Shown: positions 1 through 64,000 of the stretch, in pieces | Layout of the letters: the number at the start of each line of letters is the position of its first letter | Position numbering within the stretch: the stretch's first letter is position 1 | DNA from: Eledone cirrhosa | Taxonomy: Eukaryota | NCBI GenBank assembly: GCA_964016885.1 | Contig: OZ024741.1 | Span: forward strand, 200,322,001-200,386,000 | Direction of reading: 5' to 3' | Length of the DNA: 64,000 nt | Made by a program: the position numbers and the translations under genes | The notes under the pieces: model-generated | What the model saw: only the letters and a program-made list of their open reading frames with translations | The model's database searches: none | What the model was told of the DNA's origin: nothing

Positions 1-184
1 CATTTGGCAGAATTTAATAAAATTATGTTTTTCATCAGTAAGCTTATATCTAGAACATTACTTAACAAAACTTTCTAAAATAAAATTATGATGGAAGGTT
101 TTAATAGGATAAACATTTAAAAACGAAGAGTTTTGTATCATAAATGCAGGGCAGTTTCAGGCAGTTTAGTATCAAAAGGGTTAA
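1..184 (-). mobile_element. End of a piggyBac-like (TTAA) MITE, same family as 22920-23563
   Basis: Ends AAAGGG-TTAA. Its reverse complement aligns by eye with 22920-22990 and 23330-23500. Confidence 0.55.
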
Positions 185-769
185 ACAACATTACAAGTAA
201 CTAATTAAGGTACAAGGCCAACCATTTGTGGGGAAGGAAAAATTGATTACATTGTTCTGACCTGGAGAGGGGGTGAGATGTCACAATAGCACTCCTATGA
301 CTCCTACCAGGAGTTACGGTCCATCCATAGTTGCAATTTTCTTGAGAATGCTAGCAAATAATTGTATAATGGTTAAGTGTGCTTTCCAGGACCTGTTTGT
401 TGCTGTTCTCAGCAGCAAGGTATATAACCCATTTAGGTATTTGTATGTATATATGGACTTGATGGAATTGTTGGAGTTCATCCCCTCTCCAAGTCTGAAC
501 ACAGCTTTTTCCAGAGAATAGGAGAGAGAGTGAGATAGGAATATAGAGGAAGAATCATCCAAGAGCTGAACTGGTACATTTTTTTTTTATCGACCTCAAA
601 AGGATGAAAGGCAAAGTTGACCTCAGCAGGTTCTGAACACAGTACATAAACAGCATGAAGGAATACCACAAAGCATTCTATCCAAAGTTCTAATGACTTT
701 GCCAATTCACCTTCTATTTAGGTATTTAGTAAGCCACATCATGCATCAACTCCATCACTCACTTGGCAA

Positions 770-975
770 TCCCTGGCACTAGAGATCACGGCAGACCAAG
801 GAAGACGTGATTGGAGTGCGTGAAGAGTGATTTGTATAAATGGAACTTGGTCGATGTCGATACTCTGGACAGAAATTCATGGAGAGCAGCTGTGAGACAT
901 TGCCTGGTGTTGTCTACCTCAGAGTCTGGGACAACCACAACACCCTAAAGACCAAAACTGGATGTGGATGGATGG
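770..975 (+). mobile_element. RTE-clade LINE 3' fragment
   Basis: Translates PGTRDHGRPRKT*LECVKSDL..DRNSWRAAVR and is followed by a short (GGAT) tail. Confidence 0.6.
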
Positions 976-1174
976 AAGTGAGAATTCAGCTTTAGCCCAC
1001 CATCACTAGCATGAATATGGACCATGCAAATGACACAGTTACAATATCTGATAAACTAGAAGTGATTACATAACTTCATAGAATTGAAAATACTGCCAAA
1101 AAAAAAAAAATAGGGCTATACATCAAAAACTGAATTCATGCAAATGTTATGTACCATTATTATTAACATTTTGA

Positions 1175-1360
1175 GGGCAGTGGATTGGCAGTATCGGTAG
1201 AGGGTCGGACGCCATGTTTTGCAGCAAAGAGTTACGACCCTTTGTGGTCAAATCCAGCCAAGGTTAACTTTGCCTTTCATCCTTACGGGGTCGATAAAAT
1301 AAAGTACCAGTAATTACACTGGGTAATTGCTGGCCTTGTGCCAAAAGTAGAAACAATTAT
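1175..1360 (+). mobile_element. tRNA-headed SINE with Meta-domain-like core (family 1)
   Basis: Box A-like TGGCAGTATCGGTAG and core GCCTTTCATCCTTACGGGGTCGATAAAATAAAGTACCAG. Further copies at about 560-715(-), 1378-1580(+), 3678-3795(+), 4250-4395(-), 15830-15955(-), 26465-26550(-), 48425-48562(-) and 50090-50245(-). Confidence 0.8.
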
Positions 1361-1629
1361 TATTAACATTTTGAAAAAGGCAGTAGATTGACAATATTAG
1401 GACTAAATGCTTTGTGGTAGTTAGTTATGATTTTCTACATTCTGAGTTACAAATTCAACAATGGTCAACTTTGCTTTTCATCCTTTCAGGGTCAATACAA
1501 AATATCATTTAACTACTGGGGTTGACATAATCTATTTTTCCCTTCCTCCAAATTGTTGGCCTTGTGCTAATGTTAGAAAGAATTATTATTTTGAAAATTG
1601 TGTCAAATTAATAAAAATAACAAGTTTAC

Positions 1630-2134
1630 CTGTCCGTAACACTTTAGTGTGCATAGTTTCATGGAATATAATGACACTTGGTCCCATAGTAGAGAGTGAA
1701 AGGTTCAAATTGCACCGCTTATTCGCTGCTTTCAGTTCTTCAGCAAAATGTTTCCCATAAGCATTTGAAGCATCCCCCAGAAAGTAGAAGAGATCATTGT
1801 GTAGACGCTCAGCACGTGTCCTGTAGATAACAATATCAGAGACAGCTAGTACTTTAAGCAGAAGACGTGTTCTTTGGTTTTGGTTTTTTGTCACACCAAG
1901 CATACCTTCTGTATCTATGATTATTGCTTTACTTATGGGATCATAAGCTGCCCAGACTCCTATAGTACAGGAGTCCTGAGATGTTGAAGTTGGAAAGACT
2001 TCTTTCCCATAGAAGAAGGTGTGGTTGAGAGTATGAGATTTACCATCACCAGTGTTGCCAAATATAGAAATAACTTTAACAAGACAGTTTATGTTACATC
2101 CAAGTCTTTTTAGCAGATCTTCTTCGCTTTCAAT
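1630..2134 (-). CDS. ZFYVE1: ZFYVE1/DFCP1 second coding exon (GBP/atlastin-like P-loop NTPase domain); gene continues beyond the left edge
   Basis: A ttttag acceptor precedes IESEEDLLKRLGC..VKVISIFGNTGDGKSHTLNHTFF..SCTIGVWAAYDP..IDTEGMLG..RTRLLLKVLAVSDIVIYRT..LSTMGPSVIIFHET. A GTAAAC donor follows 1630. The phase 0 start matches the upstream exon, and the sequence closely matches ZFYVE1 as I recall it. Confidence 0.92.
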
Positions 2135-2499
2135 CTAAAAAGTAAAAAAAATTAAAAATTAAAAAGGATGAAAGTCATGAATTAACTTATTCTGAAGATA
2201 GCTTTTGTAATAGTTATCTTAAATGCCTATAAAACATTTTCAATTGTTAGAAAGCTAGACAGAAATTAGGATTCTATACTAAATATTGCTTTTTTTATTA
2301 AGCATGATGTCTTGTATTTTCAAAGGACAGATGATGGCATGCTATGACAGTCATGCTTTTTCAAATGGCACCGTGAAGCATAAATAGAAACAGATCACAT
2401 TTTTGATTCACCAGAAGCCTATCTCTTGCTTTATTTGCAATACTCACTATAGTGTTACAAATATGTAAACTGACAGAAGTGTTGTTATATAAATGTTTA

Positions 2500-3260
2500 C
2501 CAAAAATGAATGAAATACATAAATTTCTTCTCAGCAATGAGAACTAGGTCATTGGCATTCAGAAATATCCAAGGACAGCCAGTCTTAAACTGTTATAAGC
2601 CAGAGAATTATAATAAACACAAGAGGGTGAAAATCAAGAACTAATGGACATCTATGCACATACTAAGTACTTTGAATTCATTGCTAACAGCATCACTGTA
2701 CATAGTCTGCACAACTCTTACAAGCCTTCATCTACACCTAGTTTTATTAGCAGCCACAAGACTACAGAAGCAGGGGCCCTATCAAAGGCTTTCAAAGTGT
2801 CAGTGAGTGCTAGGTATAAGTGTTTGCTCTTCGCGAAGAATTTCTCTTGTAGTTGTCTCAATAAGAAGGACATTAATTATACTTTGTCTTGGTACATTCT
2901 TAAACAGCATCTTATATAAGCTAATTTTCTTTCTAATTAGTTTAATCGTAACTCTTTGTTATTCATGAAGTTGTCAACTGCTTTCATGTTCTTAGTTTGT
3001 GATGCATCATTATGGCTGTAGATTGTTTATCAAATTTGTCATCTAGTATGGCAATGGCTTGGTTGTAATTTACACAATCTTGAATATAAACAAAAGCTTT
3101 GTGGCCACATAACACAAATAATACTGAGAGTTTATCCTCTTCCGATATTTCAGCTTTTTTCATGTAAATCTCAAGGACTTTCACTGAAAGTCTTCTTGAA
3201 GAATTTAGCATCCATGCTAATGAAGATTGGAATAAATTGAGCATGACTAATTCACAGTAG
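2500..3260 (-). mobile_element. Degenerate LTR-retrotransposon gag-like fragment
   Basis: ORF 2984..3244 (EDKLSVLF..CGHKAFVYIQDCVNYNQAIAILDDKF..HKLRT) resembles retrotransposon gag N-termini; the flanks are disrupted. Confidence 0.4.
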
Positions 3261-3829
3261 TAAGAAGTTATAAGGCTTTATTCTAATCTTCATTCACAAA
3301 CAGAATTATGGCCACTTGCAATTTTTGTTGCCAGATTCACATGTAACTATGTAGTCTGCACCAACTAACGTGGTTGCAGCTGATTGGTTGATTCAAACGA
3401 ATTTCATAATAGTATACACTCCAAGTTCCATATCACCATTAAGTAATGATGAAACCTTGTGTAAAAATAACAACTAGTAGTGTTACAGAGGAAGGGTGTG
3501 GAAAGAGTATGGTCCATATTGGGCAACACATTTATGGGGAGCAGCACTTCAAGAAGGATTTACTGTGCAATATGATGTATTTTTTGTTGGGAGTTGGGGG
3601 TAACAAATTCAAAGGTTGCCCCAGGTGGCACACACTCTAGGTACACTACTGGTAAAAATTCTTCCTCAAGACACCCATTCTGAGTTCAAATCCCGCCGAG
3701 GTTAACTTTGCCTTTCATCCTTATGGGGTCGATAAAATAAAGTACCAGTAATGCACTGGGTAATTGCTGGCTTTGTGCCAATAGTAGAAACAATTATTAC
3801 AGAACTAAGATCTACATGATAAATGCACT

Positions 3830-4245
3830 CTGTACACATTGTGAAGTGGTTAGTAATAGGAAGGGTATCCAGCTGTAGAAAGCTGCCAAACAAAGCATTC
3901 GAAAGACCCTTCAGTTGTATCAAGGGCATGACAGCCTCTCTAGTGTTGGTGATCTACATGATAAACAGACCCAATACATATTGTAAAGTGGTTGGTGATA
4001 TGAAGGGCATCCAACCATAGAAAACTTGCCAAACAAAAAGTTGGGAGGACCCTTCAATTGTGTCAAAGACTTGAATTCTCCTATGCCCAGGTAGAACATG
4101 AAACTGTACATAAGCGAGATGCAGACGCCCAGTCTGTCTGGGAGCACCAAGTCTGTCTGGAAGGTCTGTAGCCCCACTTCAGTACTAACTTGGTCTATGT
4201 AGACTCATGCAACCCTTGCTAGCAAGGAAAGCAGACGTTAAACGA
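3830..4245 (+). mobile_element. Composite RTE-related non-autonomous repeat with internal tandem subunits (similar copy at about 20960-21450)
   Basis: Repeated GTGGTTGGT..AAGGGCATCCAGC..TAGAAA blocks ending in the CCCTTGCTAGCA..GGAAA..GACGTTAAA tail shared with the RTE LINE. Confidence 0.6.
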
Positions 4246-6499
4246 TAATAATTGTTTCTACGTTTGGCACAAGGCCAGCAATTACCCAGTGCATTACTGG
4301 TACTTTATTTTATCGACACCGTAAGGATGAAAGGCAAAGTTAACCTCGGCGGGATTTGAACTCAGAATGGCAAGGGCCGTAACTCTATGCGTCAACAGTA
4401 AAAGTTTGGTGACTCATGGAGGTTGTGGATTACAGGCCTTTCACAAAATTCCTGCAGGACTGCAGGATCTACTAGTCTAAAAGCTAGTTGGGTTTTCTCT
4501 TCAGCACTACACTGTGTATATCTGAGTTTCTAGCGAATTTTGCAATCGAACACACACGCACACTCATATATATATATATATATAAAGGACGATTTGTTAT
4601 GTCTTCATTGCGTTTATTGAGTAGTGATGCGCGTTTCGCTATTGATCAGCTCAAGGTTCGATCTGTATCGATCTAGTCCGACTCTGGAATCAACACACAC
4701 ACACAAGATAACATTTCTGGATCATTTTTAAAGCTAAAAATGGTTTACTTTGGTATCATATATGGCTGACTGGCTGCAATGGTTGGATAGATGAATGGTG
4801 GAAAAGATGAAAAGTGGAAGATAAATTAGAAGGAAGGAAGGAAGGAAAAGAAAGTGAGAGAAAAAGAAGAAATGAAGGGAGGAGGTAGAAATGAAAGGTG
4901 AATTGAGAAAATGGGAAACTGAAGATTCTGTAGGACTGAAAAAGATAATGAAGAGAATGAATGAAATATAAAGAAAGCAAGAGAGATGTTACAGAAAGAA
5001 AAGGGCTGGGGGGGGGGGGGGAGAAAGCGAGAAGGATATAATTAGAAAAAAAATAATAAGGAAAAGAAACAAAGACAGAAAGAAACAAATCAGAAGAAGA
5101 AAAAAGGAAAAGATAGACAGATGACTGACTTTCAGACAGACAATAGAAAGCTAATTGACAGATAAATAAGCATTAGAGGGCACATAATCGGATAGATAGC
5201 AAGAAAAAAATAAAAGAGAAGGAAAAAGAAATGAAAGGCAGAAAAAGTCGGGGAACTTTGCTGAGGCTGTAGTCATTGTTAATAATTCTATAGAATCGAA
5301 GTAAATCTACTTGAGAACAAAGCTGCATTTTTTTTAATGGTTGATATTTCAATCAAAATGTGAAATTCAAACATTACTCAACTCATTGAAAATTAGTGCT
5401 TTTAAGAGAGAGACAATCAGAGAGATGGGCGAGGTAGACAAATGCCGAAGAAGTAAATGGACAGAGAAGAAAGATAAAAAAAAATTCTGTAAACACTTGT
5501 TAAATTGGAACACATTAGTGCAAAAATCTGAAGTAGGTCATTTAAGAATAAACAGTATAAAAATAATGTTAAATGTTTTGGGAAGGTTCAAAAGAGAACA
5601 GTAAGATATAAATATTTCTCAGTCGACGTAAAAAATTCGTTAATGGAGGACTATTTCCTATCTTTGGTACAGAAATGTTAAATGTTAAAATATGCACACA
5701 GAGAAAAATAAACATTAAAATAAACCACTCGAAAGCTCTATTTATATTGGATGCTTTGTTTATTGTGTACATATATGCCAAGGGAGAGAAAGAGTGAGGA
5801 AATGTTACATAGAAAAGTAATTTCATACAAAAACAAATTTGTAAATCGATGGGTAAAGACACAAAACAAGCAATACGTGGTATTTTGGGAAAATAATAAA
5901 TTATTTCGATTTGTTTTAAATCAGCAGTGCTCCAGACTGACGACTGATAATCCCTGAGCTAAAATAGTTGTTGGTTCTTAATAACGATAACAGACGTTAA
6001 AAGATCATCCCATTCAAGACTAGTTTATTTTTTATCGCTCCTCCACAATCGTCGATAAAATAAGTACCAGTAATATATAGCAGAATTGAGTCTATCAGAA
6101 TTTAGTATACTCTTTACCTACAAAACTATCCCAGCAAGCACTATCGTAAGAATTATTAAGGATTTCTAACATTGGTCCCAGACTACACATTTTCCGAAAA
6201 GAATATAGTCGATTAACTCAACACCAGTAGTTGACTCTTTGTCGATCCAATTGGGAATTGAACTCGGAATGTAACTAAATACATGACTTTTAACCACGTA
6301 TTCTACCCATGGTTTTAACATTAACACAATACCAGAAGTGCTGTGAGAGGAAACAAAACTACTAAATCGATTTAGCAAGTGACTGGTATTTATTTATCAA
6401 CTCAGGAAAAATATAATTAATATTGACGGGATTTGAACTCATATTATGAGTTCAAATCCCGTCAATATCAATTATATTAGGTTAAACCTAATAGCAATA

Positions 6500-6765
6500 A
6501 TATTTGTTTCTACTTTAGGCACAAGGCCAGCAATTATACCAGTGTATTACTGGTACATCGACATAATGATTAATAACAATAATTGTTTCTACTTTAGGCA
6601 CAAGGCCAGCAATTACCCAGTGCATTACTGGTACTTTATTTTATCGACCCTGTAAGGATGAAAGGCAAAGTCAACCTCGGCGGGATTTGAACTCAGATCG
6701 TAAAGGGACGTAACTATGCCGGAAAGCATGGCGTCCGACCCTCTACCGATACTGCCAATCTACAA
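6500..6765 (-). mobile_element. SINE family 1 copy with duplicated 3' part
   Basis: Reverse complement of the 1175-1360 consensus; tail repeated at 6505-6555 and 6580-6640. Confidence 0.8.
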
Positions 6766-6896
6766 TTTGTCGCCAATGATTAATAACAATAATGGTTTAT
6801 AATTTAGGCACAAGGCCACCAATTTGTGAGGAGGAATGAAAATCGATTATATTATTATAACTACGGTGGTATTAAATACATTGATAACAAACTTAC

Positions 6897-7748
6897 GAGC
6901 AGTTTTTCTTCTTCGTCAACAAGTTTGAAGCAAACACATTCGTCGTAAGACACTTTGTTTTTGTTTTGGCCACTCGAACAAGGTTGGGGTACTTTTTTGT
7001 CAACTTCCTTCGAGGTTGTCGCCATGTCTTTTTCGTTGATACAAACATCAGGAATACTTTGGATACTAGAGTCAGAGTGAGCGCTAGAGAAGGACATTTC
7101 TGTTTCAGGTAGAGTTTGTCCAAGTTCCTGCGGAAGAGTTACATAAGTTAGAGAATCGTCATTGTCACCAATTGGGGATAAAGGTTTAATTATTGGATTG
7201 CCAGCAAACACTGTCGCCGCGCTGGCCGTGTTAAAGATAGTGGTGTTATTATTGCTCGTTGTTTGAAGTAGCAGAGTGGCTGGTTGGCTTTGATCCGAAC
7301 ATTGAGGAAGTGAACTTGTATTAGGAGTTGGGTGTACTAATGAAACTAAGGTTGGTTGCTGGGCTTTTTTCTCGTAGTCACGGAAGCGAAGTCGCCTATG
7401 GGCGCACCGCCTGCTATTAGAACGATGCAGGACCTCATTGCACTGGTAGCACAAGTTCAATTGACAGTCTTCACAGCGGACATCAGCATAGTTCTTATTG
7501 TCACAGAATGAACTAGAGCAAAGCTTTGACGACGGTGGTGGTGCCAATGGCTGTCTTTCATGACATACAAACTTAGAATTGTGATGAATCGTTTTTTCAC
7601 AATATTTACATTGAAGTGTGCCACATTTATCACATTTGAAATCAGCTTCCGTCCGGTCCTGGGGACAGCAAAGCCGTTCCTGACAGAATTCTCTAGACGA
7701 TCTCACCTTTGAGGAAGCTGTCGTCGTTGATGACCTTGGGATCATCAT
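6897..7748 (-). CDS. ZFYVE1: ZFYVE1/DFCP1 first coding exon (two N-terminal B-box-like Zn fingers plus low-complexity linker)
   Basis: ORF 6861..7748 has CDKC..QCKYCE..IH..H and CEDC..LCYQCN..LH..H motifs and ends FKLVDEEEKLL. A GTAAGT donor follows 6897 (852 nt, phase 0). Confidence 0.85.
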
Positions 7749-8759
7749 TTGCTAAAATAAAAACACTTCACACTATTATCATCCATTTTGGAGCAGATTA
7801 TTTACCTTGTGTTGATTACTGCTGTGCTTTGTCGAACAACTCAAACTCGTTTTCATTTCAACACACTGTTTCGTATTTAAAGCGTCATACTTCATTCGTC
7901 AGTGTTTTTGTGATTATAAAAACTTAATTTCTTATTTTGTCCTTATCATCAACATTCTCATACCCATTATAGTTCTGAATTAAGTGGTAAAATACTTATG
8001 AATTTAACACATTGTGTAAAGTTGCTGGGTTACACTTTTATAAGGTTGTCATGAAAATGAAACCTGCCCTCAAAATCATGTATTGTTATTTGGGGGCTTT
8101 TGGTCTTGTACCTAAATCAGAAACCTTTAGTTTGGGGGCTTTGAAACATGTTTTAAAATATTTAAATTAAAAATGAAAATTTTAACACAACATTGGTTGT
8201 AGCAAAACTGTCGACTGGCTTTGTTGCTATTTCGCCCAGGGTTGTCTTTGATCAAGTAAATTTTAATTAAAGGCGTTCCAGTCGTGATCATTCCGTCTTT
8301 GTTATTTTTTATGACTGTTTCTAGGAACACATTATCTAATATGGCTTCATTTTTTAAAAGGCAGTATAGTGTGATACGAGGAAGATTTGGCTGCTATTTC
8401 TAGCAATCGGAACGGCCATGCATAAATGTTCTCGTATCGACATGATGCGTTCATTTTTTTTTTTTATATAAACGATTTAATTCCCCCGCCTTGGTGATAG
8501 TGAATTTTCTAATATGATTTTATTTGAATGTCTGCAAAATATGTTACCTTTTCCCCTTCATTAAGTTGCAGCAAGGATGTAGAGATGATTCTCGAATAAT
8601 GCCCTTCCCACCGCACTTATTCTGCCCCACCCCTTATTAAATTTTCTAATCTATCTTCGGCAGAATTTAATTTTAACTGGTAGCATTCCTGCGAAGATTA
8701 ATTTTCTTTATACATTAATAAACATTACATATGACAAAAAAAATTACATTACAAGAAAT

Positions 8760-11700
8760 CATCATCATCATCATTTTAGGTCGGCTTTTCCCTGCTTGCA
8801 AGGGTGGGACGGGTCTTATTCAGCACAGCATCTCTCCACTTGTCATGGTCCTTCGTCATCTCCACCGCGAGTTTCAGCAATATGAGGTCTGTTCTCACCA
8901 CCTCCACCCATGTTTTTCGTGGTCTACCTCTACCAGGTCTTCCTTCAACTGGCATTTCCTGGCACTTTTTCACCCATCGGTCATCCTCCATGCGCATCAC
9001 ATGTCCATACCACCGCAGTCTCCTCTCTCGCACACTACATTCTATCCCTCTCAGACACAGTTTCTCTCTCAACACATCCATGGTGGGTCGTTCATGCACA
9101 TTGACATTGCACATCCAACGGAGCATGCTTGCCTCATTTCTCTCCAGCTGTCGCATATCCTCTGCAGTTAGCCCATGTCTCACTACCATGCAGCATCGCG
9201 CTCCTCACACAGGCATCATATAACCGGCCTTTCGTACGCAGGGAGAAACGCTTCTTCGTCAGCAGAGGAAGCAGCTTCCTAAACTTCTTCCAAACCGTCC
9301 TTATTGTAGATACTATGGCCTCGGAACACCCCCCCTCCCATGCTAATCTGATCTCCTAGGTACTGGAAGCTATCCACCACTTCTATAGCACCCGCCTGCA
9401 TTTGAAAAATGTGTCTATCAATGCGACTTCTACTGTCTAATTTCGCTGTACATCTACTGCATGCGTATTTCTCTCCCTACCTGTTAGTTTTCCTGCTATC
9501 CCACTACATCTCTGGTGTACCCAGGATCTGCATTGTGTGCATTTTATAGAATTTATGCCAGTTCCTTTTCTGCATATCGAACATGGCCATTTCCCTGATG
9601 GAATCAGAGTTTTGTCCTCTTTTCTACTCATCAACTTATGTCTTAGCTAGGTTCACTCAGTCCTTTTGCTTCCAACTGCTGTTTCCATAGCCAGAATTTA
9701 TTCTCTAGCTCCTCTACTGATTTTGCTATAAGAATCAGATCGTCAGCATAGAGAAGTTCCCATGGACAGCCAGTCTTAAACTCCTCTGCTATGGCTTGGA
9801 GGACTATAATGAACAAGAGTGGGCTGAGGACCGAACGTTGTTGAACTGCTACTTGTATCTGGAATTCCTCACTAAACTCCATTCCTACCCTGACTTTACT
9901 GACAGCACCTCTGTACAAAGTTTGCACTGTCCTCACAAGCCATTCCTCAACACCTAGTTTCCGTAGGGACCACCAGATGACAGATCGGGGTACCCTATCA
10001 AAGGTCTTCTCTAGGTCAACAAAGGCTAAGTATAGTGGCTTATTCTTCTCTAAGAACCTCTCTTGTAATTGTCTCACCAAGAAGAGGGCATCTGTTGTAC
10101 TTTTCCCAGGCACAAAACCAAACTGCATCTCATCTAGTTTGACCCTTTCTCTAATTAGTTGTGCTAATATCCTTTCTGCCACTTTCATAACCTGATCCAT
10201 CAGTTTTATACCCCTATAATTGCTCCTCTCCAGAGCATCCCCTTTACTTTTGTCGCAATTTATGAGAATACTGCTGCACTAGTCTTTGGGTATGACACCA
10301 CCATATACGTATAGCCTGATTGATGATGCGTGCAACCAGTTTAGTGTCTACGTCCCCTGATGCCTTCACCATCTCAGCAACTATCCCCGACGGTCCAGCA
10401 GCCTTACCATTTTTCATTTCCTTAATTGCCACTTTGACCCTATATTCGTCAATCTCAATAGCTGGTCCCTCTGTCAGATCTACTGAGGATAATTTCTCTC
10501 TCTCCCATTCGTTCTCCACATTCACCAGTCTCTTATAATGACATTTCCAGGCCTCCTTTTTCTGATCATTCGTGACACTAAGTACACCAGCATCATTCCG
10601 GACACATTTATCTCCAACAACATCCTGATTTGCATTGACACACTGCCTTGCAATGTGGAACACCGCACGCCTCTGATCTTCCTGTCGCAGAACATTGCCA
10701 AACCTCCTACTCTCAGCCTCCCTGTGTGCTAAGTACACCTGATGTCTACCTTCTTTCTTAGCGGCTGCATATCCTTCTCTACTCCCACCCTTTTTCCAAG
10801 CCTTCCATGCTAGTCTTTTGTCTCTAATGGCCCTATCTACAGTGCTGTTCCACCACCAGGTCACTCTCTGTCTGGTTGGAGCTCTGCTCCAGCCACAAGT
10901 TTCATCAGTAGCCTGCAGTAAGTTGTCACGTAAGAAATTCCAGTTATTATCTGTCATACGACTCTAAATCGTCTTCTTTTTCGTCATACACATCTTGAAG
11001 GGCTTTCCTGAATTTGTATTTTAGTGAAAGGTCTTTTAGCTTCCAGACCTTTCTTCTCCACACCTTCCTGTATGTCTCATTCCATCTCTTGCTTACTGAG
11101 ATATCACTAACGACTAACCTATGCTGTGGGGTACATTCTTCCCCAGGGTATGCCTTGGTATTTGACACCATCTGCCTGTCCCGTTGCCTAACTAGTAAGA
11201 AGTCAATCTGGCTTATGTGCTCGCCTGATTTGTAGGTTATTAGGTGGTTGGCAGGTTTCTGGAAGTTAGTGTTGCAAATAGTCATTGTACTTGCATCACA
11301 AAATTCAAGAAGTCTCACTCCTTCATTTCTTGAGCTGTAACCGTGCCCACCATGTACCCCAGTGTAACCATCCTGGAGCTGTCCAACATGACCATTGAAG
11401 TCCCCTGCTAGCATAACGATGTCTCCGTCCTCTGTCATTGCGGCTGTTTATAAAAGTTGCTCGTAAAAGCAGTCTTTCTGTTCTTTGCCTAGGCCTGCTT
11501 GGGGAGCATAGGTAGAGATCATTGTCAGTAGTCTCCTGCCTACAACTAATCTAAGCTTAATTATTCGATTATTAACTCGCACTACCTCTATTGTCTTATT
11601 GATCCATCTCTCAGCCAGGAAAATGCCTACTCCCCCTAACCCATCATCCTTACCTACCCAGAAAAGCTTATAGCTAAGATGTTTGCCTGCGACTAGTCTC

Positions 11701-11800
11701 GCAGCACACATCCACATGCCTTCTCTCCAGCATCTCCGCTATTTCACTGTGAAAGTGCCAACATTAAGTGTTGCAACTCTGAGATGCGACGTCTTCATAT
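8760..11800 (-). mobile_element. Near full-length degenerate RTE-clade LINE (APE endonuclease + RT + Cys/His finger insert)
   Basis: Endonuclease motifs YAPQAG, AGDFNGHVG and SQIDFLLV..HRLVV; RT motifs QFGFVPGKST, AFVDLEK and LLYADD; C-terminal GRPRKTW; (ATG)n tail. Multiple frameshifts. Confidence 0.92.
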
Positions 11801-12414
11801 TTTTGTTGTTACTATATATTTGTTGCTGTGCTCATAATTGTTTTGGCATTGATACACTGGTTGGATGCCCCTCCTAACACCAGTTCCACTTTACAGCATG
11901 GACTGGGTGCTTTTATTCGTGACACCAGCACTAGAGAGGATGTCTTACTGGACTCATGGGCCCTCTCTTCCCCTCCATTTTACAGCATGGTCTTAACAAA
12001 AAAAAACAAAAAAAAAAACACCACTTATTGACACTCATGGCACACACACACTCACTCACACACCAACACTCATGCATACAAACACACACGCCACACACAC
12101 ACCAACACTCATGCATACAAACACACACATGCCACTCACACACACATACATATATTACCGTCAGTACTGATACAAGATCATGTCAACTGTTGACTTTTAC
12201 AGTTCAGTTTTTATATAATAATAATAATTGTTTGCTTTACAGCATAGAGCAACGGCCCTCCACGCTCCGGGCCCAAAACATGGCACCAGTATTGCGCTGG
12301 GATAATCACTGCCCCGTGCCATGAACAGAATAGTTATTTATTATTATAGTTATTTAAACCCCCTCTATTATTTGGGACCTAAGAGTATATACATATATAT
12401 ATATATATCATCAT

Positions 12415-12580
12415 CATCATCATTTTATGTCCGCTTTTCCCTGCTTGCAAAGGTGGGATGGGTCCTACTCAGCACAGCATCTCTCCACTTGTCACAGTCC
12501 TTTGTCATATCTTCCGTGAGTTTCAGCGATCTGAGGTCTGCTCTCACCACCTCCGCCCATGTTTTTCGTGGTCTTCCTCT
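12415..12580 (-). mobile_element. 3'-terminal fragment of the same RTE LINE family
   Basis: Near-identical to 8760-8935. Confidence 0.8.
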
Positions 12581-12609
12581 ACTGCGTTTGAGCATAACAA
12601 ATGAGAATC

Positions 12610-12940
12610 ACATGGCTTAGTGGTTAGAGCATTGGCCTTGCAATCGAAAGGTTGTGAGTTCAATTCTCAGACCGGGTGATGTGTTGTTTCCTTGAACAAG
12701 ACACTTTATTCACAGTGCTCCAGTTTACTCAGCTGTAGAAATGAGATGATAGGGACTGGGGTCCCTATTATTCCACTGCAAAAGTGGTCGTGTAGGTGCC
12801 ATGGCAAAAAGCACCCAGCACTCACTGCAAATGAGGTTGGTGTTAAGAAGGGCATCCAGCTGTAGAAATCAAGCCAGAATCAGTTCCCGTCCCACCCTTG
12901 CAAGCAGGGAAAAGTGGACGTAAAATGATGATGATGATGA
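12610..12940 (+). mobile_element. tRNA-headed CORE-like SINE with RTE-derived 3' tail (family 2)
   Basis: Box A TGGCTTAGTGG, box B GAGTTCAATTC, core CCTTGAACAAGACACTTT..CTCAGCTG and tail CCCGTCCCACCCTTGCAAGCAGGGAAAAG..(ATG)n. Partial copy at 14098-14210. Confidence 0.8.
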
Positions 12941-14313
12941 TATATCTGATAAATTCCGACCTTACACACTTGCACCTCTCTAAGACAATGTCACTGGACC
13001 GAGATCTTTGGCGCTATGCAGTAATACAGAAGACTCGGCTTGCCTATGTACAAAGTGAAACCTACAGTCAGTAGGCACCTCTTAACCAAATATACACCCC
13101 AATCCACTACCCCTACCCTATCTCCCACTCCCACCAACACCACCCTCTCTCTATAAAGTTGGTACCACAACATCCAGTCCAAATAAATGAGATAAATGAG
13201 ATCGAGATCGAGATCATGTAGGTGTCACGAGAAAAAAAACACACAGTCCACGCTGTAATGTGGCCGTGTAGGTAACACGGTAAAAAGATCCCAGTTCCAC
13301 ACTGTAAATGTGGTTGGGTGTTAGGAAGGGCATCCAGCCGTAGATAACCTGCCAGATAGCCCTATATGAGCGAGACACGGTCACCCGACCAACCTTGCCT
13401 CAAGTGGGACAACTCCAGTCTAACCCATGCTAGCGTGGAAAGTGGGCGTTAAACGAAGATGATGATGATGAAGATGATGATGATATATTCAAAATAGGGA
13501 GCACACTGGACAAAGACAAAGGAAAGAACAACGGAAAGATGGACAGTCCCATCATCTCAGTCAACCTCTGGAAATCAATAAAAAGTATCTAGCCCACACT
13601 GTAATTGTGGTTGCCCTTTCTAACGTCAACCACATTTACAGCTGTAAAAATGAAGCCAGAAATATAATGTATTAGCAAGTCATGGTCACCTGACCCAACT
13701 TGCCTCAAATGGGACAACCCAAGCTAGCGTGGAAAATGGACGTTAAACGGTGATGATGATATATATATATATATATGTAAAAGTAGTTCCACAACAGTTT
13801 AAATACCAAATTCTTTTTCTTATTTATCTGTGTTCCTTCCTCTTATCACTCTTTACTTTTTATTTATCTTCTATTTCTAACTCTATCTTCTGATGAAGGA
13901 CTAGTGTCCAAAACCTTAAGACTCTCTTCCTGCTATTTCAAGCATTAAACTAATATATTTCTTCCATGTACTGTGCCATTTGTTTTGTTCTTTTAGTTAT
14001 TTATGTTTAATTTCTACACACACACATATATATATCCATATATATATATATATACATACACACACGCACACACACACATATATTTATATGAAAGCAAGGG
14101 ACTGAGTGGTTAGAGAATTGGATTCACAATTATGAGGTTGTGAGTTCGATTCCCAGACCGGGTGATGTGTTATGTCCTTGAGCAAGAGACTTTATTTCAC
14201 ATTGCTCCTTCTGCCTGGAGTTGCGACTGATAGATAGTATTAGCAATTAGAAAGACCAATGGAAACATTGTTTCCTCAGTCCGATTTGATGAAAGTCGAT
14301 CAAATGTTGATAT

Positions 14314-15260
14314 ACGAGATAGTATCAAAAAGTTCCTGGACTAGTTATGTTTAAAAAAAATCTATTATATTTACCTAAGTTTTAATATCATCTCCTTCGA
14401 AATAGTTACCTTGTGTAGCAATATACTGGTCCCAGCATTCCTGCCACTTTTGGAATCTGGCCTGGAAGTTGTTTTCTGGAAGCGAGTTGAGGACCTTCTG
14501 CGATTCACTCTGGATCTCAGTATTAAAATGGTGTTAAAACGGTAACCTTTGAGCTGCATTTTCAGCGTAGAGAAGAGATGAAAGCCCGCAGGAGCTAAAT
14601 TTGGTGAATAGGGCAGGTATTGAAGTGATACAATGTTTTTGGTGAGAAACTCACGAGTGAGGAGAGCTCAGTGACAGGATGCATTGTTGTCATGAAGAAT
14701 ACAATTCTTCACGCTCCACAAATCCGGTCGCTTTCGCCAAATGTCCTCCCTCAAATACTTCAAAACATTGCAGTAGAACTCTCGATTGATGGTCTGGCCC
14801 TGGGGGATGAATTCTTGATTCACAATACCGTGGATGTGAAAAAAAAACGATGAGCATGCTGTTGATTGAGCTGCAGCTCTGTTGTGCCTTCTTCAGTCAT
14901 GGAGATGAAGGGCTTTTCCACTGTGTCGACTGCTGCTTCATCTCAGGGTCGTACCCGTAGACCCAATTCTCGTCACCGGAGATGATCCTTAACATGAAGG
15001 AACATAGCAGACTTCACAAGTTTAACGCAAAATTTCATGTTGGCTCTTTGTTCCAATGTCCTGTTCATGACAACATCACAGGCTACAGCATACACGTGTT
15101 CACGAAAACACAAATTTCACAACTTGTGAAGTGAACACAGCGATGTAACTTGGTACACTGGCGCATGAAAGTCACTGTTAGCTCTCACTGTGCACACAAT
15201 CATGTGTTGCTATCTGTGGCGTGCTATGAAATGAGTCCTGAAACCTTTTGATACCACCTT
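14314..15260 (-). mobile_element. Tc1/mariner deletion derivative with TIRs
   Basis: Imperfect TIRs TACGAGATAGTATCAAAAAGTTCCTGGACT / AGTCCTGAAACCTTTTGATACCACCT. Contains a frameshifted mariner C-terminus (LKGYRF...YFEGD-like). Confidence 0.75.
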
Positions 15261-15378
15261 TTATATGTATATATCCATATGTGGTTGACGGTTTAGACAA
15301 AAGAGTACTCAATACCGAAGTAGAGTTTTAATATTCATTCTATTAAGATTATATAGTGCCTCTTGTTACTCTGGAGTT

Positions 15379-15545
15379 TCACCTGCTTATCACAGGGCCA
15401 TCATTATACTGGTTACTAGATTGACTTCTACATCTGATGTTTTTAGCAACTATTTCTGATGGTCCCACAGCTTTACCATTCTTCATCTTGATTGCATCTT
15501 TGACGCTATAACTGTCAACTTTAATAGCTGGTCCTTTCTTTAGCC
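15379..15545 (-). mobile_element. RTE LINE internal fragment
   Basis: GPAIKVDSYSVKDAIKMKNGKAVGPSEIVA is homologous to ORF 10244..10957. Confidence 0.7.
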
Positions 15546-16189
15546 AAGTTGGTGGTAGTTTATGATAATGCAAAATTATCTGAAGGTATCAACTGGCAAA
15601 ACTATTTTCTTAGCATAATCTTAGACAGAGACATGCTAGACTGCTAATGTAAAGAATCTGATCCTTGGATCATTCAATGACTATTTTCATCTTGATGCAG
15701 TCCTAGGGGCACTGTAGTAACGTAAGGCATTTCTTGGGCATTTTATGCCTGGTGGAGCCCATCCTTCTCCAGGTCTGAACAGGAGGACTGAGAGTGAGAG
15801 AGAGAAAGTGAGAAAGAGATACAAAGGAAGAATCGACCCCAGTACCTTTTTTGTATCGAGCTCAAAAGAATGAAAGGCAAAGTTGACCTCAGCAGGATTT
15901 GAACTTAGAGAGAAGAGAGCCGGAATGAATGCCACAACACGTTCTGCCAATTTGCCACAAATATACAATATATCAATATTTATATATAATTAAATAAAGA
16001 TGACTTTCAAGTACTTTGTGGTTCTGAGAAATGTAGCAGATTGGTGACTGGCACAAATGAAACCACCAAAACTTCAATATGATGAGAGGTAACATAAAGA
16101 ATCATACAGCATTATTCTTCGCAGATTAACAAGGAACGTTAGGTAGAGGGGCCTATTCAAAAAATATTTTCCATCTCCATTTCATGCTG

Positions 16190-18750
16190 TAAAAACTGGT
16201 GATGGGTCCCATAACAATTGGAACCTTGAACATCACAACACTTACAGGTAAGGAGCAGGAAATAGGGAAGGAGGCTAGATGCTATCAGCTAGATATAGTT
16301 GGGATTTCCTCAACAAAGTTCTGTGGCTCTGGTACTGTAGATTTGAATGGAAGATGGAAACTCCATTTTCAAGGACGGCATCAGAAATGATTGCACATTC
16401 AGGAGTAGGGATACTCATTAGGTCTCTTTGGATGGTGCAAGTTTATGCACCAAACAAGAAGGCTAAATACACATCCTTCCTTGATGAAGTCACTCCAGTG
16501 TTAGATGTAGTTAAGACTGTAGACTTCAATGCACATGTTGGCAGACTGGAGTGTTTAGAAGGAATGGCAATCCCAACCTAAATATGAAAGGAGAGGTTTT
16601 ATCAGACTTCTGTTCTAACAATGGACTCACTATTATGAACACCTTCTTCCAGCACAGAGACATCTATAAATATACATAGTATAAGGTGAATTGGGGACAG
16701 AGATCAATAATTGAGTTTGTTATTGTCTCTTACCTCTTCGATTCTGTGCTAGATGTTTGTGTTAAGAGCTGTCAACTGATCACCATCTAGTAATTTGCAA
16801 CTTGAGACTACCTAAATCCAAAGAAACCCACAAAACTGGCAGGTTCAGGCCAACCTACTGGATAAAGTGGGAAGCGTTGGTGGAAAAAGAAGTTGGGGCC
16901 AGGTATGCAGATACTATTCAATCCAAATTCAGAGAACTTCTTTAGCAAACTGAGGACTTTGAAACGGAGTGGAGATTGTTCAGCTGTTAAATGCTGCAGG
17001 CAAAAGAGGCTGGGTGTGGAGCTGGAAGGTATCCAAATTCAGAAAACTCACAGAGCTAAACAAGGATACACAATGATTGTGCATTCATCCCTCACCTCCC
17101 ATCACATGTTGTAGGTCCAATGACACATTTTACAGCATGTGATGGAGACTGCAATATATTTTTCAAACAGGCCCCTCTACCTAAGACCTGAACGTGTCCC
17201 TTGATAAACCATATGAAGGATGATGTAGTATGACTGCCTTTGTTGTATCAGGAACAGATATGCAGTTACTATTGCATTATAGAACTCCTTTGGCAAACTG
17301 AGGATGTTGAAACAGTGGAGACTGTTTAAATCAGCAGTTTCTGCTTCAGCCATTAACTGATGAAGGAAAAAGCAGCTTGGTGCAATGCCAGGTGGTTAGA
17401 GGACCCATTGGTTCAATCAAGAGGTCAAAGATGCCATCTGAACAAAAAAGTAGGCCTACAAAGCTTGGCTTGGAAATAAGTCCCTCTTCTTGGACAGAGA
17501 GGTGATTCCTTCAAGATGGAGAAAATACATTGCTGATCTCTTAAACCAGATCACAACAGCATTTTCTGATGTATATGAGGTGCGTCTGGGAGCAATGACT
17601 AATCTCTCAGAAGCTAGGGTCACAAGAGCTATTAAAGAGTTCAAATGTGACAAGCTGCTGGGGAGGATGAAATTCTGCCCGAGATGTTAAAAGACTTAAA
17701 TAAAGAAAGTATTCTATGCCTGGATCGCTGGAAAGGCACCAAAGCAATGGCAATCAGGAGTGACAACCCCAATTTTCAAAAAGGGAGACCAGAGAGATTG
17801 ATTGAATTATAGTGGGATCTCTTTTTAAGCGTACCTGGTAAAGTCTATCCAGGAAAAAATATGTCTGGTATATAGCCAACTGAATATTCATAGTGTGGCA
17901 TGTCTTCTAGAAATCATGGGAGTACTGCCAGGGGGTATATTCTTGCTTTGTAGACCTCAAAAAGGCATACAACTGCATTCCACAGGACCAGCTGTCAAAA
18001 GTTTGGCAGGAGCACTCAATAGCTGGAGTGTCTCGTGTTGCTCTGATGTCTCTATATGCCTGAGTATTTGTATTCAGATAAATGGTTCTAAATCAAAACC
18101 ATTTAATGTGGGAGTACTGTAACATCTCCTGTTCATAATCTTCATGAATATGTGCAGCAGGGTTGGAAGTGGCATCATGACTGGTGAGTGTAGGATCAGT
18201 CTGTTAACTTGTCAGAATGTGATCTCTGACATGCACTTGATAGGTTTGATACTGAATGTTGCATCACTGACACACTTGTCCTCTCAAGGAAGCCTGTGCA
18301 GTGCACTCTACATGTAAATGAAGTTCCACTGAAGCAGGTAGAAAGGTTCAAGTATCTCAGGGCTGTGTTCATAGTTGATGGAAAGCAGGAGGCTGAATTA
18401 AGTGCAAGAATTGCAGGAGCTGGTGTAGTAATGTGCCAGCTTCAGCATTTGGTGATCAGAAGAAGGGAGGTAGGTGTAGAAGCCAAACTTGCTATCTTCA
18501 ATTTGGTATTCATGCCAACCCTTATCTATGGTCATGAGTCTTGGGTAATGACGAAAAGAATATGATTGCAAATACAAGCAGCCAAATGGGGTTCCTCCAA
18601 AGGGTCTTTGGAGTAATGTTACTCAATAGAGTGTGTAGCTTGGAGATCTAAGAGTCATTCCAGGTAGAGTCACTACTTCTCCGAATTGAGAGATCACAGC
18701 TCCAATATTATGGACATATGGTTAGAATGTCCCAGGAAAGAATCAAATTG
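16190..18750 (+). mobile_element. Heavily degraded RTE-clade LINE
   Basis: Motifs IGTLNITTL, VYAPN, DFNAHVG, QVERFKYL and PTLIYGHESW occur in successive broken frames. A related 3' fragment lies at 25585-25930. Confidence 0.8.
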
Positions 18751-18999
18751 CACTTTATCAAAGTATGGTGATATTGATTCCTTTGTGGTTACCTTTAGCA
18801 TTTAATCTTCTAATCTTGTAACTATAGGACACTGTTGCAGTAATGTTGAACAAGGGTGTTGAAAAATATTGGGTACAATTTGACCTTGGATAGATTTTCT
18901 GTTAAAATAAAAAAAGTGATAACGTAGTATTGAGCTGGTTGCTGAACATAATAGTGCTCCCATCCATGAAAGAGCTAGCGGTAAAACCATTTCTCAGTA

Positions 19000-19370
19000 A
19001 AAATTCTTTGTAGAGCCTGTCCTTTTGTTATTTACTTGGTTTTGCCTGTGGTGCATATATAGACATAATTGTCACCAGTCTATTTCCTACAGCTATTCTA
19101 AGTTTGATAATTCTGTCATTTACTCTAACTGGCTCTATCTCCTTAGCTATCCATTTCTCAGCAAATCGAATGCCTACCCCATCGTCATTTCCTACCCAGT
19201 AGAGTTTTTATCTATGTTGTTTGCCTATGAGTAGTCTTGCTGAGGCACCCCTCCTTCTCACATCTTGTACTCAGCATACATATGCTTCTCACTAACAGTT
19301 CTACAATTTCACCGGATTTACTTTTCAGGGTGCCAACATTGAAATGGCAATCCTGAGATTTTTAAGTCAT
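19000..19370 (-). mobile_element. RTE APE-endonuclease fragment
   Basis: Manual translation NVGTLK..LYWVGNDDGVG..VRVNDRIIKLRIAVG..IYAPQA is homologous to 11448-11790. Confidence 0.7.
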
Positions 19371-19484
19371 CAGTTGAAATATTTATAAGTAATGGAATCA
19401 CTCGTCTGATGTATGTGCCTAGTTTTTGTCTGGTGCTCTGCTGATTCTACAAATCCTCCACTCTTCAATAATAATAATAATAAT

Positions 19485-19870
19485 AATCATCATCATTTAA
19501 CGTCCATCTTCCATGTTAGCATGAGTAAGATGGGCTGTCCCTTTGTGAGAGATCAAGTTGGGGGACCGTGATTTGCTCACACAGAACAAATTTTGGCTTG
19601 GTTTCTATGGCTGGATGCCCTTCCTAATGCCAACCACATTTAAACGTGTGCTGTGTGCTTTTTGTTGTGACTCCTACACAACCACTTTACAGTGAGGGCT
19701 GGGTGCCTTTTGTTGTGACACCTACATGACCCCTTTACAGTGTGGACTGGGTGCTTTTTGTTGTGACAACTACATGACCCCTTTACAGTGTGGACAGGGC
19801 GCTCGCTTTTGTCATGACACCTACATGACCACTATAGTATGGGCTGGGCTCTTTTGTCGTGGCTCCATTA
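19485..19870 (-). mobile_element. RTE-tailed non-autonomous repeat with ~42-bp internal tandem subunits (related copy at 13215-13485)
   Basis: Contains GGCTGGATGCCCTTCCTAA and repeated TGTGACACCTACATGACC..TTTACAGTGTGGACTGGGTGCTTT blocks. Confidence 0.6.
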
Positions 19871-21679
19871 CTTCGTAATGGAATAACTCATATGATGTAT
19901 GCACCTGTTTTTTTCAATAGTTCCCTTACTATCTGCTAGGGAAGTACTTTCTCTATTCTATCCACTGGGACCTGCGATTTTGCAATCAAACGATGGAGTG
20001 AGGACTTGACAACCTTTTGTCAACTGGTTGGAATTACTGCTTTTTTTTAAAGCAGCTTCTTTGCTATCCTCCAAGGTAACACTATCACTATTCTGTCTGC
20101 TGGGACAATGAGATAGCATAGGCCTGTAGCAGTTAGAATTTTTTTGGTGACAGCTGAAAGAAAATGTAGGTTTTGTTATGTGGCAATGTTAGCCGAAAGT
20201 GAATGTAACGTAGAAGAAGTTAATATTTGTTGTTTTTGGTTGAAAGGGTGTCGCCACGAATGAACAGAATCTGTTGTTGTGGAAAATGATAGAACCTTGG
20301 GAAAAGGATTTTCCCATATCACGTCCAATGTTTTTGTGTGTATGCAAGATTCGTTGATGGCAGAAATACCATAAAACTTTATAACTTTTTACATGATTTA
20401 TTTACAACCGAAACAGGTTTACAAAATGTGTTGGCATACCAAGTAAAAGTGAAAGAACAAAATTAAGTGTTTGAAGCAAAGAAAGTGGTCCCTAGCCGAT
20501 ATATTGCTGACCGGGCCAAAGTTGTTATTTACCGTTACATTTTTGCTAGTGTTGACACTGAAAGGAAAAATGGATGTTTGCTTCTTGATGTCAAAGCAGC
20601 AACTAGAGTCTAATTAACAAAGAAGTGCGAAATTTCTTCTTTGGGCGGAAATAGTTAATATTCATGTGCGATTTATGATTGGTCAAAGTAACCAAATCAC
20701 GCATGAAAAGTTTATTGGTACGAGCCATGAAGCGATGCCGCTACAGGCCAAGGGCTCTGCACATCAAATAGGCAGATCAATGACAACCTTTCATCAACTG
20801 GTTCATGCTTCACCATACACATACATGTACTGATAATTAATGATAGTTAGTAAAATACTAATAATTAGTAAGTGAAATGAAGTTACAAGGGGAGGAAAAT
20901 TTACCCATATACTCACCTTGTGAGATGTTTCATTTATCTTTTATGATAATTATCACTTTTAAACAGGACCTTTTAGTTGTGTCAACCTCTCTAGTGTTGG
21001 TGATCTATATGATAAAGGCACCCAGTACATGCTGTAAAGTAGTTAGTGATAAGAAGCACATCTAGTTGTAGAAAGCTTGCCAAACAAAGTATTGGAAGTA
21101 CCCTTCAGTTGTTTTAAGGACATGACAACTGCCCTAGTATTCATGATCTACACAATAAATTTATCTAGTACATGCTGTAAAGTCGTTGGTGGGGGGAAGG
21201 GTATCCAGCCATAGAAAGCTGGCCAAACAAAGGATTGAGAAGACCATTCAGTTGTGTCAAAGACTTGACCTCTCTTGAGCTGGCCCCATGATAAAATGCA
21301 TACGATAGAACAAGGAACCATATGTAAGTGAAATGCGAACCCCTGGCCTGTTTGGGAGGTCAGTAGCCCCACAATACTACTGACTCAGTCTGTGAAGACC
21401 CGTCCAACTCTTGCTAGCAGGGAAAGTGAACATTAAATGATGATGATAATGAATAATACTTGTAGAGAAGATCGGAAAACCAAGCATTTCTAACGCCTTA
21501 TTAAATAACATGATGGACATACAATCAAATGTCTAGAGTAGTGTGTCTATATGTGTGTGGGTATATTTGTATGTTAGTGTGTATGTATGAATATATGCAT
21601 GTATGTATATATGTATGTATATATATATATGCATGTATGAATGTATGTATGATTGTATGTATGTATGCATGTATGTATG

Positions 21680-22700
21680 TAGTGGAGCACTTCACATACT
21701 TGGGAAGCGTCATTACCAATGACGCTACATCAGCCTCTGCCCTTCTAAAATCCCGGAGAGCTCAATTTGCTGGCCACTGTCACTGTGCCAGCAATGAAAT
21801 CATATCCGCTCTCTTGCTCTGGAACCCTGACTCCAGCCTGACTAGGAGTAGGAAGCTGTCATTCCCTGACGTTATCTCTAGGGATACGGGAATCAGCAGA
21901 CAGGACCTGGGGGCAGCGATGGGGGACAGGGGATTCTGGGGCATGAGAGTGAGATCTATCATCTCGACAGTAGTCGACGAGTGATGATGATGACATCAGA
22001 AAAGGACATTGGCAACTGCATTGCCATGGCCAGCAGCTCATTCTGATGCTTGTAGAAACACATGTGGCCAAACCACTCTCTATGCCTCAGCAGAAAGATT
22101 AGAGTCTACAAAGCTGTTGTAATCGCTGCCCTCCTCTACAGAGCTGAAATCTGGGTCTTGTACCAAAAGCAGATCAAGCTACTGGAAAGATTCAATTAGC
22201 GATGCCTTCGCTCCATTACGGGCATCCATTGGCAGGGCTATGTAACAAACAAGGAAGTTCTTAAGTGGGCCGATATCACAAGCATTGAGAGCATGCTGAT
22301 GCTGAGACAGCTCTGCTGGGTAGGTCATGTCTCATGCATGAACGATCATGTCTCATGGATGACAAAGGAAGTTTTCTACAGCGAACTACGTCAAAGCAAT
22401 CGAAACCAAGCCCCCCCCCCCCCCATTGAAAACGCTTCAAAGACCAACTCAAGTGCCAGCTGATCACAGTGAATAGGAACACCTGGTACAAGACGGAGAG
22501 AAATGGAGAGCAGGAAGGCAGCAGCTGAAGACAATCATCAAATAAGAAAGCTGTCTGCCACCCAACCACCAACTGACCAAGTACACACTTGCTCCAACTA
22601 TACCAGAGCCTGCGGGTCCAGGATTGACCTCTACAGCCACCTCAGGGTGTGCCACCACATGGAACAGGACAATTCTTCACACTGATCTTTGCAAGTGAAG
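21680..22700 (+). mobile_element. Two adjacent RTE-like LINE 3' fragments
   Basis: First: VEHFTYLGSVI and RRAQFAGHC..LLLW with a (GAT)n tail. Second: broken frames with a C-terminal CSNYTRACGSRIDLYSHLRVC finger. Confidence 0.65.
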
Positions 22701-22919
22701 AACTCACCATTCCTGTATGTATCTATATGTGTGTGTATATTTGTATATAAGTGTATAGGTTTGTATATATTTATATATGTATGCATATATATATATGTGT
22801 GTGTGTATATATATGTGTGCGTGTGTGTGTGTGCATGTAGGTAGGGTGTATTGAACATTCCTATGGTTTTCAGAAAGCAAAGAACAAAATGTATATAGGG
22901 AGATGGCAACATATTCATG

Positions 22920-23563
22920 TCCTTTTGACACCAACCAACCTGAAACTGCCTGAAACCACCCTGGATTTATGACACCAAACTACCTGAAACTGCCCTGGAT
23001 TTATGACACCAAACTGTTTGAAATCACCCAGGATTTAAGACACCAAACTGTTTGAAATCACCCTGGATTTAAGACACCAAACTGTTTGAAATCACCCTGG
23101 ATTTATGATACCAAACAAACTGTTTGAAATCACCCAGGATTTAAGACACCAAACTGTTTGAAATCACCCAGGATTTAAGACACCAAACTGTTTGAAATCA
23201 CCCAGGATTTAAGACACCAAACTGTTTGAAATCACCCAGAATTTAAGACACCAAACTGTTTGAAATCACCCTGGATTTATGACACCAAACTACCTGAAAC
23301 TGCCCTGGATTTATGTCACCAAACTACTTGAAACTGCCCTGGATATATAATACAAAACTACTCATTTAAATAATGTTTATACTTATATTTAAACCTCCCA
23401 CCATAATTTAATTTAAGAACTTTGTAAGTAATGTTTTGAATATCAGGTTACTAATGAAAGAGTTGGTTACCTTATTAAATTCCTCCAAATGTTTGGATAT
23501 TTTCAAAATTCATTGAAACACTGGCTTTATCTTTCATTGCAAATATGGTCAAGAAAGGGTTAA
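22920..23563 (+). mobile_element. piggyBac-like MITE with an internal 34-bp tandem array (about 22940-23350)
   Basis: Unit CCC(A/T)GGATTTAAGACACCAAACTGTTTGAAATCA, about 11-12 copies. Right end AAAGGGTTAA. Homologous to 1-184. Confidence 0.6.
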
Positions 23564-26411
23564 AGATTCAAACAATGTTCAATGGTAGTAAGACTATTTT
23601 ATTGATTAGCTAAATTGTTCACCAAGCATTAATTGGTTTCTTTTAGAACTCATTCAGCAAATTTTGGTTAAACACTTTCTTGTTGATCTACTTACTTTCA
23701 ATGAAATAAGAAATTCTTTACCCAAACCTAAAAATTAAAAAGTTCCTAGCATCGATGGGATTCAAGTAGAAATAGGATGTTGGATTTCAGATGGAAATAG
23801 AATGCTGGATCTCTTGCATAACCTTATACATAATTTTGGGGAGGAGATGGGCACTGCCAAGAATTTTTAAGGCCCACTGAAATGCTATGATGGACACACA
23901 GTCAAAGGTCTAGAGTGGCACCTCAATGACTGGCTGAACCAGTTGTAGGAACTTGATTGATTTGATACATATGTATGAATCCGTAACTCCTGGGGTCATA
24001 TGAGTGCTGTAATGATATACAGCATGTCTTTGGCATTTTAAACCAGGCAGAGTCCATCTCTTCTCCAGGTCTCAACACAGTCGAATTTTCCAGAGAAGGA
24101 GAGATAGATAGAGCGGAAGTAAAAAAGTGATATAGATATAAATCTTTTTCAAATTACACATACGTTACAGTTATTAAATGAACTCAAAAAGGAAATATAG
24201 GAAGTGTTGACAACAAATAATGTTTATGAATTTGTTTATCTGCAATAAAATTGTTACACATAAGTTTGATATGATTTCGAAATTCAATTTGCTTGAATAT
24301 TATTGTTTTTTAAATGTTTTAAACAATATAAAAAATATATCTTTATCAATAACATATTTTACATACATTTTAATATCTAACGTTAGGTTAAATATAAAAT
24401 TTTTACTTATTAAAAGATTTTTGTATAATTTAGTAAATCTTCAATTAGTTGGCAGTTGAATTATTTTATGAGTGAAATTATTTTCGTAGATAGTAGTTAA
24501 TAAAAAAAAGTGCAAGTCCAATACTTGGATCAATTCTTTTTCTATATCTCTTTCTTTCCCACTCACTTCCTTTTTCTCTGGAAGAAAATGGCTGTCTTTA
24601 GACCTGAAGCAGCATGGGCTCTGCCAGGTTTAAAATGCCCAAGTCATGCCATATGTGACAATGGCGTCTCTACACCTCCATCAGGAGTTAAAGAATAGTT
24701 AATTAGATTGATCTATTAAAAGGCAGATTATAAGACTTTTAGAGTATTTAAATTATTGTAGCAGTTAAATTGAAGAGAATATTGCATAATTTGGGAACAT
24801 AGGGTTGTTAACTAACTTGAATGAAAATGCTGGAAAAAAACTTGATGAAATGCTGAAAAATGGAAGTAAACGATGGAAAAATTTCCCAGAAATGTGAGAA
24901 AATGCTGGAAAAAATTGACATTCAAGAGTTGTATATATGGACATAATTGAGATGTTCATGTTGTATACTGCCTTAATGTTTTTATATTGAAGAGTGTTTG
25001 CTGCTTTCTGATTACTGTACTCAATGGTTAGCTTGAGTTTGTATATCATATTTACGACATCTTATTTTCCTTTTATGCCTATTTTTCCATGCTTGCATGG
25101 GTTGGACGGATCTTTTCCAGCACAACTTCCCTGCATATATCATCATATATTTATGTATGATGGCCTAAACATCTGAGGGATTCGCAGGGGCACTGTAGTG
25201 ATATGCTTGGGCATTTAAATATGGCTGAACATAGCCAATTTCTTTCAGAGAAGGAGAGAGCATGATAGAAGAGAAAGATATAGAGGAAGGATCGACCCCA
25301 TATAATCTGTCTCCCTTTATCTCTCTCTCTCACACGCACATACATACTCATACATACACACTCATACATACAAACACATACATACTTATACATACACACT
25401 TATACATACACACAATTTTTGTGTAATTTTATACATGACTAACTTTTCTCCCTCTCTCTTTCAAATTTTGTTTTCTCATATCTTGATCTTCAACTCTGAT
25501 CCTCTGCCCTCTTTGTTAACATTCACCTTTTTTTTCTACTTGCATTCCAACCGTGCCCACCCATTTTGGGTAAGGACTAAAATAATATGATCGCGAATAC
25601 AAGTGGCCACAATGAAGTTCCTCTGAAGTGTCTTTGAATTAATGTTATTCACTAGCATGTTTAGTTTGGAGATCAGAGAGTCGCTCTAAGTAGAACTGTT
25701 ACTTTTCCAAATTGAAAGATCACAGCCCCGATATTATGGACGTATGGTTAGAATGTCTCAGGAAAAAATTGCTGGACAGATTTTCCAAGCAAAACCAGCC
25801 AGCTGGAGACCCAAGGGTAAATCCCAAGCAAAATGGTTGGATAACATCCATGAGCTTGGCTAGTCTTGCTTGGGGATCCAGCTGGAGACAGTTGCTACTG
25901 ACAAAACATGCTGGAAGGTGTGCTTGAGGACTCTGCCCCCCCCCCCCAGGGGGAATAATTAGGTGAAGAAGAGGAAGATGGTACAAGGCTGGGAATTTAA
26001 GGAGAGGGGAATGTCAATTGTACTATGGATATTCTCGGGCATAGCATTTCATCTAATGCTCTAATGGTTATGCTAATCTACTGCACTTAATGGTTTCTGA
26101 TTTTGGTAGAAGGGTAAATCAATTATATTGACCCCAGTACTTGACTGGTATGTAGAACAGGGCATTAGAAACCGGAATGCTATAAATATGTTGTAAAAAA
26201 CTTACATAAATATGTTGTAAAAAACTTCAAGAGAAATCCAATGTATTATTAAACCAAATATAACTTAAAAACAAGACTAGTACATTTACAGCTACTTTTC
26301 AACATGGACAACATAGGTATTTTATTAGTATATATATATATATATATATATGTATAAGCAAATGAATGAATGAAGGAGTTACAGGCCGTTAAAACAAGTT
26401 CTTTATACAAA

Positions 26412-26449
26412 TCTTACACAATGTTTCGCCCACAAGGGCTCCTCAGAGA
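26412..26449 (-). ncRNA. Minimal type I hammerhead ribozyme motif (Penelope-type)
   Basis: Minus strand reads TCT-CTGAGGA-GCCC TTGT GGGC-GAAACA TTG TGTA-AGA: complete core, 4-bp stem II, GUA cleavage triplet and 3-bp stem I. Confidence 0.65.
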
Positions 26450-27235
26450 AATGATTGTTTATATAATTGTTTCTACTTTTTGGCACAAGGCCAGCAATTA
26501 TCCCAGTGTATTACTGGTACTTTATTTTATCGACCCTGTGAGGATGAAAGAATGATTGTTTATATAATGTCATCAATAAATATAAATACCGTTGAGAATC
26601 TTTCCATTAGATTCACGTATCCTTGCATGGTAGGCGAAAAATAATATATGTATATATATATATATTATATATGTACACATATATATATATAATAAGAACA
26701 AAGAGGAGGTGTTACATAGGAGATTTATTGCTCAATCCTGGTTACAAATGTTACTCAGGTAGCTGGCTCGTGATCAGGGTTGGCACCCCAGACCAGACTC
26801 CAAGTTTGCCTGATCCTCAGACCAGTGTAAACACAACACAAATCACATCAAATCTGTGGACAAACCAGCAAAGGGACAAACAAGTATATAGAATGACCAA
26901 ACATGGGATTAGAATTCAACGGACGTACTTATTCTGAGCATTACAAGAAAAAAAACAGTTATAAATAAAAACAAAAAACAAAAATAACGGATATAAATAA
27001 ATAAATATACACACGTATACACGATCACACACATACACACATAGGTGCATAAAATACCTCTCACACATAAAAATTGTACATATACATACATATGTAACTG
27101 AATTCTTCTATGTTTTGCTTGGCGGAGATTCGAAATCGACTCTAAAATTTCTCACCTCTAAAATCACCTATTGTTAGAAAAATAGAAACATCCTCTCTTG
27201 TGTTCTTACCATTTTCCTGTCAAAAGCAACATATA

Positions 27236-27388
<153 letters not shown>

Positions 27389-27479
27389 TGAGATTCTACA
27401 GGACTAGAACTGTTTCATTCATTGCTATGTATTGAGTACCTTACTTACTGTGGTTACCTCCGATTCAACCCGGAATAAC

Positions 27480-27651
<172 letters not shown>

Positions 27652-27659
27652 TATATATT

Positions 27660-28460
27660 GTCACAATTGTCACAATTTTAGCGACTGAAAGAAACGTCGG
27701 CACGTTACGTATTAAGGAAGGGCTTCTTATCAAACGACTACAATCGCAATTAAACAACCGTTTAGAGAGAAGCGAAATGAAATGGCTGGTTTAAGTTAAC
27801 AAGCGATGCAACAACATACAACACACGCACACACACACACACACACGCAAACGAGACAACTACACACACACACGCACACACACAATAGCATTCCACCATA
27901 CGAACATACTACACTGCCAATACAGATGAACAAGACAACTACACACGCACACACACACACACACACACACACTCAAGCGAGACAGCAACATACGCACACA
28001 CACGCACAGTAACATTTAACAAGCAGGCAGAGAATGGACTGACAGCTAGCGCCATCCCACTCCCTCATTCGGCCGTTGACTTCTGTACGACCGATCCCAT
28101 TTCACGCGCACGCGCGCCCGACCGAATACCTCAGATATTCAAATCACAAACAGCGAAAGACGCGTTCCGAATTGTCCGACAGACAACCTTTTCCCCCACC
28201 CCGGAAAAAAACCCCCAGTTGATGGATGTGAATCCGAAATATATAGGGACTATTAAATCTCTCTCTCTTGTGTTGTTATTATTATTTTTACCCTTTCACT
28301 CTTCCCTTCATTCTACACATCTCACACATCTTATACACACCACGCATCTCAACGTACACCCACTTACATATCTCTCTCTCTCCTACACCAGACCCTGTTA
28401 CCCGGAGATTTACCCATTTGCATTGTCGAGGCTTCCAAACGACTTATAAATATTTACTTA
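27660..28460 (+). mobile_element. Penelope-like element 3' remnant between (TA)n tracts
   Basis: [31 protein letters not shown] resembles a GIY-YIG C-terminus. A degenerate hammerhead-like motif lies at about 28213-28250. Confidence 0.55.
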
Positions 28461-28492
28461 TTGTTCCACAATGCTTCAAGCAAACTTCAATA

Positions 28493-28537
<45 letters not shown>

Positions 28538-28539
<2 letters not shown>

Positions 28540-28820
28540 TCATCATTTCATTTTACGTCCGCTTTTTCCCTGCTTACAAGGGTGGGACGAGAACTGATTC
28601 TGGCTTGATTTCTACAGCTGGATGCCTTTCCTAACACCAACCTCATTTACAGTGAGTGGTGGGTGCTTTTTTGCCGTGGCACCTCCACGGCCACTTTGCA
28701 GTGGAATGATTTCTACAGCTGAGTGAACTGGAGCAATTGTCTTGCTCAAGGAAACAACACATCACTCGGTCTGAGTATTGAACTCACAACCTTTCGATTG
28801 CAAGGCCAATGCTCTAACCA
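28538..28820 (-). mobile_element. SINE family 2 copy
   Basis: Reverse complement of 12610-12940, flanked by (TA)n. Confidence 0.8.
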
Positions 28821-28854
<34 letters not shown>

Positions 28855-28899
28855 CCACCAGTCACATCCTGATGCCGAGGAGGATATTAGAGGGAGCTA

Positions 28900-30022
28900 G
28901 AGCAAAGTGCCTTCCTGCGGTCATGGTTTTCATTGACTTGACTTTAGGAAGGCCTTTGATTCTGTGGACCGTTACTGCCTGATGAAGATCTTACAGGCTT
29001 ATGGAATCCCCAAGAGGATAGTGGTCCTGATATCACTGCTCTACACCAACACCAAAGCCCAAGTCATTACACCTGATGGGATGACAGAGTTCTTTGAGAT
29101 ACTGGCTGGAGTGCTCCAGGGAGATACATTGGCTCCCTACCTTTTTATCATTGCAGTGGACTATTGTATCCGCCTTGCACTGGAGAAACACCAGGACTCT
29201 GGCTTTACTGTAGCACCGGCTCAGAGCAGGAGAGTTGGGGCGAAAAAGGTATCGGATGCTGAATTTGCCGACGACATAGTTTTGGTGACAAATACAGTGA
29301 AGGAGGCAGAGGATTTGATGCGGGAGGTTGAGACTGTGTCGATGAGTGTGAGGCTGAGAATGAATGAGACTAAAACAAAATATCTGGTAGAGAATGTTGA
29401 GAAGCCAGAGGGGATCACTAATGTAGGCGGGAAGCCGCTGGAATTGGTTGAGGACTTCCTGTATTTGGGAGCAAAGATTGGGAATACGGAGGATGATGTG
29501 GTTGAGAGGAAGAGCAAGGCCTGGGCGGCGTGCCACAGCTTGAGATCGGTGTGGAAGTCGGACCTTCGTAGAGACCTGAAAATCCGCCTCTTCATTGCTG
29601 TAGTGGAGTCTGTGCTGCTGTATGGGTCTGAGACTTGGACACTGACCAAGAAACTCACTCAGATGGTGGATGGGTGCTACACGAGAATGTTGAGGATGGC
29701 TCTGAACATTAATCAGTATACACTGAGGATGAAAAACTCAGAGCTGTATGGGAGCATCCCAAGAGTCAGCTCAAAAGTGACACAGAGGAGACTGAGGTTG
29801 GCTGGACATGCTCACCGACATCCAGAGCTGACATTGCACTCAGTGCTCCTTTGGGAGCCCCTACATGGACACACTAGAAGAGGAAGACCAAGGTTAACAT
29901 ATGTTGATGCCCTAAGGACAGACACTGGTCTGTTGGAGATGCAGGATATGGCAGCGATAATGAGGGACAGAGACCGCTGGAGAGAACTCGTCCATGGATC
30001 TCGGGAATTTTACCCGCCTTAG
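28900..30022 (+). mobile_element. 5'-truncated RTE-like LINE with an open RT C-terminal half (352 aa)
   Basis: Motifs GVLQGDTLAPYLF, FADDIVL, DFLYLG, LLYGSETW and GRPRLTY. Flanked by (TA)n. Confidence 0.9.
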
Positions 30023-30024
30023 AT

Positions 30025-30086
<62 letters not shown>

Positions 30087-30302
30087 CAAGCAGGGGAAAG
30101 CGGACGTATGATGATGATGATGATGATATATATATATTAGAAAGTGAGGTTTTTTTAACAAAATGAAAAATAACCGAGGTGTCCTACACGAGTGAAAGTA
30201 TAAGGAAAAAAGATGAAATCGAAAATGCAACTGGAGTTTTTAAAAAAAAACAACCCCAGTTGCATTTTCGATTTCATCTTTTTTCCTTATATATATATAC
30301 TA

Positions 30303-31443
30303 CCAGCTGAGCCCGGTTGCACCCGGGACCACTTTTTATTAAGTTAATAATTTGAAAAATATTATTGAAAGTTTATTATAAAGAAGCAGTTTCAGGGAAA
30401 AAAATAGAAATATGCACTTGGGGCTGGACAGCGTACAATGAGAAGTGGAGCGACGTGAAAAGCGTTGTTTATTAACAGCGAAATAGCAATGTCAATGATA
30501 TGCAATTTGAAAAATACTACTTACTGTTAGTCGTGGTTAACATGTATTAGAATTAAAATAAAAACACACGTCCCTTCTTCGCAATTTAAGGGTTTGGCGA
30601 TACTTGGTTTTAGTGTCCCAAATTATCATCATCGACATTCAATTATCAGCTCCACCCACTACACGATACGTCACGACACGTCATCAGCTGCTGCGGCTTG
30701 ATTTTTACATGTTCATTTTCTTACACGCTTCATTTTTACACGAAAAAACATTGAATTTTTAGAATAAATATTTATTAAAATATTAACAGAGAAAATTAGA
30801 TTTTTGATTTATTTTTTGAACAAAATAAATATTTATTTACAGTTTTTCACAGAAAAACTATGCTTCATTTTTACATGAATATTTATTTACAGTTTTTAAC
30901 AGAAAAAAAATTTGCTGCGAAATACATTTTTTTAAAACAGATTTACAGTTTTTAACAACAGAAAAAAAATTTCTTTAAACAATATATTGTTGCGATATAC
31001 AATTTAAAATTTTTTCGAAACATTTACTTTCGTGACGTATCGTGTAGTGGGTGGAGCTAATAATTGAATGTCGATGATGATAATTTAGGACACTAAAACC
31101 AAGTATCGCCGAGGGTTTTATTTCTTTTGATGGAAAACAGTGACCGTACTGCAGAATCGATTTCATAAAAGGGTACTGTATGATCGTTAAATGTAGAAGG
31201 ATGATGAAATTGTAAATAAGACAAAAGTATTAGAACAGGGGGAAATAACTCACCGAACGCGATAGTTTTGGGGCCCCAGGGACCACATTTTTCAAGTTAG
31301 AAATTTGAAACCTCATCTATTTGCTTCCTTGGCACTTTTTACATAGGTGTGTAAATTTTCATGTCAGTCCGACCACGTCTACTACCATTTAACCGTCCAC
31401 ATTTGAATTTCAACCACCGCCCATTTCACAAATATATATTAGA
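30303..31443 (-). mobile_element. Non-autonomous Helitron
   Basis: Minus strand starts A|TC at 31443 and ends with hairpin CCCGG-GTGCAA-CCGGG followed by CTGG|T (CTRR), i.e. an AT target with no TSD. Confidence 0.7.
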
Positions 31444-31991
31444 TATATGTGTGTGTGTGTGTGTAGTTCAAAAGGACAAACAAACAAACGCAGGAGTCAA
31501 TTGTATAAAGTGTTATTACTTCACGCTTGATGAAAGTGGGGGGAGATTTCAATCTATTGGAAAGTTAAATTAATAACTAAGATGATTAAGGGAAAGAACT
31601 CGAAGATTGACAAAATTAAGCCCCTTGCATTCGGTTTAACTGCTCGACAAGCTGAACATCGCTAGCTGTCGACGTATTGGTCGCTTTCTAATTAGATATA
31701 TCGTCGAACCTCCCTAGCAGTGAGTAGGGAGGTGGTCCTACTCACTACTAGGGAGGCGGAATTGGCCACCCGCTCATATGAACATCACGAGCTGGAATAG
31801 CTATTTCAAAGCGTTTCCCTCGCCATACTTTATTTTGTCCGTCAGGTTTAGGTAGTTTACGTTGTTTAAAAAAGAAACGGAGACGAGTTGGCTCCCCTGT
31901 TTTCTCGTCAGAACACCCCCTCCCCACAAAAATGTAGTTTTCTTTACAACTATATTTTACTCTGTATTTCTTGTGTATTATTTAATTATTC

Positions 31992-32170
31992 AGGGCGGTG
32001 AATTGGCAGTATCGGTAGAGGGTTGGACACCATGCTTTCTAGCATAGTTACGTCCTGAGTTCAAATCCCGCCGAGGTTAACTTTGCGTTTCATCCTTACG
32101 GGGTCGATAAAATAAAGTACCAGTAATGTACTGGGTAATTGCTGGCCTTGTGCCAAAAGTAGAAACAATT
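31992..32170 (+). mobile_element. SINE family 1 full copy
   Basis: Head GGCGGTGAATTGGCAGTATCGG..GAGTTCAAATCC plus the family core. Confidence 0.85.
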
Positions 32171-33444
32171 ATTTAATTATTCAGTTTTTCCTCCAGCGTT
32201 CCTTGCTGACCATTCATGTATGCCACGAGGACGTCCAACACCTTCATTGTGAATGTGGATGAAATACTCTTAGGCTCTCCTATTAAAAAAAAAGTAGTGG
32301 TGTTTTGTTCAACAAATTTCAATTAAATTATATAATGGTTATAATAATTTAAAAAAAAAAATAAAAAAAAAAGTAAAGGGAAGTGGGCGGCAGCAGACTA
32401 CACGTCTCAGTCTAGGCGGTATATAGCACCTGCGCCCCACAGATAAAATGGCGAAAGCATTGCCGCAGAGAACAGCCAGCAACACTCGCTACATCAGCCA
32501 TTCCACCTCACGGAGCTCCTTCTTCAGGCGTGATGCATTCCTCCCAATTTTGCTTCTCAGTGTCATGGCCGACAGTGCTCGGCTTCGTGACTGAAATGAC
32601 AAGGCTGGAGACGGACAGTGTGACGCTATACGTGGGCGACCAGACTAGTGATTTACCCACTCAAATGGAAAAAAGTTTATTCCGTTTGGGCGCTTGCCAT
32701 CACCGCGGTCGAGGCCCAAGTTGTAATGGGAAACCGACTGCGTCATGGACCTTCTGACTCATACCTCTCCTGGAGTTTTCTTTACCCCCTAACACTAACG
32801 CTAATCCTAATCCTAACCTTAACCCCAACCCCGGAGAAGCGGGGGAACTCGGACTTTTCTTGGGTAAAAGTCCTTATTTCCCACCAAAATCGATGGGGAT
32901 GTTCTTCGATAATACCGAAAATTTTATAATTTATTCAATTCAATTTAAGCTTGATACATGGGCCTGCATTCAGCATTCGTTATCGTCTAATACGAAATTC
33001 TTATACTTGTCATCACTGTTTTCTGGACTGTGGATAACCAACTGTGCTGACGTTCAGAATAAAAATACTTGTTACTGCACTACTTGCTACCCCACGAAGT
33101 TAATTCGTTTTAGAAGCTGGTTAGATAGGAGTAACTCAAGTTTAATATTAAGGCATATACGATATGTTTATGTATAATATATATACATAAGTCTTGCTAT
33201 GATTGTTTTAAGCTGTGAGAACACAGGACACGTGTGCTGTATGTTTATTCAGCATCAGTAACATTTACTTATTTGGTACTGAGACAAGAATAAGCTATAA
33301 CTTTTAAGGTCTTTGTAGAAAAATATGTAGAATATGAAACTATATACATATATATATAGTAATAATACATTTGAAGACTAAAATCCAAAGAGGGCTCGAT
33401 AAGGATAAATATATATCAGATATATAAGAACCGTCATGTTATTT

Positions 33445-33555
<111 letters not shown>

Positions 33556-33559
33556 AAAG

Positions 33560-34870
33560 AATGGTGAGCAAATGGAGTCCCACGTGCTGGCCTCCCCACA
33601 GACCCGGCGGACAGAAGGCGTTTCCCCGGAGGATGGTATGGGAGATGCGCTGGAAGAGTCATTCCAACTCGCGAGGCTCACAACTGCGGCTGACCAGCTC
33701 AGCGCCTATGGTGGTAAGTAGGGAGGTAGCCCTAGTGCCAAGGACACCAGAAGTCTCCACTGCCAAGGGCACGACCGTGAACCTGTCGGAGAGCGACCGG
33801 TACTTGGAGAGATTGGCCTCCTCAGCCTGACGGGCAGCAGTACCTGGGTTAGTCGCAGACTGCACCAGGTTGCGGCTGGAGAAAGTGTCGCTTCAAGTAG
33901 TATCCCAAACGAGGTGTTTGCCACCGCGGAACGGAAGATGGTCATACTGTCTGGCCTTCTCCTCGGTCCAGCCGCACCGGCTCGAGCTGGGAGAGCAAGC
34001 CTGCAGCGTCCAAGCCATGCTTTAAGACCTCGCTGAGGGCAACATGGCACGGGAAAGCGGGTGGAGGCCGAGAGAGTCCACGGTGGATCCACAGCGACAT
34101 TTATGTGGCTCGCAGATCCGGAGTCCAAGCCTCAAGGAAACGCCGATGCGCAGGCTATTGTTATCCAGCTGCGTACCAGTGGAGAAGGAGGGAAAGGCAT
34201 GGAGCCAAGCACCACTGCTGGATACGGAGGCCGCGCGAAAACAGGCAAGGCGGTGCTGGTCGAGCTGGCGCGTGAGCCTATCTGAGGCAAGGCTGCATTG
34301 GGTTGTGGAGGGTTCCATTGTGTTTTGGAGAACCCTGACGTGACATGAGGTTACCGATGAAAGAAACGCCGGCAAAGCCAGTGCGATCGGGGACCGGAGG
34401 CCAAGGCCACCATATCTGACAGGTAAAGTGGCCTGTTGCCATCCAATGTCGTCAAACCTGACGTTGCATATCTCCTCAGCTGCCACTCGGATACAAGTAT
34501 CGAGGTCAGCGAGGAGAGAGGCGTGGCTGTAGCACAGAGCGCTGCGAAGGGTGTAGAGGTGCTTCGGCATGGCGAAGCAGTTCCTCAACAGGAAGAGAGC
34601 TGGGTGGCCGTCGATCAAGCCCAGTCGGCTCGTGAGGGTCTGAAGTTGTTGGAGCCTGGACCTGATGGTGGAGTGGATGGCCGGCGGGTGGATCAGTGAC
34701 CCGAGAATGAGGACATCCTCTTTGGAGGTCACCTGTACCTGGTGGAGAATGGACCGCACGTCCGAGACGGAGGCTGCCAAGATCTCAGCATCATGGCTGA
34801 CATTCACCGCCTCCGACTTGGACGAGTTGACCTGGAGGCCGATTCCCACCAGGGTAGGAACCACCGATTG
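33560..34870 (-). mobile_element. CRE-clade-like non-LTR retrotransposon fragment (RT C-terminus, Zn knuckle, restriction-like endonuclease)
   Basis: Motifs LPVRYGGLGL, GAWLHAFP, HKCRCG..GLHPLS, RRPDSMT, KYRSL and VPLAVETSGVLG. Frameshifted. The 3' end abuts a (TA)n/(CA)n tract. Confidence 0.8.
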
Positions 34871-34879
34871 AAGGTCATG

Positions 34880-35320
34880 GCAGACAGTCTCTATTGGGTG
34901 TTCTGTAGTATAGAACGAGAATTTGGTAAATGTTTCCTTGTTGAAGTATCAGTTATGCAATAACAGATATTGAATGTTGTAACAGAACAATGAATTCGAT
35001 CTGGTACACACTTTGTGAGTGATAACTGGATAGTTGACTACAACATTGAGCCAATAGTGACTACATCTACTCCATTATTGCTCGTGAACAAAACTTAGTC
35101 GATTTTGAAGATGCAGATGGGCATATGGAGACTGTTGAAAATATATGAATGCAAGCAAAGCGAAAAATTCGCTGGCAATTACAGGGGAGCTGGACCGCTG
35201 ACGACAGGATTCTATGTTGTATGTTAGTGCGCTTGGTTGTTGGTTGCTCCAACGTTTTAGCTTCGCAATCACCCACGTTAATGTAGTGAGTGTCATAGTT
35301 CGCCTCAAACATTTTTAGAA
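34880..35320 (+). mobile_element. Degenerate Merlin/IS1016 (ISXO2-like) DDE transposase fragment
   Basis: WVFCSIEREFGKCFLVEV, IRSGTHFVSDNW and NLVDFEDADGHMETVENI*MQAKRK match the Merlin motifs WVFG.IER, I..GT.I.SD.W and NFVDP..HT..IE..W. Confidence 0.65.
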
Positions 35321-36674
35321 AGAAACACTAAATTCCCTGTTGTAGTGTGTAAATTGAATGCACGTCTTTTCCTGTGATTTTTTTTCTTTATTTTTATTAT
35401 TAATTCGTTCCTTTTGCAAACCATGAAGATTATATAATTTAATTAGATACACATAATAAATACAACGCTCCACAAAAGAAAAAAAAAGATTTTATTAGAT
35501 GGCTGTTGACTCTCCTGAGTTCCTCTGCCCTTTGGCAGGTTTTGTTTTTCATCCCGCATGGTGTCCCAAATCCTCCTCCTCGCCAACGTCTTTTCTTGTG
35601 ATTTTTTTCTTTATTTTTCTTATTAATTCGTTCCTTTCATAAACCATGAAGATTATATAATTTAATTAGATACACACAATAAATACAACGCTGCTACATG
35701 TATGGAGTCATCCCACCATTTTAGCGAATAATATTTGGTACCTCTAAACCCTTTTCGTTTGATTCTGTTCAGCACAATTCAATCAAAGCTTATTGTTAGC
35801 ATTTGTGTTATTTTATTGTAGCTATACGTGGTTTCTAATTTTTGTAAAAAAAAATCATTTTCTTATTTCTTTCCTATGTTGCATATAAGCTTATTTTTTG
35901 TTTATACAAAATCCCTCTTTCTTTTTTGTACGTTCTTTTTCATTTTCAATTTAATTTGATAGTAAATGGTATTCGTTATGACGGAATTTTACCTGTATCA
36001 AAAAAAAAAAAAAAAAGAAAATAAGGGAACCAACTCATGGTTGTAATTGTCTCTTTTTTTTAGGAATGTAAAATACGACTTTACCGTTTAATTTCATTTT
36101 CTCATTTTGATATCTATTGAAGTTTACTACTAATGTCATATGTTATAGAGAACGAATAAACGGAAAAAAAAGAAAAAGAAAAAAAGACATCGTTTGTTTA
36201 TACGATCATTACAAGACCAACTTTGTAACGCCAAGTCACATTACTAAAATAGTCTTAACGATTCAATTTGAAGAAGAGAGTTATTTCCCTTGATTGATTT
36301 GCATAAGCAGCTTAACACCTGCTGTCTTAAAAACATATTGAGACAAAGGCCTGAAACCTTTTATTAACGTCTGTTGATTGAAGGATACTGTCTATTATAG
36401 TCTATAAACTCTTAATCTACCAGCCTCTCCGCCGTTTTCTTTTAGATTATTCACCTTCAGATTTGAATAAGTAGCATAAATGTGTAAAATGTAAACCTTT
36501 ACTAGATTGTTACCGCAGTCTGATGCGATGATACGAAGCAACATTTTATTCATTCACTCCGTTTATATCTCGACAGTAACTTCTGTATCATTATAAGCCT
36601 GTTACAATGTTCTGGAATATTTAGGTGATAATTATGTACCTGCGTAAGTATATGTATGTATGTATGTATGTATG

Positions 36675-38644
36675 TTTTCTCTTTCTCTTAATTTTGAGTA
36701 TATTTTTTGACCGGCCACCTTCCTGGTGGCAAGGTTGTAAAAGAAAAGAAATTGTCATCCCTTGAATCGCAAGAATGTTTTGCAAATTTTGAAGGTGCCA
36801 GCTATCGCAGCCATTTGTAGACTATGAATTAGGGAGCTGCGCTTTTTGTCCGCAAATCCAAGTTCAGTCATACTTTGGTCCAAGCGGGTTGGTATATAAC
36901 CCGTAGCACCAATAATGATGGGTATGAAGCTAAAGGTGTATCTTGGATACTGGATTTGTAAACTCCTCATCAATGGTCCGTAGATGTCCTCCTTCTCCTG
37001 TATTTTTCTGACAACGTTTACATCAAGTGGGCAGCTGATCTCCACAACAGAACACGTTTTCAATGTGTGGTCCCAAACTACAATATCAGGCCGGTTGTGC
37101 TTTAATTTGGTGGCAGTTTTTATTTTCAGGTTCCACCAGTATTCCTTAGTGCCATCTGTCTCAATATATTCTTCCTCGTTTGTTGTTGATTTTGTTTTCC
37201 GAAGTGCGTTCCAGATGGTTCTAGCTATCCCATCGTGTCTCATGGGGAGGTAGTAGCGAGATGACATTCTTTCGCAGCTGGCAACAATGTGGCTTACATC
37301 CTCGATCTTTGTTTTACATAGCCTACATTTATTGTCAGCTGTTGGCCCTCCTCTTTTCTGCAGCAGATATTTGGTAGGGAGTTCTTGTTCCTGTATTGCA
37401 TAGAGATATCCCTCAAGGTGTGATGTCATAAACTTGTCGGAACTCCATGCCAGGCTTTTTGAGTGGTTTATCCCCTCTATGGTCTGTGTTTTACGCCTCA
37501 AGTATCCATGCACAACTTTTTCTGTAAATTGGTCAATTTTTTTTTCTTGTTTGAACATTGAATAGGATCTTCCGATTTCTCTGGGTGAGAGATTTATATC
37601 GGGCTTTATTCCATATCTCTCCTCCAGATCAGTCGCTATTCTAATGATATTTCTTTTTTCATGGTCATAAACCTGGGCAAGATGGTTGCCAACCTTTTTC
37701 CTCTGTTGAAGGTGTTGCTTCAGTGTCACTATCCGGGTCTCATATGTTGTTAATATTGATTTTAGACCCCGGCCACCTTCCTTGCGTGAGAAGTATAGCC
37801 TATCCACATCACCATTGATGTTAAAGTTCCCAGTAACACTGAGAAGTTTTCGAGTTCTAACATCCATCTCACTTAGTTCTTGCAATGACCAGTTCAGTAG
37901 GCCAAATGTTGGCGTTAGAATTGGCACAGCATAAGTATTGTGGGCAATGTATTTGTTGTATGCTGACAGTTCTGATGACCATATTTTCTTTATTCTTCTG
38001 AGGTATTCAGTTCTGGTTCTCTCCTTATTTATGGGTCCATCATATCTGACATTCTCATCCTGTCCAAGATATCTGTAGTTGTCACCTGACTGCAGAGGTT
38101 GTATTGTCAGGCCGTTCATCTCTAGATTTCTAGAGGAGGGCACAGCTCTTCCACGTTTTACTGCCAAATATGCACACTTGGACTCACCAAATTTCATTTT
38201 GATGTCGGTTGAAAATTGTGTAATGAGGTCCAATTGTTTCTTGATGTCATTGATATTTGGCCCATACAACTTCAGGTCATCAACAAAGAAAAGATGGGAG
38301 ATACTTCTGGTCCCACTTCTTTGTCGACCTTGTTTCCTGAGTAGGTAAGATAGTGGATTCAGTGAGAGAACGAAGAGTAGCACTGACAAGCTATCACCCT
38401 GAAAGATGCCCTTCTGGTAATGTATCTTATCAGTCTTAACCTGCTCCTTCTCACCTCTAAGGATCAAACTGGTGTACCAGTTCTTGGTCAGGCGTTCAAA
38501 AGCAGCTACCAATGGTTGTGGGACTTTAGCTAACTGTAAAGCCTTAACAATCCACCCATGAGGTACACTATCAAATGCTTTTTGATAGTCCAGCCACACG
38601 ACAGTCATGTTTCTGCGATTCTTTGTTTTTTTTTGTTTTTTTTT
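36675..38644 (-). mobile_element. 5'-truncated R4/Dong-like RLE non-LTR retrotransposon with an intact ~620-aa frame
   Basis: Motifs WLDYQKAFDSVPH, GIFQGDSLS, HLFFVDD, RKEGGRGL, CRLC..H..C, RHD and RPDIVVWD..VVEISCP. (TATG)n lies on both sides (36651-36674, 38645-38738). Confidence 0.9.
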
Positions 38645-38738
38645 ATGTATGTATGTATGTATGTATGTATGTATGTATGTATGTATGTATGTATGTATGT
38701 ATGTATGTATGTATGTATGTATGTATGTATGTATGTAT

Positions 38739-39331
38739 GGTGCTACTGGTAACATGTATCCCAGTACAACCTGTCTCATGGTCGGGTCGTTGGCGACTAA
38801 ACTGGCAACCCCACCAAAGTTTTTTGGTGAGGAGGGTGACTTTGGACATCCTGCAGGACTAAAAACAAAACCTGTCAAAGGGCAAAGGAGCTCATAAGAG
38901 TCAATGGCCATCCAAAATCACCGGGAGAGATGACCCCTTAGCCTTTTTCAAGGCAGAATTCTAGGAGAAGGAAAACTCTGATATAACATCTGCAATCCTG
39001 ATGGTATCCAATGATGTTGACTTGTTCTTCTTTTTGGTAAATATCATCTTGGTTAAGAGAGTGGGACTGGCTTTGTGCAGTGCCTTTGCTCACTATAAAA
39101 GCTTCACGGCACAGGCATTGCTTTATATCTGGAGATCTCTCTGCACTTGTCGTCACATGGTGCCATGGGCCCAGCACGATGTGTCAATAATTGTCACAGG
39201 TGTAGTATTTGTACCAGAGTTTTCAAGTCGCTGGCTGGACTAAAAAGTCACACTTGTTTAGCGCATCGGTAGGGGTTCTCCTACATGGATATAAAGTAGT
39301 GGCCGTACTCGATAACGAGTTGGCAGCCACC
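38739..39331 (+). mobile_element. ~600-bp non-autonomous RTE-derived unit A, copy 1, followed by an (ATGT)n tail
   Basis: Highly similar to 39442-40047, 41757-42375 and 48789-49395. Contains the RTE 5'UTR-like CTAGGAGAAGGAAAACTCTGA motif and 3' stem-loop CTCG-ATAA-CGAG. Confidence 0.85.
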
Positions 39332-39366
39332 ATGTATGTATGTATGTATGTATGTATGTATGTATG

Positions 39367-39397
<31 letters not shown>

Positions 39398-39441
39398 GTA
39401 TGTATGTATGTATGTATGTATTTATGTATGTATGTATGTAT

Positions 39442-40047
39442 GTCAGGTCACCACTTGGTGCTACTGGTAACATGTATTCCAGTAAAAACTGTCCCATGGT
39501 CGGGTCGTTGGCGACTAAACTGGCAACCCCACCAAGGTTTCTAGGTGAGGAGGGTGACTTTGGACATCCTGCAGGACTAAAAACAAAACCTGTCAAAGGG
39601 CAAAGGAGCTCTTAAGAGTCAATGGACATCCAAAATCACTGGGAGAGATGACCCCTTAGCCTTTGTCAAGGCAGAATTCTAGGAGAAGGAAAACTCTGAT
39701 ATAACACCTGCAACCCTGATGGTATCCAATGATGTTGACTTGTTCTTCTTTTTGGTAAATATCATCTTGATTAAGAGAGTGGGACTGGCTTTGTGCATTG
39801 CCTTTGCTCACTATAAAAGCTTTACGGCACAGGCATTGCTTTATATCTGGAGATCTCTCTGCATTTGTCGTCACATGGTACCATCGGCCTAGCACTATGT
39901 GTCAATAATTGTCACAGGTGTAGTGTTTGTACCAGAGTTTTCAAGTCGCTGGCTGGACTAATGTCACATTCGTTCAGCGCATCGGTAGGAGTTCTCCTAC
40001 ATGGATATAAAGTAGTGGCCGTACTCGAAAACGAGTTGGCAGCCACC
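39442..40047 (+). mobile_element. Unit A copy 2
   Basis: Starts GTCAGGTCACC directly after the (ATGT)n tail of copy 1 and ends GGCAGCCACC(ATGT)n. Confidence 0.85.
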
Positions 40048-40142
40048 ATGTATGTATGTATGTATGTATGTATGTATGTATGTATGTATGTATGTATGTA
40101 TGTATGTATGTATGTATGTATGTATGTAGGTATGTATGTATG

Positions 40143-40176
<34 letters not shown>

Positions 40177-40275
40177 TGCCCTTATTGCCAATTATCTTTT
40201 TTGTTCCAGAACCTAAATTGCCAATTATCTCTTTTATATTGTTCTGGAACATCATTGAATTGTAGAAAAAAAAAA

Positions 40276-40322
<47 letters not shown>

Positions 40323-40339
40323 CATAATAATAATACACT

Positions 40340-40640
40340 ATTAATAATTATTAATGCACTCGTGCAATGCCTGTGCGTGACGAATATTTTAAAAGTGAGG
40401 AAAGACTGTGCACTGAGCCAATCCCACTCTCTGGGCGACAGTAGCTATAACCCGAAAAGAAGAAAGATCAACATCATCGGTAACTACTGAGCTGCAGGTT
40501 TTATGTCGGAGTTAACCCAGTTTCCTGAGTTGCCTTCTCCTAGAAGAATGCCCTGACAAGGGCTAGGGGTTCTTAACTCCCAGTGGTTTAACTGCGCGAT
40601 CGGGCATCCAGCCCGATTATTTCTATGTCCCCGCGCAAAA
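40340..40640 (-). mobile_element. Related unit B, inverted
   Basis: Reverse complement of 49640-49930; shares the CTAGGAGAAGG and GATGTTGA..AGAGAGTGGGA blocks with unit A. Confidence 0.7.
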
Positions 40641-40659
40641 AAACAAAAAAAAAAACGAC

Positions 40660-41738
40660 TTGGAGTGGTTGATCAGTTTGTCTTAATTGGAGCGTTTCCA
40701 TCAGATGTGTCTCAGACGGATCCATGGCGTTCACTGGAGGGACCACATCAGTGATGTCGAGATTTTGGAAAGCTCTATGTGTGACAGTATAGAAGCTCTT
40801 GTGCTTAAGCAACGACTCCGTTGGAGTGGTCACCTTGCCAGGATGAAGGATTCTAGAATACCAAAACAACTCTTTTATGGAGAGTTAGTTAAAGGAAAAC
40901 GACCGCCACATAAACCAAAAAAGAGGTATAAGGATTCCTTGAAAGCCTCTTTGAAAGACGCTAACATCTCTGCGGATACATGGGAAAATATTGCTGCTGA
41001 TCGTAATAAATGGAGAAAGACTGTATATGAGGGAAAAGTTGCCTTTGAGGCATCTCGAATCGCACACGAGAAAGTAAAGCGGGATGTGAGGAAGGGCATT
41101 GCTGTTGCACTTCCAGACGGCGAGGGTCCACCTATGGTGCTAACATGCAGCGTCTGTGCGAGACTCTGCCTAAGCAAAGCTGGAATCGAAAGTCATTTTC
41201 GCAGTCATAAAGTAAGACCAGTGGTTGACTACCAGGCTGCTGTTGGAGATGCTACTCATCATGCTTGCCAAACATGTGGTAGAGAATTTAAACCAGCAGG
41301 AGGGCTCAAGCGACATGCAAAAGTACATGAACTCCAACCACATCCGGCTATTCCCAGTGAATGTTTTGGTTGCCGACTCTGTGCAAGACATTTTAGATCA
41401 TTGGCTGGGCTAAAAAGCCACATTCGATCGCAGCGCTGTTAGTTGCTATCGCGTGTGTGTGTGTATAGATATGTCTATGTGTGTGCGTGTGTGTGTATAT
41501 ATATATGTATATTATTATTGTTGTTGTTGTCGTTATTATTATTGTTGTTATTATTATTGTTATTAATGTATATGTGTGTATGTATATATATATATGTGTG
41601 TATGTATGTGTGTATATATATATATATATATATTTCTTATTTAAAAATTTTATTTTATTTTTTATTTATTTATTAATTATTATTATTTTTTTTTCTCCTC
41701 GTGCAATGGCCATACTCGATAACGAGGGGGCAGCCATC
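40660..41738 (+). mobile_element. RTE-clade LINE 3' end with three C2H2 fingers and an (ATGT)n tail; putative partner of units A and B
   Basis: ORF 40687..41442 has RLRWSGHLARM..RIPKQLFYGEL..KKRYKD and fingers CSVC..H, CQTC..H and CRLC..H. The 3' end is GGCCATACTCGATAACGAGGGGGCAGCCATC(ATGT)n. Confidence 0.85.
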
Positions 41739-41756
41739 ATGTATGTATGTATATAT

Positions 41757-42375
41757 GTCAGGTCACCAGTTGGTTTGGTACTACTGGTAACATGTATCCC
41801 AGTACAACCTGTCTCATGGTCGGGTCGTTGGCGACTAAACTGGCAACCCCACCAAGGTTTCTTGGTGAGGAGGGTGACTTTGGACATCCTGCAGGACTAA
41901 AAGCAAAACCTGTCAAAGGGCAAAGGAACTCTTAAGAGTCAATGGACATCCAAAATCACCGGGAGAGATGACCCCTTAGCCTTTGTCAAGGCAGAATTCT
42001 AGGAGAAGGAAAACTCTGATATAACGCCTGCAACTCTGATAGTATCCAATGATGTTGACTTGTTCTTCTTTTTGGTAAATATCATCTTGGTTAAGAGAGT
42101 GGGACTGGCTTTGTGCAGTGCCTTTGCTCACTATAAAAGCTTCACGGCACAGGCATTGCTTTATATCTGGAGATCTCTCTGCACTTGTCGTCACATGGTA
42201 CAATGGGCCCAGCACTATGTGTCAATAATTGTCACAAGTGTAGTGTTTGTACCAGAGTTTTCAAGTCGCTGGCTGGACTAAAAAGTCACACTTGTTCAGC
42301 GCATCGCTAGGAGTTCTCCTACATGGATATAAAGTAGTGGCCGTACTCGAAAACGAGTTGGCAGCCACCACCACC
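41757..42375 (+). mobile_element. Unit A copy 3, directly after the LINE's ATGT tail
   Basis: Same 5' and 3' termini as the other copies. Confidence 0.85.
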
Positions 42376-42474
42376 ATGTATGTATGTATGTATGTATGTA
42401 TGTATGTATGTATGTATGTATGTATGTATGTATGTATGTATGTATGTATGTATGTATGTGTGTGTGTATGTTTT

Positions 42475-42780
42475 GTCAGGTCGCTCTTCAGCGCTACTGG
42501 TAACATGTAACTCAATACAACCTAAGCATGAGCGGGTCATCGGCGACTGAACCGGCAACCCCATTTCGGTTGCTTGGTGAAGAGGGTGATTTTGGACACC
42601 ATGCGGGATGAAAACCAAGACCCGTTAAAGAGCGGAGGAACTCAGCAGAGTCAACGGCTATCTAATACATTTTTTTTCTGTGGAGCCAGAGATTCGTAGT
42701 CTTCATTAAGACATCACTCTAGGAGAAGATCACTCTGATATAAAACCTGCGACTTCGTTTGTATACAATGATATAGATCA
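42475..42780 (+). mobile_element. Diverged, 3'-truncated unit A-like copy (related inverted fragment at 35498-35585)
   Basis: GTCAGGTCGCT..CTACTGGTAACATG..GGCAACCCC..CTAGGAGAAG. Confidence 0.7.
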
Positions 42781-43102
42781 GTTCTAGTTTTTATTTTCTA
42801 CTTTTCATTCTTATTTGTTTATTTCACTGCTTCTATTTTTAGTCGCTTTTTAATGTAATAACACCAAACATCATACTTTTTTTCCTTGCTTTTTTGCTTT
42901 ATGAGTCTGAGCTGTATTATAATGTCTCCTTTTTCTTGTTTGTTTTCGAATAATTACAATTATCTATGCTCCTGGCGATATACAGCGTACCGGTCCCCAG
43001 TAAGTCTATGCGTCAAAGCATAGTGTCCGAAACATACAGACACATAAATATGTGTGTGTGTGCGTATATATATGTATGTATGTGTGTATATATATGTATG
43101 TA

Positions 43103-43179
<77 letters not shown>

Positions 43180-43241
43180 TTGTGTATTTATTCATATATA
43201 TATATATATATATAGTAATAATAATAAATTTGAAGAAACAA

Positions 43242-43560
43242 AATGGCGTAGGATAGAAGAAAGGAAAGGCACAGAAACAAATAAAGGAATCTCCAGTCAC
43301 TGAAGAGGTCACAGAGTGTGTGACGAAAGGACTATGACTATATATAAACAACTATCTGGTTGTGGAACCAACCAACCAACCAGAAATTTATAAGTTGTAA
43401 ATTTGTAAATTTATAAATTTATAAATATATAATAAATTGAAGTGAAAGCAACTGGTGCGTGTGTTTCTTATTGGCAACATGACCCTCCCAAAGTATAACA
43501 ATATCGGTTTCAACACACGATTTCAGATAAAGAATCTTGCTAAACAAATTCAGAAACGAA
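43242..43560 (+). mobile_element. Penelope pseudo-LTR copy containing a hammerhead motif (43295-43339)
   Basis: Reverse complement of 61665-61973. Motif AGTCA-CTGAAGA-G-GTCAC..GTGAC-GAAAGGACTA-TGACT. Confidence 0.7.
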
Positions 43561-43576
43561 ATATATATATATACAT

Positions 43577-43731
43577 ATAGGAAAAAGTATGACCCCGACA
43601 GCAGAGCTCAAGTCGTTTCTGAGGCTATTATATATATACACACACAAACATATATATAAAAATACACATATACACACACATATCTACAAAAAGTTACGTC
43701 ACCACCTTAATAAAAATACACACACACATAT

Positions 43732-43794
<63 letters not shown>

Positions 43795-43891
43795 ATTACA
43801 ACAGATACATATAAAAAATACAATTATATACACACATACATATACATACAGATATATATAATTATATATACATATACATATACATATACAT

Positions 43892-43924
<33 letters not shown>

Positions 43925-45440
43925 CATATATACACATATACATATATACACATATACACAACACACACACACACAGAAATAAATATCTAAAAATAAAAAG
44001 GTGGGTATGTAAAGGGTAAGGTAGAAAGTAGGGGGGAATAAGGAAAATAAATGACAGGAAAAAGTTTAAATATAAGGGGAGATAAGGGAGAAAAAGAATA
44101 TAAGAGTACAGAAAGTGAGTTCAGAAAATAATAAAAATCGTAGTGGATGTAAGGAGTAGAGAGCAGAGAAGAAGTTCAAGGTGGTTGAGTCAATCCAGTT
44201 ACAGATCAGATGTGATTTCAGGTGAGGACAACATCTGAAGATCTCGTCTTGGAGTTCAGGCAAGTTGAAGTGGCTTTCAAGTTTTGTAAAGTCCTAAATT
44301 TTTCAGTGGTACACAAAGAACAATTCTTTGTGCCCCTTTGGTACTCCCTCGAATGGTCTAAAATAGACCAATCGATAGAGTACGGGATGTTTTTATCCTT
44401 GAATTCCCACACCTTATTTGCGAGAGCCGTTGCTGTTCTTTTATCGGAGTGTTTAAAAGAAGCGACATGTGCATAAAACCTGGTTTTAAACCTGTCCTGA
44501 GTCTTGCCAACATATCGTTCATTCATGGCTGGCTGGTTGTTAATTAAAGGTGTCACTTTGGCTTCATATACACCAGATTTGGTGTTACATTTGCCCTGTA
44601 ATGGGCATTCATCCGGCTTCTTGCAACTGCATCCTGGATTTATTCTCGTACGATTAGAATTGGTGATTTTAGACTTCATTGATGGGCAGCAAGAGTAACT
44701 GATTTTAACTACATTTCTATTAAATATCTTATGATATCTATGATTAGGAGGAAAATGTTTGTCTAAGAGGTCAAGGAATTTCCTTCATACATTAGTTTTG
44801 AGAGTTAGAGAGAAGGGGGGTGTAAACCAAATAATTTTCCTTTTCCTATTATTGTGGTTAGTTTTAGGGGGAGGAGTAGGTAAATAATTAATGTGTTCTG
44901 TAAATCCGCTGTTATTAAGGGCTTTATTATAATAAGGGGTGGCTTTGTTAAAAATGTCTAGAGACGAAGATAAGGTAGAAATCCTACGGCTAATGTTGGG
45001 AATAAGATTTTTAAAAACTATAGGGGTATGGCAAGACTCTTTGTGTATATATCTAAGATTTTAGTTAGGTTTATGATAAGGTTTAAAAGAGGCAGTAAGT
45101 AGATCAAGATTAATGTCAAGAAAGTTAGCATTGGTAAGGTTCGTATCTATAGTAATTTTAAGGTTAAGATTAGCAAAAGTATTGATTAAATCTTTACGGA
45201 ATTTATCAAGGTTATGGCCGTTGGTGGTATGAGTAACTGCCAATCCGTCATATATGCTTTTAGAAGCCTCTACAATGCAGATGGATAAATCTCCGAGTAA
45301 CAAAATCAGGTGGCAGTAGGAAGGGAGGAAATAGGAAAAAGAAATGTAAAATGAAATGAAAACCAGAGATGAAGTTACCTTGGAATCGATTTATTAGTCC
45401 CTATATTTGGGATCTCTGATCAATCATCAGGGATTTCCAA
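43577..45440 (-). mobile_element. Penelope-like element fragment (RT thumb + GIY-YIG endonuclease + 3' region)
   Basis: Motifs NFLDINLDL..FKPYHKPN and CSCK..CPLQGKC..GVYEAKV..YVGKT..FKTRFYAH..CSLCTTEK. A degenerate hammerhead lies at 45398-45433. Confidence 0.85.
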
Positions 45441-45722
45441 GATTTGTCGTAGATGAATCTACGTGGTCATATGTATGCGTGACTGTGAGTGTGTGTGTGT
45501 GTCTGCAGCGAAAATGTCCGTGGAAAGGAAAAATGAAAAGAGAACTCTAGTGAAAAAGAGTTCATTCATTATGATTCGTACTCGTAGTATATATTGCGCT
45601 TCCTTAGGTGTCATAGAATAGGCGTCACGGCAACTGCAGACTACACGACGATGCAGAATGCATGAAATATCAGTACAACACGTAGACCTAATTCACCAGT
45701 TGCAGGCGTTGGCATTGTCAAA

Positions 45723-46098
45723 TACTCTCGGGCCCCAAATAATGAGGGGGCGGTTGGTATAAGCGGGGATGGGGTGGTGGTGGAAAATCGGAAATGTTTC
45801 TAGATTATCTCCGTTGATTAAAAACAAAAAGAATTAGTCGTTTAGTTTACATATTGAGACCCCAACCCATCCTATTTATTTTATAACATATGGGATTTCT
45901 AGTAATGTACTTCTTTTGTTATGTATAATGTTTTTTAATGTATAAAGAAAATTAATTGTCGTAGAAATGCTATCAATTAAAATAACATTTCGTCGAAGAT
46001 GGATTAGCATAATATAATAAGAGGGCGGTGGGAACGAACTGAAAAATTATCAAGCGGGGTGGGCGTGGGGTATGATGATTATTCGAAAACCGAGAGTA
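45723..46098. mobile_element. Putative Tc1/pogo-type MITE
   Basis: Terminal inverted TACTCTCGG / CCGAGAGTA. Confidence 0.45.
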
Positions 46099-46099
46099 G

Positions 46100-48370
46100 A
46101 CACTGTGATATTGGTACTGTCGTACGAAAACCACTGTGATATTGGTACTGTGATATTGGTAGTCATATAGACACTGTGACATTGGTATTGTGATATTGGT
46201 ACTGTTATATAGACACTGTGACATTGGTACTGTGATATTGGTACTGTGATATAGACACTGTGACATTGGTACTGTGATATTAGTACTATCATATAGACAC
46301 TGTGATATTGGTACTGTGATATTGGTACTGTGACATTGGTACTGTGATATTGGTACTGTGATATAGACACTGTGACATTGGTACTGTGATATAGACACTG
46401 TGACATTGGTACTGTGATATTGGTACTGTCATATAGACACTGTGATATTGGTACTGTCATATAGACACTGTGACATTGGTACTGTGATATTGGTACTGTG
46501 ATATAGACACTGTGACATTGGTACTGTGATATTGGTACTGTGATATAGACACTGTGACATTGGTACTGTGATATTGGTACTGTGATATAGACACTGTGAC
46601 ATTGGTACTGTCATATAGACACTGTGATTTCGGTACTGCCATATAGTCACTGTTATATTGGTACTGTGATATTGGTACTGTCATATGGACACTGTGACAT
46701 TGGTACTGTGATATTGGTACTGTCATATAGACACTGTGATATCGGTACTGTGATATTGGTACTGTCATATAGACACTGTGATATTGGTACTGTCATATAG
46801 TCACTGTGATATTGGTACTGTCATATAGTCACTGCGATATTGGTACTGTCATATAGACACTGTGATATTAGTACTGTTATATATTCAATCTAGTACTGAC
46901 AAACACTGTGATATTGGTACTTTCGTATAGACACTGTGATATTGGTACTGTCATATAGACACTGTGGTATTGGTACTGTGATATTGGTACTGTCATATAG
47001 ACACTGTGATATTGGTACTGTCATATAGACACTGTGATATTGGTACTGTCATATAGACACTGTGGTATTGGTACTGTGGTATTGGTACAGTCATATAGAC
47101 ATTGTGATATTGGTACTGTCATATAGACACTGTGATATTGGTACTGTGATATTGGTATAGTGATATTGGTACTGTCATATAGAAATTGTAGTGTTGGCAC
47201 TGTGATATTGGTACTGTCATATAGACACAGTGACATTGGTACTGTGATATTGGTACTGTCATATAGACACTGTGATATTGGTACTGTCATATAGACACTA
47301 TGATATTGGTACTGTGATATAGACACAGTGACATTGGTACTGTGATATTGGTACTGTCATATAGACACTGTGATATTGGTACTGTCATATAGACACTGTG
47401 ATATTGGAATTGTTATATAGACACCGTGATATCAGTACTGTCATATAGAAACTGGGATATTGGTACTGTCATACAGACACTGTGGTATTGGTACTGTCGT
47501 ATAGTCACTGTGATATTGGTACTGTCATATAGACACTGTGATATCGGTACTGTCATATCGACACTGTGGTATTGGTACTGTGATATTGGTACTGTCATAT
47601 CGACACTGTGGTATTGGTACTGTGGTATTGGTACTGTCGTATAGACACTGATATTGGTATTGTGATATTGGTACTGTCATGTAGTCACTGTGCTATTAGT
47701 ACTGTCATATAGTTTCTGTGATATTAGTACTGTTATATATTCACTGTGGTGTTGGTACTGCGATATTGGTACTGTCATATAGACACTGTGATATTGGAAC
47801 TGTGATATTGGTACTGTCATATAGTCATTGTGACATTCGTACTGTCATGTAGTCACTGTGATATTGGTACTGTGGTATTGGTACTGTCATATAGACACTG
47901 TGATATTGGTACTGTCATATAGACACTGCGATATTGGTACTGTCATATAGACATTGGGATATTGGTACTGTCGTATAGTCATTGTGATATTGGTACTGTC
48001 ATATAGACACTATGATATTGGTACTGTGATATTGGTACTGTCATATAGTCACTGTGATATTGGTACTGTTATATAGTCACTGTGATATCGGTACTGTCAT
48101 ATAGACATTGGCATATCGGTACTGTCGTATAGACACTGATATTGGTATACTGATATTGGTAGTGTCATATAGACACTGTGATATTGGTACTGTGCTATTG
48201 GTACTGTCATATAGACCCTGTGATATTGGTACTGTGGTATTGGTACTGTCATATAGACACTGTGATATTGGTACTGTCATATAGATACTGTGATATTGCT
48301 ACTGTCATATAGACACTGTGATATTGGTACTGTCGTATAGTCAACCTAGTATTGATAAACACTGTGATAT
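46100..48370. repeat. Complex minisatellite built from two related 14-mers
   Basis: ACTGTGATATTGGT and ACTGTCATATAGAC are interspersed in irregular order, with variants. Confidence 0.95.
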
Positions 48371-48788
48371 TGGTATTAATAGAAAGATACTGTGGCATTG
48401 ACACCAATATATTAAAATATAATGATATAAAAGTACTTGGAATGGACCTCCGTAAGGATGTAAGGCAAAGTTAACTTCGACGGGATTTGAACTCAGCCCG
48501 TAAAGGGACGTAACTATGCTAGAAAGTATGGCGTCCAACTCTCTACCGATACTGCCAATTCACATATTGGGTCTAAATGTTTCCCTCCTTCGCAGTTGGT
48601 CCTGGAAACTGATAACTAATCTTTGATCTTGATCAGGCGAACGACAGCAGCCTAAGACCAATTCATATGCAAGAGGTTAACACTTCTTCTATATGTAGAT
48701 ATGTTCATATACGTATGTATGTATGTATGTATGTATGTATGTATGTATGTATGTATGTATGTATGTATGTATGTATGTATGTGTGTGT

Positions 48789-49395
48789 GTCAGGTCACCA
48801 GTTGGTGCTACTGGTAACATGTATCCCAGTACAACCTGTCTCATGGTCGGGTCGTTGGCGACTAAACTGGCAACCCCACCAAGGTTTCTTGGTGAGGAGG
48901 GTGACTTTGGACATCCTACAGGACTAAAAACAAAACCTGTCAAAAGGGCAAAGGAGCTCTTAAGAGTCAATGGCCATCTAAAATCACCGGGAGAGATGAC
49001 CCCTTAGCCTTTGTCAAGGCAGAATTCTAGGAGAAGGAAAACTCTGATATAACACCTGCAACCCTGATAGTATCCAATGATGTTGACTTGTTCTTCTTTT
49101 TGGTAAATATCATCTTGGTTAAGAGAGTGGGACTGGCTTTGTGCATTGCCTTTGCTCACTATAAAAGCTTCACGGCACAGGCATTGCTTTATATCTGGAG
49201 ATCTCTCTGCACTTGTCATCACGTGGTACCATGGGCCCAACACTATGTGTCAATAATTGTCACAAGTGTAGTGATTGTGCCAGTTTTCAAGTCGCTGGCT
49301 GGACTAAAAAGTCACACTCGTTCAGCGCATCGGTAGGGGTTCTCCTACATGGATATAAAGTAGTGGCCGTACTCGAAAACGAGTTGGCAGCCACC
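48789..49395 (+). mobile_element. Unit A copy 4 between (TATG)n tracts
   Basis: Same termini as the other copies; followed by a partial diverged copy at 49450-49545. Confidence 0.85.
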
Positions 49396-49629
49396 ATGTA
49401 TGTATGTATGTATGTATGTATGTATGTATGTATGTATGTATGTATACTCACTTGGTGAGGAGGGTGATTTTGGATACCCTGCAGGACAAAGAACAAAACC
49501 TGACAAAGGGCGGAAGAACTCATAAGAGTCAACGGCCATCCAAAAATGTGTATATATGTATATACATGTATGCATATACATATAAGTATGTATATATGTA
49601 TCTGCATGTATACATATATATATATATAT

Positions 49630-49981
49630 GCGCGGGGATATAGAAATAATCGGGTTGGATACCCAATTGCGCGGTTAAACCACTGGGAGTGAAGGACTCC
49701 TAGCCTTTGTCAGGGCATTCTTCTAGGAGAAGGCAATTCAGGAAACTGGGATAACTCCGATATAAAACATGCGACTCAATAGTTACCGATGATGTTGATC
49801 TTTTCTTCTTTTCGGGTTATAGCTACTGTCGCTCAGAGAGTGGGATTGGCTCAGTGCACAGTCTTTCTTCACTTAAAAAAAAAATCTCCACGTACAGGCA
49901 TTGCACGATGGCATTAATTGATAATTATTAACAATGTTATATCGTGCACTGGCCATACTCGATAAGTAGGGGGCAGCCATC
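49630..49981 (+). mobile_element. Unit B with the LINE-type 3' tail
   Basis: Ends CGTGCACTGGCCATACTCGATAAGTAGGGGGCAGCCATC(ATGC/ATGT)n, matching the LINE end at 41700-41738. Confidence 0.75.
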
Positions 49982-51061
49982 ATGCATGCATGCATGTATG
50001 TATGTATATATGTATGTATTGACATGTAACTTCAGATAGAGAAGAAGAGAGAGGATGAAAGAAAGTAAGTGAGAAAGAGATATCGAGGAAGAATCGACTT
50101 CAGTACTGGACTGATGCTTTAATAATCAACTTTGAAACGATGAAAGGTAAAGTTGACCTCGGCGGGATTTGAACTCAGCCGGAATAAATAGCAGCACAAA
50201 GCATTCTATTAGACATTCTAACTCCTCTGGCAATTAACCGCCTGGTACTAACATATAACCACTGTGATGATGTTATGATATTAGTTCTAGTATGTAGAGA
50301 CTGTGATAGAGGCACTGATATAGACACTAATATAGACACTAATATTGACAACATATTAATATAATGATATTCACACTAACATATATTAACACTAACATAT
50401 TAATACGATTATAGTAACACCAACTCTGTAATATTCACACTAACACTGTAATATTGACATTAACATGCGATAATATCAATACTAACATTGTAATATCAAC
50501 ACTAGCTCATTAAAACGATGATTTTACACTAATTTATTAATATTAATACTAACAGGTTAATACAATGATATTAATGTGATGTTAGCAGTAACATATATAC
50601 ACGGTGTTATTGGCACTAACATATACACACCATGGTGTTGACACTCACATATAAACCTATATAACGACCATCTTTGCTTCAGTCAAACATGGGAAATCTC
50701 TTGGCAGCCAGAAAATCCAGTCTTTTTGAACTAGTTTGAAAACTTCAGAGTTTTGACTGAACAGAAAATGACAGTATGTTGGTAGGGAAATGCAACAACT
50801 ACAGCGAATAGTCAGCCATATCAACGGAGACATAACGGTATTCTGCTACAGACGAACGTGACTAATCACTATTTAATTCTTCTTTTAGGGCAATGGTTTC
50901 CTTTGTAATGTATTTTTAGTTTTGTTTTATAGAAATCATTATGTTTATTTGCTTTGTCGTTCTTTTGATATAACAGGAAAAAGCCAGACAGGAGATTTGC
51001 TGTAGAAAATTTTAGGACGGATTTATTTGAATTGCCCTCTAGTTAAGTTGTTGTTTATTTG

Positions 51062-54000
51062 TTAGGGGAGGGCGTTGCTTTCTGGGACTAAAACTGGTTT
51101 ATCCTCATAGTTTACAGTGAAAGTATTCTGATCTGGAACTTTGTTAGAGATCACAGATCTGATGGCAGCAAGTAGATCAGTTACTTGAGCATTTGATGAA
51201 AATGGTATTCGTTTAAAGGACGATGGGTTGGGGTTAGTGACAAAAGTGTTGCCTGTATGCTAAATACAAAGAAATCTTTTGAAATGCATTAAAAAGTGGT
51301 TTGCTATATAGATAAGTTAATATGTATTTTAAAAAAAACTTAGAATTTTGTTGTACTATAATAAATTAATCAAAACATACCAGATCTAAAAAATGCTAAG
51401 ATTTCGTGGAGTGTAGAAACTATTAAGGTTTTATTGAAAAATACACTGTGTTGGAATGCGGCTTGTCGAATCAATGAAATTCGGATTATCCCCTTTCTGC
51501 ATATAAGTTTCATGTGTGGATACATCTTACTGCAATCATAATTGGGAACACTATATAATTAACAAATCTGAGCTGAATCATTTAACATTTAAAAAATTTT
51601 TTTTACTGTGCTTAGAATAAACAACGAGAATCTACCCAGAACATTCTGAAGCCAGCAGGGTCACCAAAGTTCAAAATATTCTTCTTTTTTCCAACTTTAC
51701 TTCTATAAAGAATAACCTCTCACATATTTGTTCGACGTTTATTATAGACGATTATTGTGGGTGTATTGCTCGTCCTGCGACTGCAATCGAGAGTAGAAAG
51801 ACTGCTATCATGCGACTGCAATCGAGAGTAGAAAGACTGCTATCATGCGACTGCAATCGAGAGTAGAAAGACTGCTATCATGCGACTGCAATCGAGAGTA
51901 GAAAGACTGCTGTCATGCGACTGCAATCGAGAGTAGAAAGACTGCTGTCATGCGACTGCAATCGAGAGTAGAAAGACTGCTGTCATGCAACTGCAATCGA
52001 GAGTAGAAAGACTGCTATCATGCGACTGCAATCGAGAGTAGAAAGACTGCTATCATGCGACTGCAATCGAGAGTAGAAAGACTGCTATCATGCGACTGAA
52101 ATCGAGAGTAGAAAGACTGCTATCATGCGACTGCAATCGAGAGTAGAAAGACTGCTGTCATGCGAGTGCAATCGAGAGTAGAAAGACTGCTATCATGCGA
52201 CTGCAATCGAGAGTAGAAAGACTGCTATCATGCGACTGCAATCGAGAGTAGAAAGACTGCTGTCATGCGACTGCAATCGAGAGTAGAAAGACTGCTATCA
52301 TGCGACTGCAATCAAGAGTAGAAAGACTGCTATCATGCGACTGCAATCGAGAGTAGAAAGACTGCTGTCATGCGACTGCAATCGAGAGTAGAAAGACTGC
52401 TATCATGCGACTGCAATCGAGAGTAGAAAGACTGCTGTCATGCGACTGCAATCGAGAGTAGAAAGACTGCTATCATGCGACTGCAATCGAGAGTAGAAAG
52501 ACTGCTGTCATGCGACTGCAATCGAGAGTAGAAAGACTGCTATCATGCGACTGCAATCGAGAGTAGAAAGACTGCTATCATGCGACTGCAATCGAGAGTA
52601 GAAAGACTGCTGTCATGCGACTGCAATCGAGAGTAGAAAGACTGCTATCATGCGACTGCAATCGAGAGTAGAAAGACTGCTGTCATGCGACTGCAATCGA
52701 GAGTAGAAAGACTGCTATCATGCGACTGCAATCGAGAGTAGAAAGACTGCTGTCATGAGACTGCAATCGAGAGTAGAAAGACTGCTATCATGCGACTGCA
52801 ATCGAGAGTAGAAAGACTGCTATCATGTGACTGCAATCGAGAGTAGAAAGACTGCTGTCATGCGACTGCAATCGAGAGTAGAAAGACCGCTATCATGCGA
52901 CTGCAATCGAGAGTAGAAAGACTGCTATCATGCGACTGCAATCGAGAGTAGAAAGACTGCTGTCATGCGACTGCAATCGAGAGTAGAAAGACTGCTATCA
53001 TGCGACTGCAATCGAGAGTAGAAAGACTGCTGTCATGCGACTGCAATCGAAAGTAGAAAGACTGCTATCATGCAACTGCAATCGAGAGTAGAAAGACTGC
53101 TATCATGCGACTGCAATCGAGAGTAGAAAGACTGCTATCATGCGACTGCAATCGAGAGTAGAAAGACTGCTGTCATGCGACTGCAATCGAGAGTAGAAAG
53201 ACTGCTATCATGCGACTGCAATCGAGAGTTGAAAGACTGCTGTCATGCGACTGCAATCGAGAGTAGAAAGACTGCTGTCATGCGACTGCAATCGAAAGTA
53301 GAAAGACTGCTATCATGCGACTGCAATCGAGAGTAGAAAGACTGCTATCATGCGACTGCAATCGAGAGTAGAAAGACTGCTGTCATGCGACTGCAATCGA
53401 GAGTAGAAAGACTGCTATCCTGCGACTGCAATCGAGAGTAGAAAGACTGCTGTCATGCGACTGCAATCGAGAGTAGAAAGACTGCTATCATGCGACTGCA
53501 ATCGAGAGTAGAAAGACTGCTATCATGCGACTGCAATCGAGAGTAGAAAGACTGCTGTCATGCGACTGCAATCGAGAGTAGAAAGACTGCTATCATGCGA
53601 CTGCAATCGAGAGTAGAAAGACTGCTGTCATGCGACTGCAATCGAGAGTAGAAAGACTGCTATCATGCGACTGCAATCGAGAGTAGAAAGACTGCTGTCA
53701 TGCGACTGCAATCGAGAGTAGAAAGACTGCTATCATGCGACTGCAATCGAGAGTAGAAAGACTGCTATCATGCGACTGCAATCGAGAGTAGAAAGACTGC
53801 TGTCATGCGACTGCAATCGAGAGTAGAAAGACTGCTATCATGCGACTGCAATCGAGAGTAGAAAGACTGCTATCATGCGACTGCAATCGAGAGTAGAAAG
53901 ACTGCTGTCATGCGACTGCAATCGAGAGTAGAAAGACTGCTGTCATGCGACTGCAATCGAGAGTAGAAAGACTGCTATCATGCGACTGCAATCGAGAGTA

Positions 54001-55146
54001 GAAAGACTGCTATCATGCGACTGCAATCGAGAGTAGAAAGACTGCTGTCATGCGACTGCAATCGAGAGTAGAAAGACTGCTATCATGCGACTGCAATCGA
54101 GAGTAGAAAGACTGCTATCATGCGACTGCAATCGAGAGTAGAAAGACTGCTGTCATGCGACTGCAATCGAGAGTAGAAAGACTGCTATCATGCGACTGCA
54201 ATCGAGAGTAGAAAGACTGCTGTCATGCGACTGCAATCGAGAGTAGAAAGACTGCTATCATGCGACTGCAATCGAGAGTAGAAAGACTGCTGTCATGCGA
54301 CTGCAATCGAGAATAGAAAGACTGCTATCATGCGACTGCAATCGAGAGTAGAAAGACTGCTGTCATGCGACTGCAATCGAGAGTAGAAAGACTGCTATCA
54401 TGCGACTGCAATCGAGAGTAGAAAGACTGCTGTCATGCGACTGCAATCGAGAGTAGAAAGACTGCTATCATGCGACTGCAATCGAGAGTAGAAAGACTGC
54501 TGTCATGCGACTGCAATCGAGAGTAGAAAGACTGCTATCATGCGACTGCAATCGAGAGTAGAAAGACTGCTATCATGCGACTGCAATCGAGAGTAGAAAG
54601 ACTGCTGTCATGCGACTGCAATCGAGAGTAGAAAGACTGCTATCATGCGACTGCAATCGAGAGTAGAAAGACTGCTATCATGCGACTGCAATCGAAAGTA
54701 GAAAAACTGCTTTCTTGGGTGTATTGTTCCCCGTGTGAATGCAATCGGGCGTAGGTAGGAAGACTACTATTTATCTCACTTTCTTTAATGCATGATATTT
54801 ACCTCTGCATTCTAAAGTGTTTGGCCTTAAAGAAGCTGTCCAGTGTTCTCAGATTATAAACTTTAGATGTGATACAGTTTTCCAAATTCTGATTCGTCTA
54901 CCTTTTGCCTCTTCGACGTTCTTATATTGCTAGGTCCATACTGATATGTAACTCTTGCCCAATTCTCTGTCTTTTAGATAAAACTACCACATATTGTTCT
55001 TTGCTATCTTCGCTTTTAATACTGTCATAATTGCTGCTATTGTACTTATTTCCATAACATTGACAGTTAATTTGATTGTCACTGTTGTTATTATTGTTGG
55101 TGCATTTTGTCTTTGTTTATGCATGAAATTTGCCGTCAGCTGTACA
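51062..55146 (-). pseudogene. Putative spliced gene or pseudogene, four exons (55146-54803, 51702-51636, 51496-51445, 51252-51062); product unknown
   Basis: AG/GT boundaries with matching phases 2, 0, 1. The three 3' exons are stop-free up to a terminal TAA. The 5' exon has three in-frame stops. Confidence 0.4.
51776..54711. repeat. Homogeneous 35-bp tandem satellite, about 84 copies
   Basis: Unit TGCGACTGCAATCGAGAGTAGAAAGACTGCT(A/G)TCA; no spacers. Confidence 0.97.
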
Positions 55147-55378
55147 CTACAAATAAATATAGCACATGCTAACTATACAGGGCTCTTACCGCATAAGAAC
55201 AATCTGGAGATATGTTTAAAGAGTTACATTCTAGCATGAAGACTCGATTCACATTCAATGGTCAACTTTTGATGAAATCGTTATAAACATTGAAGCTAAA
55301 CACAACGATATTCTAGCTTATTTTAATTTATTTTTCTAAACGTTTGTGTGCATGTTCGTTTCTCCGCCCCCTTATTTA

Positions 55379-55683
<305 letters not shown>

Positions 55684-55725
55684 TCATATGCACCACCATT
55701 TGCAACGCGCAGCCATCATTATTAT

Positions 55726-55805
<80 letters not shown>

Positions 55806-56198
55806 TTAAGGATACTATTTATGGTTTTGTATATACTAAAACCTTTTATAGTTATATATATTTAAAACCCTAAATAGTGAAAGACAGTAATTTATTACTA
55901 CCTTATTACCAGTAAGATAAATAGCTCAATGTAACAACATCAGTTGTTTTACAGAGCAGTTATATAGAAATTACATGAATCAAAGTTCTGTTTAAATCAT
56001 TTATTTGCTTACAATTGTTTCTTCCAAACCTCGGTTTAATATATATATATATATATTAAAGTGTTAAACGATATTCAATATTAAAATATAAATATTAATA
56101 AAATAGATGTTCTTTTGTCTGATGAGGACGTACTGTTGTACATCCGAATTAATAAAATGTAATTGATCAAAAGAACATCTATTTTATTAATATTTATA

Positions 56199-56273
<75 letters not shown>

Positions 56274-56484
56274 CACAAGAATCAAAGCTATGTTCAAAGC
56301 ATGTTCAAAGCTATGTTCAAATACTTTGAACATAGCTTTGATACTTGTGAATTCTATATAACTGCTCTGTAGAACAACTGATGTTATTACATTGACCTAT
56401 TTATCTTACTGGTAATAAGGTAGTAATAAATTACTGACCTTCCCTGTTTATAGTTTAAAATATACATAACTATAAATAGTATCC

Positions 56485-56492
<8 letters not shown>
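55806..56492. repeat. Nested inverted repeats among (TA)n tracts
   Basis: Outer imperfect IR (about 55806-56000 vs 56320-56492). Inner IRs at 56078-56117/56168-56207 and 56270-56355. Confidence 0.8.
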
Positions 56493-56528
<36 letters not shown>

Positions 56529-56681
56529 GTGAAAGAGTGAAGAATAACAAGGTCGGCTGAACAAAAAGGCTTTTATTTATAGTATTAACAATTGTTTCAT
56601 TGATCAGGTGAGTCTAAAGGCCGCTGATCACTCGAAGTTGCGTCACTCTAACCGGATTACCTAAAACGATAACTTGTTGTC

Positions 56682-56772
<91 letters not shown>

Positions 56773-56775
56773 AAT

Positions 56776-56812
<37 letters not shown>

Positions 56813-56892
56813 CTTAAAAAGGAAAAGAATGACTTCATTTGTAGTTCTAAACAATTTGATTTAATTTTATAATGTTATAATATTATGAGTTA

Positions 56893-57085
56893 GGGCTGTG
56901 GATTGGCAGTATCGGTAGAGGGTCGAACGCCATGCTTTGCAAGCATAGAGTTACGCCCCTTTATGATCTGAGTTCAAATCCCGCCGAGGTTAACTTTGCC
57001 TTTCATTCTTACAGGGTCGATAAAATAAAGTACCAGTAATACACTGGGATAATTGCTGGCCTTGTGCCAAAAGTAGAAACAATTA
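56893..57085 (+). mobile_element. SINE family 1 full copy
   Basis: Head and core as at 31992. Confidence 0.85.
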
Positions 57086-57436
57086 TAATATTACGAGTTG
57101 GTAGATCTAGTAAGTTCTTTGTTAACTACGGTGGGAAGATTTTTAAAGATTCCTGGTTAACTTTCCTAGAGAACTTTCCCGCATTCGTCGGTGGCGATTC
57201 TCCAACTGAGATCAGGCCCTGATCTCAGTTTGACAATCGCCACCGACAGAATCGGTTCGAGCTTACATACCGAGACATATCTGAGGATTTTTCGATTCCA
57301 GAGTTAGGTTCGATCAAGAATAGATCGTTCTTCGAGCCGAAACATATGTAATATGTCATATGTTATTAAATATTTTATGATGCAACACTGACTCTTTGTT
57401 TCTTTATTCTTATAGTATATATATTCATATATATTC

Positions 57437-59445
57437 CGCAACCTCCTCGTCCGCAGCTGCCTACCCTCCCCCGGTTCCCTTCCCTGCTCTATACTCCGCT
57501 GCCACACCTGCCCCCACATTACCAACACCACCACCTTCCAGGGTCCCAACGGCCACTCTCTCTCTGTCCGGCATGCCTTCCGTTGCACCTCCCCCAACCT
57601 CGTCTGTGGATTTCGCTGCACGGAGTGCAGCGCAACCTATGTCGGACAGACCGGACGTCGCCTGGCGGATCGGTTCACAGAGCACCTCCGAGATATTGTT
57701 CTCGGCGGGAGTTCCCCCATCGCCCGCCACTTTGGTTCCCCTGGACACTCCGCCAACAACCTCACCGTCTGGGGCCTGATCGAATGCCATGGGACACCGA
57801 CAACCCGCCTTAGGGCCGAAAAATACACCATCTTCACCCTACAGATCCACCTCCGGCCTGAACTCCCCACCCCTCTTCCTTTAGCCTTCGACTGCCCCCC
57901 CCCTAGTAACACCACTAAAACACTCCCAAGATTCACCGTCCTCTCCCCTTTCCAGCCTCCCCCAACCCACAACTAATAAGACAAACAACCCCACCCCTCC
58001 CCCTATCACACGCGCAACAACACCCTCAACACGCACACATACACCAGTACATATATACACTCACACTATTCACACATTACCACCTACTACCACCACTAAC
58101 CCCCACCCACACATCCACATCCGACCACCCCACCACTAATAATACTAAACACCCTCAACCCACCTTCCCCCTCACCATACACACACACACCAGCATACAT
58201 ACACTCACCCACACCCACGTACACACGGATACACAACCGACTCCACACCCGCACTACCACCACTAGCCCACACCTACATTCAAGCCCCACCCGTATTCGA
58301 CCCCCCACTAATAATACTAACACCCACCCTACCACATACACACTATTACCCAAACACGCACACACACCAGTACATTACACTCATTCATACTGTACCCAGC
58401 ACCTTCTCTCTCTCCCTCCGTACTACCAACACCCCCATTCACATCCTACCAGCACCTGCACTAACATACACACAACCCTCCCCCCACACACACCACCACC
58501 CTCTCCCTCAATTGTTCACACTAACCCATCCTCCTCTCCTGTCCACCGCACCTCCGCACACACAACACACATTCCACACACACATACAGACCATCTCTGC
58601 CCATTACCACTCACCTGTCTGTCATCCCCCTAACCGCTATCTCTTCTCTCTCTCGCATCCTTCGCCCTGCCTTCTCCACCGCCTGCCTTGACCTTCTTGA
58701 CCACTTCCTGTTGCGCGAGTGCCCCAGAACTCTCTACCTCCTCCGCACCATTCCGCGGATCCTACACAACTGGTCACACGCTCCAGACATCCACCTTTGT
58801 ATACTCGGATCTTTTCACCATCTGTCCATACACTCACCGGGAAAACATTCAGGAACACACACACACACAAACACTTACACTATTTTTGCACACACGCAAC
58901 CATACGTTCCCACGTATCCACACCGCACAAAAACACACACACGTGCGTAACCTCACATACACATACTTGGCCTCCGGACTCCGCACGCCTCCTCTCCCCC
59001 ACCCCCGACCCCTCTCCATCCACACGCACACACATATTGACTTACACCCCACCCCATGTACACACTGGTTTTCCTATTACCCGAACATGGAACCTCGTTC
59101 TTCCCCAAACTCTCACACTCATCCACACATACACACACACCACCTTCCGCCCTCTCCGCTCGGACCCCCTGTTTCCTTCCACCTCCCTCCCTCCATCCAC
59201 CCACCACCACCTCTACACGCCTCACACCCTTTCACCACTTGTTTTCATTTTAATTTTTTTTCCTTCCCTTTAACCCCCCTCTTTTTAATGTCTTTCTACC
59301 ACTCCCCCTCACACCCTCGGAAATCTTTTCCTTACCACTTTTCTCCTGGTGAAGGGCTTATGCCCGAAACATCGTCCCTCCCCCCACCCTCAAGCGTGAA
59401 CCGAATACCAACACTGTTTGTACTGCACTCTTCGTTATTGTTTTT
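57437..59445 (+). mobile_element. Penelope-like element 3' part: GIY-YIG endonuclease frame (absent from the ORF track) plus long C/A-rich 3' region
   Basis: Manual translation from 57437: RNLLVRS..CSILRCHTCPHI..FRCTSPNLVCGFRCTECSATYVGQTGRRLADRFTEHLRDI..PIARHF..RLRAEKYTIFTL. Hammerhead-like CTGGTGAAGGGCTTATGCCCGAAAC at 59346-59370. Confidence 0.8.
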
Positions 59446-59447
59446 AA

Positions 59448-59504
<57 letters not shown>

Positions 59505-59580
59505 CGGAGGAAATGTGGTAAGGAACCAGGTGGACCATAATGCACCAAAGTACTCAATACTTAGGGTAGTAGAGTGGGTA

Positions 59581-59679
59581 ATAGGAACGAGTAGGACCCC
59601 GACGGCTGAGCTCAAGCCGTTTCGACGGCTAATTCTGGCTTGAAACGGCTTGAGCTCAGCCGTCGGGGTCCTACTCGTT

Positions 59680-59684
<5 letters not shown>
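59581..59684. repeat. Perfect inverted repeat, 43-bp arms with an 18-nt spacer, abutting (TA)n
   Basis: 59581-59623 vs 59642-59684; homologous to 43577-43630. Confidence 0.9.
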
Positions 59685-59745
<61 letters not shown>

Positions 59746-60348
59746 TGCGTGTGTGTGTGTGTAACAATCTGTAGGTCAAGGAAAACAGTGTTCAATTTCT
59801 TACAAGAGAAGTTATTTAGTATAAACAAAGTTTCACACACTTAACATTTATGTGTGACCATTGGTTTCGGGGTCCAGTTATGGCCATCACTGTATATTGG
59901 AGGAGGCACTTTTAAACTGGCCCTTCATTCGGGCAAGTGGACAGACATATGAAATGGGAAGTGCTTTACCCCGACGAATGTTTCTCCACACATAGTGAAG
60001 ATCCCCATATTTGAAACAAGGGACGTAAATCTGGCTTGAAATCTGTCTGTAGACTAATTTTTGAAGTTTTTAGGGTTCTTTGTTTTTTTATCCCCCGAGA
60101 GACCGAGGGAGGTGACATTTGAATTTATCAGTTATTTTGTAAATAGCTGAAGTAATTAAGGTAAACTATATTAGGTACAAATATAAATAATTATATATAC
60201 ACGCACGTACACACACACATACATATACATATAATAAATTATATACACACATATATATAATAAATTATTAAAGATTTGGAAAAACCATAGACATCTACGC
60301 GCGCACACACATGCGCTCGTACATGTATACTTATATTCACATCCATAT

Positions 60349-60447
<99 letters not shown>

Positions 60448-60449
60448 GA

Positions 60450-61321
60450 TATGAAACGAAAGGTGCTGTGTGGTTACTAAAAACAAGGTTTGGGATCGTG
60501 GTATGGACGGAACAGGAGGAGAAAGGAAGAAAGGAGTTTCCTTCGTCAGCTGTAAATGTTTCCCGATCCGATGTTTCGGCGCTGAATTACAACACATCGG
60601 TGGAGTCAGGTGCGCCCGAGGCCTTTTATTAATCAAAAGGCCAGATGGAAAAGGAGAGAGAAAGAGAGAAAAAAGGAGAGATAAAACGAAAGAGAGGGAA
60701 AGGAGGAAGAACAGAGGGGGAAGGGAAAAGGGGGGAAAATAGAAAAAGAATAGAAGAAAAAAAGTGAACATGTCCCATCATGGGAAGACACAAGTGAAAG
60801 AAACATGCAAAAGAGTAACCGTGAAAAAATAGGGAAAGTAAGTTGTGGCCAACCTGGGAGACTTTAGCCTGGTGGTCAGCTACGACTCAGAGCTGGTATA
60901 ATCGTGCTGTCTCTCACATAGACAGGAGAAAGTGAGAGAGAGACACGAGCAACCAAAAGTGAGGAGGAGAAGGGAAAGGGAGATAATCCATAAGGGTTTT
61001 TTTTACGACGTTGGTAAAAACGTGCCGCAAAGATTGCGAACAGAGAAGCCACCACGGCACGTGTAAACATGTCAACAATCAAAACCGAACGGATGGATAG
61101 AGAGGGGGAGGGAGAGAAAAAAACGAGAGTGAGGAGGAGAAGGGAAGAGAGAAAGTGTGGAGGGAACACGGATCGACTAAAGCAGGTAGGTTCACAGCGG
61201 TAAATACAAAAAAGTTATGAAACGAAAGGAGCTGTGTGGTTACTAAAAACAAGGTTTAGGATGGTGGTTAGGACGGAACAGGAGGAGAAAGGAAGAAAGG
61301 AGTTTCCTTCGTCAGCTGTAA
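60450..61321 (-). mobile_element. Non-coding element bounded by ~105-bp direct repeats (Penelope pLTR-like)
   Basis: 60450-60555 matches 61216-61321. The minus strand carries CTGACGAAGG and GCCGAAAC motifs. Confidence 0.5.
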
Positions 61322-61331
61322 TGTATGTATA

Positions 61332-61604
61332 GTATATTTGATAATATACTGTATGGCAACTGCTCTGTTTAATCAGCTCTTAAACATTACTGGAATTCTA
61401 TAAGAATCCATCTTCTATAATTCTCGGCAGAAGCGAAGGGGTAAGTAGTCTTGATAACCGCCAACGAGCGAGAAACAGGACTGTCGATTACTTCCCTTTG
61501 CTTTTGCCGAGAATAAGTAAGTGACATAGTCACTACTGTAAAATTCATAGCGAATGGTCCTCAAAATGTTTTTAATTAAACACACAGTATATTATCAAAT
61601 ATAC
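61332..61604. mobile_element. Small MITE-like element with 21-bp TIRs and an internal hairpin
   Basis: TIRs GTATATTTGATAATATACTGT / ACAGTATATTATCAAATATAC; inner IR at 61420-61514. Confidence 0.6.
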
Positions 61605-61664
61605 CATAAATACATTCATATATACATCGTTATTTCAGAGCACCAATACTAATATATATATATA

Positions 61665-63270
61665 TTTCGTTTCTGAATTTGTTTAGCAAATTCTTTATCT
61701 GAAAACGTGTGTTGAAACCGATATTGTTATACTTTGGGAGGGTCAATACACGTCAATAAGAAACACACGCACCAGTTGCTTTCACTTCAATTTATTATAA
61801 TCAATTTATAAATTTAAGAATTTATAAATTTCCGGTTGGTTGGTTGGTTCCACAACCAGATGATTGTTTATATATTGTCAAAGTTCTTTCGTCGCACATT
61901 CTGTGACCTCTTCAGTGACTGGGGATTCTTTTCTTTGTTTTTTGTGCCTCTCCTTTGTTCTGTCCTACGCCATCTCGTTTTTGTGTGTGTTGTGTGCTTA
62001 GTTTGCGCATGTGTTACATCCGGGTGTCTGTGTGTGTTTATATTCGTTTATTTATTTGTTTATTTACATCTTACTGGTTGGTTGTTTGTTCTATGTGCGT
62101 GTGTGTTTTCATTTTGTCCTTAATTGTAAGTTGTGATGTTGCTGTTCCACTCATGTTTTCTATTTAATTTTGGTTGTAATTCATTTATGTTTATTGCCTC
62201 TGTGATTTGTCTAAACATTGCGTCTTTTCTGTGTGTAGATTCTATTTTTATTTCTATGTTCTCTAATTTACCCTTATGTTCTATTTTAGCATGTTGGTAG
62301 AGTACAGATGATTCTTTACTATCTTGAAGGTCTCGCCAGTGTTCATTTATCCGTCCCCTATACTACGAGCTGTCTCACCTATGTACACTATATTTTTATC
62401 TCTACATTGTCCTTCAGCACATCTTATGCTATATACTACATTTCTAGTTTTACAGTTAATATGGGGCTTAATTTACAGATTATACATTTCTTATCTATAC
62501 AGAGAGGTCTTTGAAAAGGGTATGTCTTGCTAATAAGTGTTTTTATGGAGGTACCTGGTCTTTCTACTATCTTAATATTGAGTTTATGTTTATCTAGGGC
62601 CCTTCTAAATTTGTAAGCTAATTCTCCTCTAGGGGTTGTATCGATGAACATTACACTCTGGTATTTATTGCTATCATACCATGAGTTTATTCTATTAGCC
62701 TTATTCCTAGTTCTTTCTATTCTATTCCAAAATTTGCTCCTATACAAGGGGCAGGTCCCATTTGTGTCATTATTTACCATTTTTTCCCATTTGGTTCTGG
62801 CTCCTCTATACACTCTGATTTTATCTCTCTGATTGTAACCAGAGAACTGCATACGGTGGATGAAGTGTTGTATGTGTCTCTCTAGTTCTTCGGGGTTGCA
62901 CATGCGGGACACGTTTCTCATCACCCGTACCAAATCCGCAATCAGTATGTTGATTTTGGTATGGTCCGAAACAGCTGAGTTTCGGTGGATCAGATATTTG
63001 GAAGTCATGGGTTTGGCATAATGGGAATGGAGGATTTATTTTTTGTTATTAATGGTATCTAACCAGAGCTCTGTGTCTAGTACAGGTAATCGATGGTTGG
63101 GGTGTTTGCTTGGGTAGTCTATAGTAACTCTAATACTCTGGTGGATGGAGTTAGCTATTTTCTGGATGCTTTCCATTGTGTTTTTCTCCAATTCCTGACT
63201 CTAGTGGGGGTGTTTTAACTACGATGTTTATATCATCAACGTAGCGGGAATACATTATCAGGGTTAAGGG
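61665..63270 (-). mobile_element. Penelope-like element (RT C-terminal half, GIY-YIG, pLTR with hammerhead at 61877-61919)
   Basis: YSRYVDDINIV (about 63220-63255), LPVLDTELW, ORF 62436..63008 and a frameshifted VVYSIRC..YIGETARS. Confidence 0.85.
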
Positions 63271-63749
63271 GTCTTCTCATATATATATATATGTAATATC
63301 TGAGAAAATGGCAAAAATGCGCCTCACTACCTGTAGAAGAAGCTCAAAGAAAGATTCCAAGGAATAAATATGAGCATTTATTATAAAATTAAAAGAGCGA
63401 TTGACATATACTTAGATATATCAAATATTAATAGGAGATAATTTGTAAAGAATGTAAGAACACATAGTTACAAAAGGTAGCATATTAAAATTTAACAAAA
63501 ACTTGAAATATAAATACCTGGCAATAATTATTTAAGTTCAAAAGTCAATTCTGGATCACCAGTGAAGGAGAGAAATCGAACTTACACAGCTGAGACAAGT
63601 CGGGGACTGTCAAAAACGCACATAGAGTTGTGAAAGAACTAGTACGTCTTATCATTGTCCCGGTGACGTGAATAGGTTAATATAGGTTTATTGACAGCTA
63701 GAAATAGTAGCCAAAACCTTTCAATAGTATAAAGCTCTACTATTTAGGA

Positions 63750-63817
<68 letters not shown>

Positions 63818-63821
63818 ATAA

Positions 63822-64000
63822 TTGTTTCTACTTTTGGCACAAGGCCAGCAATTATCCCAGTGTAATACTGGTACATTATTTTATCGACCCCGTAAGGATG
63901 AAAGGCAAAGTTAACCTCGGCGGGATTTGAACTCAGAATGGCAAGGGCCGTAACTATATGCGTCAAAGCATGGCGTCCCACCCTTTACCGATACTGCCAA
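63822..64000 (-). mobile_element. SINE family 1 copy
   Basis: Reverse complement of the family consensus. Confidence 0.85.

What the first reader, a model, noticed from the sequence alone, without database searches (positions are those of the whole stretch)
38645..49990. Self-perpetuating (ATGT)n retroelement chain: non-autonomous units that appear to insert into, and regenerate, each other's microsatellite tails
Seen: at least four ~600-bp unit A copies, a diverged fifth, and two unit B copies. Every unit A starts immediately after a (TATG)n-type tract, and complete copies end in GGCC(G/A)TACTCGA(T/A)AACGAG..GGCAGCCA(C/T)C followed by a new (ATGT)n. The same terminal stem-loop and tail end the RTE LINE at 40660-41738. 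Unit A also carries a relic of a C2H2 finger like the LINE's last one (CSVCTRVFKSLAGL.SH vs CRLCARHFRSLAGLKSH). Known: bipartite 5'UTR + 3'-end non-autonomous RTE derivatives exist, and LINE RT recognises 3' stem-loops. Inference: each insertion makes a fresh target, giving head-to-tail arrays and spreading ATGT microsatellites, a LINE/non-autonomous system with a self-made niche.
Basis: partly seen in the sequence, partly recalled or inferred. Interest (0 to 1): 0.75.

Follow-up and report, generated by a model that had tools for sequence, protein, structure and literature searches.

The report
Jumping genes homing to ATGT microsatellites
Two related retrotransposons, their short hitch-hiking derivatives and an unrelated third element sit in ATGT repeats across this genome in fixed, opposite orientations; where it can be told, the repeat was there first, so the elements likely target it rather than make it, which explains the head-to-tail chains and would be new for this usually unselective group.

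Summary
The chain is real, but the proposed 'self-made tail' is not supported. Unit A (at least 9,846 copies) is an internal-deletion derivative of its own parent LINE (LINE-A), not of the LINE in the window (LINE-B, parent of unit B). All insert into pre-existing (ATGT)n/(AT)n tracts. Of 100 position-ordered A copies, 47 have (ATGT)≥3 at the 5' junction and none has ACAT; the background is 0.12%. The 3' tract mirrors the 5' tract (rho 0.54). Eight of 87 copies show informative 10–20-bp target duplications with no added tail (0.23 expected), and public reads hold one empty site. 5'-truncated LINE copies abut the same tracts. A young Dong/R4-type LINE uses the same repeat on the opposite strand. 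Each insertion splits and partly duplicates the tract, so targets persist on both sides and chains form: 21 of 100 copies sit in another element's flank, and neighbours are rarely sisters (1 of 36 pairs). One A–A dimer moved as a unit. Microsatellite-targeting LINEs and bipartite RTE derivatives are known. Strong, strand-fixed microsatellite targeting by RTE-type elements was not found in the papers searched.

The parts
36651..36675 (+). (TATG)6 tract at the 3' end of the Dong-type LINE
36676..38622 (-). 5'-truncated Dong/R4-type LINE: open frame of 618 aa with RT, CCHC and PD-(D/E)xK-like motifs; very young family that sits in (ACAT)n on its own strand
   Evidence: (40 of 40 scored hits 100% identical over 401 bp)
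38644..38739 (+). (TATG)24 tract shared by the Dong 5' junction and the A1 5' junction
38740..39331 (+). Unit A copy 1 (LINE-A nt ~13-429 plus last ~177 nt)
39332..39443 (+). (ATGT)28 target tract between A1 and A2
39444..40047 (+). Unit A copy 2
40048..40178 (+). (ATGT)33 target tract
40177..40655 (-).
40653..41738 (+). 3' part of LINE-B (nt 3263-3293 and 3510-4589): end of ORF with three C2H2-like fingers, microsatellite-rich 3' UTR, terminal stem-loop. With the previous part it forms one 5'-inverted, internally deleted insertion with a 3-nt overlap at the inversion
41739..41758 (+). Short ATGT/AT tract between LINE-B and A3
41759..42375 (+). Unit A copy 3, with an ACC stutter at the 3' end
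42376..42471 (+). (ATGT)24 target tract
42477..42792 (+). 5' part of a third related family (C); no 3' terminal
48713..48790 (+). (GTAT)19.5 target tract
48791..49395 (+). Unit A copy 4 (young; 0.2% from a copy ~100 Mb away)
49396..49445 (+). (ATGT)12 target tract
49450..49981 (+). Unit B, 5'-truncated (head, internal AT-rich segment, LINE-B-type 5' UTR, LINE-B terminal)
49982..50019 (+). ATGC/ATGT tract 3' of unit B

Best explanation
The chain is a pile of independent insertions by two sister RTE-type LINEs, their internal-deletion derivatives (units A and B) and a Dong-type LINE, all sitting in ATGT/AT microsatellites that they likely target rather than make. Shown: unit A is LINE-A nt 1-430 plus its last 177 nt. 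Unit B shares LINE-B's 5' UTR and terminal. RTE-type ends face ATGT and Dong faces ACAT. Informative copies have 10-20-bp duplications that begin at the element's last base. Inferred: the LINE protein binds the 3' stem-loop. The apurinic-type endonuclease would nick the ACAT strand at a TpA step (top strand T^ATRT), preferring (ATGT)n over the 20-fold more abundant (AT)n. Priming would use at most a few bases (AU/AUGU) of RNA-target pairing, so no tail is written. The staggered cut duplicates part of the tract, leaving target on both sides. Because a large share of the genome's ATGT tracts already border such elements, later insertions often land next to earlier ones and give same-strand chains. 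Read-through RNA can occasionally move two units together.
For: Structure: 8 of 20 extended LINE-A loci carry A's nt 1-430 at 91-98% identity and A's last 177 nt. Nine of 20 extended LINE-B loci carry B's 308-nt UTR upstream of the ORF region. Targeting: (ATGT)≥3 at 47 of 100 5' junctions and ACAT at 0, against 0.12% of random positions and 0.8% of TATRT sites in 400 kb. The 30 closest copies behave alike (27 of 30 in an RT run of ≥12 nt; 14 of 30 in ATGT). 5'-truncated copies, which cannot carry a 5' repeat, abut tracts of ≥12 nt in 17 of 21 LINE-B, 16 of 30 LINE-A and 14 of 15 Dong cases. Pre-existence: 5'/3' composition rho 0.54, p 1e-6, n=69; informative duplications 8 of 87 against 0.23 (max 2 in 500 shuffles). 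An empty form skipping 624 bp (606 element + 6 extra + 12 duplication) appears in one X18 contig and 4 X21 reads. Independence: 1 of 36 adjacent pairs are mutual nearest neighbours. Saturation: 5 of 13 random ATGT tracts border these families; 6,255 of 27,158 V(ATGT)5 starts are exact terminals. Dimer: L009/L013 share 1,258 bp with 13 differences, including a 96-nt irregular spacer, on different chromosomes with different outer flanks.
Against: A bare T^ATRT motif already predicts 80% of sites in RT runs of ≥12 nt against 84% observed; only the ATGT bias exceeds that null, and slippage after insertion could inflate it. About half of A copies lack (ATGT)≥3 at the 5' side, so specificity is loose. 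In pure tracts a duplication cannot be told from a tail. When offsets are allowed, 11 of 87 copies match further downstream (2.4 expected). Four of these also have an offset-0 duplication; the other 7 could be periodic tracts or RNA-copied repeat. Four of 87 copies show an ACC stutter, so a little slippage addition occurs. Only one empty site was seen, and its flank is itself a repeat. The background sample holds only 13 tracts. No biochemistry was done; whether endonuclease, zinc fingers or RNA pairing selects the site is untested.
Confidence: 0.8

Rival explanations
1. Self-made tail: each insertion writes a new (ATGT)n from the RNA or by slippage, as lepidopteran RTEs do, and this seeds the next target.
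For: 48 of 87 3' junctions start with ATGT. V(ATGT)5 starts outnumber the reversed control 27,158 to 14,556. Seven copies have unexplained offset matches. RTE tails between the duplications are published (PMC2887409, Discussion).
Against: No added tail in 8 of 8 offset-0 informative cases plus L003. Copies in AT tracts have AT 3' sides (9 of 10). Seven of 87 copies have no tract. The empty site accounts for the flank exactly. A tail cannot explain tracts at 5' truncation points.
Confidence: 0.1
2. No real microsatellite targeting: an ordinary RTE TpA preference plus short 3' microhomology in a genome with ~11% AT/GT repeats, with ATGT expanding after insertion or copies being retained in repeat-rich regions.
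For: The TATRT null reproduces the RT-run frequency. A TpA signature and RNA-influenced site choice are published for RTEs (PMC6007223, PMC13295347, passages).
Against: The same null gives 0.8% (ATGT)≥3 against 47% observed, and 47% (AT)≥5 at the 3' side against 31%. Polarity is 47:0 and 36:0. The youngest copies show the same pattern. An unrelated Dong-type element picks the same tracts with opposite polarity (20:0).
Confidence: 0.08
3. Chains arise by local tandem duplication or unequal exchange between tracts.
For: One locus (L261) has mutual nearest neighbours and a repeated irregular spacer; L156 repeats a 26-nt spacer piece.
Against: 35 of 36 adjacent pairs are not mutual nearest relatives. 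The window's four copies are 3.0-4.7% apart while each has closer copies elsewhere. The chain mixes five families and two orientations.
Confidence: 0.02

Closest known systems
Bipartite non-autonomous RTE LINEs (RTESINE1/2, WALLSI3, MAR4, Bov-A; Kojima 2018, PMC5786205, passages)
   Same: 5' UTR plus 3' end of an autonomous RTE by internal deletion; no ORF; a dimer (Bov-A2) is known.
   Different: No microsatellite targeting appears in the passages read; 'octopus' and 'mollusc' occur 0 times in the text search. Here two LINE/derivative pairs and a third family share a structured 5' head.
Microsatellite-targeting LINEs: Waldo (ACAY), Mino (AC), Kibi (TC), Koshi (TTC), Dong (TAA) (Grandi & An 2013, PMC3812793, passages)
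   Same: Insertion into a pre-existing microsatellite. Waldo's ACAY is the same repeat class as ATGT read on the other strand.
   Different: These belong to the R1, Tx1 or restriction-like-endonuclease groups (PMC4640811, passages). The elements here are RTE-type, with looser specificity (ATGT more than AT) and tens of thousands of non-autonomous copies. The Dong-type element here uses ACAT, not TAA.
RTE insertion signature 'Tn-TA' and 3'-repeat-influenced site choice (PMC6007223; PMC13295347; passages)
   Same: Cut at a TpA step; the first base of the duplication matches the RNA end.
   Different: Those families are described as rarely flanked by sequence like their 3' repeat; here both flanks are the microsatellite.
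Lepidopteran RTEs that generate microsatellites (Tay 2010, PMC2887409, Discussion read)
   Same: RTE 3' ends associated with microsatellites.
   Different: There the repeat lies between the two duplications and sites are called non-specific; here the repeat is the duplication and its surroundings.
RTE-2_OV and the RTE and Dong consensus elements of Octopus (Petrosino 2022, PMC9115989; passages and section 8)
   Same: Single ORF with endonuclease, RT and C2H2; microsatellite-rich 3' UTR; an RTE and a Dong element in one genome.
   Different: Six RTE-2_OV primers mismatch LINE-B, and the part of LINE-A tested, at 4 or more positions. No target preference or non-autonomous partner appears in the text read.

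Membership tests
Bipartite non-autonomous LINE (unit A) | 5' part equals the 5' end of an autonomous LINE | tested here: met
   A nt 1-430 at 91-98% in 8 of 20 extended LINE-A loci
Bipartite non-autonomous LINE (unit A) | 3' part equals the extreme 3' end of the same LINE; ORF deleted | tested here: met
   Last 177 nt at 91-96% in most of 30 LINE-A loci; ~3.46 kb missing
Bipartite non-autonomous LINE (unit B) | 5' UTR and terminal shared with LINE-B | tested here: met
   308 nt at 87-90% in 9 of 20 loci; terminal 40 nt at ~92%. Most LINE-B copies seen have a different upstream extension in place of B's 190-nt head
RTE clade (LINE-A, LINE-B) | Single ORF with apurinic-type endonuclease and RT, no ORF1 | tested here: met
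   Pfam Exo_endo_phos and RVT_1 above cut-off in a 1181-aa and an 863-aa frame; 59% identity to each other; ORF starts just after the UTR
RTE clade (LINE-A, LINE-B) | RT phylogeny places them in RTE rather than a neighbouring clade such as Vingi | not testable with these tools
   No clade-named references were returned. The assignment rests on recalled RTE/Bov-B-type motifs and on architecture
RTE-2_OV | Sequence identity to the published element | tested here: not met
   6 of 6 primers tested have 4 or more mismatches to two full LINE-B loci and two partial LINE-A loci
Target-specific (microsatellite) non-LTR element | Target repeat on both flanks, including 5'-truncated copies, in fixed orientation | tested here: met
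   specificity is loose (47 of 100 strict ATGT)
Target-specific (microsatellite) non-LTR element | Sequence-specific cleavage by the encoded endonuclease | not testable with these tools
   Needs a cleavage or retrotransposition assay
Microsatellite-seeding RTE (Tay 2010) | Repeat lies between the element end and the 3' duplication | tested here: not met
   8 informative duplications at offset 0; empty site; 7 ambiguous offset cases remain
Dong/R4 clade (36676-38622) | RT followed by CCHC and restriction-like endonuclease; microsatellite target | tested here: met
   RVT_1 and zf-RVT; all 5 structure hits are R2-type proteins; motifs read from the translation; ACAT flanks 20:0
Dong/R4 clade (36676-38622) | Phylogenetic placement in R4/Dong | not tested
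   Clade label recalled from motif pattern; no tree was built
5' self-cleaving ribozyme of RTEs | Match to a known ribozyme fold at the 5' end | tested here: inconclusive
   No ribozyme family among 61 Rfam hits at E≤5. Hand comparison with HDV-like and twister layouts (recalled) did not fit. The head is structured

The most novel reading that the evidence does not exclude
An RTE lineage has independently evolved strand-specific homing to (ATGT)n, steered by the few bases of flanking microsatellite that each transcript reads into. Because every insertion splits and duplicates its target, the families multiply their own landing sites and now border a large share of the genome's ATGT tracts. Chains become composite transcription units that transpose as blocks, an incipient HeT-A/TART-like array system, while a Dong-type LINE exploits the same niche from the opposite strand.
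Probability: 0.3. Interest if true: 0.72.

Novelty: new variant of a known kind. Interest (0 to 1): 0.5.

Why it matters
Target-specific LINEs are reported mainly from the restriction-like-endonuclease groups, Tx1 and R1 (PMC4640811), and RTE sites are described as non-specific or weakly biased (PMC2887409, PMC6007223). Two young RTE-type families with 47:0 strand polarity for one tetranucleotide, beside a different endonuclease using the other strand, give a natural test of whether endonuclease, C-terminal zinc fingers or RNA-target pairing chooses the site. The result also separates two things that look alike in assemblies: microsatellite seeding and microsatellite targeting. It warns that ATGT markers in this genome often have repeated flanks.

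Tried and rejected
Rfam scan of 38600-50100: only sub-threshold microsatellite and miRNA matches, no ribozyme. HDV-like and twister readings of the 5' head were compared by eye with recalled layouts and rejected, because candidate helices are not kept in families B and C. RTE-2_OV identity was rejected. The first empty-site test (L003, four runs) gave no spanning contig and is inconclusive. The RT-run statistic was dropped as proof of targeting because a 5-nt motif null matches it. L017/L018 was rejected as a second moved dimer: the two share their upstream flank, so they are probably one locus or a duplication. The duplication test on unit B found 0 of 12 informative cases (null 0.09), which is uninformative; 18 of 30 head hits had no B terminal at 450-800 nt. 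'Goes back' joints were not used, as they are microsatellite look-alikes. The protein search returned 671 relatives with no clade names among the 120 listed. Earlier-finding look-ups by sequence and by words returned nothing.
Full report
What is in the window. Reading the sequence, tandem-repeat scanning, self-comparison and mapping against full-length copies from elsewhere in the genome give two clusters. The first runs 36651-42792: (TATG)6, a minus-strand Dong/R4-type LINE fragment, (TATG)24, A1, (ATGT)28, A2, (ATGT)33, a rearranged LINE, a short tract, A3, (ATGT)24 and the 5' part of a third family. The second runs 48713-50019: tract, A4, (ATGT)12, a 5'-truncated unit B, tract. About 5.9 kb of unrelated repeats separate them. 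The genome is an animal one of 3.0 Gb. That it is an octopod is my inference from recalled repeats and from earlier unchecked notes; nothing below depends on it.

What the units are. A 24-mer at A's 5' end has 9,846 exact matches. Five A pieces in 400 kb of evenly spaced sample suggest a few tens of thousands with truncated copies (rough). A truncated neighbour in L085 read as three C2H2 fingers running into A's last 150 nt. Searching with it gave a second LINE, LINE-A. Of 20 extended loci, 8 begin with A's nt 1-430 at 91-98% identity and end with A's last 177 nt. The LINE in the window, LINE-B, carries B's 308-nt segment as its 5' UTR in 9 of 20 extended loci and shares B's terminal. Both LINEs have one ORF with endonuclease and RT above Pfam cut-offs and are 59% identical over 858 aa. 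So there are two LINE/derivative pairs, not one LINE with two passengers. The RTE label rests on architecture and recalled motifs; no named references were available for a tree.

Is the microsatellite targeted? I took the first 100 matches on contig C1 in position order and 40 evenly spaced 10-kb stretches as background. An alternating (A/G)T run of at least 12 nt ends at the 5' junction in 84 of 100 copies, against 7-8% of random positions. That alone proves little, because a bare T^ATRT motif gives 80% in this repeat-rich genome. The tetranucleotide bias is what counts. (ATGT)≥3 lies at 47 of 100 junctions, against 0.12% of random positions and 0.8% of TATRT sites, although (AT)n covers 20 times more sequence than (ATGT)n. 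Polarity is absolute in the sample: 47 ATGT to 0 ACAT at the 5' side and 36 to 0 at the 3' side. The 30 best matches to A4 behave alike (27 of 30 and 14 of 30), so this is not slow retention. 5'-truncated LINE copies have no element sequence that could supply a 5' repeat. Yet 17 of 21 LINE-B and 16 of 30 LINE-A truncated or rearranged ends abut such a run, 15 and 12 with (ATGT)≥3. Full-length copies, ends running off the locus and duplicates were left out. B-type heads (1,164 exact matches) give 26 of 30 and 14 of 30. The Dong-type family is very young: 40 of 40 scored hits are identical over 401 bp. It uses the same repeat the other way round, with ACAT at 20 of 30 3' ends, ATGT at none, and a run at 14 of 15 truncation points.

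Is the tail made or found? Tay et al. give the test: a repeat made by the element lies between the element and the 3' target duplication (PMC2887409). Of the 100 copies, 87 had a 3' end at the expected distance; 13 rearranged or interrupted ones were dropped. The 3' tract starts with (ATGT)≥3 in 34 and (AT)≥5 in 27; 7 have no run of 8 nt. Composition on the two sides correlates (rho 0.54, p 1e-6, 69 copies with both sides repeat-rich). AT-rich 5' sides have AT-rich 3' sides in 9 of 10; ATGT-to-AT occurs 13 times and the reverse once. Eight copies have a 10-20-bp duplication containing a non-repeat variant, against 0.23 in 500 shuffles (maximum 2), each starting at the element's last base. For one of them (L065), public data hold the empty form: a joint skipping 624 bp with 12 ambiguous letters, in one contig of X18 and 4 reads of X21. 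That is exactly element plus 6 extra bases plus one duplication (the flank is itself a repeat, so these may be paralogues). Against this reading, allowing offsets finds 11 downstream matches (2.4 expected), 7 of which have no offset-0 partner and could hide RNA-copied repeat, and 4 of 87 copies show an ACC stutter. The rule is nevertheless that the 'tail' is target DNA. 81 of 87 3' junctions start with AT. In five informative cases read by eye the base before the duplication is T, which suggests a nick at TpA on the ACAT strand (inference).

Why chains form. Nine of 99 gaps are under 2 kb (0.47 expected), 8 on the same strand. In 21 of 100 copies the 5' tract is the 3' flank of another A, B or LINE. 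Among 184 distinct copies, 1 of 36 adjacent pairs are mutual nearest relatives (L261, a local duplication). The window's copies are 3.0-4.7% apart with closer relatives elsewhere. The niche is crowded. Five of 13 random ATGT tracts border these families, 2 of them at a 3' end. 6,255 of 27,158 tract starts of the V(ATGT)5 form are exact terminals (this phase overstates the share). So a draw among ATGT tracts would give chains at about the observed rate, and each insertion renews the target by splitting and partly duplicating it. One dimer (L009/L013) moved as a block, so chains can also spread by read-through.

What is known. I saw passages of PMC5786205 (bipartite RTE derivatives), PMC3812793 (Waldo, Mino, Kibi, Koshi, Dong targets), PMC4640811 (target-specific groups: early-branched, Tx1, R1), PMC6007223 and PMC13295347 (RTE TpA signature) and PMC12988792 (no occurrence of 'microsatellite'). 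I saw passages and the Discussion of PMC2887409, and passages and section 8 of PMC9115989 (octopus RTE-2_OV, RTE and Dong; primers do not match). Nine searches found no report of microsatellite-targeting RTEs or of these families. Repbase, Dfam, subscription papers and supplements were not seen and may hold one. An earlier unchecked note from this scan describes LINEs and a short element in ACAT tracts of this genome (e1-10329220), and two describe similar guilds on (ATT)n; these are not independent support.

Verdict. This is a real, genome-wide system: known parts and a known strategy, in a LINE group not known for it, shared across two endonuclease types with opposite strand use. It is a new variant of a known kind; interest 0.5.

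Noticed in passing
window 48789-48990 and 10 other heads (alignment A2): The ~190-nt 5' head shared by families A, B, C and further variants is structured: 6 of 47 predicted pairs have two-sided changes, 11 cells against 3.1 in shuffles (relatedness not controlled). 96 of 100 full 5' ends have GT just before CAGG, even in pure AT tracts: a precise start, a copied cap or an unrecognised ribozyme.
   Followed up: partly
window 49363-49395 vs 41706-41738: The terminal stem-loop has a compensatory outer pair between families (GTGGC/GCCAC vs ATGGC/GCCAT); A's folds at z -3.35, LINE-B's at -1.18.
   Followed up: partly
window 40177-41738: 5'-inverted LINE-B insertion with a 3-nt overlap at the inversion: twin-priming-like geometry in an RTE-type element.
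   Followed up: partly
L009 (C22) and L013 (C1): An A-A dimer with its irregular spacer was copied to another chromosome; one copy is 5'-truncated, so it likely moved as one RNA.
   Followed up: yes
L091, L095, L096, L102, L106, L107, L064 upstream of the UTR: Most full-length LINE-B copies seen carry a ~390-nt 5' extension that includes a SINE-like piece and poly-T in place of the family head, probably captured from a master locus.
   Followed up: partly
L006, L051, L055, L087, L117, L127, L168, L275: Another unidentified repeat (starting TCTTCTGG…) repeatedly abuts the same ATGT tracts; a possible further member of the guild.
   Followed up: no
window 44218-45390 (-): Broken Penelope-like frames with a weak GIY-YIG match (E 0.004) between the two clusters.
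   Followed up: no
window 34022-34948 (-): 308-aa frame with no Pfam hit that resembles the C-terminal part of a restriction-like-endonuclease LINE (recalled motifs).
   Followed up: no
window 46102-48333 and 51776-54711: Two satellites: a 14-bp-based array (periods 28/42/70) and a very homogeneous 35-bp array (84 copies, 97% matches).
   Followed up: no
runs X1, X2, X3: Relatives of unit A occur in runs labelled as other organisms, so the family is not confined to this species.
   Followed up: no
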